Positions 1 to 56,842 of a stretch of DNA of 56,842 nt are shown here, piece by piece. The number at the start of each line of letters is the position of its first letter. Positions within the stretch are counted from its first letter, which is position 1. The stretch comes from a virus (taxonomy: Duplodnaviria > Caudoviricetes), in IMG/VR virus record IMGVR_UViG_3300033182_000318, positions 1-56,842 of that record. The stretch is one strand, 5' to 3'. The notes below the pieces were generated by a model. That model was given only the letters and a program-made list of their open reading frames with translations. It was not told the DNA's origin and searched no databases. Made by a program: the position numbers and the translations under genes.

Positions 1-12
1 ATCATCATCTCT

Positions 13-3000
13 TTATAATACTACCAGACTTCCTTGAACATCTACAGTTCCTTGTATATCTAAAGGACCAGCAGCAACAGTTCCTTCTGTTGAAGCTATT
101 GTAAATGTTTCATTTGAATCCATTGTTAATTGATGTGTAAAAAATCCACCTCTAGCTGACATAGAAACATTGTTATCTATTGTTAATCTTTCTTGACCAG
201 CAGTATCTACTCTAATAATGTCTTCATCTGCCGATTCTTCTACTTGTATTAAAGTATCAGCATCTGCGTCTGAAACTGAGTTAGAACTAATTCCGCTAAG
301 TGCTGTATCTACATAAGCAGTTGTAGCTACTTTAGTAGAGTTATCGTTAGCAGTTTGTGTAGCTACAGTTACCCCAGCACTTGTAGCATTCAATACATTT
401 GTACCACCAGCAGTAAATCTTATAGTGTCATCATCAGTAGTTTGCTCTAATTCTATTTTTGTATCAGTATCATTATCGCTAAATACTGTTACAGAAGTTT
501 GTGTAGCACCAAGGTCTATATTGTCTGTAGTTCCATCATAAGCAGTAAATGGTATTGCTCCAGCTACTGAAATATTTGATAAAGTGATTGGGTCTGAAGT
601 AGCACCAGAAAGAATAACAGGTAAACTACCACCACCTGCTCCTCCAGAAGATTCAAATGTTATTGTATCTGTACCAGCATCTGTGGTAATTGTCATTCCT
701 GTACCAGCAGTAAAAGTTAAAGTATCTGTAGCTCCATCTGCTACTACATCTGATTGTCCAGATACAGAAATTGTTTTAAATGTTTCAGTAACTGTTCCAC
801 CAGATTCATTAGAAGGAACAAAATTACTTCCGTCCCATTTTAATATTTGACCAGTACTTGGAGCAGAAGTAGTTGTATCTACATCACTTAAATCATCTAT
901 ACTAGCTAAAGCTATTCTTGCATCTGCTCTTGTATCTGTATAGTAAAGATTAGTTAAACCTTCTGTAATATCGTCTGTATCGTGATTTGAAACATCACTT
1001 ACTGTTCCTGTTACATTACCAACTAAGTTTGCTGTAATTGATGAAGGTAATCCTATAGTTAAAGAATCTCCACTAACTAATACTTCTACTTCGTTAGTTG
1101 TTCCACTAAATGTTAAAGTATCAGAATCAATAATTGTTGAAGTATTTGAGCCATCAGATATTGTAAAGCTAGACATTGAACCAGCACCAGCACCTGCTAA
1201 TAAGTTAGCTACAGTCATTTTCTTTAGACCAGAAGCAGAGTTATCGTATATTAAAACTAAATCATTTGTTTCATCTATTGTTGTTTCAGCAGTTTGTCCT
1301 GTTATTACAGTTGCATCTACTGATATAGCACCAGTTGTATATGTAATACCATTACCACCAGATAAATGTGTATCTATTCTTCCAGTTGTAAAGTATAAGT
1401 TTGTAGCACCTTCAGTTAAATCGTCTGTATCTTTTAATGCGAAGTCTGTATTAAAATATGTTGAAAAGTCAGCAATAGCTAACTTAGTAGCAATACTGTT
1501 TGTTATTGTAGTTGAAAAGTTTGCATCATCACCAAGAGCAGCAGCTAATTCGTTTAAAGTATCTAATGTTGCTGGAGCAGAATCGACTAAACTAGCTATT
1601 TCAGTATCTACATAAGACTGTGTTGCATAACTATTAGTTGTTAAATATGAACTTACTCTCGCATCTGTATAGTAAAGGTTAGTACCTTCGGTTAAATCTG
1701 TTGTTGATTTACCACTAAAAGCAGTATCAAATCTAGCCGTTGTGTAATAAAGATTTGTTCCTTCAGTTAAATTAGTTGTAGTTTTTCCAGAAAAATCTGT
1801 ATCAAACCGAGTGCTTGTGTAATAAAGATTTGTTCCCTCAGCAACATCATCTGTATCTATTGTGATATTTACCCAATTAGCTCCGTTATATTGTAAAAAT
1901 TGACTTGTAGTTAAAGTTGTTATAGAAACATCATTCATTTCAGATAGTTCATTTTCAGCAGCTACAGCACTATCAACATATGATTGTGTAGCGTAACTAT
2001 TTGTTGTTAAATAACTACTTACTCTTGTATCTGTATAATAAAGATTGGTAGAACCTTCTGTTAAGTCGTCAGTATCTTTAGCAGTAAAAGCTGTATCAAA
2101 TCTAGCTTGTGTATAGAATAAATTTGTTCCTTCTGTTATATCATCTGTATCTGGAACTACATTTACCCAAGCTGTTCCATTGTATTGTAAGAATTCTCCA
2201 GTAGCTAAAGATGTCAAAGTGACATCATTCATTTCGCTTATTTCATTTTCTGTTGCCACTGCATTATCTACATAGGTTTGTGTAGCATAGCTGTTAGTTG
2301 TTAAATAAGAACCAACTCTTGCATCTGTATAATAAAGATTTGTTGCTCCTTCAGTTAAGTCATCTGTATCTTTTCCTGAAAAAGCTGTATCAAACCTTGC
2401 AGTTGTATAATAAAGGTTTGTACCTTCTGTTAAGTCGGTAGTTGTTTTACCACTAAAATCTGTATCAAATCTTGTTGAAGTGTAATATAAATTAGTAGCA
2501 CCTTCTGATAAATCATCAGTATCTTTTAAAGCGAAATCTGTATCAAAATATGTAGAGAAATCTGTTATTGCTAATTTAGTTGCAATGCTATTTGTAATAG
2601 TTGTAGAGAAGTTAGCGTCATCTCCTAACGCAGCTGCTAATTCATTAAGTGTATCTAAAGTAGCTGGTGCTGAATCAACTAAGTTTGCAATTTCTGTATC
2701 TACATAAGTTTGAGTTGCGTAACTGTTTGTAGTTAAATATGAACTAACTCTAGTGTCAGTATAATAAAGATTAGTTAATCCTTCTGTTAAATCATCTGTG
2801 TCTTTAGTAGAGAACTGTGTATCAAACCTAGCATTTGTAAAATATAAATTAGTTGTTCCTTCGCTAATATCATCTGTATCAAAAACAATATCGGCAGAAC
2901 CATCAAAAGCTACACCATTAATATATCTTTCTGTTTCTAATTCAGCAGCTTTATATGCTATAAATCCTATGTCAGTAGCATCAATATTATTAGCTAATTC

Positions 3001-3207
3001 ATTTACAGTTATTTCACTTAATGTAGATAAACCACCTAAGCCTAAATTTGTTCTAGCATCAGCAGCACTATCAGCTCCAGTACCACCATGTATAATTGGA
3101 ACTACGTGTCTATTAGTTACTGTATCTTCAAACTCAACAAACGTAGTAGGATTACCGTCACCATCATAAGTAACTGATATTGGTTTCTTTTCTATTATTG
3201 TTGGCAT
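13..3207 (-). CDS. Long repetitive tail fiber / virion structural protein
   Basis: 1064 aa, Thr/Asp-rich; many TDDLTEG-TNLYYT repeats; duplicated LVDSAPATLDTLNELAAALGDD block; follows tail genes. Confidence 0.75.
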   Translation of the reverse strand: MPTIIEKKPISVTYDGDGNPTTFVEFEDTVTNRHVVPIIHGGTGADSAADARTNLGLGGLSTLSEITVNELANNIDATDIGFIAYKAAELETERYINGVAFDGSADIVFDTDDISEGTTNLYFTNARFDTQFSTKDTDDLTEGLTNLYYTDTRVSSYLTTNSYATQTYVDTEIANLVDSAPATLDTLNELAAALGDDANFSTTITNSIATKLAITDFSTYFDTDFALKDTDDLSEGATNLYYTSTRFDTDFSGKTTTDLTEGTNLYYTTARFDTAFSGKDTDDLTEGATNLYYTDARVGSYLTTNSYATQTYVDNAVATENEISEMNDVTLTSLATGEFLQYNGTAWVNVVPDTDDITEGTNLFYTQARFDTAFTAKDTDDLTEGSTNLYYTDTRVSSYLTTNSYATQSYVDSAVAAENELSEMNDVSITTLTTSQFLQYNGANWVNITIDTDDVAEGTNLYYTSTRFDTDFSGKTTTNLTEGTNLYYTTARFDTAFSGKSTTDLTEGTNLYYTDARVSSYLTTNSYATQSYVDTEIASLVDSAPATLDTLNELAAALGDDANFSTTITNSIATKLAIADFSTYFNTDFALKDTDDLTEGATNLYFTTGRIDTHLSGGNGITYTTGAISVDATVITGQTAETTIDETNDLVLIYDNSASGLKKMTVANLLAGAGAGSMSSFTISDGSNTSTIIDSDTLTFSGTTNEVEVLVSGDSLTIGLPSSITANLVGNVTGTVSDVSNHDTDDITEGLTNLYYTDTRADARIALASIDDLSDVDTTTSAPSTGQILKWDGSNFVPSNESGGTVTETFKTISVSGQSDVVADGATDTLTFTAGTGMTITTDAGTDTITFESSGGAGGGSLPVILSGATSDPITLSNISVAGAIPFTAYDGTTDNIDLGATQTSVTVFSDNDTDTKIELEQTTDDDTIRFTAGGTNVLNATSAGVTVATQTANDNSTKVATTAYVDTALSGISSNSVSDADADTLIQVEESADEDIIRVDTAGQERLTIDNNVSMSARGGFFTHQLTMDSNETFTIASTEGTVAAGPLDIQGTVDVQGSLVVL

Positions 3208-3208
3208 A

Positions 3209-4021
3209 TTATACTAACATCTCCTCAGCATCTAGGTTATATGAATTTCCACTACTATCAAGTAAAGAAACTTGTAAAGTAGAACCATCAGACTTAGCAG
3301 AAGGAAAGAAACTTAAATCAGTTCCATCTGAATCTATAAAATCCCATACTTGTATTTCTCTTGCATAACTTCCATCATTAATAAAATAAGGTTCGGCTTC
3401 TATTTTATCTGTTGTTCCATTTGATTGTGTAAAAGGTAATCCTTTCCATCCTGGTCGCCAAGTATCAGTATCAACAATACTTCCGCCACCAGTTGAAGCA
3501 ATAGTTAAAGTTTTATTGATAGCATCTGCTGTTAAAGTAATATTACTTCCAGCAATAAACTCTAAAGTATCTGAAGTGCTATCAGAAACAATATCAGTTC
3601 CACCTACAGTTATTGTATTGAATGAATTAGGTAATGTTTGTGGATTAGACCAACTGATATTTCCATATCCATCTGTTTTTAAAACTTGATTTGCTGTACC
3701 TGTATTACCATTAATTTTTAATTTAGCTGAAAGAATATCAACCATACCATCTGTTTGTATTTTGATAGCAGGAACACCATAAGCAGCTAAGTAAACAGGA
3801 TGTTCTTGTGTTGTACCAAGAGTTAAAGATTGATTAGAAAGAACAGACATACCGTCCAAATACAAGAAAGCATTTGAACCAGTTACACCAGCAGATTCTA
3901 CGTGTACAGTAGCATTTCCTACTTGTATTCCAGATACACCATCTTCAAAAGTCCAAGCATCAGAACCACTTGGATTAGTTAATAATTGAACAGAAGTATT
4001 TTGATGTGTAGTTAAACTCAT
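3209..4021 (-). CDS. Putative tail/virion structural protein
   Basis: 270 aa; GTANQVLKTDGYGNISW fiber-type motif; lies in tail operon. Confidence 0.55.
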   Translation of the reverse strand: MSLTTHQNTSVQLLTNPSGSDAWTFEDGVSGIQVGNATVHVESAGVTGSNAFLYLDGMSVLSNQSLTLGTTQEHPVYLAAYGVPAIKIQTDGMVDILSAKLKINGNTGTANQVLKTDGYGNISWSNPQTLPNSFNTITVGGTDIVSDSTSDTLEFIAGSNITLTADAINKTLTIASTGGGSIVDTDTWRPGWKGLPFTQSNGTTDKIEAEPYFINDGSYAREIQVWDFIDSDGTDLSFFPSAKSDGSTLQVSLLDSSGNSYNLDAEEMLV

Positions 4022-7000
4022 GATTCTAATGCCTCAACTCTAGCGGTTAATTCTTGAATAGCATTTATTAATATATATATCAATGGTCTTTCAGCATAGC
4101 TTTTAGTATTTTGTACAAATTCACCATCAACCATTATTCCTAATTCTTCTTCTGTTTCATTTCCTTCTTTATCAGTAACTATATGAGTATTAGGAGCAGT
4201 ATCAACTAACTCTGGCATAACTTCTTCTAGTTCTTGTGCTAATAATCCATATTGAACTTCTGTATTTTCTGGGAATGGTCTTACATCATCTTTCCAATCA
4301 TATGTTATTGGTCTTAATTGATTTATTTCATTTAATCCATATCCTAAATCTGTAATATTTTCTTTTAATCTCTCATCTGAATATGGAGTGTAAATTGTAT
4401 AAGAACCGCCAGAAGAATTAAATCCATATAAATATGCACCAGAACCAGCACCAACAACTCTAATACCTAAAGAGCTAAAGTTTCTATAAAGATTAACTGT
4501 TCCACCATTACCTCTAAAGTCATCTCCAGATGTCCAACCGTCTGCATCCATGTGTGTAGAAACATCAATTCTTGTAGCGTTTAACTGACCTACTTGTGTT
4601 AAAGTATTACCAGCTAAGCTAACTGTGCCATTAACACCTAAACCACCAGTACCAACATTTAAGGCATCTAAAGAACCTGTTCCTGTTAATGTACCTGCAT
4701 CAACAGTAGTACCCGTTATAGTTCCGCCAGATATTCTATCTGCCGACATAGTACCAGTAGTTATATCGTTAGCACTAACAGAAAAAGCAGTAACTTTACT
4801 AAAAGATACAGATTGTATTTTGCTATCAGTTACAGCATTATTTGCTATCTTAGCTTCAACAACTGCATTAGCAGCTATCTTCGCAGCTTCTACTGCGTTA
4901 CTAGCTATCTTTGCTGCGTCTATTGCACTATTTTGAATTTTAGCATTACTAACAGCACTATTAGCTATCATACTTTCGACAATACTTATTGAATCAGCAC
5001 TTAATTTATTAAAATCTAAAGAGCCAGCAGATATTCTATCTGCACTTAATGTTCCACCAGTTATATTATCTGCTGATAAATTAGAAACAGTAATAACACT
5101 TGCATCTATTGTTCCAGCAGTTATTTTATCTGCTGATAAAGAATTTATCTTAGCATTTGTTACTTGTGCGTCACCAATCTTAGCAGTTGTTATTTGAGCG
5201 TCACCAATATGAGCAGTTGCAATAGCAGCAGTAGCTATATGTTGTGAATCTACTAATTCAGCACTAGCACTTTGTTCTGTACTAGGAACACTTTCGTTAC
5301 CACTTCTATCTACCGCAGTAAATCTAAAATAACTTACATCAGTTGAATCTAAAGATATAACACCTTGAACAGGAATTTGAGAAAATATATTTGCATAAGT
5401 AACAGGTATTTCTCCTAACTTACTATCACTATTAACAGTAAAACCAGAAGTTGTCGAACCATAAACATTTAATCGTTCTATATCTCTTTCTAATGTGTAA
5501 TCATTTAATTCGCCTTGCTTACCTAAACTATGTGTAATTAAAACTCTTAATGGAGAAGTAGCAATAGTATCTGCTTGTTTAGGTTGAGATGGAGCAGTTG
5601 TATCTGGAGGAATAGCTACAGTTATATTTGTACTATAAGTACTTTCATAACCTTTTGTATCTACCGCAGTTACACCAATATGATATGAAGTTCCTGTGAT
5701 TAATCCGTATATTGTTACATCTGTATCGTTCCATTCAGTAGCAACATATTGATAACCAGTAGAACTTGTTGGTTTATATCTAATTCTATATTGGTAACCA
5801 TCTGTCATAACAGTACCATCTGTATTATTTGGTTCGTCCCAAGTTACAGCAATAGCACCTTCTGTAATACCTTCGTTATTTAGATATGTAGATACAGTTC
5901 CAGCTACGCTTCCTGGTGTATCTGGTACTGAACCTAAATCTGCATATTTATCTTGAATTAATCTTCCAGAATATTTTAAATCATCAATTAAACTTCTTGG
6001 ACTTTCTCCAACTTCAATAGTTGCTTCGCCAGTATCATATTCAACATATCCACTTAAATCTGTATAATTTCCATCTTTATCTCTGTGATAAACACCAGCA
6101 CCAGCAGAGATTGGAAATGTAATTCCGAGCACACGAATTGAAACAGGATGGATGGTTTGTCCACGATATTCAACTTCGTTTGTTTCATCAACAAAATCAA
6201 TATCAGGGTCATAAACATAAACATAATCTCCAGTATTATATTCCCCATTAATATCGTATATTTCTGTAACTAATCTAATAGTTTGTTTTGTTCTGTTAAA
6301 TTCATCTAATGTAGCTGTAGCTCTAACATCTTTTTGATTGTATGGAATATTTGCTTCAGATACTAAAGCAGTTCTTTTTAATTCATTACCAAATAAATCT
6401 TTATATGGTATAGATGATTGTGTAGCTAAACCTTCTGTTACACTAAATCCAGCATCTTCTCCTAATAATCTAACTTCTGAAACATAATCTTCCGCATTAA
6501 ATTCAGACTTTAATTGTGATATTTGAACACCAGTTATATTTGGGTCATCACCACCTTGATTTCTAACAATTACTGTAGTTGGTGTTGTAGTAAATAAATT
6601 AGAAGCACTACCAACATCAATTTCACCATTTGGTTTTATTTTGTATTCAGCATCAGTAACAACACATATTTGTTCTAATGCTGTTTTTGCATTTGTATAA
6701 ATAAATCTACCAGTAAAGTTAGTTCCTGTTTCAGTTACTGTTCCTTTAATTAAACCACCAGTATTACCAGCATCATCTCTTAAAATACCATAAGGAACAG
6801 TATTGCTATCTAAAGCAGTAGCAATAGAAACATTATTAAAAGACCTAGTTGGTGTATTTATCATACGACCACGATTATCTTTATCTCCTAGCCATACACC
6901 TAAACCTTTTCCAACTAATGTCATAGTGCTACCATCAGTTTCTTTTCTTAAAATAACACCTGTGTATCTAGCACTTGATAAAATAGTATTATCATCAAAT

Positions 7001-7140
7001 TGGTCTGGAGATAAAGGTTGTGGTGTAACAATGATATGTGACCAACCAGCTAACTTATTCAATACAGAAGTAGGCGTAGTAGTTACATTTAATCTTAGGT
7101 CAAAACGACCATCTCCCATTAATTTTTCTGTTACGCTCAT
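4018..7140 (-). CDS. Tail tip/host-specificity protein with FN3-like domain and C-terminal intramolecular chaperone (peptidase S74-like)
   Basis: FN3-like VTWDEP...GLITGTSYHIGVTAVD; ITTAKI repeats; C-terminal SDERLKENITDL...QLRPITYDWK...AIQELTARVEALE. Confidence 0.8.
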   Translation of the reverse strand: MSVTEKLMGDGRFDLRLNVTTTPTSVLNKLAGWSHIIVTPQPLSPDQFDDNTILSSARYTGVILRKETDGSTMTLVGKGLGVWLGDKDNRGRMINTPTRSFNNVSIATALDSNTVPYGILRDDAGNTGGLIKGTVTETGTNFTGRFIYTNAKTALEQICVVTDAEYKIKPNGEIDVGSASNLFTTTPTTVIVRNQGGDDPNITGVQISQLKSEFNAEDYVSEVRLLGEDAGFSVTEGLATQSSIPYKDLFGNELKRTALVSEANIPYNQKDVRATATLDEFNRTKQTIRLVTEIYDINGEYNTGDYVYVYDPDIDFVDETNEVEYRGQTIHPVSIRVLGITFPISAGAGVYHRDKDGNYTDLSGYVEYDTGEATIEVGESPRSLIDDLKYSGRLIQDKYADLGSVPDTPGSVAGTVSTYLNNEGITEGAIAVTWDEPNNTDGTVMTDGYQYRIRYKPTSSTGYQYVATEWNDTDVTIYGLITGTSYHIGVTAVDTKGYESTYSTNITVAIPPDTTAPSQPKQADTIATSPLRVLITHSLGKQGELNDYTLERDIERLNVYGSTTSGFTVNSDSKLGEIPVTYANIFSQIPVQGVISLDSTDVSYFRFTAVDRSGNESVPSTEQSASAELVDSQHIATAAIATAHIGDAQITTAKIGDAQVTNAKINSLSADKITAGTIDASVITVSNLSADNITGGTLSADRISAGSLDFNKLSADSISIVESMIANSAVSNAKIQNSAIDAAKIASNAVEAAKIAANAVVEAKIANNAVTDSKIQSVSFSKVTAFSVSANDITTGTMSADRISGGTITGTTVDAGTLTGTGSLDALNVGTGGLGVNGTVSLAGNTLTQVGQLNATRIDVSTHMDADGWTSGDDFRGNGGTVNLYRNFSSLGIRVVGAGSGAYLYGFNSSGGSYTIYTPYSDERLKENITDLGYGLNEINQLRPITYDWKDDVRPFPENTEVQYGLLAQELEEVMPELVDTAPNTHIVTDKEGNETEEELGIMVDGEFVQNTKSYAERPLIYILINAIQELTARVEALES

Positions 7141-8333
7141 GGCTTAACTGGTTTAACTATCTCGTATACACTATCTAAATATTGGCTATATACATTTGCA
7201 GCAGTATCAAAAGAATTTGCACTACTACCGTCTAAAACATAACCAACCATAATTCTAAATTTATCAGATGAAGTTCTAGTCATACCACCATTAGTTTCGT
7301 CAAAAGTAACTGTATTTGCAGAACCTAATAAATATCTAGTTGTACTTACATCTGATTCTATATATTTTTCATCTACTTCTGCTGTACCAGCTTCTGGTGT
7401 AGTCAAACTTATTTTCATATTTGCAGAAGTCCATTGTGTTAATAATATTGTTGCGTGATGTGCACCTCTACGAAGTGAGAAATCAGCAGTTAATACTCCG
7501 CTACCATTTGCGTTGTAATGACTTGTTAATCTAACAACTACTTGTTCTGGAGAATTTCTTAATACTGATAATGTTTTCCAACCCCTAAATTCAGCTAAGG
7601 AAGAACCACTTTCTATTTTATATTCTTTGGAAGTACCAAAAGCAGAACCACTATAAATACTTGTAGTAAATCTGCTTTCACTAGCTCCTTCTCCAAAATC
7701 AAGTTTAATTATTCCATTAGTGATATAGCTATTTGTGATTGGTGATTGAACAAATAAAGAAGTTCTCACTTTATTACCAATAACAACCTTCGCACTTCCT
7801 TTATAAAAATCCCCTTGGTCTGCTGACCAAAATGCAGAACCAGCTTTTAAAGTTGAACCGTATCGAATATATTGTGTTCCTGCATCTGTAGTTCTAGTTA
7901 CTGTGCTAAAAGATTGTTCAGCATCATAATTGTAATGCCCAACAGGTAAACCATGCCATTGTCCATTACTTGTAGAACTTATACCAAAGTTATTATCTAA
8001 GATTGCACCAGAAAACCTTGATTCGAATTTAACATTATTTGCATCACCTAATTGATTTACAGTAATACGATAACCAAATCCACCAAAACTAATTTTTTGC
8101 ATAGAAATACTTGCATTTATTATCTGACAATATCCATTTAATGTATCATCACCAGTATAAGAAAAAGGAACTGTTTCTCCCATAGAAGCTAAACCAGTTA
8201 GTTCATCTCTAAGATATTTCATATCTGCTATATCAGAATTATTTAATCTACCTGAGAAAGATAAGAAACCACTTTCATCAATAGATAATGTAGCAGGTGA
8301 TGTTATTGTTAATCTTCCTATTGTTAAACTCAT
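7137..8333 (-). CDS. Minor tail protein (distal-tail position)
   Basis: 398 aa, directly downstream of tape measure with overlapping stop/start. Confidence 0.6.
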   Translation of the reverse strand: MSLTIGRLTITSPATLSIDESGFLSFSGRLNNSDIADMKYLRDELTGLASMGETVPFSYTGDDTLNGYCQIINASISMQKISFGGFGYRITVNQLGDANNVKFESRFSGAILDNNFGISSTSNGQWHGLPVGHYNYDAEQSFSTVTRTTDAGTQYIRYGSTLKAGSAFWSADQGDFYKGSAKVVIGNKVRTSLFVQSPITNSYITNGIIKLDFGEGASESRFTTSIYSGSAFGTSKEYKIESGSSLAEFRGWKTLSVLRNSPEQVVVRLTSHYNANGSGVLTADFSLRRGAHHATILLTQWTSANMKISLTTPEAGTAEVDEKYIESDVSTTRYLLGSANTVTFDETNGGMTRTSSDKFRIMVGYVLDGSSANSFDTAANVYSQYLDSVYEIVKPVKP

Positions 8334-11300
8334 CTACTTAACAATCCTCCTCTACCTTCTTCTTCTAGCTTAACTAATTCACGTCTAATATTTTCTGCAA
8401 TATTTCTAGCAACTATTGTATCAGTTGGGAAACCAGTTACATTAACAGTTACATTAGCACCACCTAAGCTCATACCTGAGTTTTCAATAGGTGTAATTTT
8501 TGTACCACTACCAGTTGATTGAATTAATTCCATACCACGCTCACCAACTACACCCATACCGCCTGTTGGTAAGAAGCCACCTTTTTTATATCCTAAGATT
8601 TGACCTGGTTTAATTAAGTTTGGATTACCACCAATAATGTTTTTGTTCTTGTCATATAAATCTTGCCAACTAATTCCTAAAGCATTAGCAATACTTCCTA
8701 GTGTATCTCCAGCTTTAACAGTATATGAACCACCAGTCATAGCTCCTGTAGAACTTAAAGAATTTAAAGTTGTATATTTAGATATCAAACCATCAACCTG
8801 AGTAGTAGCTATACCAGCAGAAGTAGCTATTGAAGTAAAGAAAGCAACTTGTTGTGCTGTTAAATTAGGAAGGCTTTGAGATATTGTCATTAAGTCAGCT
8901 TCTGCGTTAGCTAATCGCAATGTAGCTTGTGCTTGATTATCTACAGCTTCAGCTATTTCGTTTGGTAAATCTTTTTCTCTTTTTTGTAAATCAGTTAATT
9001 GTTGTTCAGCATCTAATAATTCTCTAGTAGGAGCATCAGCGTCTTTAACTGCTTGTGCTAATTCTTCTTCGGCAACAGCTAATTCTAAAGTAGCATCTTG
9101 ACCTTCTTCAACTGCTTTAGCTAAGAAATCTCTTTTTCTAGTTAAATCTCTAATTCTTAATTGTTCAGCAGCAGTTCTTTGAGCATCTCTTTCTCTTAAC
9201 TCATCAACTCGTTTTTGAGCATCTGCTAAATTATTAGTAATATTAGCTTGTTCATCTAATAGTCTATTTAAGTTAGCAGTGGCTGAAACTAATCCTCTAT
9301 TAGCAGATAGTTTAGATAATCTAGCTGATATAAAATCAACAACATCTACGAAGCCTTGCATTTGTTCATCAAATTCAGAAACAAAATCTCCAGCTAAATT
9401 TTTAGTAATCTTATCAATCTCACCTTTAACATCAGAATTAACAAAAACTCTATTGTAGAATGTCATTAAATCATCTTTAGTCATGTTTATGTTTTTGTCA
9501 TCTAATAATTGTTTAGCAAAATTCAATGGTATATTTTCAGCAGTAAAGAATTGTGCGTCAGTACCAAATTGACTTAATATATTTTTTTGCATACCAGAGT
9601 TGAATGCAGAACCTATCTCTCCACCAGCTTCTTCAAATTCTTTTTCTATTTCAGAAAATACAGGAGGTAATGCACTACCAAATACTTCTAAGAAAAATTT
9701 AGGATTATTTTCAGCAATAAGCATTTCAATAAATCTACCCATACCATCAGGGTCAGCTAATATTTCTTCAATTAGTTTTGTTGTTCCAGTTCCTTCTTTT
9801 CTAAATACATCAACTAATCCTGCTAAACCAGCTTCGGCTAATCCTGTTAATGCTGCTTCAAAATCAGTTTGCCTTTGTAACTTAACAACTATTTGTGCAA
9901 TAAACTCATCTATGCTGGTATCAATATCTTCTGGTATATCTGAGAAAGCATTAAACCCATCACGTAATCCGTCTTTGATACTTGTATTGAAATAATCTAA
10001 AGCAGATTTAATTGCTCCAGTTCCTTCTTCAATACCTTCACCTGTTTTAGTACCAACATCAATTCCTAATTGTCGTAATGCTTCGACTTCAGCTTCTAAC
10101 AAAGGTTCGTTTTCTTCTATTGTTTCTATAATGCCTAATAGAAGACGAGCTGTGTCTGCTTTAGCTCTATTACCAGCATCTCTCATAGCAGCAGTTCCGC
10201 CTAATCTAGTTAGTGCGTCATTAAAATCATCTATACTACTAACGCCATTTATTAAACCAGCTTTACTTTCATCTATTTCTTTTAGTAAATCTGCTATTTG
10301 TGTTTTAATCTTAAAAGCATCACCAGAATTTGCACCATTTTTAATAGCTTCAAATAAGGTATTAATATCAACACCTGCATCGTTTAATAGTTTAAGTTTT
10401 TCTCTAGGATTATCTCCTAACATTTGTTCTAATAAATTAAGTTTTTGTTCTGGAGTTAATTCAGACATATTAGCTCTAAGTTCTGCAACTGCATCTATAA
10501 AGTTAGCAGTTTCCATTTGACCTTGTATTATCTTTGCAACAATTAATCCAATTACACCTAAAGCAACTGAGAAAGAAGCAGCTAAAGTTTTAACACTTGC
10601 TGATAAACCAAGAACAGAAACAGAAGTTGCTTGCATTGTTGTTTTTAAAACAGCGAAAGCAGCTTTATAAGACATTACACCTATAACGCCTGAAACTAAT
10701 AATAAACCTAAATTTCTAACTAAAAATATTGTCATTTTAATTGCAATACTTCCTTGATTATAAGCATTCGTTAAACCTGCTACTGCTTGTGCTACTGATT
10801 TAACTGCTGGTAAAAATGCTTCACCCAAACTAATTTTTAAATCATTAATAGCATTATCCATCAAAATTAATTGAGAAGTTGTTGTTTCTACTCTCTTTTG
10901 AAACTCTATCTCTAACGCATTACCAGTATCTTCAATACCCTCTTGGGCTCTTGCTAAATCGAGAGCTTTAAAAAATTCAGGAGCTGCTTGTGATGACCTT
11001 AAAAGAACATCTCTAACACGAACTGCATTTAAACCAAGTTTTTCCATAACAGCAAATACATCTTCACCATCTTCTTTCATTTGGTTTAATCCATTTAAGA
11101 AAGCAGCTACAGCTAAAGCAGCATCTTCTTCAAATGCTTTTCTAAAATCTGCTGTTGTCATTCCAGCAACTCTAGCTAGTGTATTTAATTGTTCACCACC
11201 AGTTCTAGTTGCTTGTTGAACTGCTACCAAGAAACGACTTAATGCAGTACCACCAAGTTCAGCTCTAACACCAACTTGTGAAATAGCAGCAGACATAGCA

Positions 11301-11941
11301 AAGATATCAGGAACAGACATACCTACTACACGACCAGTACCTACTATTCTTAATGCTAGGTTTGTCATCATATCTTCAGTGGTAGCAAAGTTGTTACCTA
11401 GTTCAACGATAACTCCACCTAGCATTTTGAATTGGCTTTCAGGTAGTTGTGCGATTGAGGCTAATCTGGCTAAAGCAAAAGCAGCACCTTCAGATGACAT
11501 AGTTGTAGTTGCAGCCAATTTAGCTACTGTTTCTGTGAAATCAATTAATCCAGATTTACTGATACCTAGCTGACCAGCAACTTCACCTATTCTGTTTATC
11601 TCCTCTACTGCTATTGGTAATTCTTTTGATAAATCTCTAATACGCTCTGCTAAAATTTGAAACTCACCTTCAGTAGCATCTACAGTTTTTCTAACACCAG
11701 TAAAGCTATCTTCGAAGGCTCTAGCTGAAGTAACAACATCTGCGAAGTTTCTTGATATTGCTCTTACACCTAAACCAGCTATAAATGCAGCAGAAAATTG
11801 TCCACCTAATGTACGAGCAAACTGCACCACCATTGGTGCTTGTCCACGCATACCTGTTCTAAACTGTGTACCGAAACCAGCGAAACTTGGAAATATTTGT
11901 AATAGACCTGTTAAGCCAGACTTACCTATGTTTTCTGCCAT
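8330..11941 (-). CDS. Tape measure protein with C-terminal LysM domain
   Basis: 1203 aa, helical and Ala-rich; TP901-type FEDSFTGVRKTVD motif; LysM YTVKAGDTLGSIA...NPNLIKPGQIL. Confidence 0.9.
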   Translation of the reverse strand: MAENIGKSGLTGLLQIFPSFAGFGTQFRTGMRGQAPMVVQFARTLGGQFSAAFIAGLGVRAISRNFADVVTSARAFEDSFTGVRKTVDATEGEFQILAERIRDLSKELPIAVEEINRIGEVAGQLGISKSGLIDFTETVAKLAATTTMSSEGAAFALARLASIAQLPESQFKMLGGVIVELGNNFATTEDMMTNLALRIVGTGRVVGMSVPDIFAMSAAISQVGVRAELGGTALSRFLVAVQQATRTGGEQLNTLARVAGMTTADFRKAFEEDAALAVAAFLNGLNQMKEDGEDVFAVMEKLGLNAVRVRDVLLRSSQAAPEFFKALDLARAQEGIEDTGNALEIEFQKRVETTTSQLILMDNAINDLKISLGEAFLPAVKSVAQAVAGLTNAYNQGSIAIKMTIFLVRNLGLLLVSGVIGVMSYKAAFAVLKTTMQATSVSVLGLSASVKTLAASFSVALGVIGLIVAKIIQGQMETANFIDAVAELRANMSELTPEQKLNLLEQMLGDNPREKLKLLNDAGVDINTLFEAIKNGANSGDAFKIKTQIADLLKEIDESKAGLINGVSSIDDFNDALTRLGGTAAMRDAGNRAKADTARLLLGIIETIEENEPLLEAEVEALRQLGIDVGTKTGEGIEEGTGAIKSALDYFNTSIKDGLRDGFNAFSDIPEDIDTSIDEFIAQIVVKLQRQTDFEAALTGLAEAGLAGLVDVFRKEGTGTTKLIEEILADPDGMGRFIEMLIAENNPKFFLEVFGSALPPVFSEIEKEFEEAGGEIGSAFNSGMQKNILSQFGTDAQFFTAENIPLNFAKQLLDDKNINMTKDDLMTFYNRVFVNSDVKGEIDKITKNLAGDFVSEFDEQMQGFVDVVDFISARLSKLSANRGLVSATANLNRLLDEQANITNNLADAQKRVDELRERDAQRTAAEQLRIRDLTRKRDFLAKAVEEGQDATLELAVAEEELAQAVKDADAPTRELLDAEQQLTDLQKREKDLPNEIAEAVDNQAQATLRLANAEADLMTISQSLPNLTAQQVAFFTSIATSAGIATTQVDGLISKYTTLNSLSSTGAMTGGSYTVKAGDTLGSIANALGISWQDLYDKNKNIIGGNPNLIKPGQILGYKKGGFLPTGGMGVVGERGMELIQSTGSGTKITPIENSGMSLGGANVTVNVTGFPTDTIVARNIAENIRRELVKLEEEGRGGLLSR

Positions 11942-11971
11942 AACCTAATTACACAGGATAAATAAATAAAA

Positions 11972-12562
11972 TCAAGATAAGGATTGTTCTAAAATATACT
12001 TTCCTAATGGTGGATAAACACAGTTTCTTAATATCTGTCTTTTATCTTTTAATTTGGTATTGGCAATATAAATTTTATGATAGTTTTCTAAATCTGAAAT
12101 TTTATTAGACCATCTAATTTTGACTTCAGGAAAATCTTGTGGTTGTAATTCAAAGTTAGACCAAAATAAATGTCTTGATAATTTAGTAGCTTCTATTAGT
12201 GGTTGATAATAAGGAACAACATTTTCTACTAACCATTTTCCTTTAAAGTGATGTTTGAGAAATATTATTTCTTGATATAAAGTCATATCAGGATATACAG
12301 GTTCAGCACCTTTTTTTAATCCAACCATTTGTCTAATTTTACTATGAGTAGGACATGGTGGACTTGACCATATAAAATCGTATTCATCAAAATGTTTTAA
12401 TAAATAAGCGTGTGCATCTGCAACTATAACTCTATCTTGTGGATAAAAACTTTTATATACTTTGGCTATATCTTCTTTATATTCTACAGCAGTAATATCG
12501 TGTTCATTTGACCATAACTTTCTATTACCACCAATTCCAGAATATAGATTTAATATTTTCAT
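11972..12562 (-). CDS. DNA cytosine-C5 methyltransferase (short phage type)
   Basis: Motif I LNLYSGIGG, motif IV SPPC, motif VI ENV. Confidence 0.85.
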   Translation of the reverse strand: MKILNLYSGIGGNRKLWSNEHDITAVEYKEDIAKVYKSFYPQDRVIVADAHAYLLKHFDEYDFIWSSPPCPTHSKIRQMVGLKKGAEPVYPDMTLYQEIIFLKHHFKGKWLVENVVPYYQPLIEATKLSRHLFWSNFELQPQDFPEVKIRWSNKISDLENYHKIYIANTKLKDKRQILRNCVYPPLGKYILEQSLS

Positions 12563-12852
12563 ACTTTGTATAAAGTATATTTTAAAGTCAATTCTGATAG
12601 ACCTTTAATATCTTCTAAAGTATGTAAGTACCACCATCTACCAACTTTTACTATTTCACAATTTGGTTTGTCTGAATGATTAACAAAACCACCTAAAGGT
12701 GTTCTAACAATTTCTCCTGTTTCTAAATCTACAATATGTGATATGCCTAAAGTTTCTCCTTTAGGTATATCAGATAAAGTAAATAAACCTAGCCCTTCTA
12801 TCTTGCTAGGCATAATAGTTAAGTTATCAGGTAGTGGTTTATATTTTGTCAT
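12559..12852 (-). CDS. SET-domain protein (putative lysine methyltransferase)
   Basis: SKIEGLGLF, NHSDKPN and ELTLKY SET motifs in 97 aa. Confidence 0.8.
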   Translation of the reverse strand: MTKYKPLPDNLTIMPSKIEGLGLFTLSDIPKGETLGISHIVDLETGEIVRTPLGGFVNHSDKPNCEIVKVGRWWYLHTLEDIKGLSELTLKYTLYKV

Positions 12853-12911
12853 TTTTAATTAACCACCATGCTAGCCAATTAAGTGCTAGAAAAGACAAAA
12901 CCACTATTAGT

Positions 12912-13454
12912 TCATCCATATTGTTCCTCCTTCCATAATTTATGCCACTTAGATTCATTCTCCCAACAGTTTTGGCTTGATGACCAATCTCTCCATTGAG
13001 TTTTTCCATATACTTCCTCTGCTAATATAGAACTTGCTTTGATATTCCAATAAGCAGTTTTCTGTGCCTGAGCCATTTTAAAACCTACATTTGTTTTTGA
13101 TACTTCTTGTTTTGTATAAGGTCTGCCCTGATACATTACTACCCAAGTATTCCAGTAAGGTACATATCCCATTTCAGCTAACCAATTCCATGTCCACGGC
13201 ACAAACTGCATGACACCTGTATCGTTGTTTCCTTCAGCCGTTCTTACTACTTTATGATTTCCTCTACTTTCACACCAACCAATACGAATAGCAGTACTAA
13301 TATTTTCTTCTTCAAAAAATTCATAATATAGTTCAGCGTGTTGTTGCATAACTTCTGGAACAGTATCGTTACACTTCATATACATATCGATAATATGACT
13401 TTCATCCATTGAAGGAGAAAGCGTAGCTAAAAATATAATACAACTTGCTATCAT
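12912..13454 (-). CDS. Lysozyme-fold lytic transglycosylase with hydrophobic N-terminus
   Basis: CESRG catalytic Glu motif; GVMQF; NIKAS...W..W motifs. Confidence 0.7.
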   Translation of the reverse strand: MIASCIIFLATLSPSMDESHIIDMYMKCNDTVPEVMQQHAELYYEFFEEENISTAIRIGWCESRGNHKVVRTAEGNNDTGVMQFVPWTWNWLAEMGYVPYWNTWVVMYQGRPYTKQEVSKTNVGFKMAQAQKTAYWNIKASSILAEEVYGKTQWRDWSSSQNCWENESKWHKLWKEEQYG

Positions 13455-13464
13455 AGATTTAATT

Positions 13465-13776
13465 TTACATACGATATTCGTCTAGTGGTATCGCTTTTTC
13501 AGGTTTTCTTGGTTTTAATCCAAGACTTTGTCTTAACTTATCTTTAGCCCATTGATTTGGAGTTTGTGCTGCGGATTGTTTTTTCTCGTTTTCGTTCTCG
13601 GTTTTTTGATAAAGTATTCTAAAAAAAACACTTTCAGGTGGTAAAGCAAATAAAAGCCTACGAAATTTAGTCCATGGAAGTTTTAACGGACTATCAATGT
13701 TGTAAAAATTTAAAAAATCAGATTCGATATAAGCCCAAAATAGTAGAACATCATTGAAAGTCCAAGCTATTTTGGG
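13465..13776 (-). CDS. Frameshifted tail assembly chaperone extension (gpT-like), -1 frame
   Basis: Frame open from slippery CCCAAAA (13776-13770) to TAA at 13465: IAWTFNDVLLFWAYIESDFLNFYNID...LPWTKFRRLLFALPPES; missing from ORF track. Confidence 0.8.
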   Translation of the reverse strand, partial: PKIAWTFNDVLLFWAYIESDFLNFYNIDSPLKLPWTKFRRLLFALPPESVFFRILYQKTENENEKKQSAAQTPNQWAKDKLRQSLGLKPRKPEKAIPLDEYRM

Positions 13777-14150
13777 TTATCACCCGATTCCTTATCTGTA
13801 ATAACTTTTTCTAATGTTTCGTCTAAATCCATTTCAGGTGCAATACCATATTGTTGTAACAACCATGTAGCTAAATCATTTATTTGTTCCCAAGTTGCTC
13901 CAGATTCAACAATACTTTTTAAGTTTTGTTCACCTATTAATACTTCTAACCATTGAGGAATTTGGTTAGGCTCAATCATTGTATCTTCTGCAAAAAATTC
14001 CATCTGCTTTAATACAGCTTTTGCAGATATTTGAGCTGGTAATGAATACGAAATACCTTTGATGACAAAGACAATATCAGGTAAATCTAGTTCTTCTACT
14101 GCCTCATCAAAGTCTTTAAATTTAATTGGTTTGTCTGACATAACCTCCAC
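13767..14150 (-). CDS. Tail assembly chaperone (gpG-like)
   Basis: Follows major tail protein; ends in slippery C CCA AAA before TAG. Confidence 0.75.
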   Translation of the reverse strand: MEVMSDKPIKFKDFDEAVEELDLPDIVFVIKGISYSLPAQISAKAVLKQMEFFAEDTMIEPNQIPQWLEVLIGEQNLKSIVESGATWEQINDLATWLLQQYGIAPEMDLDETLEKVITDKESGDNPK

Positions 14151-14181
14151 TTACTCCTGTTCTGTTCAGTTACTATTTATT

Positions 14182-14766
14182 CTAAGCTGTTTCGTCTACA
14201 ATCTTGAATATGTCTGTACCGTTTGCACTATCACTAGCTGGTACTAACAATCTAAATTGAGCTGCTACAAGTGTTTTACTAGGTGCTTTTTGGTGTGCCA
14301 TTTGGATTGCTCCAACTGATACTGCCCTTGGTATTTGAACTTCTCTAACATAATCGTCAGAAGCTCCACCACCGCCACCTGGTGCTTGTACCCTTAGCAT
14401 GATAGACCACTCTGTGAAACCCGCAGTTGTTGGAGGAACAAAAGTCTTTAGATTGTTTACCGTATCTGTTGTTATTGTTCCGCCAGACATTGCATATTTG
14501 AGATTCTCCAATGTGGCTTGTGCTAATTCACCGCTTAGATTTATGGTTTGAGCTGTTTTATATATGTCGATTGGGTCGATTTCCTCTGCAACCATAATAT
14601 CTTCGAATGTTCGGTCAATCTCAAATGTCCAACCGTCTTCTGAATATCCCACATGTACCCAGTCTGATGCTGGGGTTGTGGATGGGTCTGAAGGGAAAGC
14701 AGTACCTTTAGCAGCGACATATAAATCGCCAGTACCAATCAAAACATCATCAACGCTTTGTGCCAT
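14182..14766 (-). CDS. Major tail (tube) protein
   Basis: IGTGDLYVA...WVHVGYSEDG motif; position after tail terminator. Confidence 0.8.
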   Translation of the reverse strand: MAQSVDDVLIGTGDLYVAAKGTAFPSDPSTTPASDWVHVGYSEDGWTFEIDRTFEDIMVAEEIDPIDIYKTAQTINLSGELAQATLENLKYAMSGGTITTDTVNNLKTFVPPTTAGFTEWSIMLRVQAPGGGGGASDDYVREVQIPRAVSVGAIQMAHQKAPSKTLVAAQFRLLVPASDSANGTDIFKIVDETA

Positions 14767-14793
14767 TGTCTAGCTCCTTCTTTCTACCTTGCC

Positions 14794-15015
14794 TTATTCT
14801 TCTTCGTCAGAAAAATAATCTTCTACTTCAATTAGGGGTTTACCATCACATATTACAAGTAAAGCAACCCCACTACTTTTTTTATTTTGAATAAGTTGCC
14901 AATCTTTCTCAGAAAGTTCAGCACTATCCCCTTTTTTTAATAGTGAACCATCAGGTAAAACAACCTGGTCTGTGTTCACTTCTGGGTTTATTTCTACTTG
15001 TAATTTAACTGTCAT
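14794..15015 (-). CDS. Hypothetical protein
   Basis: 73 aa ORF in neck/tail operon. Confidence 0.5.
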   Translation of the reverse strand: MTVKLQVEINPEVNTDQVVLPDGSLLKKGDSAELSEKDWQLIQNKKSSGVALLVICDGKPLIEVEDYFSDEEE

Positions 15016-15463
15016 TTAAACTCCTGTAGGTCATTGTAGCATCAAAATTATAACGTGCTAGTCCGATACCTTCTTCATCTATTCTTCTTACATTACTTGT
15101 TACTGTAAATCCATATATAACACCAGTTACTCCACCATCAGAAGTGTAAGAATTAGTTTTTTGTGCAAATGCTTCTTGCATAACTGTATTAGCAACACTA
15201 AAAGCTGTTCCATAATCAGGTTTATTTTTTGTATTATCTCCACCCCAATTACCTGCATACGCATCAAATTGAAAATCTGCTCTACCAATTAATGCTTCAG
15301 AATCATCTACAGAACCGCCTAATAAAGTTACAACAAGAAATGGTAATGTTGGTTCAATAGGTAAATTAGTAGCAACTCTTGTACTAATTAAATCTGTTAT
15401 TGAAGTTTTAGATAATGCCCATGTTCTTACTAAGATTTCTGAATCTGGTAATGAAGTAACCAT
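15005..15463 (-). CDS. Tail terminator/completion protein
   Basis: RVATNLP...LPFLVV...QFDAYA pattern and position. Confidence 0.7.
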   Translation of the reverse strand: MVTSLPDSEILVRTWALSKTSITDLISTRVATNLPIEPTLPFLVVTLLGGSVDDSEALIGRADFQFDAYAGNWGGDNTKNKPDYGTAFSVANTVMQEAFAQKTNSYTSDGGVTGVIYGFTVTSNVRRIDEEGIGLARYNFDATMTYRSLNDS

Positions 15464-15945
15464 TAGAAAACACCTTTTTTACTTTTCTGTATCAAACTAG
15501 CTAAACCTTTTCTAATATATCCTGAAGCTCTTTGACCATTAATAATTCCATATTTCCAATTAGCTGGATTTCCAACAGGTTTTTTTATTTCTGTAAACAA
15601 ACCACGTAAGCCAGTTCCATATTCTACGAAAGCCCAATAAGGAGCTAAATCAGCTCTTTTATTTTTAGGATTAGACGCACCAATAGAAATACCAGCAACA
15701 TACTTAGGTTTAATTCTTTGACCTTGGTCATAAATAGTTCCTACATCTTGTTGTGGGTCTAAAGGTAAAATAGAATCTCTTAATTTACCAGTATCAACAG
15801 GTACAAATCTTCGAACTTCTCTAGCTAATGTATTACTTAATTTTCTTAGAAATGCTTGATACTGAAGTGTATTTTCGAGAGCTGTTAATAAAGTCGGTTC
15901 GTCTATCTGAACACTAAATCCACCATCAAATCTATAAGTTTTCAT
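15463..15945 (-). CDS. HK97 gp10-like neck protein
   Basis: PVDTGKLRDSI and YWAFVEYGT motifs. Confidence 0.8.
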   Translation of the reverse strand: MKTYRFDGGFSVQIDEPTLLTALENTLQYQAFLRKLSNTLAREVRRFVPVDTGKLRDSILPLDPQQDVGTIYDQGQRIKPKYVAGISIGASNPKNKRADLAPYWAFVEYGTGLRGLFTEIKKPVGNPANWKYGIINGQRASGYIRKGLASLIQKSKKGVF

Positions 15946-16289
15946 AATGTTGTTGCCCTTTGCATTTCTACTCTTTTGTGATGATTAGAACCATCAAAAT
16001 CTCTTATTAAACGAACTGAATCAACTTCATAATATTTTCCATCATAAATAATTCTATCAAATTCATCTACATCAACGCTTGGGTCTACGACAGCTAAATA
16101 TCTTTCTAAATTTAAGTTTCTTGTTTTATCTTCATCATCACGAACTTCACGAATATAAGTTTTAACACCAGATTCGGTTGTAGACCAAGTAGAATTGGAA
16201 TTACCTCTATCATCAACACTAGAACCAGAAGATTTTTGTATGTCAATAGTTTGTTTTAAAACAGCTTTAATTGCTCTATCCATTGCCAT
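15942..16289 (-). CDS. Head closure (head-tail stopper) protein
   Basis: DDRGN...W; DRIIYDGKYYEVDSV; HH motif; position. Confidence 0.7.
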   Translation of the reverse strand: MAMDRAIKAVLKQTIDIQKSSGSSVDDRGNSNSTWSTTESGVKTYIREVRDDEDKTRNLNLERYLAVVDPSVDVDEFDRIIYDGKYYEVDSVRLIRDFDGSNHHKRVEMQRATTL

Positions 16290-16292
16290 ATT

Positions 16293-16745
16293 TTACCTCT
16301 GACCTGGGTCGTATAATTCTCCTCGCCTTCCTTCTCCTTCAGGATGGTCGTGCATTTCTAATTCAAAATTAGGTTGTACTAAACTACTATTTTCTTTGTA
16401 AGAATAAGCATCTCTTTGGTCTTTATCAATAGAAGCAGCAAATGGTTTTGCAGGTTTTATTCTCATAGCCATAGTTCTTAATGTATTAGCCATATTAAGA
16501 TAATTTTCAAATCTTTGCCTTTTAGCGATTGACATACCTTCTAATGTTGTAGATACATCTCTTGCAAATTTACCTGCTATTGTTTCACAACATTGTGAAG
16601 CAGAATAATAAACATTAGGTTGTTGAGTAATTACGTAATCTATTTCTTCGTCTGATAATAATTGGTCGTTTGTATCTGTATCGCCTATAAGAAGTCTGAC
16701 TTTATCTCTGTCAGTCGATACGTCTGAATTATATGTCCAAGTCAT
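16293..16745 (-). CDS. Head-tail adaptor/connector protein
   Basis: TWTY...DKVRLLIGDTD...LLSDEEI motif. Confidence 0.7.
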   Translation of the reverse strand: MTWTYNSDVSTDRDKVRLLIGDTDTNDQLLSDEEIDYVITQQPNVYYSASQCCETIAGKFARDVSTTLEGMSIAKRQRFENYLNMANTLRTMAMRIKPAKPFAASIDKDQRDAYSYKENSSLVQPNFELEMHDHPEGEGRRGELYDPGQR

Positions 16746-17037
16746 CTTCGCCTACTTCTGGCTCAGATACTTGCTCCCATGCTTCATTTACATCAGGAGT
16801 TGATGGGTCATCTGCTTTGAAAGTACCATCATTATTTTTTGCCCTTTTTTTAGCCTTTGGCTTCGGCTTTTCCTCTACTACTGGTTCTTCAATTTCTTCT
16901 ACAATAATTTCTCCAGCTGAGATAAGTGCTGGTAGATTAACAAATTCTTGAACGATATCAGCAGGAAGTTCATCACCATAGTCGAAAAGTTTTCCTTCCA
17001 TTTTGATTAACTTACCTGCTGTGTATCGTACTGTCAT
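16729..17037 (-). CDS. Hypothetical protein after capsid gene
   Basis: 102 aa; GTFKADDPSTPDVNEAW motif. Confidence 0.55.
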   Translation of the reverse strand: MTVRYTAGKLIKMEGKLFDYGDELPADIVQEFVNLPALISAGEIIVEEIEEPVVEEKPKPKAKKRAKNNDGTFKADDPSTPDVNEAWEQVSEPEVGEDDLDI

Positions 17038-17044
17038 GTTAGCC

Positions 17045-18022
17045 TTAACTTACACATCCACTAAAGAAGATACCTAAATCAGAGCTTACTAGCTTGGAAT
17101 CAAAAGCCATTTGACCTTCAATTCTATCTGATTCGGTTGCTTCCATTCGGAATCTTTTTATTCTAACACCTGCACCACCTGCACCTGAGAAACCAGTCCA
17201 AGCAAAGTGATATCCAGCAGACGGTTGATTTAGTCCTGGATTTGGATTTGAATACAATAATAACGCATTTTTACCAAATACGAAGCTGAAAGAATCAGTT
17301 GCCTGTTCCTCAGCAGTGTTTTCTATGGACATTGCAACCACAACTTTGTCCACACCGAACAATGAAGCCAAAAGGTCTGTTGAAACAATACCTTTTTGGG
17401 TGTACTTGATTCTATCAAGAATGTCAGCATGGTTACGCAAGGAGTTAAGAACTTCAGCACCAATAACAAGAACATTAGGCATATAACCTGTAGATTTAGC
17501 CATTACAATAGCTTGGTCTTGTATGTTCTGGATTGGAGTTGAGCCTGACGCATCCCATTGTTTAAATTGTCCACTTGATGGAGTTCCAGACACACCTGTT
17601 AAGTCTGTGTCCCAAATACCAGTAGTGAAATATGTGCTTGTCCAAATCTTTTCTCTTTTAAGGAGTAATTGATTTGTTACGAACATAGTTGCGTCTTTGT
17701 CCATGTTAATTGGACTATCGGCATTAGCTTTAGTTTGGTCATCCACATCTTTATGAACGGCATATACATCTGCATAATAAGTAGGTGTATTGTCGATTGT
17801 GAAACCAACTCCTTTAGATTCCGTTCCTGGTGCCCTTAAATCAGCTTCAGTACGAAACCAGTCGCCTTTGTTGTACTTAAAGTATCTATCGGATTGTTTT
17901 TGAACAGGAATTATCGGGAACACTGTACCTGCAATATACTTTTCAGCTTTTTGCATATAAGCGATAGAAATGTTTGTAAGTGGCTTATTAACGTGAACGT
18001 CAGAAGCTACTGGATTAGCCAT
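17045..18022 (-). CDS. Major capsid protein
   Basis: DVHVNKPLTNISIAY...VFPIIPVQKQSDRY; 325 aa; follows scaffold and decoration genes. Confidence 0.85.
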   Translation of the reverse strand: MANPVASDVHVNKPLTNISIAYMQKAEKYIAGTVFPIIPVQKQSDRYFKYNKGDWFRTEADLRAPGTESKGVGFTIDNTPTYYADVYAVHKDVDDQTKANADSPINMDKDATMFVTNQLLLKREKIWTSTYFTTGIWDTDLTGVSGTPSSGQFKQWDASGSTPIQNIQDQAIVMAKSTGYMPNVLVIGAEVLNSLRNHADILDRIKYTQKGIVSTDLLASLFGVDKVVVAMSIENTAEEQATDSFSFVFGKNALLLYSNPNPGLNQPSAGYHFAWTGFSGAGGAGVRIKRFRMEATESDRIEGQMAFDSKLVSSDLGIFFSGCVS

Positions 18023-18024
18023 AT

Positions 18025-18405
18025 CTATGCACCCCTTCCATAATTACCTAATAGGATAGTAGCAAGTTCCCCTGCTGCTGCTCCTTCTAATACAAGTCCT
18101 GCCGAATACTTTGTTGTATCTGTGCCAGCTGCAAAAACAGCAGCTTGACCGTCAGCAGAAGCGTGAACTAAATCACCAGCAGCGAGAGTTTCGTCTGCTT
18201 CAACTTTTGTGACGCCAGATATCATAACTGTTGCAGATTGACCTGCTGTTGGTTTGTTTTGCAACACACCTAAAACAATGTCTGTTTCTGCATCTGCTAA
18301 ATCAACTTTTCCATCAGATTCCATTGTTACAAATTGGAATTGATTTGAGGATAAGTCTTCACCAGCTTCAAAGGATAGTTTTTGCAATGGAATTTCGTAT
18401 GCCAT
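18025..18405 (-). CDS. Capsid cement/decoration protein (DUF2190-like)
   Basis: AGEDLS..QFQFV...GVLQNKP...G.ALE.A.AGE pattern; directly upstream of MCP. Confidence 0.7.
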   Translation of the reverse strand: MAYEIPLQKLSFEAGEDLSSNQFQFVTMESDGKVDLADAETDIVLGVLQNKPTAGQSATVMISGVTKVEADETLAAGDLVHASADGQAAVFAAGTDTTKYSAGLVLEGAAAGELATILLGNYGRGA

Positions 18406-19317
18406 TTAGCTCACCTTTCCTTCGAGATATCTTTGATACAATTCTGGGTTATCTAATAGAGCTTTTTCATAGGCTTGCTCGTAGGTAATGTCTTCAGTCA
18501 TAAGACTTTTAGCAATAGCTTCGATTTCGCCATTTGAATCTGACTCTTTAGAAGAACCAACTTCAGCGAAAAGTGAAGATTTTCCGATTGTAGCATCAAC
18601 ACCGTTAAGCATTTCCTCTAACATAGAAAATTCTTCATCTTCCAAAGTTCCAGCAACTTTTTTCAATAGAGATGCAAGAGCATCTTTTTCTATTGGTAAG
18701 TTACTGAATTTTCCAGCTTTATCCGCAAACTCTTTAGAAAGTCTAGCTTCCTTTTCAGCTTCAGCCATAGCTCTTGCTGATTCAGCATCAGCTTGTGCTT
18801 TAGCTACAAGTTCTTGGATTACTGGGTCTGCCGATTTTAGAATAGCATCTTCTTCTTCAACTTCCTCAACGGAAATTTCAGAAACTGCTTTTTCTAGCTC
18901 GGAGATTTTACTGTCTTGCTCCTCGGCTGTTGCCTCTAAAGCAGTAACAGTATCTTCCAGTTTTGATACGTAAGAACGTACTTCTTCTGGAGTTTCTTCA
19001 AGCATAGATGATAAAGTTTCTTCGTTTAAGTTTTCACTCATGCGAATTTCTCCTTCTTCTATTTCTACTTGATTGTTTAAGGAAATTGTATCAACTTCCT
19101 CAACACCTGCAAATTCTGAATCGCCAGATTTATGTAAAACGACAGTAGCTAACTCATTAGCTGGTCTTCCTACTAAACTGACTTCGTCAAAAACCATATT
19201 TTGTAATCTTTTAGCAAATGGTAATTTATTTTTTTTCTTTTTCTTCCTACCATCTAACTCATCAGTCATAGCGTCTTTAGCACTATACTCTTGATTATAT
19301 TTTTCTACTTCGCTCAT
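18406..19317 (-). CDS. Capsid scaffolding protein
   Basis: Acidic coiled coil; N-terminal EVSLVGRPAN motif; C-terminal YEQAYEKALLDNPELY. Confidence 0.65.
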   Translation of the reverse strand: MSEVEKYNQEYSAKDAMTDELDGRKKKKKNKLPFAKRLQNMVFDEVSLVGRPANELATVVLHKSGDSEFAGVEEVDTISLNNQVEIEEGEIRMSENLNEETLSSMLEETPEEVRSYVSKLEDTVTALEATAEEQDSKISELEKAVSEISVEEVEEEDAILKSADPVIQELVAKAQADAESARAMAEAEKEARLSKEFADKAGKFSNLPIEKDALASLLKKVAGTLEDEEFSMLEEMLNGVDATIGKSSLFAEVGSSKESDSNGEIEAIAKSLMTEDITYEQAYEKALLDNPELYQRYLEGKVS

Positions 19318-19633
19318 CTTTAAAAATTACTGTGTCTGCAATTCCTTCATAACTTTTTTTAAATGTACTAACCATAATAGGCTTCTTTCCATCACGTGCA
19401 ACTTGGGATTCAGCTTTACGCTTTCTTCTAATAGCACTGCTCTTTTGTTCTGATGACATTCTTGAAGCTACTCTAGCTGGAACACACTTTGGATATTTTC
19501 TTTGATAATCTCTAGCAGACATTCCTTCAGTTGGTCTACCACAAGCAGCATATCCACCACCAGCTTTTGGTCTGGATATATCTACCCATTGTTCTTTAAA
19601 CCATCTTCTAAGCCCACCTTGATATTCAGCCAT
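19295..19633 (-). CDS. Basic phage protein
   Basis: GGLRRWFKEQWVD...CGR...YPKCVP motif. Confidence 0.6.
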   Translation of the reverse strand: MAEYQGGLRRWFKEQWVDISRPKAGGGYAACGRPTEGMSARDYQRKYPKCVPARVASRMSSEQKSSAIRRKRKAESQVARDGKKPIMVSTFKKSYEGIADTVIFKDERSRKI

Positions 19634-19836
19634 TATCCTCCTATTTTAAATAATAACTCTGTAAAATTAGTTTCTAACATATCTAGTTCAGCATTCATCT
19701 CCATAACCATTGCATCACAAGCGTTCTGATGTGATTTAATTTCTTCTATTGAGTTAAATACCCAACCAAATGCACCAAGCATAGCTGATAACACTACAGG
19801 TATAATTGTTTTGGTATCTATTTTTATTTGTGACAT
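19633..19836 (-). CDS. Small membrane protein
   Basis: Single hydrophobic segment; translationally coupled. Confidence 0.5.
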   Translation of the reverse strand: MSQIKIDTKTIIPVVLSAMLGAFGWVFNSIEEIKSHQNACDAMVMEMNAELDMLETNFTELLFKIGG

Positions 19837-19843
19837 TTTTCTC

Positions 19844-20038
19844 CTACATTAAATTCTGAATTAAAGCACTTAATGCAGCCAAAGCTACAATCCAACCACT
19901 TAATTCCGCTCTTGATATTTTTGAATTAACTTTCTCGTGAAGTTCATCTATCCTTTTGTTTATTTTCTCCTGTCCATCTAAAACCATTAATAACATTTCT
20001 TTTTGTGTCATTCCGTTAGTGTTATTATTATTAGTCAT
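19844..20038 (-). CDS. Small coiled-coil/membrane protein
   Basis: C-terminal hydrophobic segment. Confidence 0.5.
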   Translation of the reverse strand: MTNNNNTNGMTQKEMLLMVLDGQEKINKRIDELHEKVNSKISRAELSGWIVALAALSALIQNLM

Positions 20039-20273
20039 TGTGGCTCACAATATTAAAGGCTTGATTAACTTCTTCCCAAGTCAATTTTCCGTCTTCTAAG
20101 TATTTTCTGGCTAAGATTTCTAAAACATTTGCTACACCAAGAAAACCAGCTAAAATAGCTGATTTATAAACATCAATCCCCACTAAACTTCCTGCACCGA
20201 TTACGCTTAATGCTTGTGCTATAAAAACTGCAACCATACGTTTACTTATGTTTTTATACAATTCGTAATCCAT
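20031..20273 (-). CDS. Putative holin-like membrane protein
   Basis: Two hydrophobic helices; likely start is internal Met (MDYELYK) rather than 20333. Confidence 0.5.
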   Translation of the reverse strand: MDYELYKNISKRMVAVFIAQALSVIGAGSLVGIDVYKSAILAGFLGVANVLEILARKYLEDGKLTWEEVNQAFNIVSHND

Positions 20274-20364
20274 AAGGATATGTTTAACAGAAAAAAAATT
20301 AAAAAAAAATTGGTTTTTTGTAAAACTTTTCACCTATATAGGTAGAAGAAAAAAGCTCTCAGTT

Positions 20365-21432
20365 TCAGTCTAACCAAACATTTTCATAATCTGCTGTGAC
20401 GATACCTTTTTTAGGATTAACAAACATCATTCTTTGAGCAGGTAATCCTAAAGCACCTAAGTTTTCCGCAGCATAGTAGTTATTAGATTCTGGCGAAGGA
20501 CTACATCTCATAGTGATACCAGCATCTGTCCAAGTTAATTGTTGATGCCAATGACCAAAAGCTACATCTTTAAAGTCTGGAAATGGCATATCTGGTTGCG
20601 AACCTAATGCTTTCCAAGCGACAACTTTCTTTTTGACACCATACCATGGAATACCTAACTGACCACGGAATTGGTCACCGTGAACAAGTAGGCAAGAATA
20701 TTTACCGATAGTATCCACAGCATACCAACCTCTATCACCTTCAAAGGCTTCAGGATTTACCCATTCTAATCTTTTCTCTCCAGAAAACATTAATTTAGTA
20801 GTTTCATACAAAATTCTATCTGCATTGTCTTCAGGATGAAAAGTTCCATATCTACCAATTCTTCCATGGTTACCAATAACAGAAGTTACTTTGACTTCAT
20901 CAAAAGTGGCTAACATTTCTCTAATAAAATTAGTTAATGTTTCTAAGCCATTTTTCATTAACTGTCTATACAAACCAGAATCAACTACCCACGCTTGACC
21001 AGGGAATATATCAATACCTTCAACAATATCTCCTAATATCCAAATATGAGCTTTTTTAATATTGTGTGATTTTCTATGTATAGCTGTTATCTCTTGAACT
21101 TTTTTAGCATACTGTGCAATTCTTTGCTGACATATTTCCGAATTGTAAGTCGGTGTTTTTTTACCCATTTGCCAGTCAGCCAACATAATGACAGCTACTT
21201 CTTCGTTCTTACTTTTAGCAACTGTTAATTTTGGTGGTTTAACTGGTGGTATATCAATATCAGCTATTGAATCTTGTACTGCATTGTAAATAGCATCTAC
21301 CAATTCATCTTGATTGTTTTTTAGCTTATCTACTTGCTTGTGTAAACGATTTATTGTCTTTTGTAAATCTTTTACTTTTTCTGATTCAGATTCAGCGATT
21401 AAATCTGCAATTTCTTTATCTTTAAGTGTCAT
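20365..21432 (-). CDS. Calcineurin-like metallophosphoesterase
   Basis: ADWQMG, LGDIVEG, GNHG, HGD and GHWH motifs. Confidence 0.85.
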   Translation of the reverse strand: MTLKDKEIADLIAESESEKVKDLQKTINRLHKQVDKLKNNQDELVDAIYNAVQDSIADIDIPPVKPPKLTVAKSKNEEVAVIMLADWQMGKKTPTYNSEICQQRIAQYAKKVQEITAIHRKSHNIKKAHIWILGDIVEGIDIFPGQAWVVDSGLYRQLMKNGLETLTNFIREMLATFDEVKVTSVIGNHGRIGRYGTFHPEDNADRILYETTKLMFSGEKRLEWVNPEAFEGDRGWYAVDTIGKYSCLLVHGDQFRGQLGIPWYGVKKKVVAWKALGSQPDMPFPDFKDVAFGHWHQQLTWTDAGITMRCSPSPESNNYYAAENLGALGLPAQRMMFVNPKKGIVTADYENVWLD

Positions 21433-21444
21433 ACCAGCCCTGCT

Positions 21445-21690
21445 TTACAATTCTTTACCGCTATCGATTAACGATAGGATATTTCTTCTGAAGGTATCTA
21501 CTGTACCTTTGAATCCAAATTTTTCTTTGCATATTCTATGTGCTGGTGCAAATGGTACTGCAATATTTTGTTCGTTGCAATGTTTTATTAAAGCATTGAT
21601 ATATTGTTTTCCATCAGCAGAAATGCTGTCTATCAGCATTGTTTTTCCATGTGATTCAAACGTGGATTCAATTAATTTATTAACGTCCAT
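21445..21690 (-). CDS. Hypothetical protein
   Basis: 81 aa with AGGAG RBS. Confidence 0.55.
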   Translation of the reverse strand: MDVNKLIESTFESHGKTMLIDSISADGKQYINALIKHCNEQNIAVPFAPAHRICKEKFGFKGTVDTFRRNILSLIDSGKEL

Positions 21691-21756
21691 TTTTCTCCTT
21701 AAATAAGTTAAGGGTATTTTAATATAAGTTTTTAGTAATGGTAGTTTATTTACGTA

Positions 21757-23019
21757 TTATTTTTTAGACATTTTCCAAGTACCGCCTCTAGCCTTATAGG
21801 TTTTAGATGCCCATGCGTTAGCGTATGCACTTGGATATACGTTAAATTTTGATTTAGTTTCAGCTAGAACTGATTGCCAGAGCTTTGGTTTAGTTGGAAT
21901 TGGCTTGGCTTTGGATATTTTTTTTTTCTTCTTTTTCTTGTAATCCCATTCAGTATTTGCGACATGAACATCACCTGGTGTTATGTCTTTTTTAACATTT
22001 TGATATCTTTCTAATAATCTACGACCTTTTGCAGCTAATTTAGCAGCATCTTGTCTATTCTTAGGAACTGGTTCACCCCAAGCATTAGCTGATAGAGCAA
22101 GTCTTGATGGTTGCCCATTAGGTTTAACCATTGGACCACTAGGATTGGTAAAAAATCTTGTTAAGAAAGAACCTTTTCTTCTCATCTTTTCTGGTGTGTT
22201 AGCAGGTCCTTTAACACCAGGTTTTAAATTAGCACCTTCAGTTCTTTTAAAGTGTTCACGTCCAGCTTGTGTTAATCCACCTTTTGGGTCTTTTAATATT
22301 GGATGACCAACTTTATGTGATTTTTTAACTTTTTTAGATTCTGATATAGCAATAGCCATTGCTTGTTTTCTATCAGTAACTAATTTACCACTAGAAGATT
22401 TTAATTTTTTATTATAAAACTCACGCATAACCATGCCGATTTTATCTTTCCCTGCACCTTTACCCACAGCTTTTTGTGATTCCATGTGAGCTTGATTAAA
22501 AGTTTTGCCATCTAAAATTCTTTTTCTCATATCTTTAATATGTTTTGGTGTGTGATGTTTAGAGTGTGCTTTTAATTTCTTCTCATCTTTTGTAGAAATA
22601 GCTTTTCCTACTTCTAACATTTCCATATCAACTAATTCTCTTTTACCTTTTCCGTGTACTGAAAATCCTGTATATGAACCATCTTTTACTTTTTCCCAAA
22701 CATCATCATTATCAACTTTAAATCCTATCCACCAACCAGCAGGGATGTTATCAGATTTTGATACTAAACCGAGAGCTTCTAATTTATCTGGAGTAACAAC
22801 AAAAGATTCTACAACTCTTGCAACATTTTGATTAATGTGCATTTCAGCACCATTTCTGGAATGAAGAACATAATCGTATGCAGCTTTTTCTAATTCTCCA
22901 ATGTCGTCAATGAAATCTCCTTGTGAATCAACATAGACTTCACCATCTTCATCTTTTATAATATTTGCCCAACCGAATACTAATCTTTGGTCGTTATCAA
23001 ACTTTATGATTTCGTTCAT
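21757..23019 (-). CDS. XkdF-like putative prohead protease fused to basic C-terminal domains
   Basis: QRLVFGWA...DSQGD...MH...VVES...WWIGFKV...YTGFSVHG; start set to MNEIIK (TACAAT 7 nt upstream). Confidence 0.75.
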   Translation of the reverse strand: MNEIIKFDNDQRLVFGWANIIKDEDGEVYVDSQGDFIDDIGELEKAAYDYVLHSRNGAEMHINQNVARVVESFVVTPDKLEALGLVSKSDNIPAGWWIGFKVDNDDVWEKVKDGSYTGFSVHGKGKRELVDMEMLEVGKAISTKDEKKLKAHSKHHTPKHIKDMRKRILDGKTFNQAHMESQKAVGKGAGKDKIGMVMREFYNKKLKSSSGKLVTDRKQAMAIAISESKKVKKSHKVGHPILKDPKGGLTQAGREHFKRTEGANLKPGVKGPANTPEKMRRKGSFLTRFFTNPSGPMVKPNGQPSRLALSANAWGEPVPKNRQDAAKLAAKGRRLLERYQNVKKDITPGDVHVANTEWDYKKKKKKKISKAKPIPTKPKLWQSVLAETKSKFNVYPSAYANAWASKTYKARGGTWKMSKK

Positions 23020-23858
23020 GTTGTAGATTGTACAGGATGTAATTGGCATCTGCAATTTGGATGAATTGGAGGAGATTGATATGCACCCATTGAGGTTTGG
23101 AAGTATTGTCCAGCTAAAACAATATCATTTGCCGAAGGTGCACATTTAACACAAGGTTGAGCATCTGTTATCCATTGAACAGGTGTTGGTGTTCCTGTAG
23201 ATTTCCATACTTCTAATTTTGCAGTTTCAATAGCAGTTTGTACTTCTGTTTGTGCTATTAACTGTGCCCTTTGATTTAATAATTTAGCTGAATAATCAGA
23301 TACTTGTTTGTTTATTTTTGATTGAGATATACCTTTTGTAGATAAATTATTTCTTAAATTTTCAACAGCTCTAGCTCCTCTAGTGTCTAATCCAATATTG
23401 TCTTTTACTCTTTTTGCTATTTCTGAAACACTAGCACCAGTTCTTATTCCATTTCCGATTGTTTCTCTTAAAGCTAATTGTGTTTGTTTACTTATTCCTT
23501 CAACTAAAACTGCACCTCTTTCTTGTGCAAACTTAGAAGCTAATCCGTTTATCAATTCTGGGTTATCAGGTATAGCTCTCGCTAATTTTGAATAAGCCAG
23601 GGATGCAGCCTGAGTAAAAACAAATGCACCTAAAGCTAACATTAAAGTGCTATCGAATTGAGTAATTTCTTCGTCTAAAACGTTCTGCTCGTTAAAGTTT
23701 TTAGATAATTTAGCAATTTCTGATTTATATAATTTTTCAGCTTCACGAATAGTATCTTCGTAGATTTTTTCATATTCTTCAAAATCTTCGATTACTTGTT
23801 TTCTATTTTCCTTCGGATTTATTGCCTTCAGGATTAAATTCTTGTCTAACTGCTTCAC
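23016..23858 (-). CDS. Head morphogenesis protein (Mu gpF/SPP1 gp7-like)
   Basis: RAQLIAQTE, CVKC and PPIHPNCRC motifs; follows portal. Confidence 0.85.
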   Translation of the reverse strand: MKQLDKNLILKAINPKENRKQVIEDFEEYEKIYEDTIREAEKLYKSEIAKLSKNFNEQNVLDEEITQFDSTLMLALGAFVFTQAASLAYSKLARAIPDNPELINGLASKFAQERGAVLVEGISKQTQLALRETIGNGIRTGASVSEIAKRVKDNIGLDTRGARAVENLRNNLSTKGISQSKINKQVSDYSAKLLNQRAQLIAQTEVQTAIETAKLEVWKSTGTPTPVQWITDAQPCVKCAPSANDIVLAGQYFQTSMGAYQSPPIHPNCRCQLHPVQSTT

Positions 23859-25305
23859 GAGCTTGTTCCCTTACTTGATTTACTGTTTCTTGTTGCTGTG
23901 CTAATTGGACAATTTTTTGATAATCAATATCAGCAATTCCTGATGAATTATTTGGGTCTTGTGGTTTCAAATAATCTTGACTATCTTGTTTTGGCAATGT
24001 AGCAATCTGTCTTAAATATTCTTCAAGTTTTTGGTCAGGGAATATTTGCATACCAGAACCAGCAAGAGTAGATATGTATTGAGCCAACTCTTGTAGTGAT
24101 GGTGTTTCCAAATCACTGTGTCTTAGTTTTGGTAATCTAGTTGTATCAAAACCATTGATTTGAAATAATTTTGGAATAGCATAATCGTTAAATACATTTG
24201 TTATATTGTCTAAGTAACTTTCTAATGCTACTGCAAATAATCTTGTTTTATTTCCTGCTAATGAATAAGAACCTGTTCCACCATGACCTAATAAAATAAA
24301 GTCTGCTAATACTGTCATAGCAATTCTTTGTTCGTATCTGGTAACAATAGCTGTTGTGTCAAACTGTCTACTTCCACCAGAATTTAAAAGACCAAATTCG
24401 TATAATGGCTTTCCTGAAGCATCATAAACTCTAGGAAAGATAATTCCTTCTTGTGTATCTCTACGAACATTAACAATTAATTTTTTAATAGCTTCTAACA
24501 TTGCTTGTTGGTCAGCAGTTGCACCAGCAGCCATAATAGCTGGGTCTACATAAGCTATTGGAATACCAGCTAAATCTCTTTCTACACCAATACCTTCTAT
24601 TTCTTCAATTCTTTTTTTGAAGTACCAAGAACGATAAGCGTTTCTTAAAATAGAACGACCTTCAGGATTATTTTTATGTGATTGTGTTCTGAATAATAAA
24701 CATTTTTCCATTGGAATAACTACTTGTTTGTAGCTTGGTGGAGCTAACTGCATAGCACCACGAATGCCACCTTGTGGGTCAAATATCCAATGGTCTATGG
24801 TGTCTTGGGCACGCATTGGCATCTTTCTCCAACCAATTCTTCCATCTGTAAACTTAGAACGTTGTGTTGGGTCTGTTGTTTCCATACCACCACGCCTTTT
24901 GTAAACTATTTCATGTAAGCTAAATCCATACACAAGCATTGACATAACTTCAGAAACAAATTCAAGCCATGTGTTAGACATATCATCCATACACTCTTGA
25001 ACAAATTGTGCTTGTTTGACATCATCTCTTTTAGCTGAGAATGGTTCAACATCCCATTTAGTACTTCTAATAATTTGGTCTACGGCAAATAAAATAGCAC
25101 CGATAATAGCATCATTGTCTGCCATTTCACGATATGTTTTCATTCCCTTTCGACCTTGTAAGTCGTACAGGAACTCCTCCATCACATATCCAGCTTGTCT
25201 GTTTAATCCAGACATACCAAACTCTGACATACCTACTCTGGAATTAACATTAGGAGCAGAATCTCCTAACGCTTTATTTATTTGTTCAAAATCTTTTTCA
25301 CTCAT
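23803..25305 (-). CDS. Portal protein (Mu gp29/DUF935-like)
   Basis: 500 aa; YGFSLHEIVY, NPEGRSILRNAY, ERDLAGIP, GSYSL motifs. Confidence 0.85.
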   Translation of the reverse strand: MSEKDFEQINKALGDSAPNVNSRVGMSEFGMSGLNRQAGYVMEEFLYDLQGRKGMKTYREMADNDAIIGAILFAVDQIIRSTKWDVEPFSAKRDDVKQAQFVQECMDDMSNTWLEFVSEVMSMLVYGFSLHEIVYKRRGGMETTDPTQRSKFTDGRIGWRKMPMRAQDTIDHWIFDPQGGIRGAMQLAPPSYKQVVIPMEKCLLFRTQSHKNNPEGRSILRNAYRSWYFKKRIEEIEGIGVERDLAGIPIAYVDPAIMAAGATADQQAMLEAIKKLIVNVRRDTQEGIIFPRVYDASGKPLYEFGLLNSGGSRQFDTTAIVTRYEQRIAMTVLADFILLGHGGTGSYSLAGNKTRLFAVALESYLDNITNVFNDYAIPKLFQINGFDTTRLPKLRHSDLETPSLQELAQYISTLAGSGMQIFPDQKLEEYLRQIATLPKQDSQDYLKPQDPNNSSGIADIDYQKIVQLAQQQETVNQVREQAREAVRQEFNPEGNKSEGK

Positions 25306-26233
25306 CTTCAGGAAACCACATCTCTGCTTCTGTAAATAACTCTTTTCTTTGTTCTTTAGTTAAATCTGCTGGGTCTTTAGCCCAGTCTGATTTATACCTT
25401 CCAACCATTATTGGTATTTCCATCTTATCACAAACACTAACACCTGCCATTTTGCCTGCGTCATCATTGTCAAAACATAGCACAATATAGGCAGGGTTTA
25501 GGCGGTTTAAGAGCGTTTTTTGAAAATCGCTAAAATTAGACCCTAAAATAGCTAAAGAAGGTATTCCTATTTCCCAAAAAGACAAAGCATCAATAGAACC
25601 TTCAACCAAAGCAACACCTCCATCATACTTCAGCTTTTTAAAGTTCTCGTTTATCAAGTTATCTTTTTGATATTCATGCTGACCATATAAAAATCCAGCT
25701 TTATTAAATCCTTTTGGATATAAATAACGAATATTAGCTTCTGGGTCTAATCTTCTTTTGATTACACCAAGAATTTTTCCGTGATGTGTTTTCAAAGGAA
25801 TAGTTGCAGAATTAGTTAATGGGTCATATCCCAAATCAAACCTTTCTACAGTTTCTTCACTTAATCCACGGCTTTCCCAATATTCATGTGGATATTTATA
25901 TTGGTCTAACCATTTTGGTTCAAAATATTCAGTATCAGAATCCATTGTTGGGTCTGTAATGTATTCATCTAATTCACGAATAATATTATCGATAGCATCA
26001 ACAGGAATTTCTTGTAGATGTGGATAATTTTTCTTAATACCTAATCTTCGTAATAAAGTATTCCAATTACCTTTTTCATTACAACCATGACAAATCCATA
26101 ATCCATTTTTTTTATTAACGGCAAAACTAGGATTGTTGTCTGAATGAAATGGACATCTACAATAATATTCTTCTTCAGATTCAGTTACAACGTCTAAATG
26201 TTGATTGACTATCTTTCCTCTATAATCCATCAC
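25298..26233 (-). CDS. dnaG: DNA primase (CHC2 Zn finger + TOPRIM)
   Basis: CPFH...CHGC; VEGSIDA; FDNDDAG; KDPAD. Confidence 0.9.
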   Translation of the reverse strand: MMDYRGKIVNQHLDVVTESEEEYYCRCPFHSDNNPSFAVNKKNGLWICHGCNEKGNWNTLLRRLGIKKNYPHLQEIPVDAIDNIIRELDEYITDPTMDSDTEYFEPKWLDQYKYPHEYWESRGLSEETVERFDLGYDPLTNSATIPLKTHHGKILGVIKRRLDPEANIRYLYPKGFNKAGFLYGQHEYQKDNLINENFKKLKYDGGVALVEGSIDALSFWEIGIPSLAILGSNFSDFQKTLLNRLNPAYIVLCFDNDDAGKMAGVSVCDKMEIPIMVGRYKSDWAKDPADLTKEQRKELFTEAEMWFPEDE

Positions 26234-26558
26234 GCTTTACCAAATCCATAGCGACATAGTCTATAATTACTGTTTGGTATTCACTAAATTCGAAATATTC
26301 TCCACCAGCAGTATGACCACCTACTTTAATTTTCCAATGATTTTCACCTTTATTATCGGTTACCATTTCTATATTTTCGATAACTACACCTTGTTTGAAG
26401 TTACCTTCCATAACCATTCCTACTTTTAAGTCTGAAGGTTTCATAGCTTTTTGATTACCACCTGGGATAGTTCTTCCATATCCCAGATAGTATTTAACAT
26501 TTGTTTTTCTTGACATTTTTCCCCTTTCTATCAAGACAAATTCTACTTCGTCTGTCAT
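26220..26558 (-). CDS. Hypothetical protein
   Basis: 112 aa ORF in replication operon. Confidence 0.55.
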   Translation of the reverse strand: MTDEVEFVLIERGKMSRKTNVKYYLGYGRTIPGGNQKAMKPSDLKVGMVMEGNFKQGVVIENIEMVTDNKGENHWKIKVGGHTAGGEYFEFSEYQTVIIDYVAMDLVKRDGL

Positions 26559-26731
26559 TTGATTAATTCACGTCCACGAACACGTGGAAACTTTTTTTCA
26601 TGATGTTGAAAGCAAAATTTTTGTTTATTATATTGGCTAAGAACTTGTTCACAATCTTTATTTTCACAAACTCTGCCTTTAGCAAAAGTTTTACTTTTTC
26701 GAGCTTTAGGTTTTCTAGTTCCTTCTATCAT
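26555..26731 (-). CDS. Small putative Zn-binding protein (58 aa)
   Basis: Hand-translated MIEGTRKPK...GRVCENKDCEQVLSQYNKQKFCFQHH; ATGA overlaps at both ends. Confidence 0.65.
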   Translation of the reverse strand: MIEGTRKPKARKSKTFAKGRVCENKDCEQVLSQYNKQKFCFQHHEKKFPRVRGRELIK

Positions 26732-26886
26732 TTGTTTTCTACTTGTTCTGATATAGCAAAAACACCAATATTAAATTGATTTGGTATATTTTTTATATCG
26801 TCTTCGGCATATTTAATTGCCTGTTCTTCATTTTCAGCTAGGTAAGTTTTTTTACCGCTTAGTAAGATGTTAAATTTTTTCATCAT
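26728..26886 (-). CDS. Small hypothetical protein (52 aa)
   Basis: Hand-translated MMKKFNILLSG...AENEEQAI; coupled to the next ORF. Confidence 0.5.
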   Translation of the reverse strand: MMKKFNILLSGKKTYLAENEEQAIKYAEDDIKNIPNQFNIGVFAISEQVENK

Positions 26887-27049
26887 CTTCCTTTCTTTTA
26901 ACTATTTCCATAGTAATTTCTTGATTTAAGTTGTCAATGATTTGGTTAAACTTTTTTTCATACAACTTTTTGAGTAAAAACTCTGGGTCATCTTTTAATT
27001 CTTTAGCTTTAAAGATAACCCATTGAGTTTCACTATTCCAAAGACTCAT
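26870..27049 (-). CDS. Small hypothetical protein (59 aa)
   Basis: Hand-translated MSLWNSETQW...; start overlaps dnaB stop (TGATG). Confidence 0.5.
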   Translation of the reverse strand: MSLWNSETQWVIFKAKELKDDPEFLLKKLYEKKFNQIIDNLNQEITMEIVKRKEDDEKI

Positions 27050-28335
27050 CAGTCATATTCCAAATCATCTTGGTCTGAGATAATCAAATCTTGTGCATCA
27101 TCTCCAGATATTTCTTCAAACGAACCAGAACCTGGTGTAAATTTACAAAACCAGTTTTTGTTATCTTGTCCATGTCTGAATTTAGCTAATTTGAATTTAA
27201 CAACGTGGGGAGATTTCTGTACCAGAGTGACTACACAGTCCGCATCCATACCTATGGCATCAGATTGGGATAAATGAATTACTGAAGGGGGTTCGTTACC
27301 TCCACCTTCTCTATTCATTTGTGCAGCAGATATAATCGGGATATCATATCTCTGAGCTATTGCTTTGATATCAGCACTTAACGAAGCAACAGCTCGCCAA
27401 TCATCTCCCCCTGACTTCAACAAAGTTAAATAGTCTATATAAACAACAGTTGGCTTATGTTCTTGTATTCTACTAGCAACAACTGCTGGAGAAACTGCTC
27501 CTCTACTACCGTCTACTACTGTAAAACTTCCTTTAATTTTTTTAGGAAGTTCTTGTAAGAATTTTTTGTATTCTCTGATATCAAAGTTTTCACCTTTCAT
27601 TAAATCTAAAGATTTGAAAGTTTCTTTTCCATATTCTGAAGAAAGAAAACTTTGTACCCTAAACCCAATTTGTTTTGAAGGTTGTTCTAAAGATACAAAT
27701 AAAACTTTTTCTCCTGCTTGTAATGCTGAACAAGCCATACGAATTAAAGTCCAAGTTTTTCCTTGTCCTAATCTAGCTCCTATTACCCAGAAATCTCCTC
27801 CTGATGCTCCACCAGTTAAATTATCTAAAGTTGGGAAGCCAGTTGGTATTCCTGCTAAACCTCTTTTATCTTTTGCAGCTATTCTTCTTTCAATATCTGC
27901 TAGTAAATAATCTCCATCTGATACAACATCTAAAGTACTAGAACCAGTATTAACTTTTTTCTGAAGTAACAAAATATCTTGATACAAAGAATCTAATAAC
28001 TTAGAACCTTGTTCTTTTTCTTTTATATCTTCAAAAGTATTTTTCATTAAAGAACTTAACTTAGTTCTAACATAGTTATCTTTAACTTCTGAACAAAAAT
28101 GTTCTAAGTCATCTACCTTGTACAAAGTAACTTCAGGGAAGTTAGTTTTAAAAGCATTAGTACTAGGTAAAGTTCTATGCTGTATAAAGTACTTTTCTAT
28201 CCAAGAATATTCTTCAGGATATGATATAAAGTATTCTCTACTTATTCCTTGTTCAGCTATTACTGCGTAGTCTTTTCTGCGTAGCAAAGCAGAAACAAGA
28301 AGTATTTCAGGATGTGCTGACATCTTCTGCTCCAA
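27049..28335 (-). CDS. dnaB: DnaB-like replicative helicase
   Basis: IPTGFPTLD; Walker A GARLGQGKT; SLEQ; IDYL; AQMNR; DAD; KFRHG. Confidence 0.9.
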   Translation of the reverse strand: MEQKMSAHPEILLVSALLRRKDYAVIAEQGISREYFISYPEEYSWIEKYFIQHRTLPSTNAFKTNFPEVTLYKVDDLEHFCSEVKDNYVRTKLSSLMKNTFEDIKEKEQGSKLLDSLYQDILLLQKKVNTGSSTLDVVSDGDYLLADIERRIAAKDKRGLAGIPTGFPTLDNLTGGASGGDFWVIGARLGQGKTWTLIRMACSALQAGEKVLFVSLEQPSKQIGFRVQSFLSSEYGKETFKSLDLMKGENFDIREYKKFLQELPKKIKGSFTVVDGSRGAVSPAVVASRIQEHKPTVVYIDYLTLLKSGGDDWRAVASLSADIKAIAQRYDIPIISAAQMNREGGGNEPPSVIHLSQSDAIGMDADCVVTLVQKSPHVVKFKLAKFRHGQDNKNWFCKFTPGSGSFEEISGDDAQDLIISDQDDLEYD

Positions 28336-28462
28336 TCGTCTTATCTATTCAGTTGTTACACAAGCTCTTGTGATAAGAAAGTAATTTACACCATATTGAT
28401 TTTTATGTGTAGTTTTTTTAAATATTTTTTTTTACTAGACTGTTTTGTGAAGGAGAAGATAA

Positions 28463-28651
28463 ATGGAAAAATACAAAGACCTTTTAGAAAGAGTTGGATT
28501 TACATTTGCAGAAGCATTCATTGCTTCCATAACTGTAGCTCCACTCATTGAATTAGATGCTTCAACTTTACAGTTGGCAATCATTGCAGGTGCTTCAGCA
28601 GCTCTTGTTGTTGTAAAAGAATTTGTAAAAAATAATATGCCTAGTAAGTAA
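28463..28651 (+). CDS. Holin (r1t-like actinophage type)
   Basis: DLLERVGFTFAEAF...AGASAALVVVK; two TM segments; AAGGAG RBS. Confidence 0.7.
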   Translation: MEKYKDLLERVGFTFAEAFIASITVAPLIELDASTLQLAIIAGASAALVVVKEFVKNNMPSK

Positions 28652-28654
28652 TAC

Positions 28655-28663
28655 TGGTATAAT
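28655..28663 (+). promoter_or_regulatory. Extended -10 promoter for the TLD RNA
   Basis: TGGTATAAT, 7 nt upstream of G1 at 28671. Confidence 0.7.
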
Positions 28664-28670
28664 TATTTTA

Positions 28671-28750
28671 GGGCTGGTACTGGAAAGACTTGCTAAGTGT
28701 TGCGGGACAGTTAGTGAGTAACGAGGGTTCGATTCCCTCCCAGTCCACAA
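28671..28750 (+). ncRNA. tmRNA-like RNA reduced to the tRNA-like domain (TLD only)
   Basis: Acceptor GGGCTGG/CCAGTCC with G3.U70 and discriminator A; stemless D-loop TACTGGAAAG; helix ACTTGCTAA/TTAGTGAGT; T-arm GAGGG-TTCGATT-CCCTC; no anticodon arm or tag ORF. Confidence 0.75.
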
Positions 28751-28751
28751 C

Positions 28752-28940
28752 ATGGACGATTTAGAGAAAGAAATTCAAAGACAAGCTAAAGAGCTAGTAG
28801 CTAGTTTAGAACACCTTTTGTCATTAATAGGTGAATATTCAAATCCTAGAATGTATCGTTGTTCTGTTTGTAAAAGAAAGTTATCCAATCACAAAGAAAA
28901 TATCTTTTGTAAAGACAGAGAGCATTTTACAAAAGGTTGA
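28752..28940 (+). CDS. Small putative Zn-binding protein
   Basis: CSVC...H....C; starts right after the RNA 3' end. Confidence 0.55.
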   Translation: MDDLEKEIQRQAKELVASLEHLLSLIGEYSNPRMYRCSVCKRKLSNHKENIFCKDREHFTKG

Positions 28941-29383
28941 AAATTTTCTCCCAAATTTTTTCTGGGGAAATTATGCCACTAAGGTAAATCGTCTTCTGTT
29001 AGACCCCAATTTAAGCCTTCTGGGATAGTTCTAAGGGATTGTTTTACTTTCTTTGGTGTTTTTTTATATTGGTCTGCTTCATGGCGAATCAGCACCGAAG
29101 TCAAGATGGCGTTTGGCGAAGCGGAAACAAAAAAAAATTTACGATTCTTACTCAACCACAGCCTCGCTTTGCTCGGCACAACAATACTCACTACCATACT
29201 TACAATTACAAATAGTGATATACGTACCGTCTTCATTTTTTGTTGTCATACACATAGAAATCAATCGTATCATATAAAAAAAAGAAGTCCATTTAGTGTG
29301 GGTGGTGAATCGGTTGCCCGACTCGGGTGGTTTCACATCCAAATAGACTTCTTTTGAATATATATATTAAATAAATCAATTTA

Positions 29384-29412
29384 AGAATAGTTCATATCGA
29401 TTTTTTTGTCAA
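29384..29412 (-). promoter_or_regulatory. Sigma70-type promoter
   Basis: TTGACA-17 nt-TATTCT on minus strand. Confidence 0.65.
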
Positions 29413-29522
29413 GGGAATTTGGGGGATTTTTTCGTCTTTAGCTTGTTGCATTGTAATGGACGATTGAACCTTCTTCTCAGAAGTTTTATATCAGTGACTG
29501 AGAAATCCCCCTCAACTTCCCA
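29413..29522 (-). ncRNA. Candidate ~110-nt structured RNA
   Basis: Ends pair (GGGAAGTTGAGGGGGATTT with AAATCCCCCAAATTCCC); TTGTCA-16-TACAAT upstream; no ORF. Confidence 0.35.
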
Positions 29523-29557
29523 CCTAATATTGTATACTATCTATGTTTTATGACAAA

Positions 29558-29701
29558 TTATTCTTCTTCTGTTTTAGCTATTGCTAGTTTTTTACCAAAA
29601 CGTTTATTGTACTGACGACAACCTACATTTCCGCAAACTCTATAGTTATCTCTAATTTTAAATTGGCTTTTACAACTCTTGCAGTTTTCTATAAATTTCA
29701 T
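29558..29701 (-). CDS. Small Zn-finger protein (47 aa)
   Basis: Hand-translated MKFIENCKSCK...VCGNVGC; AAGGAG upstream. Confidence 0.55.
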   Translation of the reverse strand: MKFIENCKSCKSQFKIRDNYRVCGNVGCRQYNKRFGKKLAIAKTEEE

Positions 29702-29885
29702 GCTCTCAGTTTATCTCCTTCTAAAAATTTTCTGTATATAAAAAATGGGTGACCAACGGATAAGTGGAAAAAGGCAAATTTTTGGGGGGGTGGGGTGCAA
29801 AGTTTTTCATGTTAAGTACTCATCACCAATCTTGTGTATAAATCGCTGCTGCATGGCTACTGAGTTGTTAAACGAGAGCTAAATG

Positions 29886-30137
29886 TCAATCCACTAGCTC
29901 TAGCAACCAGCTCCCATTGATTTTTATGCTCTCAAAATCTGTTTTAATCATGTGCTGCTGTCTGGATAAGTATGCTTTAGTTCTCTTATCTGTATTATGG
30001 CTACTGGTTACATTGGTTGGGCTATTTATTGAGAACGTTGCATTGTTATTTACAAAGTTCCTAGAAACTAAATCCTTTAAATCTACTTGTTCTCCACTCA
30101 CTAACCCTAGCATGAAGGCTTTTTCTATATCAATCAT
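29886..30137 (-). CDS. Hypothetical protein (leaderless)
   Basis: 83 aa; TATAAT 6 nt before ATG. Confidence 0.5.
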   Translation of the reverse strand: MIDIEKAFMLGLVSGEQVDLKDLVSRNFVNNNATFSINSPTNVTSSHNTDKRTKAYLSRQQHMIKTDFESIKINGSWLLELVD

Positions 30138-30149
30138 GAGAACATTATA

Positions 30150-30584
30150 CTAAGAAACTGCATCACCATCAATTTCCTGTCTTATAGCTTGTAAGTACTC
30201 CTCTTTGCTCCCATCAACAATCATAACTCCCTGTGTGATTTGTTGTTTTATTTCGGTCTGTTTCGGGGCTTCGAGTCCATATATCTTACTTATTCTATCC
30301 ATAACCGATAAAGCTCTGTCAATAGCTCCTAATTCTCCTTGTTGAACTCTTTCCCATAAGATTAATAAGATTTGATTTAGTCGCTCATATTCTACTTGTC
30401 GGAGTTCATCTGTAGGCTCGGCGATTATGGTTTTCATACTACGTTGAACACTCTTATAGGCTCCACTACTATCAGCATATCCTAATTGCTTTGCAATGAC
30501 CTCATAACTAGCTCCAGCTTTGCGTAATTCTAATGCTTGTCTGTCTTTTTCTCTTACTTCGATTGATTTAGTATTTACTTTCAT
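30150..30584 (-). CDS. HTH protein, probable terminase small subunit
   Basis: ALELRKAGASYEVIAKQLGY HTH; RISKIYGLEAPKQ, a pattern typical of TerS-like proteins. Confidence 0.65.
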   Translation of the reverse strand: MKVNTKSIEVREKDRQALELRKAGASYEVIAKQLGYADSSGAYKSVQRSMKTIIAEPTDELRQVEYERLNQILLILWERVQQGELGAIDRALSVMDRISKIYGLEAPKQTEIKQQITQGVMIVDGSKEEYLQAIRQEIDGDAVS

Positions 30585-30865
30585 GTACTCTGTTTATCTT
30601 ACTCTCAAACTGTCATCTATGCAAAGCCAAACCCCATGAATTTTGAATATCGCATAGAGGTCTTGAATTATGTCTTGTTTCGCCATAACTTGTAGTACCT
30701 AAATACTATTTTTAATCTTAAATAGCTACTATATGAGGACTGGAAATAACTATTTATGTTGTGTTTATTCTTTTTATTTACCTATTATATTAAATGATTT
30801 AATGACACCGAAGCCGAATTTTTTGAAAATTTCTTGCATTTGAGGTCAAAACCCTACCTTTGAGC

Positions 30866-30883
30866 TTGTGAAAAATTTCACAA
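30866..30883. promoter_or_regulatory. Palindromic operator matching the Rex box
   Basis: TTGTGAA-AAAT-TTCACAA. Confidence 0.55.
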
Positions 30884-30941
30884 AGTACAACTATTAGGCA
30901 TGTACTCAACTAATTTTTGCTCAAAAATGGCTATTTTTTTC

Positions 30942-30978
30942 ATGAATATTTATACATGAAAAATGTATAAATATACAT
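30942..30978. repeat. AT-rich inverted repeat
   Basis: ATGAATATTTATACAT-GAAAA-ATGTATAAATATACAT (15/16). Confidence 0.7.
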
Positions 30979-31092
30979 AAATTTTTAGTCCTCTTGTCTA
31001 AAATCCCATTAAATAAGGCTTTAAAATAGGCTTATTTTATGGGCTTTTTTCCAGCTTATTTATTGAAAAAATCTTAAAAATAGGCTACCTAT

Positions 31093-31121
31093 TTGCGAGG
31101 ACTATAGTATACTTATTATAA
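31093..31121 (+). promoter_or_regulatory. Putative promoter for the + strand island
   Basis: TTGCGA plus overlapping TATACT/TATTAT -10 candidates; spacing imperfect. Confidence 0.35.
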
Positions 31122-31660
31122 GGTATTTTATATCTTAAACCATCTTGGATAAAGAGGACAATAGGTGGTAGTTAGCCTACAGTCGTTGTCGGAGGACAAA
31201 ATGGAACTGGCTTTCAGCCTAAGTGCAAAATCTCTCCAAGAGGACACACAGAGCTTGTGTTTTCAAGCTGACTAGAGGACAATAATATACTCTTTTGACC
31301 TTACTGTCAGATGAGGACACAAGTTAAGCCTTCGGTGTATGAGGGCTTAGTCTGTTGTGTTGGTGGTTGATATTGGAGCAACCATACGACTTGCGGAGGA
31401 CGTCTCAGTATAGCGTGATACACCATACCCAAGACCAAAAGTCTTGAGGTCAGTAATCCACTTCAGTTCAAGAAGTAAAAACTACCAAGCTAGGTAGAGG
31501 ACTAACGTTTTATGTGTTAGAAATTGTCTGTGCGTTGGTGTGTAGGGAGAGGACACTTTCCCGTGTAGCCAAATAGTTTGTACAAAAGTACCATAATCAT
31601 AAAAAAGAGGTCTTTTCTTAATAACCAAGTTCCTACATAATAGAGGACGCCTAGTGGATA
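31120..31660 (+). ncRNA. Candidate large structured ncRNA / 5' leader
   Basis: No credible ORF; at least 10 hairpins or helices, e.g. 31252-31269, 31325-31349, 31430-31446, 31482-31497. Confidence 0.5.
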
Positions 31661-31666
31661 ATCGTA

Positions 31667-31941
31667 CAATACGCATTACAATGTCCTCATAGAAATGGGG
31701 GTAATATATGGCTAGAATTGGCTCATGCAGAAGATGTGGAGGACACAATTCCTCAACTTGCTCCTGCAATAGATTAATGATTAATACTAATTTTCCAATT
31801 CAAATGGGATTGGATAAAAAAAGAGGTCAAGCTCAAAAAATACTAATCAAAAATCCTGAAAAAATACAACAAATAATAGACATATTAACTAATTAATTAA
31901 AACTAACTAACTAACTAATGAGGACATTACAATGCGTATTG
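31667..31941. repeat. Inverted repeat pair A (31667-31690 / 31918-31941)
   Basis: CAATACGCATT-AC-AATGTCCTCAT vs ATGAGGACATT-AC-AATGCGTATTG; 22/24 bp. Confidence 0.9.
31708..31896 (+). CDS. Small Cys/His-rich protein
   Basis: CRRCGGHNSSTC; GGGGG RBS; enclosed by IR pair A. Confidence 0.6.
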   Translation: MARIGSCRRCGGHNSSTCSCNRLMINTNFPIQMGLDKKRGQAQKILIKNPEKIQQIIDILTN

Positions 31942-31983
31942 AACATACACTTCCTAATGTACTCCGAGAAAGAGAGTATATAT

Positions 31984-32265
31984 ATGGATAAACAACAATT
32001 AGCCGAATTAGTTGAGTATTTTGGTGAGGTCAAATTCACTAGAAAACAACTTAATCTAATTCGAGAAATCTTAAATATGAACACAATGTCATTAGTCAAT
32101 GAGTACAGCAACAAAAACTCTAAGAGTTTCAAAGTTGCATTAGATAAATTGGCTAGTGTTAATTATGATATAGCAAACGTTATGACAGAGGTCAGCCCAT
32201 CATTTAACCGAGATAAATGGTTTGATGAGGGCAACAAAACCTCAAATGCTCATATGATTTGGTAA
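31984..32265 (+). CDS. Hypothetical protein
   Basis: Start set to MDKQQL (purine-rich RBS); C-terminal SPSFNRDKWF. Confidence 0.6.
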   Translation: MDKQQLAELVEYFGEVKFTRKQLNLIREILNMNTMSLVNEYSNKNSKSFKVALDKLASVNYDIANVMTEVSPSFNRDKWFDEGNKTSNAHMIW

Positions 32266-32280
32266 TATTAAGGAGTACAT

Positions 32281-32400
32281 ATGAGTAAATTTCAACCAAA
32301 GTTCGTTTGTTATTGGTGTAAAACACAATTAGCAGAGGGCGAACAACTTACAGAAATAAAAGGTAACTTTTACTGTAAAAATTGCGATAATGTTAGGTGA
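32281..32400 (+). CDS. Zn-finger miniprotein (39 aa)
   Basis: Hand-translated MSKFQPKFVCYWC...GNFYCKNC; AAGGAG RBS. Confidence 0.65.
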   Translation: MSKFQPKFVCYWCKTQLAEGEQLTEIKGNFYCKNCDNVR

Positions 32401-32548
32401 GGTCGATACACGTATAAAATGTATGTGTAATCAATTCATGGCTAAAGTTTCCGTAATGGCTAACGTAAAGAGTACAACACTTGTACAATTCTTTTGTTTC
32501 CATTGTGGTGCGAGTACTGTAGCTAAAGAACAAGCAAAAAGAGTATAA
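32390..32548 (+). CDS. Zn-ribbon miniprotein (52 aa)
   Basis: Hand-translated MLGEVDTRIKCMC...FFCFHCG. Confidence 0.5.
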   Translation: MLGEVDTRIKCMCNQFMAKVSVMANVKSTTLVQFFCFHCGASTVAKEQAKRV

Positions 32549-32640
32549 AACAAGATTTCGGAGTACATTATGAAGTGTATGGTATGAATTATAACAATCA
32601 GTAATCTACGATAGGTCTGTGTCCTCGTGGAAGGATAAAA

Positions 32641-33546
32641 ATGAATAAAGATAGAGTTATCTTATCAGAGGACGTAAGTTCTCTAATCCCTAAAGGCTCT
32701 TTAGACAATTATGTTGAGAGAGTATTAGCAGGAGGTCAAACAGACCTACAAATACTAGCATACGCACACAAAGTAATGCACAATGTCCTCATTACTGGGG
32801 ATACAGGTGTTGGTAAAACTCATAGTGTTTCAGCTCATGCTGAGAGTACAAGTTTACCATTTGTTTCCATAGCTTGTAATGGTGCTACTAACCCAGACCA
32901 AATGTTTGGGCAATTTAAACCATCAGAGGACGGAAATGGCTTTGAGTGGGTAGACGGAATTGTTACAACTTTAGTAAGAAATGGTGGTGTCCTCTTACTA
33001 GATGAGGTTAATTTTATGAAACCTGACATTTCGGCTGCCCTCCACCCTTTGCTAGATAGTCGCAGAACACTAACTCTAGTTGAAAATGGTGGCGAGGTCA
33101 TCAAAGCTCATAAGGAATTTCAAGTAGTTGCTTGTATAAATCCTAATTATGAGGGCACTAGACCATTAAACGAAGCATTTAAAAATCGCTTTGGTATTCA
33201 TTTAGAATACACCTACGAGGGCAACAATGAGGATATTCTCGTTGAGAATAGACCTACTTTGCTTGAACTCGCAGACAAGCTAAGAGTTGCTCGTGAAAAT
33301 GGTACGATTGCTACACCTGTGAGTACAAACTCACTTATGGAATTTGGCGAATTTGTTGAGGACTTAGGTCTGGAATTTGCTATATCCAATTTCGTTAATA
33401 AATTCGATATTGATGAAAGAGCAGCAATCAAAGAGTACTTTGATGTATTAATACCACAAATCGCTAACGAATTTGGCGAGGACGTTCCTGACATGTTTGT
33501 CAATGATGTACCTCAATCAAATGACTTAGATGATACAGATAACTAA
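32641..33546 (+). CDS. MoxR/CbbQ-NirQ-type AAA+ ATPase
   Basis: GDTGVGKT; LLLDEVN; NPNYEGTRPLNEAFKNRF. Confidence 0.9.
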   Translation: MNKDRVILSEDVSSLIPKGSLDNYVERVLAGGQTDLQILAYAHKVMHNVLITGDTGVGKTHSVSAHAESTSLPFVSIACNGATNPDQMFGQFKPSEDGNGFEWVDGIVTTLVRNGGVLLLDEVNFMKPDISAALHPLLDSRRTLTLVENGGEVIKAHKEFQVVACINPNYEGTRPLNEAFKNRFGIHLEYTYEGNNEDILVENRPTLLELADKLRVARENGTIATPVSTNSLMEFGEFVEDLGLEFAISNFVNKFDIDERAAIKEYFDVLIPQIANEFGEDVPDMFVNDVPQSNDLDDTDN

Positions 33547-33561
33547 GAGAGGACTAACTTA

Positions 33562-35529
33562 ATGGATTATGAAAAAATGTCCATTGAGGAATATAACGAG
33601 TTGATAGAGAGAATGGTTGAGGACACCTCAGCCAACTCTCTTGATGAAATGTCTGCTGAGGACAAACAACGTAAATCTATGGTTGATATTATCGGTCAGA
33701 GTTTTGCGAGTACATTTACTAAGGTAAATCGTATTTTACTTGGCGACTATGAAACTCAAATATTTCTTGAGGACGGTAGACAAAAAATGGTTGATGCTCC
33801 TGCATGGACAGATGGCGAGGACGTATATTTGAATAAAAGATACGTTGCGAAATCTTTTGCTAATTTGGTAGAAAGTAACCAAATTAACTTTAAGAACATA
33901 GCAGAGGTCAAAGGTCTTAACTATCATGAGTTGGCTCATATTTTCTTTACACCAAGAATGAATAGCAAGATAGCGAAAGAGGTCAGAAAAATGGCTGATA
34001 ACTTTCCTGATTATTGGTATGCGTACAACGTGTTAGAGGACTTACGAGCAGAAATGTCTATGGTTATGATATTCCCAAAAATTGTTGATTATTTTTCAAT
34101 CGCAGTTTTTAACTATATCTTAAACCAAGAGGACGGTGATGTTGCAAATTCTTATATGTTGTTAAGTGGTAGATATTTTTTACCAATCGAAACACGTATG
34201 GAAATGAGGTCATTATTCGCACAAGAATATGGCGAAAAATTCACAAAGAATATGGAACAGATTGTCGAGGACTATGTTAAAAATATCACTTATACAAACA
34301 CCCGATATCAAGAGGGCTATGACTTAATCGAAAGATTTGTCATAGAAGTGTTAAAGCCTATGAGGACAAAATCTGGTAAGGCTTTACCGAAGTGCATAGG
34401 TGGTAGTCAACACGTACATGATAAAGATGCAGGAGCAGGTCGAGGTCATTGGGGAAAGAAAACCTTACAAGGTAGTCTTTCTAAAGGTACTACAAGAGTA
34501 CAAGACCAAAAACTTGTTAAACCTTATATAGAGGAATTAATTAATGAAGTTAAGGAAACTATAGAGGACATTAAATCTAACGAAGTTACTAACTTAGGAA
34601 CGAAAGCTGGACGAGGTCAAACTGATAACCAATCGGTTAAAGATGTAAAAGCTAGTTTAGAGGAAATTATCGAAATATACGAGTCCAATCCTACTTTCAA
34701 AAATGATGTTGAAATTACTAAAAAAGATATATCAGCAAAAATTGAGAAAGCAGTTGAGGACATTAACGTTGTCGGTATTACTGCTCAACCTATGCTTGTT
34801 GCACCTTCTCCGAGTACACTTAGTCTAAAATCTCAAATTGATAGATATTTTAGACAATTAAGAATTGACTTAGAGCAAGATTGGTTACGAGGTCGTAAGA
34901 CAGGTATCGTAGATATGAACAGATTAATGAGGACACAACATCTTCCTAGAGCAGATGTTTTCAAAAAATGGAAACCTAGCGAGGAGGACGCTGCTACTAG
35001 CGAGTGTGTTATATTGCTTGATATGTCAGGCAGTATGGACAGCGTTGCGAGGTCAGCTAGTGAAGTTGTGTGGATATTAAAACAATCGTTAGATAAAATC
35101 GGTGTGAGGACTACAGTATTAGGCTTTGCAAATCAATGTTATATTATTTACAAACCTAATCAAAAAGCAATTAGAGGACAAGTTCCTGTATATGCTACTG
35201 GTGGTGGAACTCAACCCGAGTACGCATTGAAACAAGCATTAAACGTTTTACGTACAAGTGATAGAAACAACAAATTTGTTGTTGCCCTCACTGATGGTGC
35301 TTGGACAGATAGCGAAAAAGAAATCGAATTAGTTAGAGAAATTACAAAAGAGGTCGATAGTTCAAATCTCTTATTCTATGGTGGATATTTCGACATGGAG
35401 AGGGCTAAGGACAAAGACAAATATGCTTTTGGAAATTTTACTAACATTAAGCAAATAAAGAAGTTAGAGGACACTTTAGATATTGTAAAATCTATCGTTT
35501 CCGATATAACTAATAAATATATATACTAA
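33562..35529 (+). CDS. VWA-domain partner with N-terminal HExxH-like region
   Basis: APAWTDG; HELAH; NVLED; MIDAS DMSGS, GGGT, LTDG. Confidence 0.85.
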   Translation: MDYEKMSIEEYNELIERMVEDTSANSLDEMSAEDKQRKSMVDIIGQSFASTFTKVNRILLGDYETQIFLEDGRQKMVDAPAWTDGEDVYLNKRYVAKSFANLVESNQINFKNIAEVKGLNYHELAHIFFTPRMNSKIAKEVRKMADNFPDYWYAYNVLEDLRAEMSMVMIFPKIVDYFSIAVFNYILNQEDGDVANSYMLLSGRYFLPIETRMEMRSLFAQEYGEKFTKNMEQIVEDYVKNITYTNTRYQEGYDLIERFVIEVLKPMRTKSGKALPKCIGGSQHVHDKDAGAGRGHWGKKTLQGSLSKGTTRVQDQKLVKPYIEELINEVKETIEDIKSNEVTNLGTKAGRGQTDNQSVKDVKASLEEIIEIYESNPTFKNDVEITKKDISAKIEKAVEDINVVGITAQPMLVAPSPSTLSLKSQIDRYFRQLRIDLEQDWLRGRKTGIVDMNRLMRTQHLPRADVFKKWKPSEEDAATSECVILLDMSGSMDSVARSASEVVWILKQSLDKIGVRTTVLGFANQCYIIYKPNQKAIRGQVPVYATGGGTQPEYALKQALNVLRTSDRNNKFVVALTDGAWTDSEKEIELVREITKEVDSSNLLFYGGYFDMERAKDKDKYAFGNFTNIKQIKKLEDTLDIVKSIVSDITNKYIY

Positions 35530-35601
35530 ATAAATCGAGGACATTAGACCTATCGTAGATTACTGATTATCAAAATTACTCTTTATTAATTAGGAGGACA
35601 T

Positions 35602-35769
35602 ATGACACTAATGCAAATGTTTTTCAAAGATTGTGATAATTGTGGGAGTACTACAATTTGGACAAAACTTGAACAACGCAGCGAAACTCAAACTCTAGTC
35701 GAGTGCGACCAATGTGAAAGGCAGGAAATCATGCCGACTACAGTACACGAGGACGTTTTAGATGGTTGA
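35602..35769 (+). CDS. Zn-ribbon miniprotein (55 aa)
   Basis: Hand-translated CDNCG...VECDQC; AGGAGG RBS. Confidence 0.65.
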   Translation: MTLMQMFFKDCDNCGSTTIWTKLEQRSETQTLVECDQCERQEIMPTTVHEDVLDG

Positions 35770-36148
35770 TGACATTAAAAATATTTTAATATCGTTAAAT
35801 CTAATTCGTACACAAAAGTTATCCTTAGATGACCAAGAGAGTACATTAAAAGCTAAGTTAATGCAATACCTTAAAAATAGTGATATGAAAAGTTTTTCAA
35901 TATCACATGAGGGCTTAAACATTAAATCTACTCTAGTCAAAAATGACAGAATAGAAATTGATGAATTAGGACTTATTGAGGACTTATCTACAGAACAATA
36001 TAATAAAATTATTAAAAAATCTATAGATAAAAAATTGCTTGAAATCGCCATTAAAAATGGGGATATATCAGAGGACATAGCTAAGAAATATCTCAAAGTC
36101 AAAACAGGTAAAGACTATATAAAACTTAATGTTGAGGAGGACAAGTAA
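35762..36148 (+). CDS. Hypothetical protein
   Basis: 128 aa; coiled-coil N-terminus. Confidence 0.6.
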   Translation: MVDDIKNILISLNLIRTQKLSLDDQESTLKAKLMQYLKNSDMKSFSISHEGLNIKSTLVKNDRIEIDELGLIEDLSTEQYNKIIKKSIDKKLLEIAIKNGDISEDIAKKYLKVKTGKDYIKLNVEEDK

Positions 36149-36447
36149 TGATTAATCCAATACAAAAATCCCCCTCAGCATTGAGGACTTGGGTTGATAA
36201 AAACACAAGAGAAAAAGTCTATTTACCGATTGACTTAGCGAGGTCTTTAGATGTGGATATCAAGACAGTTCGTAGATGGTTGAGAACAAAGAAAATTTTG
36301 CCTAGTTATCATTTAACGCAGGGAAAAAATTCAATACCAATATGGACTGCTGAGGACATTATCTATGTACAAAATTGGTATGTAAACAAATCAAAAGGAA
36401 AACAACCTAAATATAGAGAGGAGGTCAGTACAGATGATAACATTTAG
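36148..36447 (+). CDS. MerR/Xis-like HTH DNA-binding protein
   Basis: DLARSLDVDIKTVRRW...WTAEDI. Confidence 0.7.
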   Translation: MINPIQKSPSALRTWVDKNTREKVYLPIDLARSLDVDIKTVRRWLRTKKILPSYHLTQGKNSIPIWTAEDIIYVQNWYVNKSKGKQPKYREEVSTDDNI

Positions 36448-36637
36448 TAGTGGCTTACATTTAGCAATTATATTCGTAATGGCTTTAGCTATGCTTTATA
36501 TACTTTTCGAGGTCTATAACGTAGTTAGGCTTTATATTGCCGAATATAAATACAACAAAGAAAAACCAATAAACATTGACTTTAACAAGAGTACAGATGT
36601 TGATGAGTTTTTCAATAATACTTACAAAACATGGTAA
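36434..36637 (+). CDS. Small membrane protein
   Basis: N-terminal TM helix. Confidence 0.55.
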   Translation: MITFSSGLHLAIIFVMALAMLYILFEVYNVVRLYIAEYKYNKEKPINIDFNKSTDVDEFFNNTYKTW

Positions 36638-36852
36638 AAAAACCAAGTCTAAACGAGGGCGATACCATAGAACACGCTTTAACTGTTGAAACTGTTATAG
36701 CTGGTCAAAAAATATGGATAAAGACAGGAGCTACCACTACTGTGAGGACAGGCGAAAGTCCGAGTGGTGCTAGTAAACGTTTAGCCAACTTTGTAAGCAG
36801 GAGGACTTCACAACAAGTGCAAGAAATCCGAAACGCAGGTAAATCAGAGTAA
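36631..36852 (+). CDS. Hypothetical protein
   Basis: 73 aa; last gene before terminator. Confidence 0.55.
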   Translation: MVKKPSLNEGDTIEHALTVETVIAGQKIWIKTGATTTVRTGESPSGASKRLANFVSRRTSQQVQEIRNAGKSE

Positions 36853-36882
36853 TTTTGAGTACATAATTCATACGTACCTTTT

Positions 36883-36932
36883 GGGGATAGTAGTTAAATT
36901 TTATTATTTAGCTACTATCCCCATTTTTTTTT
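36883..36932 (+). terminator. Intrinsic terminator of the + strand island
   Basis: GGGGATAGTAGTTAAAT / ATTTAGCTACTATCCCC stem followed by a T-run. Confidence 0.85.
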
Positions 36933-37496
36933 GTGCTCTTTTTTTTGAGATAGAACCCCCCCAGCAGCCCACAAAAAAAAGAGTGCATTTTTCAGTTTTC
37001 ATGACACACCCAGCAGAGAAATATCAGAATATTGAGAACAATTTTTGTTAAATTCCCACGGAGGCTAGGCTTCCAAAGAGAACAGATTTGCTTCGCTGCC
37101 ATTAAATTATGTTCTCTTTTCTTCTAATTCTCGCCATCTGGCTTTTGCAAGAAACTGTGCTCGGGAAGGAAGGAGTGAATTTTTGAGATGCTCTCATTTT
37201 TTTTTCACCCAAGGGGGAATGTCAGGAAAAAATAAAGAGCTCACCAAACACCAACCCCACCTCCATCTTCAAAAAAAAAAAGTACTCAGAACCCATCTCA
37301 GCATCATTTTTGCTCTCTTTTTTTAGTGCGAACCGTTTGCAAGAAGAATTGTCCTCTTTTTTTTACGCAACATAATAAATGTCCTCGTTTTTTGAAAATA
37401 CACCTTTAAGGGCACTTTAAAAATGCACTCGGAACTTTCAAAACTTCCACAAATGAAAAATGATATTTTTGACTAACTATATAAGAGTGCGAAAGT

Positions 37497-38882
37497 TTAA
37501 AGACTCCAAGGACTTTTCTCACGAACAAAATCAATTAATGGTGCTAACGCTTCAAACTTAAATCCACGTTCTGCCCATGCTAAAGCCATAGCAACCATAC
37601 TGTCAGGTGTGTGACCATTTCCAAAGATATCATCAAAACCAGCATATTTATGGTCTTGATACATACTTTCTATCATTGGACTTTGAATTAATCCACGCTC
37701 ACACGCAGAAATATATTCAGAAAATAAATTCTTTTTATTACTTCCAGTAATTACATAAGGAATTGAATCAACTGTTATATAATCTTCTACTACATTACCA
37801 ATACCAGTAGCATCATGAACTAATTTACCAGGATATTTAGCTAATCTTTGTTCAGCTTTTGCTACCATATCTCCCCAAGGTTCACGGTGTGTTCTTTCAA
37901 AAGCAACTACACGCCAAGGCTCAACATCAGTTCTTAATGTAACTATAACTGTACAATCTCTTTGTTTCGCCCAGTCCACTCCAGTTATGTAAGTGCCCTC
38001 CCCCATATATTTTTCGAACTGGTATTCTACACCGACTTCTCCAGAAACCTTATCGTGTGTTTGTAATGAAAACATTTCATCAACTTTCTCTGCTTCTATA
38101 GCTCTACCTTCAAATGAAGGCTCTTGCATATCAAACTCTATATCCCACATAGCTTGTGAAACTTCACTTCTTTTTCTTTCTACTTCAGAAGGTTCTAACC
38201 AACCATGTGGTTTAACTGTTTCTCTCCAACACCATTCATATACTGGATAACCTTTTTCTTTTGCTCGTCTAAGCATTTCTGTCATAGTTTTATCTGGATA
38301 TTGGTGTGTAGAAGAAGCAACTGTTTGTGTTTGAATACCATTCTTAGCCATTGGCTGTCCCTGTGCTGCTTCTAAGATATCTAGCTCCATTTCATCTATC
38401 TCATCTAGTCTTAATCTTTGTGGGTGCTGACCACGAACAGACCTTTGTGAAGCTGTTAAAGCTCTAATCCAAGCTCCTGAAGTTAAATTAGTTGAATATT
38501 TGTTTGGTGCATCTACTAAAAGACCTGTAGGTGCGTTTTTATGTGCCCATGCTTCTAAAGATATTTCATAAACACGAAGTGATTGTGCTGCTGAACCTCC
38601 TAGTACTGTTACCTGAGCTCCTAAAGTTACTGCTTCCGTCAAGGCTAATAATCCTAAAGTATTAGTTTTTCCTCCCATACCACGACTAGCTTTCCAAATA
38701 GAAAAAGGATGCCTACCGAAGTAAGCATCAGCGAATGCCTCAAATGGAGATTGGTGGTGTGGACAAATAGATGTTCTTGGTATGGATATTCCCCATAATA
38801 AACGAACTACTTCCCATAATTCATCATCATCTTGGGGTGGTCTGCCTAGAATTAGCTGTTTTTTTGTTTCTGTTTGTTCCAT
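37497..38882 (-). CDS. terL: Terminase large subunit
   Basis: SRGMGGKT; VRG...LRLDEIDE; nuclease GVDWAK...D; PDSMVAMALA. Confidence 0.85.
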   Translation of the reverse strand: MEQTETKKQLILGRPPQDDDELWEVVRLLWGISIPRTSICPHHQSPFEAFADAYFGRHPFSIWKASRGMGGKTNTLGLLALTEAVTLGAQVTVLGGSAAQSLRVYEISLEAWAHKNAPTGLLVDAPNKYSTNLTSGAWIRALTASQRSVRGQHPQRLRLDEIDEMELDILEAAQGQPMAKNGIQTQTVASSTHQYPDKTMTEMLRRAKEKGYPVYEWCWRETVKPHGWLEPSEVERKRSEVSQAMWDIEFDMQEPSFEGRAIEAEKVDEMFSLQTHDKVSGEVGVEYQFEKYMGEGTYITGVDWAKQRDCTVIVTLRTDVEPWRVVAFERTHREPWGDMVAKAEQRLAKYPGKLVHDATGIGNVVEDYITVDSIPYVITGSNKKNLFSEYISACERGLIQSPMIESMYQDHKYAGFDDIFGNGHTPDSMVAMALAWAERGFKFEALAPLIDFVREKSPWSL

Positions 38883-38893
38883 AATTAGTTAAA

Positions 38894-38956
38894 ATTATAC
38901 CACAGGTGATTTCAATAGCGTAGTGGAGGTAAACAGGAAACACTATGAAATCACCT
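38894..38956. promoter_or_regulatory. terL extended -10 promoter with adjacent hairpin
   Basis: Minus-strand TGGTATAAT 11 nt before terL ATG; AGGTGATTTCA/TGAAATCACCT stem 38904-38956. Confidence 0.55.
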
Positions 38957-39002
38957 AAATGTGTTATTATTATTGTAGCAATATATAAAGAAAGGGCTAC
39001 TT

Positions 39003-39413
39003 GTGTCAGATATTGAACTAACTAGCACGGTTTATGTGCCAGATAACTTAGCTGAATATGATAAATATTTAGTAGAGTTTTATTGTGATATTCCTTATGA
39101 TTATGATAATCCTACCGAAGAACAAGTGTTCTTTTGTTTAGGTCATTGGGATAATGAAGAAGTTTTATATATTAAAAAAGTTGTACCAATAAAAAACATA
39201 GCGGAGGATAAACAAAATAAATTTGAAGTTAATCCTCTCGACTATGAAAAATATTCTAATTTATTAGTTGCTATAATTCACACACATCCTAATAATAATG
39301 TTTTTCCTTCAGATGAAGATATTAAACACTTACCTAAAGATGTTATTGGTGGTATCTATCAACCTACAACAAACCACGTTATATGGTGGAATGCTTATAA
39401 ATTAGATTTATAA
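39003..39413 (+). CDS. JAB/MPN (JAMM) metalloprotease-domain protein
   Basis: E...HTHP....PSDED JAMM motif. Confidence 0.8.
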   Translation: MSDIELTSTVYVPDNLAEYDKYLVEFYCDIPYDYDNPTEEQVFFCLGHWDNEEVLYIKKVVPIKNIAEDKQNKFEVNPLDYEKYSNLLVAIIHTHPNNNVFPSDEDIKHLPKDVIGGIYQPTTNHVIWWNAYKLDL

Positions 39414-39414
39414 A

Positions 39415-39735
39415 TTAGCCTCTTTTTGTTCTTCTAGCTGGTGTTGGTGTAGTTTTTAAAGGACCACGCTTTGAAGCAGCAGCTCTAACAGCAGCTACGT
39501 TACTTCTAGCAGTAATACTTTGTGCCCTTAAAATGTTTCTAGCTCTTGTTTTAGCTCTTGCACCTTTGTTAGGGTCATTAACTGTAGCCTGTGCATTTGT
39601 TAATTGCTTGAACTTTGTTGCTCTTGCAGAACCAGCTTTGAAAGGGTTTCTTTTACTACCTCTAGCTCTTTGTTGTGCAGAACGTGTTGCACCAGAACCA
39701 GACCCAGCACCTTTAATTGTAATTACATTATTCAT
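39415..39735 (-). CDS. Highly basic Arg/Lys/Ala-rich protein
   Basis: 106 aa with one acidic residue. Confidence 0.6.
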   Translation of the reverse strand: MNNVITIKGAGSGSGATRSAQQRARGSKRNPFKAGSARATKFKQLTNAQATVNDPNKGARAKTRARNILRAQSITARSNVAAVRAAASKRGPLKTTPTPARRTKRG

Positions 39736-39771
39736 AGTAAGAACAATAGTTAGTGAAAAAACAAACGCAAG

Positions 39772-41193
39772 TTAGTCGTCTATATGTTTAGGCTTTGAAC
39801 CAGGTGCTAATGGGTCGTACATTTCTCCATCTTTACCTTCTTTTTTATCATATACAACACCACGTCTTTTGTGTGCATAGTTGTATAAATAAGTAGTTGG
39901 CATATCTGGTTTCACTCTTTCTTTAACTAAATTATGTCCTGGATTTCCTCCATAGATTAATAAGTGCTCTGGTTGTAAAGCATCCAAGGCTATCTTTGTA
40001 CAATTAGCTAATACTTGAATAGATTTCTCTCTTGTATCACGTTTTGGATTACCTTCTTCGGCATCTATATTCTGTAGGCAAATAGCTAAGATAGGTGGAT
40101 TTTTAGGTATTCCTAACATAGCTATATCCATTGATTGCTCATCTGCGAATTGAACACGTGGTATAACTTTTATTCCAACTTCTTGAAACATACGTCCTAA
40201 CCATTGTGCGTTATATACTGCTTGTAAATGGAAGGCTTTTGGTTCTGTAAAATAAAAAGAAAAGTCTGGAGCAATAGCTGTTTTAATTCCAGCACTAACT
40301 ACTTTCTGTATCATATAACCAGTATGAGTAATAAAGTTAAAGAACTTATGGTCATGTGTAAAGAAAGACATAATAGCTCTTTCATATGGCATACCTATTG
40401 GTCTTGCTAAACCATAATTCCATAACCAATGTGTTATACCATCATCTGGTGTTGCATCTCTACCTCCCCATGTATCTAATGGTTGTGGTAGTTTGTCTAA
40501 CAACATATCCCTTCTTAATTCTGGTATATCCCATCTATTGTTTGTAGGAAGAAAAAGTTTTTCATCATCTATCATTAAAACACTTTGGTCTATTTTATTA
40601 TCTAATTCGACATTATCGTCAAAGCCATCTTCTTCGTCATCATCTTCTGTTATACCGATATTAATATCTGTTAGTCCGTCTAATGTATCAGGTATTTCAT
40701 ATTCCCCTTGCTGTGGGTTAGATAAACCATCAATGTATGTATCTAAATTAGTATTACTACTTGTTAAACTATCAAATGTTTGAGTTAAACTTCTATCAAC
40801 AGCATCAATTATCATACTTACATCTTGTGTTGTATAACCAGTACCAACTGGGTTTTTAACATTTTTCAATAAATTAGCTAATTGACTTGTATCATATGAA
40901 GCTAAATCGTTTGTTCTGTTATCTGCTAAAACAATTTTAGAAGCCGATTCATCATCAACATCAACATAAGCTACTTGTATAGTTTCCCATCCTAAACTTT
41001 TTGCAGCCATCCATGTGTGATTACCAGCTAATATAGCGTTATCTTTTTTATTAACAACGATAGGTTTGTATTGTTTGTTTTCATTTAATGATTCAGCAAT
41101 AGCTTCAATGCTACCTACTCTAGGATTTCCTTTATATGCTTTTAAATCCGTAACTTTTACATCTGCTATTTCAATTACTCTGTTGTTTTCCAT
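39772..41193 (-). CDS. ParB/Srx N-terminal domain fused to DUF4417-like domain
   Basis: NPR...KPIVV...ILAGNHT...LADNR; C-terminal FFTHDHKF, APDFSFY, GIKVIP. Confidence 0.7.
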   Translation of the reverse strand: MENNRVIEIADVKVTDLKAYKGNPRVGSIEAIAESLNENKQYKPIVVNKKDNAILAGNHTWMAAKSLGWETIQVAYVDVDDESASKIVLADNRTNDLASYDTSQLANLLKNVKNPVGTGYTTQDVSMIIDAVDRSLTQTFDSLTSSNTNLDTYIDGLSNPQQGEYEIPDTLDGLTDINIGITEDDDEEDGFDDNVELDNKIDQSVLMIDDEKLFLPTNNRWDIPELRRDMLLDKLPQPLDTWGGRDATPDDGITHWLWNYGLARPIGMPYERAIMSFFTHDHKFFNFITHTGYMIQKVVSAGIKTAIAPDFSFYFTEPKAFHLQAVYNAQWLGRMFQEVGIKVIPRVQFADEQSMDIAMLGIPKNPPILAICLQNIDAEEGNPKRDTREKSIQVLANCTKIALDALQPEHLLIYGGNPGHNLVKERVKPDMPTTYLYNYAHKRRGVVYDKKEGKDGEMYDPLAPGSKPKHIDD

Positions 41194-41569
41194 TTTTCCT
41201 CCTACGTAATTCTAGCTCTCTTTTATAATTATGTTGTAATAATTTTCTTTCCTCTGGTGTATAACCACCAAATATTCCCATATCAGATTTAGTTATTATT
41301 GCAAAGTCTAAACATTCACGTTGTACTGGACAAGCATGACACACTTCTTTGGCATCTTCTTCTGTATAAAGATATTCTCCATCTACTTTTACTGTAGGAA
41401 AGAATTTGTTACTATCTTCACCAACACAATTGCCATTATTTTTCCAATCCCCTTCTAATAAAATTTGTATATCTGTATTACATTTCCAATCATCTGGTTT
41501 TTCTCGAATAAAAGAAGGTTGAAACTTTGGTATTAATTTACCATATTTAAGTTGTTCGTCTTCTTCCAT
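41171..41569 (-). CDS. whiB: WhiB-family Fe-S transcription factor
   Basis: C...FFP...CHACPVQRECL...GIFGGYTPEER. Confidence 0.9.
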   Translation of the reverse strand: MEEDEQLKYGKLIPKFQPSFIREKPDDWKCNTDIQILLEGDWKNNGNCVGEDSNKFFPTVKVDGEYLYTEEDAKEVCHACPVQRECLDFAIITKSDMGIFGGYTPEERKLLQHNYKRELELRRRKNGKQQSN

Positions 41570-42104
41570 TGATTACTTCCTTATCCCAACCGTATAATGC
41601 TATTCCTGTAGCATCACACATATCTTGGTTATGAAATTCTGTAGTTGGGTACATAGCTTTTATATGATTAGCTATGTCTTCTTTACTAGCGTTACCTTTA
41701 CCTATGGCTACTTTCTTCCATGTTGAATTATTAACTATTTGTACTGGTATGTTATAACGTTGTAGTGTATCAATAATAGCTCCAGCAACATATGTTTGAC
41801 TAACTGTAGACCAGACACCACCTTTACCAACTACCGCTCCTTCAATAACAGCGTAAGTAGTAAATTGTAAATCTGGGTCTAATTGAGTGACTACCTTATG
41901 TACAAAGCTAGTTCCTATTGTGATATGACTTGTGTCGAATTTTGTGCCTGGAAATGGCTGATAAAAGCAGTATGGTTTTAAGTTGGTTGGTTCTGTTTCT
42001 TCTTCTCCATGTAATAGCGTTAAAGCTAATTTACGTGCAGAAGGGTCAATTCCTAAAACTTGCCATTTGATACCCTTCATCCTGTTCTTGCTCCAATCTA
42101 GCAA
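41547..42104 (-). CDS. RuvC-like Holliday junction resolvase
   Basis: LGIDPS; IEG; WKK..GKGNASKE; DA.GIA. Confidence 0.8.
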   Translation of the reverse strand: MLDWSKNRMKGIKWQVLGIDPSARKLALTLLHGEEETEPTNLKPYCFYQPFPGTKFDTSHITIGTSFVHKVVTQLDPDLQFTTYAVIEGAVVGKGGVWSTVSQTYVAGAIIDTLQRYNIPVQIVNNSTWKKVAIGKGNASKEDIANHIKAMYPTTEFHNQDMCDATGIALYGWDKEVINGRRRTT

Positions 42105-42438
42105 CTGTTATTCTCCTAGAACCTAAATCCACTTGGGCTTTAAGAAGCTCTAAGCATGAACGCAGTTCCCCTGTTCTATATTTGTAGTGTTTACTTCCTT
42201 TGAGTATAACACCGTTGCTCTCTAATTGGTGCAATTTAGCCTCAATTTCTTTGGCTCGTGAATAGTATGCTGTAGCAAGTTCTAATAATGTATCAATACC
42301 ATCTTCAAGTGGTGCTGGTTTTCTACCAAATAATACATCAATATATTCTTGTATTTCATTACGAACTTGGTCTAAGTTTCTTAACTCATGACCTACTTTG
42401 ATTGCTTTAATTGCCATTTGGAAATTCCAAACATTCAT
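42046..42438 (-). CDS. Hypothetical protein
   Basis: Helical protein in recombination operon. Confidence 0.55.
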   Translation of the reverse strand: MNVWNFQMAIKAIKVGHELRNLDQVRNEIQEYIDVLFGRKPAPLEDGIDTLLELATAYYSRAKEIEAKLHQLESNGVILKGSKHYKYRTGELRSCLELLKAQVDLGSRRITVARLEQEQDEGYQMASFRN

Positions 42439-43171
42439 TTCTATAAGGACACATTTGATATTCTTTACCTTGTCTTAATCTGCATTGTTCTTTTACATCA
42501 GGATATGTAAAGAATAAAACACCATCTTCTAAAGATTGCATTTCTGCTTTGACTTCAGTTAATATCTTTGGGTCAGGATAAATTAAAAACTCTCTCCAGT
42601 CTTGTGTTCTTTTATCTTCGTAGATAACACTAAATAGTTTTATTTCTGGGTCTAAAACAAAATAAGTATGTATTTGTTTTAAGTGTATATCTTTAACTGA
42701 ATCAGTCATATAGCTTGTGCCTTTTAATTCAAAACCATATTTCCCATATTCTTTGCTAAAGCCTATACCATCTATAGAACCACCAAAGCTAGGATATTTT
42801 TCACTACTAACTTTAGTTTCAACATCTGTCAAAGCACCTGACATCAATCCCATCATTTGCCAACGAATATGTCGCCATGTTCCATCATTAAATAAATTTT
42901 GTAAAGTTGTATCAACCATATCTAACTTTTGAATGTCACCTGTATAATCAAACATTTGTTTTCTTAAACAACTTCCACGACTAGACGCACCAAATCTTCC
43001 TGTACGTTTTGAGTTAGAATTATCTGAAACAATTTCAATTAATTTATCTTGAATTGTTTTATCCGTAATAACAATATTTTTTTGTTCAGATAAGAATTTA
43101 TCAATTATTGGTGTAATAATTTTTTTTGTTTTTTCTAAATTAAGTTCTGATATTAAATTAGTTAGTGACAC
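42407..43171 (-). CDS. PD-(D/E)XK / Cas4-like exonuclease
   Basis: SSRGSC; GTWRH; GSIDG; ELK; C-terminal C...CPYRNEC. Confidence 0.75.
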   Translation of the reverse strand: MSLTNLISELNLEKTKKIITPIIDKFLSEQKNIVITDKTIQDKLIEIVSDNSNSKRTGRFGASSRGSCLRKQMFDYTGDIQKLDMVDTTLQNLFNDGTWRHIRWQMMGLMSGALTDVETKVSSEKYPSFGGSIDGIGFSKEYGKYGFELKGTSYMTDSVKDIHLKQIHTYFVLDPEIKLFSVIYEDKRTQDWREFLIYPDPKILTEVKAEMQSLEDGVLFFTYPDVKEQCRLRQGKEYQMCPYRNECLEFPNGN

Positions 43172-43610
43172 CTTCGTACCAACCTTTCTCTGGTGTCCAC
43201 CAGTAATAAGGTTTATCTGGTTTTTCTTTCCAGTTAAACTGTTTGTACCAATCTTGGTCTTTTCTTAATAGGTTAGCTCTATGTGAACTATGTAAGTTTT
43301 CATTGCCTAACCAATGTGGTTTCCATTTTGGTTTTTCTAAAGCGAAGTGTTCATACTTGTTTAGAACTTTTTCCATGACTGTATCGTTAAAGCCACGTTG
43401 TTTCCACTCATGACAAATCATAACTGTATATAAAACTAACCATTGCTCATGTCCTGTCCACATTTTAACAATAGGATGATTTTTCCAACCTGTTTGATTT
43501 TCTATACAGTTAAGTATTTGCATACCTTCTACCCGTTGTTTGCCTAATCTTTTGTCGTCTAATACTGAAGCACTTTTAACAAAGTCTTCGTATGGTAAAA
43601 ATGTTTGCAT
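43158..43610 (-). CDS. Pyrimidine-dimer DNA glycosylase family (MSMEG_6728-like)
   Basis: MQTFLPY...LDDKRLGKQRVE...HPIVKMW...SHRANLLRK. Confidence 0.85.
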   Translation of the reverse strand: MQTFLPYEDFVKSASVLDDKRLGKQRVEGMQILNCIENQTGWKNHPIVKMWTGHEQWLVLYTVMICHEWKQRGFNDTVMEKVLNKYEHFALEKPKWKPHWLGNENLHSSHRANLLRKDQDWYKQFNWKEKPDKPYYWWTPEKGWYEGVTN

Positions 43611-43741
43611 TATTTACCAGACCTTTTTCTTTTACTTTTAACAACTTTACTCATAAAGTTAGAACTATTATTTGCTTTAGTTAAGCCACGATATTGTCCA
43701 CCTTTTTTAGACTTCATAGCTCTACGTTCTGCTCTGTTCAT
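43610..43741 (-). CDS. Small basic protein (43 aa)
   Basis: Hand-translated MNRAERRAMKSKK; GGAGG RBS. Confidence 0.5.
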   Translation of the reverse strand: MNRAERRAMKSKKGGQYRGLTKANNSSNFMSKVVKSKRKRSGK

Positions 43742-43764
43742 TCTTCCTCCTGTTTTAATTCAGC

Positions 43765-43887
43765 TTATGCTTCTAGTTCTGAAGCACAGTAATCACACAT
43801 GTGTATGTCTCCTTGCTCTATATAGATACCACCATCATGGCTATGAAAGTGTCCATCACATCTTCCACAAATTAGTATACCACCCAT
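43765..43887 (-). CDS. Small Zn-binding protein (40 aa)
   Basis: Hand-translated CGRC...MCDYC. Confidence 0.45.
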   Translation of the reverse strand: MGGILICGRCDGHFHSHDGGIYIEQGDIHMCDYCASELEA

Positions 43888-44558
43888 TATAAATTATCTC
43901 CACCATTAACAATAGATTCTAAATATAATCCAGATATTTTTTGAAATACAATATCTAATGTTTGTAGATAAATAGGTGTTAAATTAAGGATAGAATCTTT
44001 CAACTCATCCGAATATAAGTGCTCGGTTAAATCGATTGCTTGTTCGTTCATTTCCTCATCATTATCACTAAAATTTATTCTTGTCATAAAAGAAGTAACA
44101 TTTTCTAAATGTGGTCTAGCAACTTCATTGTAATAATTACTCATTTGTTCTAAGTACCAATCTTTATCTGTTCCTTGATTTATCTTGTCACCAAACATCA
44201 TTTGTAGTGTTACCAAATGTCTGGATATTAAAACACTTCCAGCTAGAACCAACCAAACAAAAAATGTTACATCTGTAGATAATTGATGAGTAAATGCTTT
44301 GTATATATTACCCTCAAAATCATCTTGTTTCTTTTCTATTTCACCAGCTACTTTAGTGAAAGGTAAAACATTTGATTTTATCTCCCAAATGTTAGCGAAT
44401 GAAGGCGATTCATCTATTAATTGTGAAACTACCCTTAGATTTTTTTCTACGAATTGTAATATTTCTTCTACTTCTTCTTCAGAATCTGCTAATAATTTTA
44501 GTTTATCAACATCAACCTGAAACATAGCAAACAATTCGCTTCTGCTCATTTCGTCCAT
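43887..44558 (-). CDS. Hypothetical protein
   Basis: Likely start MDEMSR after AAGGAG. Confidence 0.55.
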   Translation of the reverse strand: MDEMSRSELFAMFQVDVDKLKLLADSEEEVEEILQFVEKNLRVVSQLIDESPSFANIWEIKSNVLPFTKVAGEIEKKQDDFEGNIYKAFTHQLSTDVTFFVWLVLAGSVLISRHLVTLQMMFGDKINQGTDKDWYLEQMSNYYNEVARPHLENVTSFMTRINFSDNDEEMNEQAIDLTEHLYSDELKDSILNLTPIYLQTLDIVFQKISGLYLESIVNGGDNL

Positions 44559-44977
44559 TATATCTCCTTTGTTAGCCAGACTTCTGCAACTAAGCCATTG
44601 CCAAATTTTATATGCCAAACAACTTCTTTGTTTTGTTTTTGTGCATACCTTAATGATTTTAATAGGTCATCTGATTTAAGTGTAAAACTTTTATCACTTT
44701 TTTTTACTTCTATTATGGATGCTTCATTTTCCTCAACTGCTTTACGCATACCATCATATTTTATATTACCTGCACCAGACATTGGTGTAGGTTTACCACC
44801 GTACTGTTTAACTGCTTTTTTCTCGTATCGTCTACCAGCTACTTGTGGCGTATCTATTTTCCAAGCAGGTTCGTTAGTTGTTTTCTTAGCTTCGCTACTT
44901 CCTTCGGATTCTCTATCAGATGAGTTTTGAAGTTTTGATATCCAACTATTGCTTTTTCTGCTGTTGCTATCTTCCAT
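44558..44977 (-). CDS. PD-(D/E)XK endonuclease / Hjc-like resolvase
   Basis: EKK..K..GG...PMSGAG..KYDG...IEVK. Confidence 0.65.
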   Translation of the reverse strand: MEDSNSRKSNSWISKLQNSSDRESEGSSEAKKTTNEPAWKIDTPQVAGRRYEKKAVKQYGGKPTPMSGAGNIKYDGMRKAVEENEASIIEVKKSDKSFTLKSDDLLKSLRYAQKQNKEVVWHIKFGNGLVAEVWLTKEI

Positions 44978-45852
44978 TTTTTAACACCTTCTCTTAGTAT
45001 CAAATCTTTTTCTAATCCTACACTTATTATAAATGCTAATTCATCTATTGAGCCATTTTTTAAATCAAAGTCAAAGAATATTTCTCTATATGGTTTAGAC
45101 ATTTTAGATTTCTCTATCTTAGCTCTAATTTTCTGAACAGATATTTGTGTAGACTTTACTGTTTTTTCTCCATCCCAGATGTCCACAGTTTCTGTTTCTT
45201 TCCCTGCTTTTCTGAGAGCTATTCGATATGCTGCGTAGAAAGGCAAGGCTTTTCCACCTGGAACTGTTTCTGGATTACCAAAGATTTGTCCTACGTTGAG
45301 CCTGGTTTGATTAATCATCAATACTGCTGTGCTCTTATTTGCTGCTGTTAATTTTCTTAATCCTTTTGACATTAAAGCTGCAAGTCTAGCTGGTTGATGA
45401 TTGACACCTTTTTCTCTTTTATCTTCTTCAGATTGTGGTAATAAAGCTGCGACACTATCCCAAACAATTAAATCTATTTCTTGTCTTAATAAAACTTCAG
45501 TAACATCTACTGCTTCTTCTCCATTTTGTGGTGTTAAATAAATTAGTTCTTCAACATCTACACCTAAAGACTTAGCCCATTCTGGGTCAAATGAATGCTC
45601 TGTATCTACTAAAGCAGTAGTCCCTTCATTCTTTTGCGTTTCTGCTATTGCTTTATACGCAACATAACTTTTTAATGTAGAATAATCTCCATAGATTTCA
45701 GTAAACCTATTCTTAGGTAAACCTCCATCTAATAAATAATCTACAGGTAAAACACCTGTTGGTATTCTTTCTATCTTTACAGAAGAACCCATTGTTACTG
45801 TGTCTTCTCCTAGTAATTTATTTAATTCTTTTGCTATTTCGTTAGCTTTCAA
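44854..45852 (-). CDS. recA: RecA-like recombinase
   Basis: IPTG...GGLP; DTEH; DSVAAL; INQTR; PETVPGGKALPFYA. Confidence 0.9.
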   Translation of the reverse strand: MKANEIAKELNKLLGEDTVTMGSSVKIERIPTGVLPVDYLLDGGLPKNRFTEIYGDYSTLKSYVAYKAIAETQKNEGTTALVDTEHSFDPEWAKSLGVDVEELIYLTPQNGEEAVDVTEVLLRQEIDLIVWDSVAALLPQSEEDKREKGVNHQPARLAALMSKGLRKLTAANKSTAVLMINQTRLNVGQIFGNPETVPGGKALPFYAAYRIALRKAGKETETVDIWDGEKTVKSTQISVQKIRAKIEKSKMSKPYREIFFDFDLKNGSIDELAFIISVGLEKDLILREGVKKWKIATAEKAIVGYQNFKTHLIENPKEVAKLRKQLTNLLGK

Positions 45853-46117
45853 TTTTCACCTCTATTTCAATAGTTGCTTCTGATGGTGGAATATCGTTAT
45901 CATTCCAAAACTGTAAAAGTTTAGATGTAATAAATGTTTGTATTGCTAAAGTAGTATCGTCAATAGCACGTTTAGAAAATGTAACATTGTTTTGATTCAT
46001 ACTTTCTAAAGACTTTTTTAAATTTATCTTTAGTCTGTTATCTTTTGTTTCGCCAAATTCTTTGAACATAGCAGAAAAAGTATCTTCGTTTAAATCAATA
46101 AATTCATCTTTACTCAT
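45842..46117 (-). CDS. Hypothetical protein
   Basis: 91 aa; coupled to dnaE. Confidence 0.55.
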   Translation of the reverse strand: MSKDEFIDLNEDTFSAMFKEFGETKDNRLKINLKKSLESMNQNNVTFSKRAIDDTTLAIQTFITSKLLQFWNDNDIPPSEATIEIEVKIES

Positions 46118-48771
46118 GAAAATCTTCCTAGTCCTAAAGAACGTAATGCTCCAGCTTTTCGTAACTTTTCAGCAGTTCCTTTTAGTGTACCATCTTTCTT
46201 ATACAAACTAGCACCAGTCAAAGTTCTAGCAGGAACACGTGCTATCATATCTTCAAAACTCTGATAAGGTGCTAGTTCAGCGATTTGAGTGGCTACAGAA
46301 GCACCTATGCCATCTATAGACATCAAACCTTTTCTAATACCGTCTTGGTCTAAAGTCCAAGCTACATCAGATTTATTGACATCAGGTGCTTTTATTTTAA
46401 TACCTAATCTCTGTGCTTCTTTAATGTATTCTTTTTCTTTAGGTGTTCCGACAGTAGTTTCTAATAATGCAGACATATAATAAAGAGGAAAATGTGTTTT
46501 CATATAAGCAGTCTGATAGCCTAAGACACCATAAGCTACAGCGTGTGCTTTATTAAAACCATATGCGTGGAAACCTTGCATCATTTCCCATATTTCATCT
46601 GCTTGTACTTTATTTAATCCTTTTGCTAAACAAAGGTCATAAATTAATTGTCTATTCTTTTCAAATGTTTTAGTTGAAGCATCTGAATAGCCACCTTTGC
46701 CATGTTTAACTTTGATAGCTGATAAGAATTGATTTAAGTTGTCATCAGGTAAACCAAGTATTCTAAGTATTTGTAATACTTGTTCTTGATAAACAACTAA
46801 ACCTAAAGTATCTTCTAATACAGGTTCAAACATTTCATGTGGATAATCTACTGCTTCTTTTTTAAATCTTCTATCTAAGAATTTTTGTGTATAACCTGTA
46901 TTCATAGTAGAAGGTCTATATAAAGCCATAATGAGAATACAATCTTCTAATGAATTAACTTTCATTTCTCTACAACCTTTCATAGCAGTCCAACCTTCAA
47001 ATTGAAATATTCCAGACTTATATCCATAAGGAACACCACGTCTTAAAGTCATAAATGTTTTTTTATCATTAAAGTTAAAATCTTCATGATAAAGTTCTAT
47101 ATCACCTCCTAAGTATTCATATACTTTTTTAACAGTTGATAGTGTTCTTAGACCTAATAAATCTACTTTGACAAAGCCAGCATTTTCTATGTCATCCATA
47201 GCCATCTGTGTAACTTGTAATCCTGAGCTCGGAATAAACATCTTTGGAACGATATCGTCAAAATCTTTCCCGTCATGTACAACATAACCTGCTGCATGAG
47301 CCGAAGGTGCTTTTAATACTTCTAAATCAGATAAAGTAGTTAAATCTCTTTGTAGCTTTTCAGGTAAATCTTCAATGCTTTTAACTTTATCAAACTTCTT
47401 CTTAAATTCTGTAGCATTGTATGCCCTTCTTTGTTTAGCCATATACTGAACAAATAAAGAACCACGACCAAAATCATCTAGTCCTAACTTGCTATATGTT
47501 CCTAATTGAACCAAATTGTATTTAGCTGATACCCAATCAACTACTTCTTGTCTTCTATCATCTTGAACATCTAAATCAATATCAGGTGGTTTACTTCTAT
47601 CCCTAGACATGAAACGAGCAAAATCTAACCCAAAATCTAATGGATTAAAGTTAGTAATACCTAATAAATAACAAACCATTGAACCATTAGCAGAGCCTCT
47701 AGTGTTAAACATAATCTGATTATCGTCCATATAATCAGTAATACTTTTAATTAATAAAAAGTAATCTGACATTTTAACGTCTTTGATTACTTGCAATTCG
47801 TGTTCAGCCCTTGCTTTCTGTGCTCGGTTTTTCGCTTTAGATAAAACTAATTCTCTAAGTTTCCCGTCTGCATCATCATCCATTGAAGGAACTTGATATT
47901 CATAATTGTTTAATCTATCAATATCAATATTGTGATTTTCTAACATAAACTTGTTAGCTTTTAATGAATTACGCCATACTTCAGAACTAAATTTACTTTT
48001 TATACTTTCAGTATTTGATAAATGATATGGGTCACCAGGAAATGAACTATCTTCTGTATCGTAATATGCAATATATTTCATTAAGTCATGTGTCTTTTGC
48101 TGTCTAGCATTTGTGTAATGACTATCTGAAGTGATAATAGTTTGTGTATTTGTTTTCTCTGCTAATTCTAATAGCTGTTCCACAATTTCATCATCTTCTT
48201 CTTTGCCGTGGTGTTGTAATTCAACAAATGTATTTGGATATAATTTTTTAATTCTATTTAAAATAGCAACAGCAGAATCCATACCTTGATTAAACATAGT
48301 TTGTTGTATCAAGCCAAAATAACAAGCAGTTAAAACAACTATATCTTCTCCTGCGAATTGCTCTAAATCTGTCCAATCTATTAATGGTTTTCTATGATAA
48401 TTTGCTCTAGTATGACTTTGATTATTCATAGCTACTAGCTTTTTATATCCTTCAGTATTTAAAGCTATTAAAATTAAATGATATCTTTTCTTTTTTAATT
48501 CATCATCTTGCTTATCAAATACAAAATATGCTTCTATACCAATAAATGGTTTGATACCGTTTTGTTTACATTCTTTATATAATTCAAATGCAGATGATAG
48601 AACACCATGCTCTGTTAAAGTTAAAGCAGGTTGATTTTGTGAAACTGCTTTTACTACTAATTCTGATACAGATGACATACCATCTAGCCAAGAATATTTA
48701 CTATGTGAATGTGTGTGAAACCAATCTATATCACGAACTGTCTGTCTTGTTCTTTTGCTTTTTCTTGACAT
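46114..48771 (-). CDS. dnaE: DNA polymerase III alpha subunit (phage type, PHP domain)
   Basis: HSHSKYSWLDG; RGSA; PDIDLD; KVDLLGL; YGFNKAHA. Confidence 0.95.
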   Translation of the reverse strand: MSRKSKRTRQTVRDIDWFHTHSHSKYSWLDGMSSVSELVVKAVSQNQPALTLTEHGVLSSAFELYKECKQNGIKPFIGIEAYFVFDKQDDELKKKRYHLILIALNTEGYKKLVAMNNQSHTRANYHRKPLIDWTDLEQFAGEDIVVLTACYFGLIQQTMFNQGMDSAVAILNRIKKLYPNTFVELQHHGKEEDDEIVEQLLELAEKTNTQTIITSDSHYTNARQQKTHDLMKYIAYYDTEDSSFPGDPYHLSNTESIKSKFSSEVWRNSLKANKFMLENHNIDIDRLNNYEYQVPSMDDDADGKLRELVLSKAKNRAQKARAEHELQVIKDVKMSDYFLLIKSITDYMDDNQIMFNTRGSANGSMVCYLLGITNFNPLDFGLDFARFMSRDRSKPPDIDLDVQDDRRQEVVDWVSAKYNLVQLGTYSKLGLDDFGRGSLFVQYMAKQRRAYNATEFKKKFDKVKSIEDLPEKLQRDLTTLSDLEVLKAPSAHAAGYVVHDGKDFDDIVPKMFIPSSGLQVTQMAMDDIENAGFVKVDLLGLRTLSTVKKVYEYLGGDIELYHEDFNFNDKKTFMTLRRGVPYGYKSGIFQFEGWTAMKGCREMKVNSLEDCILIMALYRPSTMNTGYTQKFLDRRFKKEAVDYPHEMFEPVLEDTLGLVVYQEQVLQILRILGLPDDNLNQFLSAIKVKHGKGGYSDASTKTFEKNRQLIYDLCLAKGLNKVQADEIWEMMQGFHAYGFNKAHAVAYGVLGYQTAYMKTHFPLYYMSALLETTVGTPKEKEYIKEAQRLGIKIKAPDVNKSDVAWTLDQDGIRKGLMSIDGIGASVATQIAELAPYQSFEDMIARVPARTLTGASLYKKDGTLKGTAEKLRKAGALRSLGLGRFS

Positions 48772-48980
48772 TGTTTAATCCAATCTAAATTTTTTCTTGT
48801 TCTGGCTATACCAGCTTTTCTTAATGACCATTCGGTAATGTGTTCTGCACACCTTACCACGTTAAATTCGCTATCTTTTCTTATTAACCAATATTTTCTA
48901 ATGGGATTAACTGATAAGATAGCTTTGCCACACTTATGACAAATTAAAAACTCTGGAATACTACTTTGTGTATCTTGCAT
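48726..48980 (-). CDS. Hypothetical Cys/His protein
   Basis: CHKC...RCAEH. Confidence 0.5.
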   Translation of the reverse strand: MQDTQSSIPEFLICHKCGKAILSVNPIRKYWLIRKDSEFNVVRCAEHITEWSLRKAGIARTRKNLDWIKQCQEKAKEQDRQFVI

Positions 48981-49233
48981 ACAAGTTTATTTTCATATCA
49001 ATAATTCTTGTAGTAAATTCAAAATGAGGAAACTTATTCTGTTTCTTCCATTGAGAAATATTATTCCTTAAAGATTTTTCTTGTGATAAAGGATAAGCTC
49101 CTACAATTCCCCATCTTCTTTTTTTATCATTCATTAATTGTTCTTGAACGAAGTCTGGAAAATATTTTGACTTACCTTTTCTATTTCTTCCACCTGTTTG
49201 TTTTTCAGGTAATTCTTCTATAAATTCTACCAT
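48961..49233 (-). CDS. Hypothetical protein
   Basis: Likely start MVEFIEELP after AAAGGA. Confidence 0.55.
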   Translation of the reverse strand: MVEFIEELPEKQTGGRNRKGKSKYFPDFVQEQLMNDKKRRWGIVGAYPLSQEKSLRNNISQWKKQNKFPHFEFTTRIIDMKINLYARYTK

Positions 49234-49250
49234 TGTGTTCCTTTCATATA

Positions 49251-49306
49251 GAAAAAGCACAGTAGTCTGGCGGATTGGGTTGTGACTAGACTAGCTGTGC
49301 TTTTTC
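49251..49306. terminator. Long intergenic hairpin (terminator or RNase III site)
   Basis: GAAAAAGCACAG-TAGTCTGG...CTAGACTA-G-CTGTGCTTTTTC. Confidence 0.6.
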
Positions 49307-49318
49307 GTTATACGTATA

Positions 49319-50329
49319 CTACTTTGTAGGGTAGTAACCTTTTGCTTTTGCGTATATAGCACAATCGCTAATAAATTTAGTTTGATAACTAAGCACGAAA
49401 GCAACTAATTTTGCCTTATCACCACCAGCTTGTGTAACAGGAATTTCATAATCTTTACAAATATTCTTGATTTCGCCAATGGTCATATCATCTAGTTCTT
49501 CTTTTGTGAATGGGTCATCTCCCCAAACTGCATTTTCAAAATCTTCTACAGATTCGAAATCAGTATCTAAATCTTCAAAAATTTCTGATACTTCTTCAGC
49601 ATTATCAAATAATTGATATTCACCACTAGATTCTTCTAATGCAATATTTTCTGCTGTTTCGTCTTCAGTTTCTACTTCGATATCTTCAAAGAAACTTTCG
49701 TCTTCTTCTACTGTTTCTTCTACAATAGAATCTTCTACGATATCGTCATCATCTTCTACGAAATCGACATCATCATCAGTTGGTGTAGATGTCTTTGCTG
49801 TATTGTTAAATAAAGCATTTTCATTTCCCATAGCTGAATTAAATGCTGTTTCCAGAATTTCCAATAAATCAAGTTTAGAATATTTTGCACTTTCAAAACT
49901 TGTAGGTGCTTCTGGAGTAACATCATAAGATGTGTCAAGACCTTTACCAGTTCGCATTATCTCATAATCTCTATCAGTAATGGTATTGTATCGGTCATAT
50001 CTTAGAACCAAACGATTAGCTAAGTCTTTAGGCATTTTCAATGCTATGACTTGGTCTGTTTCTCTGTCCACACATTGTGCTAAGAACCTTTGTGAAGGTC
50101 TTACAGGTGGTTCAACTCCATCAGCTACTGGAATATATCTTCTGATATCATTGTCCCAATATTCTTGATAGGCAAACCATTCATCTGGTTCAGTTAGGAA
50201 TCTGACAACTTTAGTGTTATCAGCTTGGACGTTAGTGATAAGTGGTGCGGAACTTTTGTTAAACATTCCTTTCAAGTGTCCAACGGACTTGAATGTACCA
50301 CCTTTTATACTTGGCTTACTTTCTGTCAT
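49319..50329 (-). CDS. Putative single-stranded DNA-binding protein (gp32-like) with acidic linker
   Basis: VVRFL; DRDYEIMRTGKGLDTSYDV; long acidic stretch; heads the replication operon. Confidence 0.65.
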   Translation of the reverse strand: MTESKPSIKGGTFKSVGHLKGMFNKSSAPLITNVQADNTKVVRFLTEPDEWFAYQEYWDNDIRRYIPVADGVEPPVRPSQRFLAQCVDRETDQVIALKMPKDLANRLVLRYDRYNTITDRDYEIMRTGKGLDTSYDVTPEAPTSFESAKYSKLDLLEILETAFNSAMGNENALFNNTAKTSTPTDDDVDFVEDDDDIVEDSIVEETVEEDESFFEDIEVETEDETAENIALEESSGEYQLFDNAEEVSEIFEDLDTDFESVEDFENAVWGDDPFTKEELDDMTIGEIKNICKDYEIPVTQAGGDKAKLVAFVLSYQTKFISDCAIYAKAKGYYPTK

Positions 50330-50421
50330 TTTATTTCTCCTTCTTGCTTAATTGCCACTAAGGGCTTTTATTGCTTATATGATAAAATATAGTATAGCGT
50401 GTATTTTATGTAAACAAATTT

Positions 50422-51012
50422 TTAAGAAATTATTTTGCCTTTTGTTTTAGCATCTAATCTAATTAAAGTTCCATTAATTTCTTGTAGTTTTTCAAAAACC
50501 ATTTTTGATGAAATCATATCATCACCACTTTTATTTGAAGTAGTTGGTTTGAATAAATCTTGTATGTTCTGATATGTAATGGAAACTTTCTCTCCATTAA
50601 GTAAAGCATTAGAAATTTTCTTATATGCCTTTTTATAAGCATCACCACTATTACCAACAAAACCATCTTTACCTCTATCTAAGTCTTGTTGAGTTTCGCC
50701 TAAAATGTAACATCCTGCGGTATGCTCATCCGTGTTTCCAGAGTGAATTAATATGAACTCGAAACCAGGAACATTTTGTAACCAAAGCATTCCGTGGTGT
50801 TCAGAACCATACCTACTAGCATATTTAGTATGAAATCCACCTACTGTTCTAAATTTAATATCGTATGTTCCTTCTGGGATAGCAGTTTCTCCGTATACTT
50901 TTACTTCTCTAACTTCATCTTCTAACCCATAACATTCAAATTCTCCATCAATAAAAAATAAAGAATTTGTGGCATCTTTGCCAAATTGAAATCTAACGAC
51001 ATCTAATTTCAT
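50422..51012 (-). CDS. DUF5675-like putative peptidoglycan peptidase/endolysin
   Basis: TAIPEGTY; ILIHSGNT...TAGCYILG. Confidence 0.7.
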   Translation of the reverse strand: MKLDVVRFQFGKDATNSLFFIDGEFECYGLEDEVREVKVYGETAIPEGTYDIKFRTVGGFHTKYASRYGSEHHGMLWLQNVPGFEFILIHSGNTDEHTAGCYILGETQQDLDRGKDGFVGNSGDAYKKAYKKISNALLNGEKVSITYQNIQDLFKPTTSNKSGDDMISSKMVFEKLQEINGTLIRLDAKTKGKIIS

Positions 51013-51227
51013 GCAGTTCCTTCTGGTTTAATATCTTCATCTACTTTGTCATTATTTTGAATTAAAGAATTATATTTTAATTTATATTGGTTAGCTATTG
51101 CTAATGCCTGAGTTAAATTATCTTCTAACTCCATAATTCTATTTCTTTGAACAGCAATAACAGTATGAGCGTCTAATTGCTCACCCTGCATTTGTTCTTG
51201 TTGTTGTTGTTTAGTTTCTTTACTCAT
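51009..51227 (-). CDS. Small coiled-coil protein
   Basis: 72 aa; GGAG RBS. Confidence 0.5.
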   Translation of the reverse strand: MSKETKQQQQEQMQGEQLDAHTVIAVQRNRIMELEDNLTQALAIANQYKLKYNSLIQNNDKVDEDIKPEGTA

Positions 51228-51316
51228 ATTTTCTCCAATAATATTATGTTGTCCATTTTACTACACATGTGCCACTATTAATAATACATATATCTGTTCG
51301 TATTGTCATTAATTAA

Positions 51317-51685
51317 TCATTCCTCCCAGAGCCAAGTAGTTTCGTTTAGTGTATAATTCTCATCTGGTTGAGGTGCTATAAAAACATCATTTTCTGTATC
51401 ATATGTATATCCTTCTGCTGGATAGTTGCCTCTAAAGGCTTTAGATTGGTCACCCTCTACTTTTTTTTCAAAATTATCTTCTTGCATTTCCATTACCCAA
51501 TACTTATTACCATAAGTGTTATAAGAACATTGTTTCCATACTGTATCTTCTCCATATAATGATTGTAAAAACTCAACACCATTTGATTCTTCTTCAATAC
51601 CATCTTCATTTAACAATTCATTATTGTGAATGACAGTTAATCTAATAACAATATTATTTTCATTTAATTCTGCAAAATGTGCCAT
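51317..51685 (-). CDS. MAHFAEL-type protein partnering glycine-rich genes
   Basis: MAHFAELNENN...WKQCSYNT...FRGNY...YD...DVFIAP; likely start 51685. Confidence 0.7.
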   Translation of the reverse strand: MAHFAELNENNIVIRLTVIHNNELLNEDGIEEESNGVEFLQSLYGEDTVWKQCSYNTYGNKYWVMEMQEDNFEKKVEGDQSKAFRGNYPAEGYTYDTENDVFIAPQPDENYTLNETTWLWEE

Positions 51686-52596
51686 TATACTGTAAAACTC
51701 CCACTCCCTGTCCAACCATAGTATCTATATGTTGCATCAACTCCTACTGTTGGAGAACCTGTAGTTGCAGTTAAAGTTTTATCACTTGGTATTCTGACAT
51801 ATACCATTCCAGAACCACCAGCATTACCTGCATTAACTTCTCCACCTCCGCCACCACCTGTGTTTGTTCCACCATTATGACCTGAATTATCTGGTCTACC
51901 CATACCACCACCACCAGCTCCGCCATTAGAGTGATTACCAGAAGTAGAACCTCCAGCACCACCTCCACAAAAATAACCACCAGAACCACCTACTCCAGCA
52001 CCAGAAGTCCAAGCAGAGAAATTTACTCCAGAGCCACCGTTACCACCAGTATTCCAAGCTCCACCACCGTTACCACCATTACCAACAGCACCACCAGCTC
52101 CACCACCTGCTGTATAAGAGTTTGTACCAGAACCACCATTACCACCTAAAGAACCTGTACCGCCACCTTGTCCAGAACCACCACCAGAACCTACATTACC
52201 ACTTAAACCACTACCACCCGGAGAACCACCACGAACACCACCTACCATAGTTGCATTACCGCTATCAATAACATTTCCACCAGAATCTTCTATCTTAGAT
52301 GTTCCACCTTGTGCTTTTGCTGCACCTCCGTTACCAACTGTTACTGTGTAAGTATCACCAGATTGTAAAGCTACTGTGTTTGTTTTATAATAACCACCAG
52401 CACCTCCACCGTTCCAAGAACCACCACCGCCAGATATAACTAAATATTCTATATCTTGCGTATTAAACTTTCTCCATTTATCTTCTGCTACTAATATTGC
52501 TACTTCATTAATATCGAAAATACCAGAGTTATGTGCGTTTGTTTGTGAAACATCTTTTACTTTGGTACCTATGTGACCGAATCTTCTTCTACCCAC
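51685..52596 (-). CDS. Glycine-rich domain virion protein
   Basis: YLVISGGGG...NTGGGGGG...GGSGMVYVR. Confidence 0.7.
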   Translation of the reverse strand: MGRRRFGHIGTKVKDVSQTNAHNSGIFDINEVAILVAEDKWRKFNTQDIEYLVISGGGGSWNGGGAGGYYKTNTVALQSGDTYTVTVGNGGAAKAQGGTSKIEDSGGNVIDSGNATMVGGVRGGSPGGSGLSGNVGSGGGSGQGGGTGSLGGNGGSGTNSYTAGGGAGGAVGNGGNGGGAWNTGGNGGSGVNFSAWTSGAGVGGSGGYFCGGGAGGSTSGNHSNGGAGGGGMGRPDNSGHNGGTNTGGGGGGEVNAGNAGGSGMVYVRIPSDKTLTATTGSPTVGVDATYRYYGWTGSGSFTV

Positions 52597-52603
52597 AATT
52601 AAC

Positions 52604-52933
52604 CTATGATATTTCTATATAACTTATAACTATCTCTAAATCATTTGCAGTAGAAGCCCAAGCTCTAAGCTCATCATTAGGTTCAAGAACTAACTTTCCA
52701 CCTATCGGATTAATAGCTGAATCAGCAGGGACAGCAACAGTAGATGTTAATGCTTTAGCTGAAGTAGCTGATTGGTCATAATAATCTATATTGACATCAG
52801 CAGAGTTTGTTCCGTGAACATTGGCTACTTGACATAATATGACTATTTGTTTATTGCTTGTGCTATTAGTATGAACAGCAGTATCAGCAGTTGTTCCCAA
52901 TGCTGCGTTTATTGAATGAAATGTTTCAGCCAT
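52604..52933 (-). CDS. Virion structural protein (beta-rich)
   Basis: VAVPADS...GKLVLEPNDEL...ISYIEI pattern. Confidence 0.55.
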   Translation of the reverse strand: MAETFHSINAALGTTADTAVHTNSTSNKQIVILCQVANVHGTNSADVNIDYYDQSATSAKALTSTVAVPADSAINPIGGKLVLEPNDELRAWASTANDLEIVISYIEIS

Positions 52934-53218
52934 TTACTCTCCTAATGCTATTACTAAACCAACAGAAACGCCTGTTGTATCTGTGTCAATATTTCCCCAG
53001 ACAGTCCCATTGTAATACTGTAATTTGCTCTCTGTCGAGTTAAAGATAACCTCACCTGTTGCTGGAGAAGCAAGTGCATCTCTTTCTGTTGTAGTAAATA
53101 CAGGCATTTTTAAAGGTGTTGCACCAGTTTCTGAACCATCAAAAAACTCGGCTAATCCATTTGAATCGCCATCTTCAAATCTTATTCTTACTGGTCTATT
53201 TCCGTATGATGTTACCAT
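52934..53218 (-). CDS. Small virion protein
   Basis: TTTERDAL...GEVIFNST...LQYYNGTVW module shared with the glycine-rich paralogs. Confidence 0.55.
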   Translation of the reverse strand: MVTSYGNRPVRIRFEDGDSNGLAEFFDGSETGATPLKMPVFTTTERDALASPATGEVIFNSTESKLQYYNGTVWGNIDTDTTGVSVGLVIALGE

Positions 53219-53219
53219 A

Positions 53220-54308
53220 TTAACTCCAGCTCACAGTTCCTGTACCTGCGGTAAATATTGCAATATTGTCTGAACTATTTGTAGTTGTTGAACTAGTTAA
53301 ACCTGCTCCAACACTAATAGTTTTGTCATTTGGATATCTTAATATTACGACACCGGAGCCGCCTGCGCCGCCGACTGCACCAGCACCTCCACCACCACCG
53401 CCGCCAGTATTGGCAGTCCCGCTTGCTCCTGTTGTAGAAGTGCCGCCAGCGCCACCACCGGCTGTAGCGGTTCCGCCAGCAACAGTTCCAGAGGCTCGGC
53501 TACTTGAGGCTCCACCACCACCGCCAGCTCTAGCAACTGCGGAACCGGTTATTGATGATGTAACTCCAGACCCACCATTACATCCGGTATTTGTATTTCC
53601 TGTTTGTGCTGCGCCAGCACCACCAGCACCACCGCCAGCACCACCGGCGCCATCATTTGCTGGTTTGCTGCCAGAATATCCCTGTCCAGATGTCCCGCTA
53701 CCGGCGGTGCCACCAAGCCCGTTTGCTCCACCACCAGAGCCGCCGTCTCCATTTCCTGTGTAAAAGGAAGGAGTGCCACCTGCCGATATACCGCCACCGC
53801 CGCCGGTGGCTGTAACTGAGCTAAAAACAGAATTGTTTCCCGGTCTTCCGCCGCCATTACTGTTATCAGCAACAGCAGCACCAGCAGAACCACCAGCACC
53901 AACTGTTACTGTGTAATTAAAACTTGGGGTTACTTCTAAAGAACTTTCTGCACTGTTACCACCACCAGAAGATTCATTATTATAAGCAGAGCGATAACCG
54001 CCTGCACCACCGCCACCGGCGCCAGTATTGTTTATAACAGCACCACCACCACCACCACCGCCACCAGCAATAACTAAATATGAAATATCTATTGTAAAAG
54101 TACTAGAAGACATAGCATTCCAACTAGAACCATTGTAAACATACAAAGTTCCATCAGTAGAATTATATATTGTATCTCCAGCAGACATACCAGTAAGTGC
54201 GTTTATTTCGGAAGTTGTATAACTTTTTAACCTAAGTGAATTAGATAAAGCAATACCATTACCAGAAGTCTTCTCTGATATGTTATCGACTTTTAATTCA
54301 CTAGCCAT
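53220..54308 (-). CDS. Glycine-rich domain virion protein
   Basis: MASELKVDNI...; YLVIAGGGGG...GGSGVVILRY; C-terminal part GC-rich. Confidence 0.75.
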   Translation of the reverse strand: MASELKVDNISEKTSGNGIALSNSLRLKSYTTSEINALTGMSAGDTIYNSTDGTLYVYNGSSWNAMSSSTFTIDISYLVIAGGGGGGGGAVINNTGAGGGGAGGYRSAYNNESSGGGNSAESSLEVTPSFNYTVTVGAGGSAGAAVADNSNGGGRPGNNSVFSSVTATGGGGGISAGGTPSFYTGNGDGGSGGGANGLGGTAGSGTSGQGYSGSKPANDGAGGAGGGAGGAGAAQTGNTNTGCNGGSGVTSSITGSAVARAGGGGGASSSRASGTVAGGTATAGGGAGGTSTTGASGTANTGGGGGGGAGAVGGAGGSGVVILRYPNDKTISVGAGLTSSTTTNSSDNIAIFTAGTGTVSWS

Positions 54309-54705
54309 TGACTAATTCCCAACCTTGTGTGTTATCACCATTGTAAGCATTCTCGTTCCAAATATATGCTTCTCCATCATCTGGATAATCATTTGGAGCT
54401 TGCCATATCCAGTTTTCGTCTAAAGCCCAACTTGGATATGGTTGTGGTGGATAAAACACATCATTTTCTTCATCAAATGTGAAGCCAATACCTGCATAGT
54501 TCCCACGATATGGTGTTCCATCTAAGGTATGAGAATTACCAACAGTGTTGTAAGAAGTTCTTTTGCAGGTTTGTCCACGAAAATCTGCATACCATTCTTC
54601 CCAGCTATCAAAGCCTTCTGGAAGGTCTTCGTTATCGTCTTCGTCTTTACCTACAATAACTTCAGTTACTATATTGTTGTCGTTTAAAAAGGCATAATGT
54701 GCCAT
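54301..54705 (-). CDS. MAHYAFL-type protein (paralog of 51317-51685)
   Basis: MAHYAFLNDNNIVTEVIVG...RTSYNT...RGNYAGIG...PQPYPSW. Confidence 0.7.
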   Translation of the reverse strand: MAHYAFLNDNNIVTEVIVGKDEDDNEDLPEGFDSWEEWYADFRGQTCKRTSYNTVGNSHTLDGTPYRGNYAGIGFTFDEENDVFYPPQPYPSWALDENWIWQAPNDYPDDGEAYIWNENAYNGDNTQGWELVNG

Positions 54706-54762
54706 ATTATTCTCCTATCTTTCTAAATATTATCATGTTATTTTTTTCATTAAAAGTTTGCA

Positions 54763-55788
54763 TTATGACCAACTTACTGTTCCACTTGTTTCAATTTGTA
54801 TATATTTACTTGAATTATCACTTTGTTCTCCTGCTGTAGATGAAGCACCACCAGATAAGGATATTGAATAAATAGCAGGATAACGAAGTATTACTACTCC
54901 AGAACCTCCAGCAGTTGATGTTCCATTAGGATAACCTGCTCCTCCACCACCTGTAAAAGCTGTACCAGCAGTTGCAGTAGCAGAAGCATTACCAGACATA
55001 CCACCATTACCTCCTCCACCAGAACCACCAATACCTTTAGTAGGTGTTCCTGTGTTGCTAAATGCACCACCACCTCCACCACCAGCTCTAGTTACACTAG
55101 AACCTGTGATTGTAGAAGCTAAACCTGCACCACCATTACCACCATCTCTAACACCTGGAGCATTTTCACCAACACCACTAGCTCCACCACCTCCACCACC
55201 AGCTTGACTACCACTTTCTCCATTACCAGAACCACCATCACGACCTTCATTGGGTGTACCAGAACCACCTGCATTACCTGGTCCATTACCACCACCACCA
55301 GAACCACCTGTAGCTCCTGCACCAGTTGTACCAGCACCACCACCTGTAGATGTTATTGAGGAAAATACACTATTACCACCATTAGTACCATTACCAGAAG
55401 TACCACCTGCACCACCTCCACCTATAGTTACTGTATAAGAAGTACCAACAACAGCACTTATGTAAGTTTCTTCTGAACTGTTAGCACCGGATGTACCATA
55501 AGAAGTTCTATAACCACCAGCTCCACCAGCAGAATATCCATAAGAACCTCCACCACCTCCAGCTATAACAAGGTAATCTACTGGAACATTTTTTGCTCCA
55601 AGATTACTCCAAGATGTACCATCATAATATTGAACCTTACTATCAGTAGAGTTATAAATTATATCCCCAGCAACAGAAGTTAAAGCATCTCTTTGAGGAG
55701 TAGTATATGACTTTAATTGTAAAGCATTATCCATTGCGACATTATTACCGCTTCTTGTTTCTATGTTATCTACTTTTAATCTACTCAT
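54763..55788 (-). CDS. Glycine-rich domain virion protein
   Basis: Paralog; LKSYTT.QRDALTSVAGD N-terminal module. Confidence 0.75.
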   Translation of the reverse strand: MSRLKVDNIETRSGNNVAMDNALQLKSYTTPQRDALTSVAGDIIYNSTDSKVQYYDGTSWSNLGAKNVPVDYLVIAGGGGGSYGYSAGGAGGYRTSYGTSGANSSEETYISAVVGTSYTVTIGGGGAGGTSGNGTNGGNSVFSSITSTGGGAGTTGAGATGGSGGGGNGPGNAGGSGTPNEGRDGGSGNGESGSQAGGGGGGASGVGENAPGVRDGGNGGAGLASTITGSSVTRAGGGGGGAFSNTGTPTKGIGGSGGGGNGGMSGNASATATAGTAFTGGGGAGYPNGTSTAGGSGVVILRYPAIYSISLSGGASSTAGEQSDNSSKYIQIETSGTVSWS

Positions 55789-55794
55789 AATATC

Positions 55795-56838
55795 CTAACT
55801 AAATGTAATGTTTCCTGTTCCTGCTGTAAAAGTTACTATTGTATCTGAACCATCTGTAGTAGTTGATGAAGTTAAACCTGCACCAACTGAAATAGTTGCA
55901 TCTGCTGTAGGAAATCTTAGTATGACTACACCACTACCACCATTTGCACCATTAACGCTTTGTTTACTTCCACCACCACCACCACCAGTGTTAGCTGTAC
56001 CAGCAGTTCCTCCAGAACTAGAGCTTCCAGCACCACCTCCACCTGTGCCTCCACTTCCTGCTGTTCCACCAGATGGATATGTTCCACCACCTCCACCACC
56101 ACCTCTAGTTACACTAGAACCTGTAATTGAAGAAGCTAAACCATTTCCACCATTTCCTGCTGTTGAACCTCCAGAACCTGCACCACCTGTTGCACCTGCA
56201 CCACCTCCACCACCTGCTGGGTAATTAGGAGCAGAAGCAGAATTAACACCACCATTACTACCTTGTCCACTTAAACCATTTCCAGATATTTGTGTTCCAG
56301 CACCCCAAGAACCAGCACCACCTCCAGAGCCACCTTTAAATCCTTCTGGTCCTAAACCAGAGTTAGAACCTGGTTTACCACCACCATAACTTATAATATC
56401 AAAAAATACACTATCACTACCAAAGTTACCATTTGTACTAGCACCTGCTCCTCCACCACCTACTGTTACTGTATAATTAGTTGAAGTTGCAATATAAGCA
56501 TTTACTTCGCTTGTTGAATTACCACCAGATGTTTCAGTAGAATAAGAGTTTCTATAACCACCAGCTCCACCTCCACCACCACCATTTCCACCACCAGAAG
56601 CACCACCTGCAACGACAAGATAGTCTATTGAAATTAAATCTAAACCACCTAAATCTTCCCAAGCAGAACCTGTATATACTTGAACCTTACTGTCTGTAGT
56701 ATTGTATATCATATCCCCAGCAACTGATGTAAGTGCATCTCTTTGTGTTGTGGTGTATGACTTTAATCCAAGTGCATTATCTATAGCTACATTGTTTTGG
56801 TCATTTGTTGAAATCTTATTTGTTTTTAATTCACTCAT
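55795..56838 (-). CDS. Glycine-rich domain virion protein
   Basis: Paralog with the same architecture. Confidence 0.75.
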   Translation of the reverse strand: MSELKTNKISTNDQNNVAIDNALGLKSYTTTQRDALTSVAGDMIYNTTDSKVQVYTGSAWEDLGGLDLISIDYLVVAGGASGGGNGGGGGGAGGYRNSYSTETSGGNSTSEVNAYIATSTNYTVTVGGGGAGASTNGNFGSDSVFFDIISYGGGKPGSNSGLGPEGFKGGSGGGAGSWGAGTQISGNGLSGQGSNGGVNSASAPNYPAGGGGGAGATGGAGSGGSTAGNGGNGLASSITGSSVTRGGGGGGGTYPSGGTAGSGGTGGGGAGSSSSGGTAGTANTGGGGGGSKQSVNGANGGSGVVILRFPTADATISVGAGLTSSTTTDGSDTIVTFTAGTGNITFS

Positions 56839-56842
56839 ATTA

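What the first reader, a model, noticed from the sequence alone, without database searches (positions are those of the whole stretch)
30657..37390. A ~6.5 kb island tiled about every 60 bp with a GAGGAC-type hexamer, including through coding sequence
Seen: I counted ~98 copies of GAGGAC/GAGGTC/GAGTAC/GAGGGC between 30657 and 36862, e.g. 31097, 31154, 31192, 31240, 31275, 31313 and 35049, 35106, 35174, 35218. About 90% are on +. A rough composition-based expectation is under 10. Spacing is even. Reverse copies inside CDSs (32785, 32989, 33037, 35284) and rarer variants (GAGTCC 34681, GAGTGC 35701) fall where a gap would otherwise be. Copies sit in different reading frames and use GAG/GAC codons, whereas the rest of the genome prefers GAA/GAT. 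I rarely saw the motif outside ~29.8-37.5 kb. Inference: selection for a DNA site at fixed density. Options are (i) a protein coat or base modification protecting the first-injected DNA, (ii) counter-silencing of an Lsr2-type silencer, (iii) a loading/orienting track for TerS or a translocase. Candidate readers are the HTH proteins at 30150 and 36148 and the ParB fusion. I know of no described system matching this.
Basis: partly seen in the sequence, partly recalled or inferred. Interest (0 to 1): 0.92.

Follow-up and report, generated by a model that had tools for sequence, protein, structure and literature searches.

The report
Phage DNA domain tiled with hexamers
One 6-8 kb segment of this marine phage genome carries a six-letter DNA word about every 64 letters while the rest of the genome has none, and a sister phage uses the same layout with one letter of the word changed, which points to an undescribed way for a phage to mark one part of its own chromosome.

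Summary
All 106 copies of GAGGAC/GAGGTC/GAGTAC/GAGGGC in this 56,842-bp phage genome lie between 29816 and 37995. Synonymous-codon shuffles predict about 21 copies outside that span; one is seen. Shuffles predict 14 inside the island genes; 71 are seen.

Spacing is even: mean 64 bp, CV 0.31, against 0.99 for random placement. Reverse copies fill the gaps. Sites are conserved in place between relatives.

A sister lineage with 87% TerL identity has the same tile built from GCG[GT][AGT]C. That is a single-base switch at about 100 sites. No tile was found in 126 other loci.

Three metatranscriptomes cover 31133-36878 but hardly the flanks, so the island is the phage's one rightward, heavily transcribed unit. 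It lies between terL and terS and begins with an abundant ~540-nt RNA.

Best reading (about 0.35): a track of double-stranded DNA sites for a lineage-specific phage DNA-binding protein. The candidates are the RacA/Xis/BldC-like winged-helix protein at 36148-36447, or TerS. The protein would coat this domain to control its transcription or its handling at packaging. I found no description of such a system in the six of my seven paper searches that bore on it. The earlier scan notes for this genome covered the same stretch only.

The parts
30657..36862 (+). Main tile: 89 sense-oriented and 9 reverse copies of GAG[GAC/GTC/TAC/GGC], one per ~64 bp, running through non-coding DNA and 10 ORFs
29816..30590 (-). 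Left flank: 4 copies in terS-sense orientation (29816, 30195, 30498, 30585). The last abuts the terS start codon
37282..37430 (-). Cluster of terL-sense copies just downstream of the terL stop (37282, 37351, 37381, and GAGTGC at 37425). It is syntenic with 7 copies in L099 and 6 in L007, where the same conserved contexts carry GCG
36863..37281 (.). Gap free of the four core variants (one GAGTGC at 36981). It is rich in homopolymers and holds the island terminator. Site polarity converges here
36882..36923 (+). Terminator-like hairpin (18 pairs plus T run), 20 nt after the last + site. RNA contigs end at 36873-36878
31133..31675 (+). ORF-free, structured, abundant RNA at the head of the unit, carrying 12 motif copies. 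Adapter-flanked contig ends lie at 31133 and 31661
36148..36447 (+). p99: small MerR/excisionase-type winged-helix protein and candidate reader. K39 and R43 align with RacA's base-contacting Lys15 and Arg19. R42 is K only in the GCG lineage
30150..30584 (-). TerS (its homologue sits directly upstream of terL in distant relatives), the alternative candidate reader. Q47 and K51 of the putative recognition helix are conserved in relatives without a tile but are K and D in the GCG lineage
32641..33546 (+). MoxR/CobS-like AAA+ ATPase (AAA_5) with 15 sites. The L007 orthologue also has 15, mostly at other positions
33562..35529 (+). VWA/CobT-like protein with 31 sites (32 in L007)
37497..38882 (-). 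TerL-like gene bounding the domain on the right. It carries the single outlying copy at 37995

Best explanation
The tile is a cis-acting track of about 100 recognition sites (G-A-G-K-D-C, not C at +7). I propose that a phage-encoded, lineage-specific DNA-binding protein reads these sites on double-stranded DNA. Because the word occurs nowhere else in the genome, the protein would be confined to one 6-8 kb domain. That domain is the only rightward, very strongly transcribed unit (ncRNA, MoxR, VWA, small genes) together with the adjoining terS gene and the non-coding stretch after terL.

A site every ~64 bp, never more than ~140 bp apart, lets monomers or small oligomers occupy the whole domain without any fixed lattice. 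The most likely consequence is domain-wide control of this unit: polar roadblock or shut-off, or insulation of the head-on early unit when late transcription and packaging start next to it.

The best candidate reader is p99 (36148-36447), a RacA/Xis/BldC-type winged helix encoded at the 3' end of the unit. TerS is the alternative.

Shown: the site array, its exclusivity, its spacing, its conservation, its single-base switch between lineages, and the high RNA coverage of the unit. Inferred: that a protein binds the sites, which protein it is, and what binding does.
For: Recognition on duplex DNA:
- The word is purged from both strands outside the domain. Sense copies: 1 against 13.9 expected. 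Antisense copies: 0 against 6.8 expected.
- Reverse copies fill the gaps between forward copies (P < 5e-5).
- Sites continue with regular spacing and mixed orientation upstream of the RNA 5' end (30657-31097) and through terS in L099 and L007.
- Motif hexamers are not predicted to be more single-stranded in the RNA than G+C-matched hexamers.

A specific reader:
- Information is confined to 6-7 positions with keto (G/T) and 'not C' degeneracy.
- The sister lineage L007/L100 has GCGKDC at the same density (gap 63.1 +/- 18.3 against 64.0 +/- 19.9).
- Each lineage holds the other's word only at background level.
- In conserved non-coding contexts after terL, and in front of the p55 and p128 start codons, the same site is present with only A changed to C.

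Selection for density rather than position: the MoxR orthologues carry 15 and 15 sites, and the VWA orthologues 31 and 32. Only 7 of 55 sites share a column.

Link to transcription:
- 97 of 106 copies are in the sense orientation of the local genes.
- The + tile ends 20 nt before a strong terminator.
- Contigs from three metatranscriptomes cover 31133-36878 at depth 6-65. Coverage over terL is 0 to about 1.4. A DNA run is flat at about 42.

Candidate readers:
- p99 matches the RacA DNA-binding domain by sequence (E 0.021) and by fold (5i44, TMt 0.69; also MerR DNA-binding domains and BldC).
- RacA's base-contacting Lys15 and Arg19 (PMC4914108, passages read) align with invariant K39 and R43 of p99.
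- R42K is the only recognition-helix change private to the GCG lineage.
- p99 relatives in IMG/VR were found only in tile-bearing contigs (5 of 5 loci).
- In TerS, Q47K and K51D occur only in the GCG lineage, at residues that are conserved in relatives with 42-44% identity and no tile.
Against: Both candidate proteins differ between lineages at about the background rate, so the residue arguments are weak with only three lineages.

The 10:1 orientation bias is larger than composition explains. Shuffles that use the outside genes' codon usage give about 2:1. A symmetric 'any orientation binds' model does not predict such a bias.

RNA-run coverage shows that the unit is strongly represented in RNA, not that it is silenced.

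No repressor, integrase or other sign of lysogeny was found among the 47 ORFs scanned.

The genome also lacks GATC, GGCC and CGCG completely. Exclusion of a word from this genome can therefore also result from host restriction.

The RNA data are assembled contigs from RNA libraries. They cannot give strand, level or true ends (caveats printed).
Confidence: 0.35

Rival explanations
1. Extended packaging-recognition domain. The hexamers are TerS (or TerS plus accessory) binding sites. The dense cluster after terL is the pac core. The tile is a long polar landing or orienting track that funnels terminase to the site-free gap and sets the packaging direction. Exclusion elsewhere prevents ectopic packaging starts.
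For: - The domain lies exactly between terL and terS, and in L099 and L007 it runs through terS.
- A dense (29-49 bp), positionally conserved cluster follows the terL stop in all three lineages.
- Site polarity converges on a homopolymer-rich gap of 163-425 bp.
- TerS recognition-helix residues Q47 and K51, conserved in distant relatives, are changed only in the GCG lineage.
- Gln to Lys would fit A:T to C:G (inference).
- Hexamer arrays in the phage P1 pac site are known (recalled, not checked).
Against: - Known pac and cos sites need a handful of sites, not about 100 spread over 6.5 kb of coding DNA.
- Distant relatives share the TerS helix but have no tile.
- Reverse copies inside the tile would misdirect a polar translocase, yet they appear to be selected.
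- The genome ends could not be mapped, because only assembled contigs were available.
Confidence: 0.2
2. Enzyme target track. A sequence-specific nickase or base-modifying enzyme acts at each word, mainly on the non-template strand. The purpose might be swivels, loading points or protection in the highly transcribed or first-entering segment. The word is banned elsewhere because nicks or modification there are harmful.
For: - A short, asymmetric, degenerate 6-7 bp word resembles enzyme recognition sites.
- A strand bias aligned with transcription is what a strand-specific nick would select.
- One-base specificity switches are typical of restriction and modification-type enzymes (recalled).
- A ParB_N-DUF4417 fusion of unknown function lies beside terL (preprint 10.1101/2025.10.10.680097, passages read).
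Against: - No methyltransferase, HNH or restriction-type nuclease domain was found in the 47 ORFs scanned.
- The DUF4417 model was unusable (pLDDT 40).
- Reverse copies in MoxR and VWA would nick the template strand.
- The DNA run shows even depth across the island.
Confidence: 0.12
3. RNA-level signal. The word is read in the sense transcripts, by a phage endoribonuclease that clears early mRNA (T4 RegB-like) or by an RNA-binding protein that coats or represses them.
For: - 97 of 106 copies are in sense orientation.
- The + tile coincides with the RNA-covered unit and stops at its terminator.
- A copy sits 0-7 nt upstream of 6 of the 10 island start codons and of the terS start codon.
- At least two of these start-codon sites are kept in place as GCG in L100.
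- G/U ambiguity is common in RNA readers (recalled).
Against: - Antisense copies are also purged outside the domain (0 against 6.8 expected).
- Reverse copies fill gaps.
- Regularly spaced sites lie upstream of the RNA 5' end, and in mixed orientation in the intergenic and terS DNA.
- Motif hexamers are not predicted to be more accessible than G+C-matched controls; in L100 they are less accessible.
Confidence: 0.12
4. Host-defence related. The word is the recognition site of a strain-variable host restriction or defence enzyme. The phage has purged it everywhere except in a decoy or sponge segment that ties up or misdirects the enzyme.
For: - The genome is completely free of GATC, GGCC and CGCG, so site purging is this phage's habit.
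- The lineages differ in which palindromes they avoid: the window has no CGCG (L100 has 17), and L100 has no CCGG (the window has 11). This suggests different host restriction repertoires.
- Candidatus Actinomarinales, one possible host group (the host is unknown), carries variable type I-III R-M islands (PMC7771536, passages read).
Against: - A decoy is pointless if the rest of the genome has no sites.
- Nine reverse copies would allow cleavage by enzymes that need inverted sites.
- Even spacing and site-by-site purifying selection are not predicted.
- GCGKDC has no invariant adenine for a type III or BREX-type methylase.
Confidence: 0.08

Closest known systems
Stoperators of cluster A mycobacteriophages (L5 gp71 type)
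   Same: Many copies of an asymmetric repressor site are oriented with the direction of transcription and block elongation. Site and repressor co-evolve into distinct immunity specificities in close relatives (PMC6550527 and PMC9283540: search listing and abstracts only).
   Different: Stoperators are 13-14 bp, number about 25-35 per genome, are spread over the whole genome and lie mostly between genes (recalled). Here the word is 6-7 bp, about 100 copies sit in 6.5 kb, they are embedded in coding sequence in all three frames, and the word is confined to one domain. No repressor or integrase was found.
Domain-marking site sets: RacA/ram, MatP/matS, Noc/NBS, ParB/parS
   Same: Sites are restricted to one chromosomal domain and absent elsewhere, so that a DNA-binding protein marks, compacts or anchors that domain. 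The p99 fold and base-contact residues match RacA.
   Different: Those systems use 14-23 bp sites, mostly palindromic, and tens of sites over hundreds of kilobases, in cellular chromosomes. None is tiled at ~64 bp through genes.
Lambda Xis and Streptomyces BldC head-to-tail binding
   Same: Small MerR/excisionase-type winged-helix monomers bind short asymmetric direct repeats co-operatively. Fold-search hits were 6ama and 6amk. Xis matched by sequence at E 0.36-0.39.
   Different: They bind 2-6 adjacent repeats at one locus, phased along the helix. Here there is no phasing and the array is kilobases long. The binding modes of Xis and BldC are recalled, not checked.
pac and cos recognition arrays (P1 pac hexamers, lambda cosB R sites, SPP1 pacL/pacR)
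   Same: Short repeated words next to the terminase genes are read by the small terminase subunit and are specific to the lineage.
   Different: Those arrays have a handful of sites within 100-300 bp (recalled). They do not extend over a multi-kilobase transcription unit.
Polar 'architecture' words: Chi, KOPS, SRS; the one-orientation EcoP15I sites of T7
   Same: These are strand-biased short words whose orientation has meaning for a translocating enzyme. Polarity flips at defined points.
   Different: They are genome-wide rather than confined to one domain, are not evenly spaced, and are not excluded from the rest of the genome (recalled).
T4 RegB targeting of GGAG in early mRNAs
   Same: A short purine-rich word, enriched at early-gene ribosome-binding sites, marks early transcripts for inactivation.
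   Different: RegB works at the RNA level with a 4-nt word and no tiling. Here both DNA strands are constrained.

Membership tests
Stoperator / immunity-repressor system (cluster A actinophages) | Asymmetric site oriented with the direction of transcription | tested here: met
   97 of 106 copies are in the sense orientation of the local genes.
Stoperator / immunity-repressor system (cluster A actinophages) | 13-14 bp sites, tens per genome, distributed over the whole genome and mostly intergenic | tested here: not met
   Information is confined to 6-7 bp. All 106 copies lie in 8.2 kb. 71 copies lie inside coding sequence.
Stoperator / immunity-repressor system (cluster A actinophages) | Cognate immunity repressor, and a temperate lifestyle (integrase or partition functions) | tested here: inconclusive
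   No repressor or integrase domain was found in the 47 ORFs scanned. About 30 small ORFs were not scanned. p99 could act as a repressor.
Stoperator / immunity-repressor system (cluster A actinophages) | Site consensus differs between closely related phages together with the repressor | tested here: inconclusive
   The site switch GAG to GCG is shown. Co-variation of a reader rests on three lineages only.
pac site read by the small terminase | Repeated words adjacent to or inside terS/terL | tested here: met
   There is a cluster after the terL stop, and copies lie in and at the start of terS.
pac site read by the small terminase | Compact site (about 100-300 bp) containing the packaging cut | tested here: not met
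   The array spans 6.3-8.2 kb. The position of the cut is not testable with assembled contigs.
RacA/ram-type domain anchoring | MerR-like winged-helix DNA-binding domain with Lys and Arg base contacts in helix 2 | tested here: met
   Sequence match E 0.021. Foldseek 5i44, TMt 0.69. K39 and R43 align with Lys15 and Arg19. The model's pLDDT is only 63.6.
RacA/ram-type domain anchoring | 14-bp GC-rich palindromic site, and a coiled-coil C-domain that binds DivIVA | tested here: not met
   The site is an asymmetric 6-7-mer. p99 has 99 residues with a short conserved acidic tail and no coiled coil.
Restriction-modification recognition site | Cognate methyltransferase or nuclease encoded by the phage or host | tested here: inconclusive
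   None was found in the phage ORFs scanned. The host is unknown.
Known RNA family for the leader RNA | Rfam covariance-model match | tested here: not met
   No match reached the gathering score in 28000-39000.

The most novel reading that the evidence does not exclude
This is a previously undescribed kind of phage genome architecture: a self-addressed DNA domain. A lineage-private hexamer code, written at about 1 site per 64 bp through genes and non-coding DNA and erased from the rest of the chromosome, lets a small phage protein treat one segment of the phage's own DNA differently from the rest. The segment might be coated, anchored (RacA-like, perhaps with the adjacent small membrane protein 36434-36637) or switched off as a block. 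Reader and code evolve together by single-base specificity jumps, as immunity systems do.
Probability: 0.35. Interest if true: 0.9.

Novelty: categorically new. Interest (0 to 1): 0.86.

Why it matters
If a protein reads this track, it would be the densest natural site array written through coding sequence that I know of. It would also be a clean natural experiment in how about 100 sites and their reader change specificity together (GAG to GCG), with density conserved (64.0 against 63.1 bp) while positions drift.

It would show that a phage can give one part of its chromosome a private address. That bears on temporal control of early genes, on conflicts between transcription and packaging or replication, and on how the first-expressed DNA is handled.

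In practice, the pair of words and the two candidate readers make the idea directly testable with EMSA or DAP-seq and with recoded islands. A 6-bp orthogonal reader and site pair could also be a useful tool.

The phage belongs to uncultured low-G+C marine or salt-marsh actinophages (it has WhiB and 34.6% G+C). Bench work would therefore need heterologous systems.

Tried and rejected
Chance or composition: rejected.

Protein-level selection for Glu-Asp: rejected. All three frames and non-coding DNA carry the word, and the sister lineage uses GCG.

Shine-Dalgarno function: rejected as the main role. GCGGAC occupies the same places before start codons in L100.

Lsr2 counter-silencing: rejected. 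It needs no specific word.

Helical phasing or lattice: none. The best periodogram peaks lie within the null for the window and L100 and are marginal in L099.

Tile linked to MoxR/VWA as such: rejected. L009 and L012 have MoxR/VWA at 43-44% MoxR identity (VWA 30%, L012 only) without a tile.

Other tiles: the scan of 126 loci of at least 5 kb found tiles only in the window clade and in L007/L100.

No nucleotide match (8-kb island query, megablast) and no TerL protein match (tblastn) in the 'phages' collection.

The search of earlier findings by words returned nothing.

I made seven paper searches. Three were aimed at a comparable tiled domain: stoperator/phage/immunity; phage/evenly spaced/motif/strand bias/early region; GAGGAC/bacteriophage. 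Three others bore on it. None of these six gave a description of a comparable tiled domain. Supplementary files were not opened.

The DUF4417 structure model had pLDDT 40 and was not used.

Complex prediction with TerS and p99 returned no verdict.

A conserved-context pattern search returned 29 loci. Twenty-seven belong to an unrelated AT-rich phage family with a GTG version of the 19-mer, no tile and no protein homology to 50 window proteins. I treat this as a chance match.

The RNA-run data are contigs. Parts without cover, and contig ends, are not evidence of absence or of true RNA ends.

The PADLOC hits (mad1, HamA and others; E 2e-4 to 1e-2) are too weak to use.

Full report
WHAT THE WINDOW IS

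The window is a whole 56,842-bp contig with 34.6% G+C. It is a tailed-phage genome. It encodes:
- a portal protein, a prohead protease and a major head protein;
- a DnaB helicase, a DnaG-type primase and a family A DNA polymerase;
- a UvsX-like recombinase, an SSB and an exonuclease;
- RuvC, a pyrimidine-dimer glycosylase, WhiB, a ParB_N-DUF4417 fusion and a TerL-like protein.

WhiB points to an actinobacterial host. Runs that hold the sequence are seawater and salt-marsh metagenomes. Nearly all genes are on the minus strand. The island is the one plus-strand block.

THE OBSERVATION

All 106 copies of GAGGAC, GAGGTC, GAGTAC and GAGGGC, counted on both strands, lie between 29816 and 37995.

An unbiased k-mer contrast finds the same words.

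Synonymous-codon shuffles gave these results:
- 48 genes outside the island: mean 20.7 copies expected (range 12-33, 200 shuffles), 1 observed.
- 10 island genes: mean 14.1 expected (maximum 25, 500 shuffles), 71 observed.
- Maximal-order Markov expectation outside: 12.3, with 0 observed.

Both strands are purged outside the domain. Sense copies are 1 against 13.9 expected, and antisense copies 0 against 6.8 expected.

Spacing within 30585-36857 has n = 99, mean 64.0, sd 19.9, CV 0.31 and range 28-143. None of 20,000 random placements reached that CV.

The nine reverse copies inside the + tile sit in the largest gaps between forward copies. Merged CV is 0.313 against 0.511 for random placement, P < 5e-5. 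Mean distance to the nearest forward copy is 59 bp against 21 bp.

Sense copies in coding sequence use frames 0, 1 and 2 in the ratio 38:8:20.

The information lies in seven positions: G, A, G, G/T, not-C, C, not-C. Nothing is conserved in the flanks.

There is no helical phasing or long-range period, so this is a density rule and not a lattice.

COMPARATIVE EVIDENCE

IMG/VR and metagenome contigs with 92-100% TerL identity carry the same island and word.

The contig behind L007/L100 has 87% TerL identity. It has the same layout, but its word is GCG[GT][AGT]C: 114 copies in the 14.7-kb contig, none in its flanks. It has 89 forward copies and 1 reverse copy in the main tile (CV 0.30), and a gap of 63.1 +/- 18.3 bp.

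Each lineage has the other's word only at background level.

Site density per gene is conserved: MoxR 15 and 15, VWA 31 and 32. Only 7 of 55 sites are in the same alignment column, and 25 of 55 lie within 6 nt of a site in the other lineage.

Between the two GAG lineages (71% nucleotide identity over the island), 60 of 99 sites are retained in place, against 18% of control hexamers. At 94% identity, 95 of 99 are retained, against 71% of controls.

In the conserved non-coding stretch after terL, and in front of the p55 and p128 start codons, homologous sites differ only by A against C at position 2.

A mask-based scan of 126 loci of at least 5 kb found no comparable tile outside this clade. The loci included TerL relatives at 37-56% identity and MoxR relatives at about 30%. 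L009 and L012 carry MoxR (43-44% identity) and, in L012, part of VWA (30%), and have no tile.

ANATOMY

From the left:
- Four copies in terS-sense orientation, the last abutting the terS start codon.
- A divergent intergenic region with regularly spaced copies in mixed orientation (30657-31097).
- The + tile from 31097 to 36857.
- A strong terminator-like hairpin at 36882-36923.
- A homopolymer-rich gap.
- A cluster of terL-sense copies (37282, 37351, 37381, and GAGTGC at 37425) just after the terL stop. The equivalent cluster has 7 copies in L099 and 6 in L007, spaced 29-49 bp.

In L099 and L007 the tile also runs through terS in mixed orientation.

In distant relatives the terS homologue sits directly upstream of terL. 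In this clade the island therefore separates the two terminase genes.

Island proteins are far more diverged between the window and L007 than the flanks are. VWA is 38% identical, p128 38%, MoxR 59% and p99 67%. TerL is 87%, TerS 79% and DnaB 93%.

EXPRESSION

Contigs from three metatranscriptomic runs cover 31133-36878 at summed depths of 6-65. They are nearly absent over terL (0 to about 1.4) and over 25.6-26.8 kb. A DNA run is flat at about 42 from 30950 to 43000.

The deepest part is 31133 to about 31670. Adapter sequence abuts 31133 and 31661. This fits an abundant ~540-nt RNA with no ORF. It is structured (z = -3.5) and has no Rfam family.

These are assembled contigs. They show presence, not strand, level or true ends.

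DNA OR RNA?

The following favour recognition on DNA:
- purging of both strands outside the domain;
- gap-filling reverse copies;
- regularly spaced sites upstream of the RNA start and in mixed orientation in the intergenic and terS DNA;
- motif hexamers that are not predicted to be more accessible in the RNA than G+C-matched hexamers.

The following keep an RNA-level or transcription-coupled reading alive:
- the 10:1 sense bias, where composition alone gives about 2:1;
- the coincidence of the tile with the transcription unit;
- a copy 0-7 nt before six of ten island start codons and before the terS start codon.

CANDIDATE READERS

p99 (36148-36447) matches the RacA DNA-binding domain (E 0.021) and lambda Xis (E 0.36-0.39) by sequence.

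Its AlphaFold model has pLDDT 63.6 and the topology of a winged helix. The model's best Foldseek hits are the RacA-DNA complex (5i44, E 2.6e-3, TMt 0.69), MerR-family DNA-binding domains, BldC and a small-terminase DNA-binding domain.

In RacA, Lys15 and Arg19 of helix 2 make the base contacts (PMC4914108, passages read). They align with K39 and R43 of p99, which are invariant. The neighbouring R42 is K only in the GCG lineage, and also in the two distant homologues P0003 and P0008.

p99 relatives in IMG/VR occur only in tile-bearing contigs (5 of 5 loci). In 1.84 billion representative proteins only two further full-length homologues were found.

TerS has a putative recognition helix reading SSGAYKSVQRSMK. 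It is the same in all GAG-clade loci. Q47 and K51 are conserved even in the relatives L010 and L011, which have 42-44% identity and no tile. In the GCG lineage these residues are K47 and D51.

With only three lineages, neither protein can be preferred on statistical grounds. A TerS-p99 complex prediction gave no verdict.

No methyltransferase or restriction-type nuclease was seen in the 47 ORFs scanned. The DUF4417 domain could not be modelled.

INTERPRETATION

The facts that need explaining are:
- positive selection for a site about every 64 bp, and never more than about 140 bp apart, over one domain;
- strict exclusion of the word elsewhere, on both strands;
- a preferred but not obligatory orientation that follows local transcription and converges on a gap beside terL;
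- a clean one-base change of the word between sister lineages;
- the domain being the phage's most strongly represented RNA.

A phage-encoded, sequence-specific duplex-DNA reader that occupies the whole domain accounts for most of these. I give that reading about 0.35, with domain-wide control of the head-on early unit as the likeliest function. An extended TerS or packaging track gets 0.2. Enzyme targets (nick or modification) get 0.12. RNA-level reading gets 0.12. A host-defence-related decoy gets 0.08.

The host-defence rival gains some weight from the complete absence of GATC, GGCC and CGCG in this genome and from differences in palindrome avoidance between lineages.

COMPARISON WITH KNOWN SYSTEMS

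The nearest functional analogue is the stoperator system of cluster A mycobacteriophages. Its sites are oriented and repressor-specific, and they co-evolve with the repressor into new immunities. The defining features of site length, number, genome-wide spread and intergenic position were tested here and are not met.

RacA/ram, MatP/matS and ParB/parS share the logic of sites confined to one domain. They do not share the scale, the site type or the density.

P1 and lambda-type pac and cos arrays share the position next to the terminase genes but are compact.

I found no description of a domain tiled through coding sequence by a private hexamer. Six of my seven paper searches bore on this, three of them aimed at it directly. 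The search of earlier scan notes by words also returned nothing. I therefore rate it categorically new as a genome feature, while stressing that the mechanism is inferred.

Noticed in passing
window 32587-32618 / 35546-35577; 31664-31690 / 31918-31944; 31944-31967 / 32558-32581: Long-range inverted repeats of 24-32 nt (89-96% complementary) bracket the gene blocks MoxR+VWA, p62, and p115+p52. Two of the three pairs (I2 and I3) include a motif copy in each arm; for I1 the copies at 32621 and 35537 lie just outside the reported arms. RNA-run contigs begin or end at these arms (32586-32592, 35545, 35564-35580). A DNA-run variant lacks 31667-31946 and 31981-32279. This suggests RNA processing stems or cassette boundaries.
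   Followed up: partly
window, whole genome: GATC (expected about 153-182), GGCC (about 22-51) and CGCG (about 10-51) are completely absent. The GCG-lineage contig L100 has 17 CGCG but no CCGG. L006 has no GCGC or CCGG. The lineages seem to face different restriction repertoires.
   Followed up: partly
window 28671-28750 (+): Partial tmRNA-like element (Rfam RF00023, 36.2 bits, below the gathering score of 47, E 1.1e-11).
   Followed up: partly
window 39415-39735 (-): A 106-residue protein with 25 Lys/Arg and 1 Asp/Glu, rich in Ala, Thr and Ser, and so histone-tail-like. RNA-run contigs cover 39239-39717 at depth 20-75, far above neighbouring terL. No homologue was detected in L100.
   Followed up: no
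window 31708-31896, 32390-32548, 35602-35769 (+): Three small island proteins (62, 52 and 55 residues) each have four cysteines in CxxC-type pairs, which suggests zinc ribbons. p52 is 77% identical in the other GAG lineage but 32% in the GCG lineage.
   Followed up: no
window 36434-36637 (+): A 67-residue ORF overlaps the p99 stop and has an N-terminal hydrophobic, transmembrane-like segment. It could be a membrane partner for a RacA-like DNA binder. This is speculation.
   Followed up: no
window 35762-36148 (+): p128 resembles DUF7173 phage proteins (ESM Atlas feature score 0.96). It is 72% identical in the other GAG lineage but only 36-37% in the GCG lineage.
   Followed up: partly
window 30946-30975: An AT-rich hairpin or palindrome lies in the divergent intergenic region. 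Two contigs of the DNA run X1 both end at 30950. This could be strain variation, an origin or a physical end.
   Followed up: no
L165-L193 except L168 and L186: An unrelated, abundant AT-rich (30-33% G+C) phage family shares a conserved ~60-nt element containing TTCCGTGTGCATTTTGAAA. It has no tile and no protein homology to this phage.
   Followed up: partly
window 51685-56838 (-): Four consecutive paralogous genes carry the glycine-rich domain PF21722 (303-362 residues), in the region of raised G+C (0.40-0.50).
   Followed up: no

Follow-up and report, generated by a model that had tools for sequence, protein, structure and literature searches.

A structured non-coding leader RNA at the head of a phage operon marked by an evenly spaced, oriented hexamer

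What is the function of an ORF-free stretch of about half a kilobase at the head of a phage operon, and is it bound to that of the genes that follow? The window, i.e. the whole stretch of 56,842 nucleotides analysed here, represents a phage genome of 56.8 kb with a single rightward operon (~31133-36923, + strand). This operon encodes a MoxR ATPase, a VWA/HExxH protein, and small Cys-rich proteins. Its 5' module, and hence that of the sole rightward transcription unit, is a structured leader (Table 1). The main cargo of the island is a MoxR-VWA pair of the CobS/CobT-like kind, in which an AAA_5 ATPase adjoins a VWA-domain protein; the HExxH word of the latter was read in the translation. All the distal genes possess homologues in the related loci L009 and L010, and Pfam searches (E<=1) return for them weak HTH_17/MerR and zinc-ribbon hints and nothing more.

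Table 1. Coordinates of the leader, the hexamer array, the long-range stems, and the genes of the operon, as positions of the window.
Feature	Position	Strand	Description
Left-border words	29816, 30195, 30498, 30585, 30902, 30988	-	co-oriented with the divergent leftward genes (29816..30993)
Promoter-like hexamers	31093..31124	+	TTGCGA 31093-31098, 17-nt spacer, TTATAA 31116-31121; by eye
TANNNT overlapping TTATAA	31119-31124	+	by eye
Array of 86 sense-strand words	31097..36862	+	GAGGAC, GAGGTC, GAGTAC, GAGGGC
Non-coding structured leader RNA, ~529 nt	31133..31661	+	fold, no conserved ORF, RNA-library contigs
Leader words	31154, 31192, 31240, 31275, 31313, 31341, 31396, 31446, 31497, 31549, 31607, 31643	+	
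3' domain of the leader	31489..31655	+	closed by GCUAGGU (31489-31495)/GCCUAGU (31649-31655)
First stem	31664-31690 / 31918-31944	+	27 nt, 89% complementary; brackets the 62-aa Cys-rich ORF
Cys-rich ORF, 62 aa	31708-31896	+	inside the first stem
Second stem	31944-31967 / 32558-32581	+	24 nt, 96% complementary; brackets the 93-, 39-, and 52-aa ORFs
ORFs of 93, 39, and 52 aa	within 31944..32581	+	inside the second stem
Third stem	32587-32618 / 35546-35577	+	32 nt, 91% complementary; brackets the MoxR ATPase and VWA/HExxH genes
MoxR-type AAA+ ATPase	32641-33546	+	AAA_5 E 1.5e-23; phrog_249 E 9.7e-46
VWA/HExxH protein	33562-35529	+	VWA_2 E 8.1e-07, 30.1 bits (cut-off 27)
Distal operon genes	35602..36852	+	55-aa zinc-ribbon-like, 128-aa, 99-aa HTH-like, 67-aa hydrophobic, 73-aa
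Intrinsic terminator	36882..36933	+	18-bp stem and T run
Right-border words	37282, 37351, 37381, 37995	-	3' end of the convergent leftward operon, facing the island end (37282..38000)

A non-coding, structured RNA heads the operon

The original prediction, made from the letters of the window, had placed a non-coding RNA at 31120-31660, heading the island. A structured non-coding RNA is indeed found at the operon head, and these bounds are close to the span of RNA-library contigs (31133 to 31661-31675). As predicted, the stretch is richer in GC than its flanks: 200-nt windows reach 0.445-0.450 at 31200-31499 versus 0.250 at 30900-31099 and 0.270 at 31800-31999, the GC content of 31133-31661 as a whole being 0.42. 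The claim that it lacks a credible ORF also stands. The three + frames contain 12, 13, and 10 stops, the longest + strand ORFs are of 36 aa (GTG at 31165) and 30 aa (TTG), and no ORF of at least 15 aa is conserved across the six leaders compared; in L003/L004, a 2-nt indel interrupts the 95-aa TTG ORF of the - strand (31482..31769). There is hardly any chance that small proteins, one or several, are encoded here, as short ORFs such as that from GTG 31165 are present but none is kept, stops abound in every frame, and indels of 1, 2, and at least 17 nt separate close relatives. The original prediction could not assign the RNA to a family, and the leader belongs to none in Rfam: the 4227 models of Rfam 15 give 0 matches in the whole window at gathering score, and the only sub-threshold match (30600-32000, E<=1) is SSRC34_2, whose 28.6 bits (E 0.032) fall short of its gathering score, 48. 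TRF finds no tandem arrays in 31133-31661, and a tRNA/tmRNA scan of the window returns none.

The predicted wealth of helices is borne out by folding energies below those of shuffled sequences (z -3.80 for 31120-31660 and -3.35 for 31133-31661), 0 of 100 shuffles being as stable. The - strand has a z of -3.06, and the leaders of L018 and L009 have values of -3.57 and -2.27. Furthermore, covariation is present. A consensus fold of five leaders, four of which are close and from whose alignment the structure itself was derived, reaches -98.2 kcal/mol; of its 142 pairs, 38 differ among leaders at both partners. Paired cells amount to 92.1%, versus 84.2 +/- 0.7 in shuffles, and compensatory pairs number 38 where shuffles yield 12.6 +/- 2.7, none of 500 reaching 38; the count drops to 6-13 when the partners are slid by 1-3 columns. 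The consensus of the - strand is weaker (-65.1 kcal/mol, 119 pairs, 30 compensatory). The stretch thus displays what is expected of a generic structured non-coding RNA, i.e. no conserved ORF, a fold, compensatory changes, and cover by RNA-library contigs. The leader is a real, non-coding, structured RNA under purifying selection.

The individual helices proposed from the single sequence fared unequally. TTGTC/GACAA, TAAGCCTTC/GAGGGCTTA, TGGTTG/CAACCA, and GGGAGA/TTTCCC all recur in the consensus fold, where their pairs show compensatory or wobble changes. CAAGAC/GTCTTG is limited to the window and L001 types because the segment is replaced in L003/L009. ATCCACT/AGTGGAT is not conserved, being broken in L001 and absent from L003/L009, and it competes with the covarying helix that closes the 3' domain. 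Stem A (TCTTGGA/TCCAAGA) exists in the single-sequence fold but not in the consensus fold, and does not covary. Inside the 3' domain, positions 31496-31502 pair with 31610-31616 and positions 31508-31514 with 31598-31604, and an invariant unpaired block lies around 31617-31629. Helices 13 and 15 of this domain are 100% paired and have 3 two-sided changes each; helix 14 is 97% paired and has 1. A covariance model of the domain (R1) finds the window, L009, L017, and L018 with E values of 3.7e-44 to 2.7e-25, and no homologue in L010. The search for a target of the invariant block gives a chance level, its complement matching the genome 29 times versus 34 expected.

This leader type is known from a handful of related metagenomic phage contigs. 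Relatives were sought via the VWA protein, which yielded four and then eight loci from viral contigs and seven loci from metagenomes; the same search in species genomes gave 0 of 113 candidate stretches, and by blastn the island matches none of 50,697 phage records. An 18-nt leader block returned eight stretches, five of them from contigs already among the relatives; the other three, L024, L025, and L028, do not resemble the leader, lack the code word, and were set aside as fortuitous matches. Leader identity is 83-94% in L009, L003, and L001, with 83% over 527 nt in L009, whereas the four-fold sites of six shared genes are 0.43-0.67 identical and the coding DNA of the island is ~70% identical. 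Moreover, two deeply diverged leader types share the same helices and blocks. This conservation could be due in part to recombination between lineages, since L017/L018 carry a very different leader beside island proteins that are 95% identical. The L010 counterpart, located by position and with guessed ends, is not alignable, and its folding z of -0.49 is no better than shuffles.

A putative promoter lies just upstream of the contig start at 31133. Its hexamers are not among the matches of a consensus promoter scan. The stretch is kept in L001-L004, TTATAWGG-like words are found upstream of the L010 and L018 leaders, and one GAGGAC copy (31097) sits inside the spacer.

An oriented hexamer spans the operon and its borders

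About 12 GAGGAC-type copies had been noticed in the leader, and this count is exact: its 529 nt contain 12 words of the form GAG[G/T][A/T/G]C (9 GAGGAC, 2 GAGGTC, and 1 GAGGGC). The motif is nevertheless not specific to the leader, as it is operon-wide and absent elsewhere in the genome. The sense-strand array has a mean spacing of 68 nt with a CV of 0.37 and a minimum of 28, the lowest CV among 2000 random placements being 0.71. The density reaches one word per 44 nt in the leader versus one per 74 nt in the coding part. In total, 106 copies are found (89 on the + strand and 17 on the - strand), every one within 29816-37995, and the other 48.4 kb contain 0 on either strand. In the backbones of two genomes, 0 words are observed where 4.5-5.7 (antisense) and 11-14 (sense) are expected. 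The minimum spacing is 26-28 nt overall, and no periodicity was detected beyond the regular spacing.

At both borders of the island, words appear on the - strand. To the left, + copies at 30657, 30735, and 30842 overlap the - strand zone, an arrangement that recurs in L009 and L010. To the right, the counterparts are five words at 11555-11702 in L010 and four at 17971-18152 in G001. The orientation of the word flips at the divergent and convergent boundaries in all three lineages. Some + words lie upstream of the RNA start, namely the three copies just mentioned and that at 31097 in the window, and seven in L010, where some words are also found past the terminator. In the window, the + array closes with the word at 36857, 25 nt short of the terminator.

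The word pattern recurs in a second lineage, and a third one uses GCG[G/T][A/T/G]C instead; the word changes along with the fast-evolving island. At orthologous leader positions, GAGGAC, GAGGGC, GAGGTC, and GAGTAC swap for one another without decay. Within the operon genes, the dipeptides Glu-Asp and Glu-Gly are spelt with the word in 20 of 21 and 7 of 7 cases; for the backbone genes, the figures are 0 of 33 and 1 of 42. Judged from such sequence comparisons, the word is under selection. The motif extends to position +1 only, which is never C after an exact GAGGAC and mostly A across the family. In predicted local folds, the word has an unpaired probability of 0.040, against 0.037 for other GC-rich hexamers. 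It overlaps the ribosome-binding position of several island genes (33549, 35594, 35749, 36137, and 36421); in L010, it is not part of ribosome-binding sites. A search with the terminase-like protein gave 12 loci, eight of them distant (52-68% identity, GC 0.43-0.70) and without the code, and none was found in L011/L012 (GC 0.59).

Three candidate roles of the word were dropped: a Shine-Dalgarno sponge, the GCG lineage not being SD-like; primase sites, given that the 48 kb without the word must be primed too; and base-pairing to a fixed guide, positions 4-5 varying beyond any single partner. As to a protein reader, profile searches including Pfam at E<=1 identify no RNA-binding or nuclease family among the island proteins, and no nickase or initiator was found in the island. 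PDB sequence searches with the 128-aa, 144-aa, and VWA proteins give nothing useful, and Foldseek finds no solved fold (E<=0.001) that matches the AlphaFold model of the 128-aa protein, whose pLDDT is 79.7.

Long-range stems and RNA-library contigs

Three long-range stems bracket gene cassettes downstream of the leader (Table 1), the longest exact inverted repeat being of 23 nt versus a maximum of 17 in 30 shuffles. The loop-proximal ends pair GTCCTC with GAGGAC in the first stem and GTACTC with GAGTAC in the second, and the third stem extends past a small internal loop to pair GTCCTC (32621-32626) with GAGGAC (35537-35542). The first stem is present in L003; in L001/L002 its cassette is missing and replaced by a 30-nt stem of changed sequence. 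The third-stem bracket is also found in L002/L003, in L009 (23 nt, 100%), and in L010 (25 nt, 96%), where the sequence differs. In L010, one stem pairs the word through two G.U wobbles. This position kept with a different sequence, together with G.U pairing, indicates that the stems act at the RNA level. DNA inversion of the Gin/Hin type was rejected, the orientation being the same in the window, L001-L004, L009, L010, and L018; family searches reveal no recombinase in the island. Integron attC sites were dropped as well, the arms bracketing cassettes instead of following them.

Transcription of the leader agrees with the RNA libraries: contigs from four out of four cover 31133 or 31216 to 31661-31675, such contigs being unable to show RNA ends, strand, level, or absence. 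Two runs include a contig with loose letters directly at 31133 and at 31661, which we take to be Illumina adapter sequence; they are only a hint, since contigs cannot show ends. The original prediction had the RNA released by cleavage in stem A, which does not agree with the contigs of two of the four runs, as these begin at 31133, upstream of stem A, and continue through it, nor with its lack of covariation. If the RNA is released, the 3' end at 31661-31690 is a likelier site. Among the pieces listed, none bridges 31675-31704, 32550-32586, or 35545-35564, which are stem arms. The leader contig has a depth of 34-65 and the MoxR contig one of 17-42; flanking late-gene bins range over 0-9. Depths and unbridged arms would suit, but do not prove, that the stems are processed, that the leader is abundant, and that the libraries contain RNA and not DNA carried over. 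Other RNA-library contigs, 1.3-3 kb long, span dozens of code words.

Possible roles of the leader and known systems

We tentatively favour a processed non-coding leader that serves as a dense multivalent platform for a postulated reader of the code, its decoy or scaffold role being putative. The leader would start just 3' of the promoter-like hexamers; it folds into the helices kept by compensatory change, and its 12 words would form a high-density sponge, a nucleation site, or a scaffold for a word-reading factor. It would end at the start of the first long-range stem (31661-31690), where it may be cut from the mRNAs in the way RNase III cuts rRNA precursors and phage early RNAs. Promoter, release, and binding are inferences, and so is the reader, in its existence as well as its nature. 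Several observations speak against a platform: no reader protein is recognised, the word is no more accessible than other GC-rich hexamers, the L010 counterpart is unalignable, missed by R1, and has a z of -0.49, some + words lie 5' of the RNA start, and both backbone strands lack the word.

A wider scheme, possible though doubtful, regards the oriented hexamer (GAGKDC, or GCGKDC in the sister lineage) as an "address code" that marks one operon and would be recognised by an island-encoded reader, with the leader as entry site or sponge and the stems cutting the precursor into end-paired mRNAs. The word, repeated every ~68 nt, would be kept by codon choice and purged from both backbone strands. 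Relatives of the MoxR ATPase and VWA protein remodel ribonucleoprotein particles, and the pair encoded here could act on the resulting RNA-protein complex.

It is rather unlikely that the leader is a purely cis-acting 5' UTR, e.g. a protective 5' structure or a processing platform, which stabilises the operon or times its expression and has no function once cut off; it would contain more words than the genes because its sequence is otherwise unconstrained. The leader is contiguous with the operon and directly 3' of the sole promoter-like site, the code extends beyond it over the whole operon, and the complement of the unpaired block provides no trans target. Against this, 529 nt of conserved covarying structure are long for a UTR, two deeply diverged leader types maintain the same helices and blocks, and the leader is better conserved than the genes 3' of it.

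That the code is read on DNA by an oriented binding or nicking protein, for which the 99-aa HTH-like island protein is a candidate, is unlikely as an account of the leader. The leader would then be the densest part of a DNA array, adjoining an AT-rich divergent control region, with its RNA structure secondary; the array might hold up head-on replication or antisense transcription in a polar manner, or else serve as a signal in replication or packaging. Words beyond the transcript and their absence from both backbone strands fit a DNA reader at least as well as an RNA reader. The orientation flips at both boundaries in three lineages speak for it too, as does the minimum spacing of 26-28, compatible with a protein footprint, and RNA accessibility is not selected. 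However, compensatory and G.U-kept helices, the stronger consensus of the + strand, and stems that pair the word with its complement are left unexplained, the + array ends just before the terminator, and the island possesses no recognised recombinase, nickase, or initiator.

A sequence-specific endoribonuclease that shuts off a presumably early operon, with the words as its cleavage sites, in the way T4 RegB acts at GGAG, and the leader as first or decoy substrate, is quite improbable. Middle and late genes would escape because they lack the word. Such an enzyme would suit words that read in the sense direction both within the island and over the first 1.2 kb of the leftward unit diverging from it, a sense strand of the backbone free of the word, words at the ribosome-binding position of several island genes, and the joint change of word and island. 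Yet the searches revealed no nuclease homologue, neither 86 regularly spaced sites nor antisense avoidance would be required for ordinary decay, contigs of 1.3-3 kb span dozens of words, and in L010 the word is outside ribosome-binding sites.

Should the platform reading and its code be true, the leader would found a new family of large structured phage RNAs with ends, helices, and conserved unpaired blocks, and the word would be a previously undescribed cis-acting code, i.e. a regularly spaced, oriented 6-nt word of one transcription unit that is excluded elsewhere. A virus would thereby have a new means of distinguishing some of its transcripts (or DNA), as one class, from all the rest, with implications for how phage genes are kept apart in temporal or functional classes. 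Gene cassettes would be looped out whole by long-range stems. The change from A to C at position 2 would be a natural specificity switch between sister phages, and hence a built-in experiment for finding the reader through protein and word swaps. The word/reader pair could also serve as an orthogonal tag for RNA or DNA.

We know of no described system that resembles a structured leader combined with an operon-confined, evenly spaced hexamer, and a word-matching text search of the open-access literature found no precedent. Several systems share single traits with it. Like ROOL, GOLLD, and OLE, large ornate RNAs of phages and bacteria (PMC12286853), the leader is an ORF-free, phage-borne RNA in the 500-800 nt range with many helices. 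It differs in having no Rfam match, in heading an operon, and in carrying a 6-nt word common to that whole operon. The system of T4 RegB and its GGAG targets in early mRNAs (PMC1702504) also involves a short G-rich sense word in one transcript class; this word frequently coincides with ribosome-binding sites and has to do with what becomes of the transcripts. The searches of the phage island revealed no RegB-like protein. GGAG in T4 is not known to be evenly spaced, codon-enriched in genes, or excluded from both strands elsewhere.

CsrB/RsmZ are protein-sponge RNAs for CsrA with repeated GGA motifs in hairpin loops, and the leader likewise is a non-coding RNA with about a dozen short motif copies among hairpins. 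It does not belong with them: its words are not preferentially unpaired (0.040 versus 0.037) and also fill 5 kb of coding sequence, and the GGA core gives way at orthologous sites, where GAGGTC, GAGTAC, or GAGGGC takes the place of GAGGAC. ToxI consists of tandem repeats of ~34-45 nt beside a toxin RNase gene and has a phage pseudo-ToxI mimic. The likeness is that of a repetitive RNA carried by a phage, for which binding to an RNase with sequence specificity is proposed; here, in contrast, the hexamer alone recurs, the leader lacks tandem repeat units, and no toxin family was found, which sets it outside that group.

Complementary segments flank units of the rRNA operon and T7 early RNA precursors, forming RNase III stems. 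The stems of the phage similarly flank units, with a position kept in three lineages, and RNA-library contigs begin and end near the arms, a weak likeness. They differ in bracketing protein-coding cassettes of 0.2-3 kb and in that, in the GAG lineages, each includes a code word paired to its complement. Finally, Chi, KOPS/SRS, and DNA uptake sequences are genome-wide, replication-oriented words set kilobases apart. The hexamer is comparably short, strand-oriented, lineage-specific, and selected even inside genes, but falls outside this class, being confined to a 6-kb operon and its borders and recurring every 68 nt.

Genome and island setting

The window is the entire virus record of 56,842 bases, with a GC content of 33%. 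Its long ORFs lie almost all on the - strand, where family matches include a portal, a primase, a DnaB-type helicase, a family-A-like DNA polymerase and a UvsX-like recombinase. Further matches are to RuvC-like and Cas4-like nucleases, a ParB-nuclease protein, a WhiB-like regulator and a terminase-like protein. The exception is a + strand block at ~31.1-36.9 kb (the "island"), headed by the leader; the rest of the genome is termed the backbone. The presence of a WhiB-like gene in a genome of this GC content presumably hints at a low-GC actinobacterial host.

Features of the island and its surroundings
Feature	Position	Strand	Remarks
144-aa protein, first gene of the leftward unit	30150-30584	-	HTH-like segment N-terminal; phrog_645 (label "Rnase E", E 9e-26); weak small-terminase PHROG match; weak HTH_68/HTH_23 Pfam hints
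Divergent control region	30585-31130		AT-rich, GC 0.25-0.29
19-nt near-palindrome	30939-30981		within the control region
Direct repeats	31008-31032, 31062-31086		within the control region; end in AAAATAGGCT
Leader	31133-31661	+	structured, non-coding
Leader hairpins	31174-31177/31209-31212, 31186-31190/31195-31199	+	compensations among the close variants alone
Long-range helices, leader 3' domain	31489-31495/31649-31655, 31508-31514/31598-31604	+	best supported; both 100% paired, three pairs each with both sides changed
Four small Cys-rich proteins	island	+	62, 39, 52, 55 aa
99-aa protein	island	+	weak HTH_17/MerR likeness
Three more small proteins	island	+	
MoxR-type AAA_5 ATPase	island	+	E 1.5e-23
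VWA protein	island	+	655 aa, HExxH word
Zinc-ribbon protein, one of the four Cys-rich ones	35602-35769	+	55 aa; Pfam hit under the cut-off (E 0.017), a weak likeness to Lar, the restriction-alleviation protein
Strong intrinsic terminator	36882-36933	+	closes the + strand block
Convergent intergenic region	36935-37497		past the terminator
Four 18-nt units	36928, 37106, 37307, 37346		T run + GNNCTC + T run
WhiB-like regulator	41171-41569	-	phrog_472, E 2e-16
Four tandem paralogues	51317-56838	-	303, 362, 341, 347 aa, every one phrog_2295; two preceded by a phrog_7759 gene; GC up to 0.50

The structured leader

The leader is a conserved, structured RNA. As the original prediction had it, its GC content exceeds that of its flanks (0.42-0.45 vs 0.25-0.27) and it harbors no credible ORF (10-13 stops per + frame, none conserved among six leaders). 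An Rfam search assigns it to no family. The estimate of about 12 GAGGAC-type copies agrees with a count of 12. A 95-aa - strand ORF over the leader is disrupted in close relatives by a 2-nt indel. Its size and its carriage by phages recall ROOL and GOLLD, yet no model matches it. The proposed dense folding is borne out against dinucleotide shuffles (z -3.80 and -3.35; none of 100 shuffles folds as well); the complementary strand reaches -3.06.

An RNAalifold consensus of five leader variants, from the window and the related loci L001, L003, L009 and the far more divergent L018, contains 142 pairs at -98.2 kcal/mol. The covariation sought is present: with a structure derived from the same five-sequence alignment, in which four of the five sequences are close, both sides have changed in 38 pairs, vs 12.6 +/- 2.7 in column shuffles and 6-13 when partners are slid; none of 500 shuffles reaches 38. 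Paired cells on this structure amount to 92.1% (84.2 +/- 0.7 in column shuffles). The - strand consensus is weaker (-65.1 kcal/mol, 119 pairs; covariation term +0.85 vs -3.75 for the + strand), which fits a + sense RNA.

Leader identity between the window and L009 reaches 83% over 527 nt, while it is only 0.43-0.67 at four-fold sites of shared genes and ~70% in island coding DNA. Two loci, L017 and L018, have a leader of a second type, which has diverged deeply, beside island proteins with 95% identity. This type too is well folded (z -3.57), has helices and blocks in common with the first, and is picked up when a covariance model built on the 3' domain is searched. In the sister lineage L010, a leader-like stretch of ~560 nt contains 10 words and no long ORF; it is unalignable and, with its ends guessed, folds no better than shuffles (z -0.49). 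All three lineages thus have an ORF-free, word-dense operon head, and only the GAG lineages share the particular fold.

Parts of the island were found in 24 metatranscriptome runs. The predicted RNA coverage was recovered in the four runs compared, where contigs of an L003-like strain span the leader, starting at 31133 (two runs) or 31216 (two runs) and stopping at 31661-31675. Loose letters, which we take to be sequencing adapter, abut the contig before 31133 in one run and after 31661 in another. They hint at RNA ends at these positions; the contigs themselves are uninformative on ends, strand and level.

The code word and the long-range stems

All 50 GAGGAC copies of the window lie within 30735-37386, 43 of them on the + strand; shuffles contain 11.3 +/- 3.5, and none of 100 reached 50. 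An unbiased hexamer comparison of the island + strand also retrieves GAGGTC (20), GAGTAC (16) and GAGGGC (9), each almost absent elsewhere, and nothing remarkable among the twelve remaining GAGNNC words. These four words (together the "code word", GAGKDC, where K is G/T and D is A/T/G) swap for one another at orthologous sites of relatives. The 86 sense-strand copies, at 31097-36857, are evenly spread, with gaps that average 67.8 nt (CV 0.37, minimum 28, maximum 168), vs a mean CV of 0.97 for random placement and a lowest value of 0.71 in 2000 trials. Neither a strict period nor a longer motif was found at these positions.

Genic copies occur in each of the three frames (39, 8 and 19), and the word dictates codon choice. 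Glu-Asp is written GAGGAC in 20 of 21 island cases vs 0 of 33 backbone cases; for Glu-Gly as GAGGGC the counts are 7 of 7 vs 1 of 42, and GAG makes up 57% of island Glu codons vs 10% in the backbone. The 48.4 kb outside 29701-38100 hold no code word on either strand, where Markov models predict 4.5-5.7 copies for the + strand and 11-14 for the - strand; GTG.. and GGG.., taken as control families, match expectation there. Copies on the - strand cluster at both borders, to the left within the initial 1.2 kb of the leftward, divergent genes (29816-30988) and to the right over the 3' end of the operon that converges on the island (37282-37995), so that orientation always follows local transcription. 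Selection on both the leader structure and the code word is firmly established.

Directly 3' of the leader come three consecutive inverted repeats, 27, 24 and 32 nt long and 89-96% complementary. Each encloses a gene cassette, the third being the MoxR-VWA pair, with arms 2.9 kb apart. Exact inverted repeats reach 23 nt, vs a maximum of 17 in 30 shuffles. At the loop-proximal end of each stem, a code word pairs with its complement, and the - strand copies inside the island include three paired in this way. Such brackets also occur in the related loci L002/L003 and L009 and, with wholly different sequence, in L010, where one stem pairs the word via two G.U wobbles and hence could do so in RNA, not in DNA. 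In L001/L002 the first cassette is absent and a single stem shows compensated changes.

Cassettes are polymorphic: L001/L002 (4676-5025, vs window 31664-32581) are without the ORFs of 62 and 93 aa and have one 30-nt stem around the 39- and 52-aa ORFs, though flanks are ~97% identical to the window. The junction falls within stem arms that resemble each other, as though these recombine. Inversion of cassettes at the DNA level is disfavoured, since their orientation is the same in all contigs examined.

Word switch, candidate readings and island borders

The comparison covers three lineages of phages known from metagenomic sequence, with an uncultured host. L009 belongs to G001, a 57,276-base record whose VWA protein is 58% identical to that of the window. 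Its sense strand bears the same four words in 25, 17, 21 and 11 copies, and its remaining 49.6 kb bear none on either strand. The backbone genes of L010, a 14.7-kb contig, match the window as closely as L009 does (helicase 87% at the nucleotide level, terminase-like protein 87% at the amino-acid level), and its VWA protein is 38% identical. The GAG code is absent from L010, GAG words in its backbone are at chance rate, and 96 sense-strand GCGKDC words are found instead, which keep both the spacing (mean 67.4, CV 0.48, minimum 26) and the border arrangement. Island evolution thus outpaces that of the backbone, and the word switches with the island, which points to a putative reader of the word encoded in or near the island. 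The code was not found in distant relatives reached via the terminase-like protein, nor in GC-rich phages with a related VWA protein.

GCGKDC is itself depleted in the window backbone (1-29700 and 38101-56842; 1 + 3 observed vs ~8 + 9 expected) and more weakly in G001 (3 + 7 vs ~10 + 10), which might reflect past or cross exposure to a putative GCG reader.

Functionally, we tentatively place first a leader that would be a processed, untranslated, dense platform for the putative reader. That the word is read on RNA is suggested by its sense orientation everywhere, by an array that stops 25 nt before the terminator, and by long-range stems that pair it. A purely cis-acting UTR seems a rather doubtful description of the leader. 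Slightly less credible is a code read as a DNA-level array; in its favour are avoidance on both backbone strands, copies that lie upstream of where the RNA begins and, in L010, past the terminator, a minimum spacing that resembles the footprint of a protein, and the lack of selection on RNA accessibility of the word. A RegB-like decay tag is improbable. The code word is like RegB's GGAG in single respects and seems to depart from it in a defining feature. CsrA-sponge motifs and Chi/KOPS/USS words likewise are alike in single respects and differ in a defining feature. A word-matching literature search, weak evidence of absence, returned no published precedent.

At the left border, the 144-aa protein is 79-86% identical across all three lineages, and its gene contains - strand code words. 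The control region is operator- or origin-like, and L010 has similar "cccataaaataggc" repeats at the matching place. At the right border, the convergent intergenic region also shows patches rich in C and long runs of A/T; it might act as a terminus, as a packaging site or to insulate transcription. On the - strand its 18-nt units resemble degenerate code words (GAGCAC, GAGAAC, GAGAGC and GAGGAC), and L010 displays T-run + GCGKDC units at the matching place.

What the first reader, a model, noticed from the sequence alone, without database searches (positions are those of the whole stretch)
31667..36873. Every gene block of the island is bracketed by its own long-range inverted repeat, forming a non-crossing cloverleaf
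Seen: five IR pairs with different sequences. A 31667-31690/31918-31941 (22/24) encloses one gene. B 31944-31967/32558-32581 (23/24) encloses three. C 32596-32627/35536-35568 (23+8 bp) encloses AAA+VWA (2.9 kb). D 35570-35582/36846-36858 encloses five. E 32582-32592/36863-36873 encloses C and D. Arms lie within 0-4 nt of each other, never cross, and each left arm ends upstream of or at the RBS. A-C have a small internal loop or mismatch. Established: RNase III cuts ~20-bp helices, both local hairpins in T7 early mRNA and long-range stems around 16S/23S rRNA. Inference: rRNA-style processing of a ~5.8-kb phage transcript into end-paired, stabilised mRNA units. Alternatives are ssDNA folding or cassette exchange/inversion sites.
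Basis: partly seen in the sequence, partly recalled or inferred. Interest (0 to 1): 0.88.

Follow-up and report, generated by a model that had tools for sequence, protein, structure and literature searches.

The report
Nested RNA stems bracket phage genes
In the early-gene operon of an uncultured marine phage, each block of genes lies between two complementary sequences that most likely pair in the messenger RNA, like the stems around ribosomal RNAs, so the long message is probably divided into separate pieces with paired ends.

Summary
All five inverted-repeat pairs exist at the stated places. A, B and C each score above the best stem in all 60 shuffles. D and E are ordinary by length but exceptional for their positions. 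Two diverged sister phages keep the layout while the arm letters change. I hand-read six compensatory double changes. In the most distant phage the arms are almost wholly different. Non-Watson-Crick positions are mostly G-T on the + strand (21 against 7 A-C; 9 against 0 in the most distant phage). This points to pairing in the + strand RNA, not to a DNA site. In three salt-marsh metatranscriptome assemblies, contigs of a ~95% relative stop within a few bases of the stems, while DNA contigs run on at three of four boundaries. The tool rates this a weak hint. My reading is rRNA-style leader-trailer helices that divide a phage early operon into units with paired ends. RNase III is the likeliest cutter but is not shown. 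There is no sign of inversion or of a recombinase. The scan has reported gene-bracketing stems before on other phage DNA (e1-6111902, e1-4036886 and others). Three literature searches found no description. The island also carries an unexplained one-strand hexamer (GAGKDC, about every 65 nt, absent elsewhere), which a sister phage replaces with GCGKDC.

The parts
31133..31661 (+). ORF-free structured leader RNA that heads the operon; its 3' end lies 3 nt before arm A-left
   Evidence: RNA contigs of three runs cover 31133/31216 to 31661/31667/31675. Loose letters at 31133 (X12) and 31661 (X15) look like Illumina adapter (identified from recall), which suggests true fragment ends. Fold -156.8 kcal/mol, z = -3.3, 0 of 100 shuffles as stable. 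No Rfam family.
31664..31690 (+). Arm A-left
   Evidence: Pairs with 31918-31944, 24 of 27 WC, -33.3 kcal/mol.
31708..31896 (+). Gene in loop A (62 aa, no family hit)
   Evidence: The whole A unit (both arms plus gene) is present in 4 contigs and absent in 6.
31918..31944 (+). Arm A-right; starts with a GAGGAC copy
31944..31969 (+). Arm B-left
   Evidence: Pairs with 32556-32581, 24 WC + 1 G-T of 26, -37.0 kcal/mol. An equivalent stem is found in 10 of 10 loci examined.
31984..32548 (+). Three small genes in loop B (93, 39 and 52 aa; the 39-aa product is a zinc-ribbon/LIM-like protein)
   Evidence: The loop is 288, 341, 457, 586 or 621 nt in different relatives while the stem persists.
32556..32581 (+). 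Arm B-right; holds a GAGTAC copy
32582..32592 (+). Arm E-left (outer helix round units C and D)
   Evidence: 11 of 11 with 36863-36873. 5 of 3000 random window pairs score as high. RNA contigs of three runs begin here, at 32586, 32590 and 32592.
32596..32627 (+). Arm C-left: outer helix 32596-32618 and inner helix 32619-32627
   Evidence: 23 of 23 plus 8 WC + 1 G-T. -53.8 kcal/mol.
32641..35529 (+). Loop C: MoxR/CobS-like AAA+ ATPase (32641-33546) and VWA-domain protein (33562-35529)
   Evidence: AAA_5 E 1.5e-23, VWA_2 E 8e-7. phrog_249. Weak CobS/CobT hits far below cut-off.
35536..35568 (+). Arm C-right: inner helix 35536-35544 (holds GAGGAC), bulged T35545, outer helix 35546-35568
   Evidence: The same one-base 3'-arm bulge occurs in L015 and L016.
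35570..35582 (+). Arm D-left
   Evidence: 13 of 13 with 36846-36858. 1 of 3000 random window pairs score as high. RNA contigs of three runs begin at 35564, 35572 and 35580.
35602..36852 (+). Five small genes in loop D (55, 128, 99, 67 and 73 aa)
   Evidence: All five have homologues in L015 and four in L016.
36846..36858 (+). Arm D-right (overlaps the last stop codon)
36863..36873 (+). Arm E-right
   Evidence: RNA contigs of two runs end at 36873 and 36878.
36882..36923 (+). Intrinsic-terminator-like hairpin with a T run, closing the operon
   Evidence: 18 pairs, loop 6, then nine T and a G.

Best explanation
The ten arms are five helices of the + strand early transcript. They are leader-trailer helices of the kind that flank 16S and 23S rRNA, built here around protein-coding gene blocks and nested: A, B, then E enclosing C and D. 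Each block is looped out, with its ribosome-binding site 5-10 nt past the 5' arm and its stop codon just before the 3' arm. An endonuclease then separates the blocks at or near the helix bases. A double-strand-specific RNase III is the most likely enzyme for the 24-41 bp helices A, B and C. The result would be units whose 5' and 3' ends stay paired, which would shelter them from end-dependent decay and let each unit have its own lifetime. Shown: the pairs exist, are non-random and are conserved by compensation. Weakly hinted: the RNA occurs as pieces bounded by the stems. Inferred: the enzyme, the stabilising effect, and a single primary transcript.
For: (1) A, B and C exceed the best stem of 0 of 60 shuffles, and D and E are positionally significant. 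(2) The layout recurs in L015 (AAA+ 77% identical) and L016 (59%). In each of these two loci the two top-scoring stems are the B and C equivalents (57.0 and 54.5; 58.5 and 50.0), against shuffle maxima of 46.0 and 47.5. The D equivalents reach 2 of 3000 and 3 of 3000. (3) Compensation, which I read by hand from the printed arms with no tool count: among the GAG-motif lineages there are two double changes in C, two in B, one in D and one in E. In L016 the arms are almost entirely different letters but still give -44.9 (B) and -61.0 (C) kcal/mol. (4) Strand: over 16 stem instances (369 positions) there are 327 WC, 21 G-T, 7 A-C and 14 other pairs. L016 alone has 9 G-T and 0 A-C. G-T pairs only in the + strand. 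(5) A one-base bulge on the 3' arm between the inner and outer C helices is kept in all three lineages. (6) RNA: in three metatranscriptome assemblies filed under three study codes, contigs of a ~95% relative end at 31661/31667/31675, begin at 32586/32590/32592, begin at 35564/35572/35580 and end at 36873/36878. No loose end is listed at the last three places. DNA contigs of run X5 run through the first three boundaries. (7) No promoter-like match lies upstream of 32586 or 35564. The region has 19 promoter-like matches against 29.9 +/- 5.3 in shuffles. The only strong + strand terminator is at 36882-36923. (8) Established background: B. subtilis RNase III cuts long-range intramolecular mRNA duplexes (PMC11780869, abstract and passages read). 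RNase III cuts the stems flanking 16S and 23S rRNA (PMC6582327, abstract start in the listing).
Against: The RNA evidence comes from assembled contigs, which the tool itself rates a weak hint. The contigs give no strand and no exact ends. The boundary positions scatter by 5-16 nt and lie at helix bases and junctions, not clearly inside the helices with a 2-nt stagger. One RNA contig ends at 35545, the bulge, which may be an assembly effect of the repeat. The three RNA runs are of one year and habitat and may be one campaign. D and E are too short for RNase III. Stem A has two A-C mismatches, which would be G-U on the other strand. Only three diverged lineages exist, so the covariation rests on few independent events, and I did no tree-aware test. 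No RNase III gene was found among the 37 phage ORFs scanned, so a host enzyme must be assumed, and the host is unknown. The simple sigma-70 scan cannot exclude internal promoters.
Confidence: 0.55

Rival explanations
1. The helices form in the RNA but are not cleavage sites. They would act as structural devices on an intact polycistronic message. They could insulate each block's folding, place a stable duplex right before each ribosome-binding site as a 5' stabiliser, bring each stop codon next to its own start for ribosome re-use, or hinder Rho and exonucleases.
For: This reading shares all the structural evidence. The distance from helix end to start codon is a constant 14-20 nt in W, L015 and L016. 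The arms lie outside the ORFs, so ribosomes would not melt them. Stable duplexes can cause drop-outs in RNA-seq libraries, which could break contigs at stems without any cleavage.
Against: RNA contigs of three runs begin and end at the same stems, and adapter-like letters directly abut 31133 and 31661, which suggests real molecule ends. Helices of 24-41 bp are ordinary RNase III substrates, so escaping cleavage would need special protection.
Confidence: 0.22
2. The repeats are DNA-level elements. They could be boundaries of mobile or exchangeable gene cassettes, inversion sites, or structures of single-stranded DNA during replication or recombination.
For: Unit A (both arms plus its gene) is present in 4 contigs and cleanly absent in 6. 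The content of loop B varies (288-621 nt) between close relatives. So the stem-bounded blocks do behave as evolutionary modules.
Against: Every pair has its own sequence, so no single recombinase could read them all. No integrase, invertase or transposase appears among the island or neighbouring ORFs. Gene order and orientation are the same in all 10 contigs. No inversion or back-joining joint is listed inside the island in the DNA run or the three RNA runs. The excess of G-T over A-C fits a single strand, and that strand is the one whose genes are expressed. Arms 0.2-4.3 kb apart cannot form cruciforms in duplex DNA.
Confidence: 0.08
3. Each block is an independent transcript with its own promoter and end. 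The repeats would be by-products, for example of the dense hexamer motif and its complement seeding chance complementarity.
For: The loop-proximal end of stems A, B and C is a motif/anti-motif duplex. Several other perfect 11-13 nt pairs in the island also contain the motif.
Against: The motif explains only 6 of 24-41 paired positions. Shuffles never reach the observed scores. Compensatory changes lie outside the motif. No promoter-like or terminator-like sites occur at the unit boundaries.
Confidence: 0.05

Closest known systems
Leader-trailer processing helices flanking 16S and 23S rRNA in bacterial rrn operons (RNase III)
   Same: Long-range helices are formed by the sequences on either side of each mature unit. 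Several units sit in one transcript. The helices are >=20 bp and are kept by compensation. The units are separated at the helices (PMC6582327, abstract start in the listing; the rest is textbook knowledge).
   Different: The loops here hold protein-coding gene blocks of a phage, with the ribosome-binding site placed just inside each helix. There are five helices, and one is nested round two others. I recognised no BoxA antitermination box. I saw a similar 11-base stretch in the printed leaders of W, L015 and L016, but MAFFT did not align it in L016, and I did not test it.
RNase III sites in phage T7 early mRNA (R0.3 to R1.3) and SP82 early RNA
   Same: A phage early polycistronic message is cut between genes by the host RNase III. 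The remaining duplex ends stabilise the products (recalled knowledge; PMC4858673, abstract start in the listing, says T7 infection raises RNase III activity).
   Different: Those sites are local hairpins of a few tens of nucleotides between genes. Here the two strands of each helix lie 0.2-4.3 kb apart and enclose the genes.
Long-range intramolecular mRNA duplexes cut by RNase III in B. subtilis (Taggart et al. 2025, PMC11780869)
   Same: Pairing across hundreds of nucleotides within mRNAs serves as an RNase III substrate, with paired cuts (abstract and passages read).
   Different: Those are scattered single duplexes in cellular mRNAs. This is a designed, contiguous, nested set that brackets every gene block of an operon.
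5'-3' UTR pairing of S. aureus icaR mRNA
   Same: The two ends of an mRNA pair across the coding region, and RNase III acts on the duplex (PMC3868564, title and abstract start in the listing).
   Different: That is a single gene, and by recall the pairing there hides the ribosome-binding site and represses. Here the ribosome-binding sites lie outside the helices.
PeSL (promoter-early stem-loop) cassettes of T4-type phages
   Same: Small early genes behave as exchangeable modules bounded by structured elements (recalled; named in earlier finding e1-128495).
   Different: PeSLs are copies of one shared local promoter-plus-hairpin. Here every pair is unique, long-range and without a promoter-like match.

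Membership tests
rRNA-type leader-trailer processing helices (RNase III) | The helix is formed by the sequences that flank the unit on both sides | tested here: met
   Five of five pairs enclose whole gene blocks. The arms lie in untranslated spacers.
rRNA-type leader-trailer processing helices (RNase III) | About 20 bp or more of nearly continuous double-stranded RNA | tested here: met
   Met for A (27), B (24-34) and C (32-41 with a one-base bulge). Not met for D (8-13 bp) or E (7-11 bp) taken alone.
rRNA-type leader-trailer processing helices (RNase III) | Pairing is kept in evolution by compensatory change, on the transcribed strand | tested here: met
   Six double changes, read by hand from the printed arms among the GAG-motif lineages. 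New arm sequences in L016. G-T 21 against A-C 7. Only three diverged lineages are available.
rRNA-type leader-trailer processing helices (RNase III) | Cuts on both strands of the helix with a 2-nt 3' overhang | tested here: inconclusive
   RNA contig ends fall at or near the helix bases but scatter by 5-16 nt. Only contigs were available, not reads.
rRNA-type leader-trailer processing helices (RNase III) | Cleavage depends on RNase III | not testable with these tools
   The host is unknown. No RNase III is found among the 37 phage ORFs scanned.
T7-type intercistronic RNase III hairpins | A local hairpin between two genes | tested here: not met
   The arms of each pair are 227 to 4270 nt apart.
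Invertible DNA segments / site-specific recombination sites | Repeats are read by a nearby recombinase, and both orientations occur | tested here: not met
   There is no recombinase family hit in or next to the island. The five pairs have five different sequences. All 10 contigs compared share one orientation, and no inversion joint is listed in the island.
Integron gene cassettes (attC) | A local imperfect hairpin site at the 3' end of each cassette, plus an integrase | tested here: not met
   The repeats span the genes and do not form a local site. No integrase was found.

The most novel reading that the evidence does not exclude
The nested helices and the one-strand hexamer that tiles the same transcripts (GAGKDC, about every 65 nt, never closer than 26-28 nt, absent from the rest of the genome on both strands, replaced by GCGKDC in a sister phage whose terminase is 87% identical) are two halves of one undescribed RNA-level system. 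In this reading a sequence-specific reader marks or coats the early RNA at regular intervals while the helices partition it into closed loops. The loop-proximal end of the long helices is itself a motif/anti-motif duplex. In W, L013 and L015 that duplex uses exact complements. In L016 it uses G-U wobble partners.
Probability: 0.2. Interest if true: 0.92.

Novelty: new variant of a known kind. Interest (0 to 1): 0.7.

Why it matters
If this is right, a phage has taken the architecture cells use to mature ribosomal RNA and applied it to messenger RNA. One long early transcript would be folded into a chain of helices, with each gene block looped out, released, and left with paired ends. That would be a compact way to set different lifetimes and doses for genes that share one promoter. 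It would also give early messages protection against host end-dependent RNases. It could explain how gene blocks can be gained or lost (unit A, the contents of loop B) without disturbing their neighbours. This scan has met the same layout in several unrelated phages, so it may be a general and so far undescribed design rule of phage early operons. This locus is a good test case. It has three diverged lineages, and public metatranscriptomes already contain the RNA, so end mapping at nucleotide resolution is possible without a cultured host.

Tried and rejected
Megablast of 31400-37000 against 50,697 phage records gave no match. ARAGORN found no tRNA in the window. Rfam at E<=1 on 28000-38000 gave only a sub-threshold tmRNA hit outside the island and one chance sRNA hit.

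Sixty AAA+ relatives at 27-35% identity show no comparable hexamer enrichment. The one-strand GGCGAG word of L053/L054 is irregularly spaced and was dropped. The terminase relatives at 55% (L088, L089) have only coding tandem repeats. The genome-contig scan gave only 43-50% terminase relatives in several phyla, so the host stays unknown. PDB phmmer and NCBIfam gave nothing for the 144-aa neighbour, whose PHROG label 'Rnase E' I could not confirm.

Alignment A5 of whole B units put the left arm of L012 and the right arm of L016 out of register. I therefore did not run the count of structure pairs. The compensatory changes are read by hand from the printed arms.

For the hexamer I found no lattice period and no 10.5-bp phasing. 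There is no preference for unpaired RNA. So I rejected a helical-face DNA lattice and a CsrB-like loop display. I judged a Chi-like end-protection reading weak because it does not explain the complete avoidance elsewhere. A Type III or ISP restriction-decoy reading is weak because 17 reverse copies lie in and beside the island.

From the read laying the following are told here only, as the tool asks. RNA cover is 0-1.5 on 36884-38000, against 5-12 in the DNA run. Cover of units A and B is low or absent. Contig depths differ between units (leader 34-65, C 17-42, D 11-32). Depth per contig cannot rank genes, and a part without cover proves nothing. The break at 33953 in X11 and X12 carries a loose end and is probably a strain branch. 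No listed DNA piece is shown crossing 36873.


Full report
WHAT THE WINDOW IS. The window is a complete IMG/VR virus record of 56,842 nt, classed linear and 81% complete. Almost all genes lie on the - strand. They include tail, major head, portal, primase, DnaB-type helicase, PolA, a UvsX-like recombinase, WhiB and a terminase-like large subunit. The one long + strand stretch is the 'island', about 30.6-36.9 kb. It holds an ORF-free leader, eleven ORFs including a MoxR/CobS-like AAA+ ATPase and a VWA protein, and one strong terminator-like hairpin at 36882-36923.

THE OBSERVATION.
- All five inverted-repeat pairs are present at the stated coordinates. A has 24 of 27 Watson-Crick pairs. B has 23 of 24. 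C has 23 of 23 plus an inner helix of 8 WC and one G-T, with T35545 bulged between the two. D has 13 of 13 and E has 11 of 11.
- Neighbouring arms are 0-4 nt apart, nothing crosses, and E encloses C and D.
- Each left arm ends 14-20 nt before a start codon. Each right arm starts within about 20 nt after a stop codon, or over it in the case of D.
- With an ungapped stem score, C, B and A (54.5, 53.5, 45.0) are the three best stems of the region. No shuffle out of 60 reaches any of them (maximum 44.5).
- D and E are not unusual by length, because four other perfect 13-mer pairs and many 11-mers occur in the same 6.4 kb. At their particular positions, however, only 1 and 5 of 3000 random window pairs do as well.
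- Predicted duplex energies run from -12 (E) to -54 kcal/mol (C).

RELATIVES.
- Scans with the AAA+, VWA and terminase proteins found one narrow clade. It contains a group 95-97% identical to the window (L007, L012, L013, L014, L078, L079, L080), L015 (AAA+ 77%), the 3.5-kb fragment L081, and L016, which comes from the same contig as L011 (AAA+ 59%, VWA 37%).
- The terminase is 87-92% identical across the three lineages, so the island evolves much faster than the rest of the phage.
- In L015 and L016 the two highest-scoring long-range stems are again those round the small-gene block and round AAA+/VWA (57.0 and 54.5; 58.5 and 50.0). Shuffle maxima there are 46.0 and 47.5.
- A B-type stem was found in 10 of 10 loci examined, although its loop is 288, 341, 457, 586 or 621 nt.
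- D equivalents lie directly after C-right and at the end of the last gene in both sister phages (2 and 3 of 3000). E equivalents are clear in L015 (7 of 3000) and marginal in L016 (123 of 3000).

COMPENSATION AND STRAND.
- I read compensatory changes by hand from the printed arms. No tool counted them. Between the window and L015, stem C differs at two positions in each arm and both are compensated. B shows two compensated positions among the GAG-motif lineages. D and E show one each.
- In L016 the arms are almost wholly different. Only a core of 8 letters of stem C is shared. The helices are nonetheless longer: 25 bp, a one-base bulge, then 16 bp for C, at -61 kcal/mol. The one-base bulge on the 3' arm is kept in all three lineages.
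- Over 16 stem instances (369 positions, not independent) I count 327 WC, 21 G-T, 7 A-C and 14 other pairs. In L016 there are 9 G-T and 0 A-C. G-T pairs only on the + strand, which is the sense strand of the enclosed genes.
- Stem A is the exception, with two A-C positions.

RNA.
- The index of public runs lists seven salt-marsh metatranscriptomes that hold part of the stretch. I laid three of them (X11, X12, X15, filed under three study codes) and one DNA run (X5) on 29500-38000. All are assembled contigs of a relative about 95% identical.
- Every listed RNA contig in the island is bounded by the stems. The leader runs from 31133/31216 to 31661/31667/31675. The gene of unit A runs 31704-31920. 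AAA+/VWA begins at 32586, 32590 or 32592 and in one run continues to 35545. The last block begins at 35564, 35572 or 35580 and ends at 36797, 36873 or 36878.
- No loose end is listed at the last three boundaries. At 31133 and 31661 the loose letters look like Illumina adapter (my recall), which suggests real molecule ends.
- One DNA contig of X5 runs from 30547 to 35381 and another from 35434 past 35580. So DNA contigs cross three of the four boundaries. No listed DNA piece crosses 36873.
- The tool calls such agreement a weak hint. Contigs give no strand and no exact ends.
- No joint that goes back or changes strand is listed inside the island.

MECHANISM.
- I take the arms to be helices of one early transcript that loop out each gene block, as the leader-trailer helices do for 16S and 23S rRNA.
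- The blocks are then separated at or near the helix bases. The 24-41 bp helices A, B and C are ordinary substrates for RNase III, which is known to cut long-range mRNA duplexes (PMC11780869).
- The short helices D and E, stacked end to end with C and B (spacers 0-4 nt), would hold the ends together.
- After cutting, each unit would keep a terminal duplex right next to its ribosome-binding site. This is the position of known 5' stabilisers (recalled).
- The steps from 'helix' to 'cut by RNase III' and 'stabilised' are inference.
- The main rival is that the helices work without cleavage. DNA-level readings are unlikely: five different sequences, no recombinase, one orientation in all 10 contigs, and the strand asymmetry.
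- The blocks do behave as evolutionary modules. Unit A, arms and gene together, is present in 4 contigs and cleanly absent in 6.

CONTEXT THAT MAY BELONG TO THE SAME SYSTEM.
- The island is tiled by GAG[G/T][A/T/G]C followed by a base other than C. There are 89 + strand copies between 30657 and 36857, in all three reading frames and in non-coding RNA. The median spacing is 64 nt and none is closer than 28 nt.
- Seventeen reverse copies lie only in and beside the island, between 29821 and 38000. Three of these sit at the loop-proximal ends of the A, B and C left arms.
- There is no copy on either strand in the other ~48 kb, where 11-13 and 28 are expected under order-0/1 models.
- The confinement repeats in two other contigs: 28 of 28 and 41 of 41 GAGGAC copies lie inside the island.
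- L016 instead has 97 copies of GCG[G/T][A/T/G]C and only 3 of the GAG form. Its sites often lie within a few bases of those of the window in the codon alignment.

KNOWN OR NEW.
- Three literature searches returned no paper describing gene blocks of a phage operon bracketed by their own long-range helices. The library covers open-access papers and preprints only.
- This scan has reported similar layouts on other DNA (e1-6111902, e1-4036886, e1-5940985, e1-4038265).
- I class the finding as a new variant of a known kind: rRNA-type processing helices applied, nested, to phage mRNA.

Noticed in passing
window 30657-36857 (+), with reverse copies 29821-30993 and 37287-38000: A one-strand hexamer GAGKDC occurs 89 times at a median spacing of 64 nt and never closer than 28 nt. 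It lies in all reading frames and in non-coding RNA. It follows the direction of transcription on both sides of the island. It is absent from the other ~48 kb on both strands, where 11-13 and 28 copies are expected. The same confinement holds in two related contigs.
   Followed up: partly
L016 4750-11400 (same contig as L011 3964-10582): A sister phage with an 87% identical terminase tiles its island with GCGKDC (97 copies, median spacing 62) in place of GAGKDC (3 copies). One letter of the word has changed throughout. The sites often lie within 1-4 nt of the window's sites in the codon alignment.
   Followed up: partly
window 31133-31661: The ORF-free leader appears in three metatranscriptome assemblies as a discrete ~530-nt RNA. 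Adapter-like letters lie directly at 31133 and 31661. It folds better than all 100 shuffles (z -3.3), holds about 12 motif copies and matches no Rfam family.
   Followed up: partly
window, whole: GATC (0 seen, 177 expected), GGCC (0, 49) and CGCG (0, 49) are absent from all 56.8 kb, and GCGC occurs 5 times (49 expected). This is strong avoidance of restriction-type palindromes.
   Followed up: no
window 28671-28750: A tRNA-like element matches the Rfam tmRNA model below threshold (36.2 bits, gathering score 47, E 1e-11). ARAGORN calls neither a tRNA nor a tmRNA there.
   Followed up: no
window 36925-37400: The spacer between the island and the terminase-like gene is rich in homopolymers and holds repeated 'A-run + GAG.GCA / GAGGAC' boxes on both strands. 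The DNA run X5 has one contig joint on opposite strands between 36944 and 37120. This could be a strain inversion or a genome end.
   Followed up: no
window 32607-32614 and 35550-35557; L015, L081 and L016 equivalents: An 8-base core of stem C (TACGATAG / CTATCGTA) is kept in sequence in all lineages, while the rest of the arms changes. L016 has one G-G mismatch in it. It may be a recognition or cleavage box inside the helix.
   Followed up: no
window 31662-31667 / 32582-32587: TCGTAC before A-left can pair with GTATGA after B-right, which is the start of E-left. In relatives without unit A the same six bases extend stem B. So E-left has an alternative partner, and a further helix may enclose A plus B.
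   Followed up: partly
window 30150-30584 (-): A 144-aa protein with a helix-turn-helix-like N-terminus is transcribed away from the island and is 79-86% identical in the sister phages. It hits only PHROG 645 (labelled 'Rnase E'). It has no Pfam, NCBIfam or PDB match. Its mRNA carries sense-strand motif copies.
   Followed up: partly
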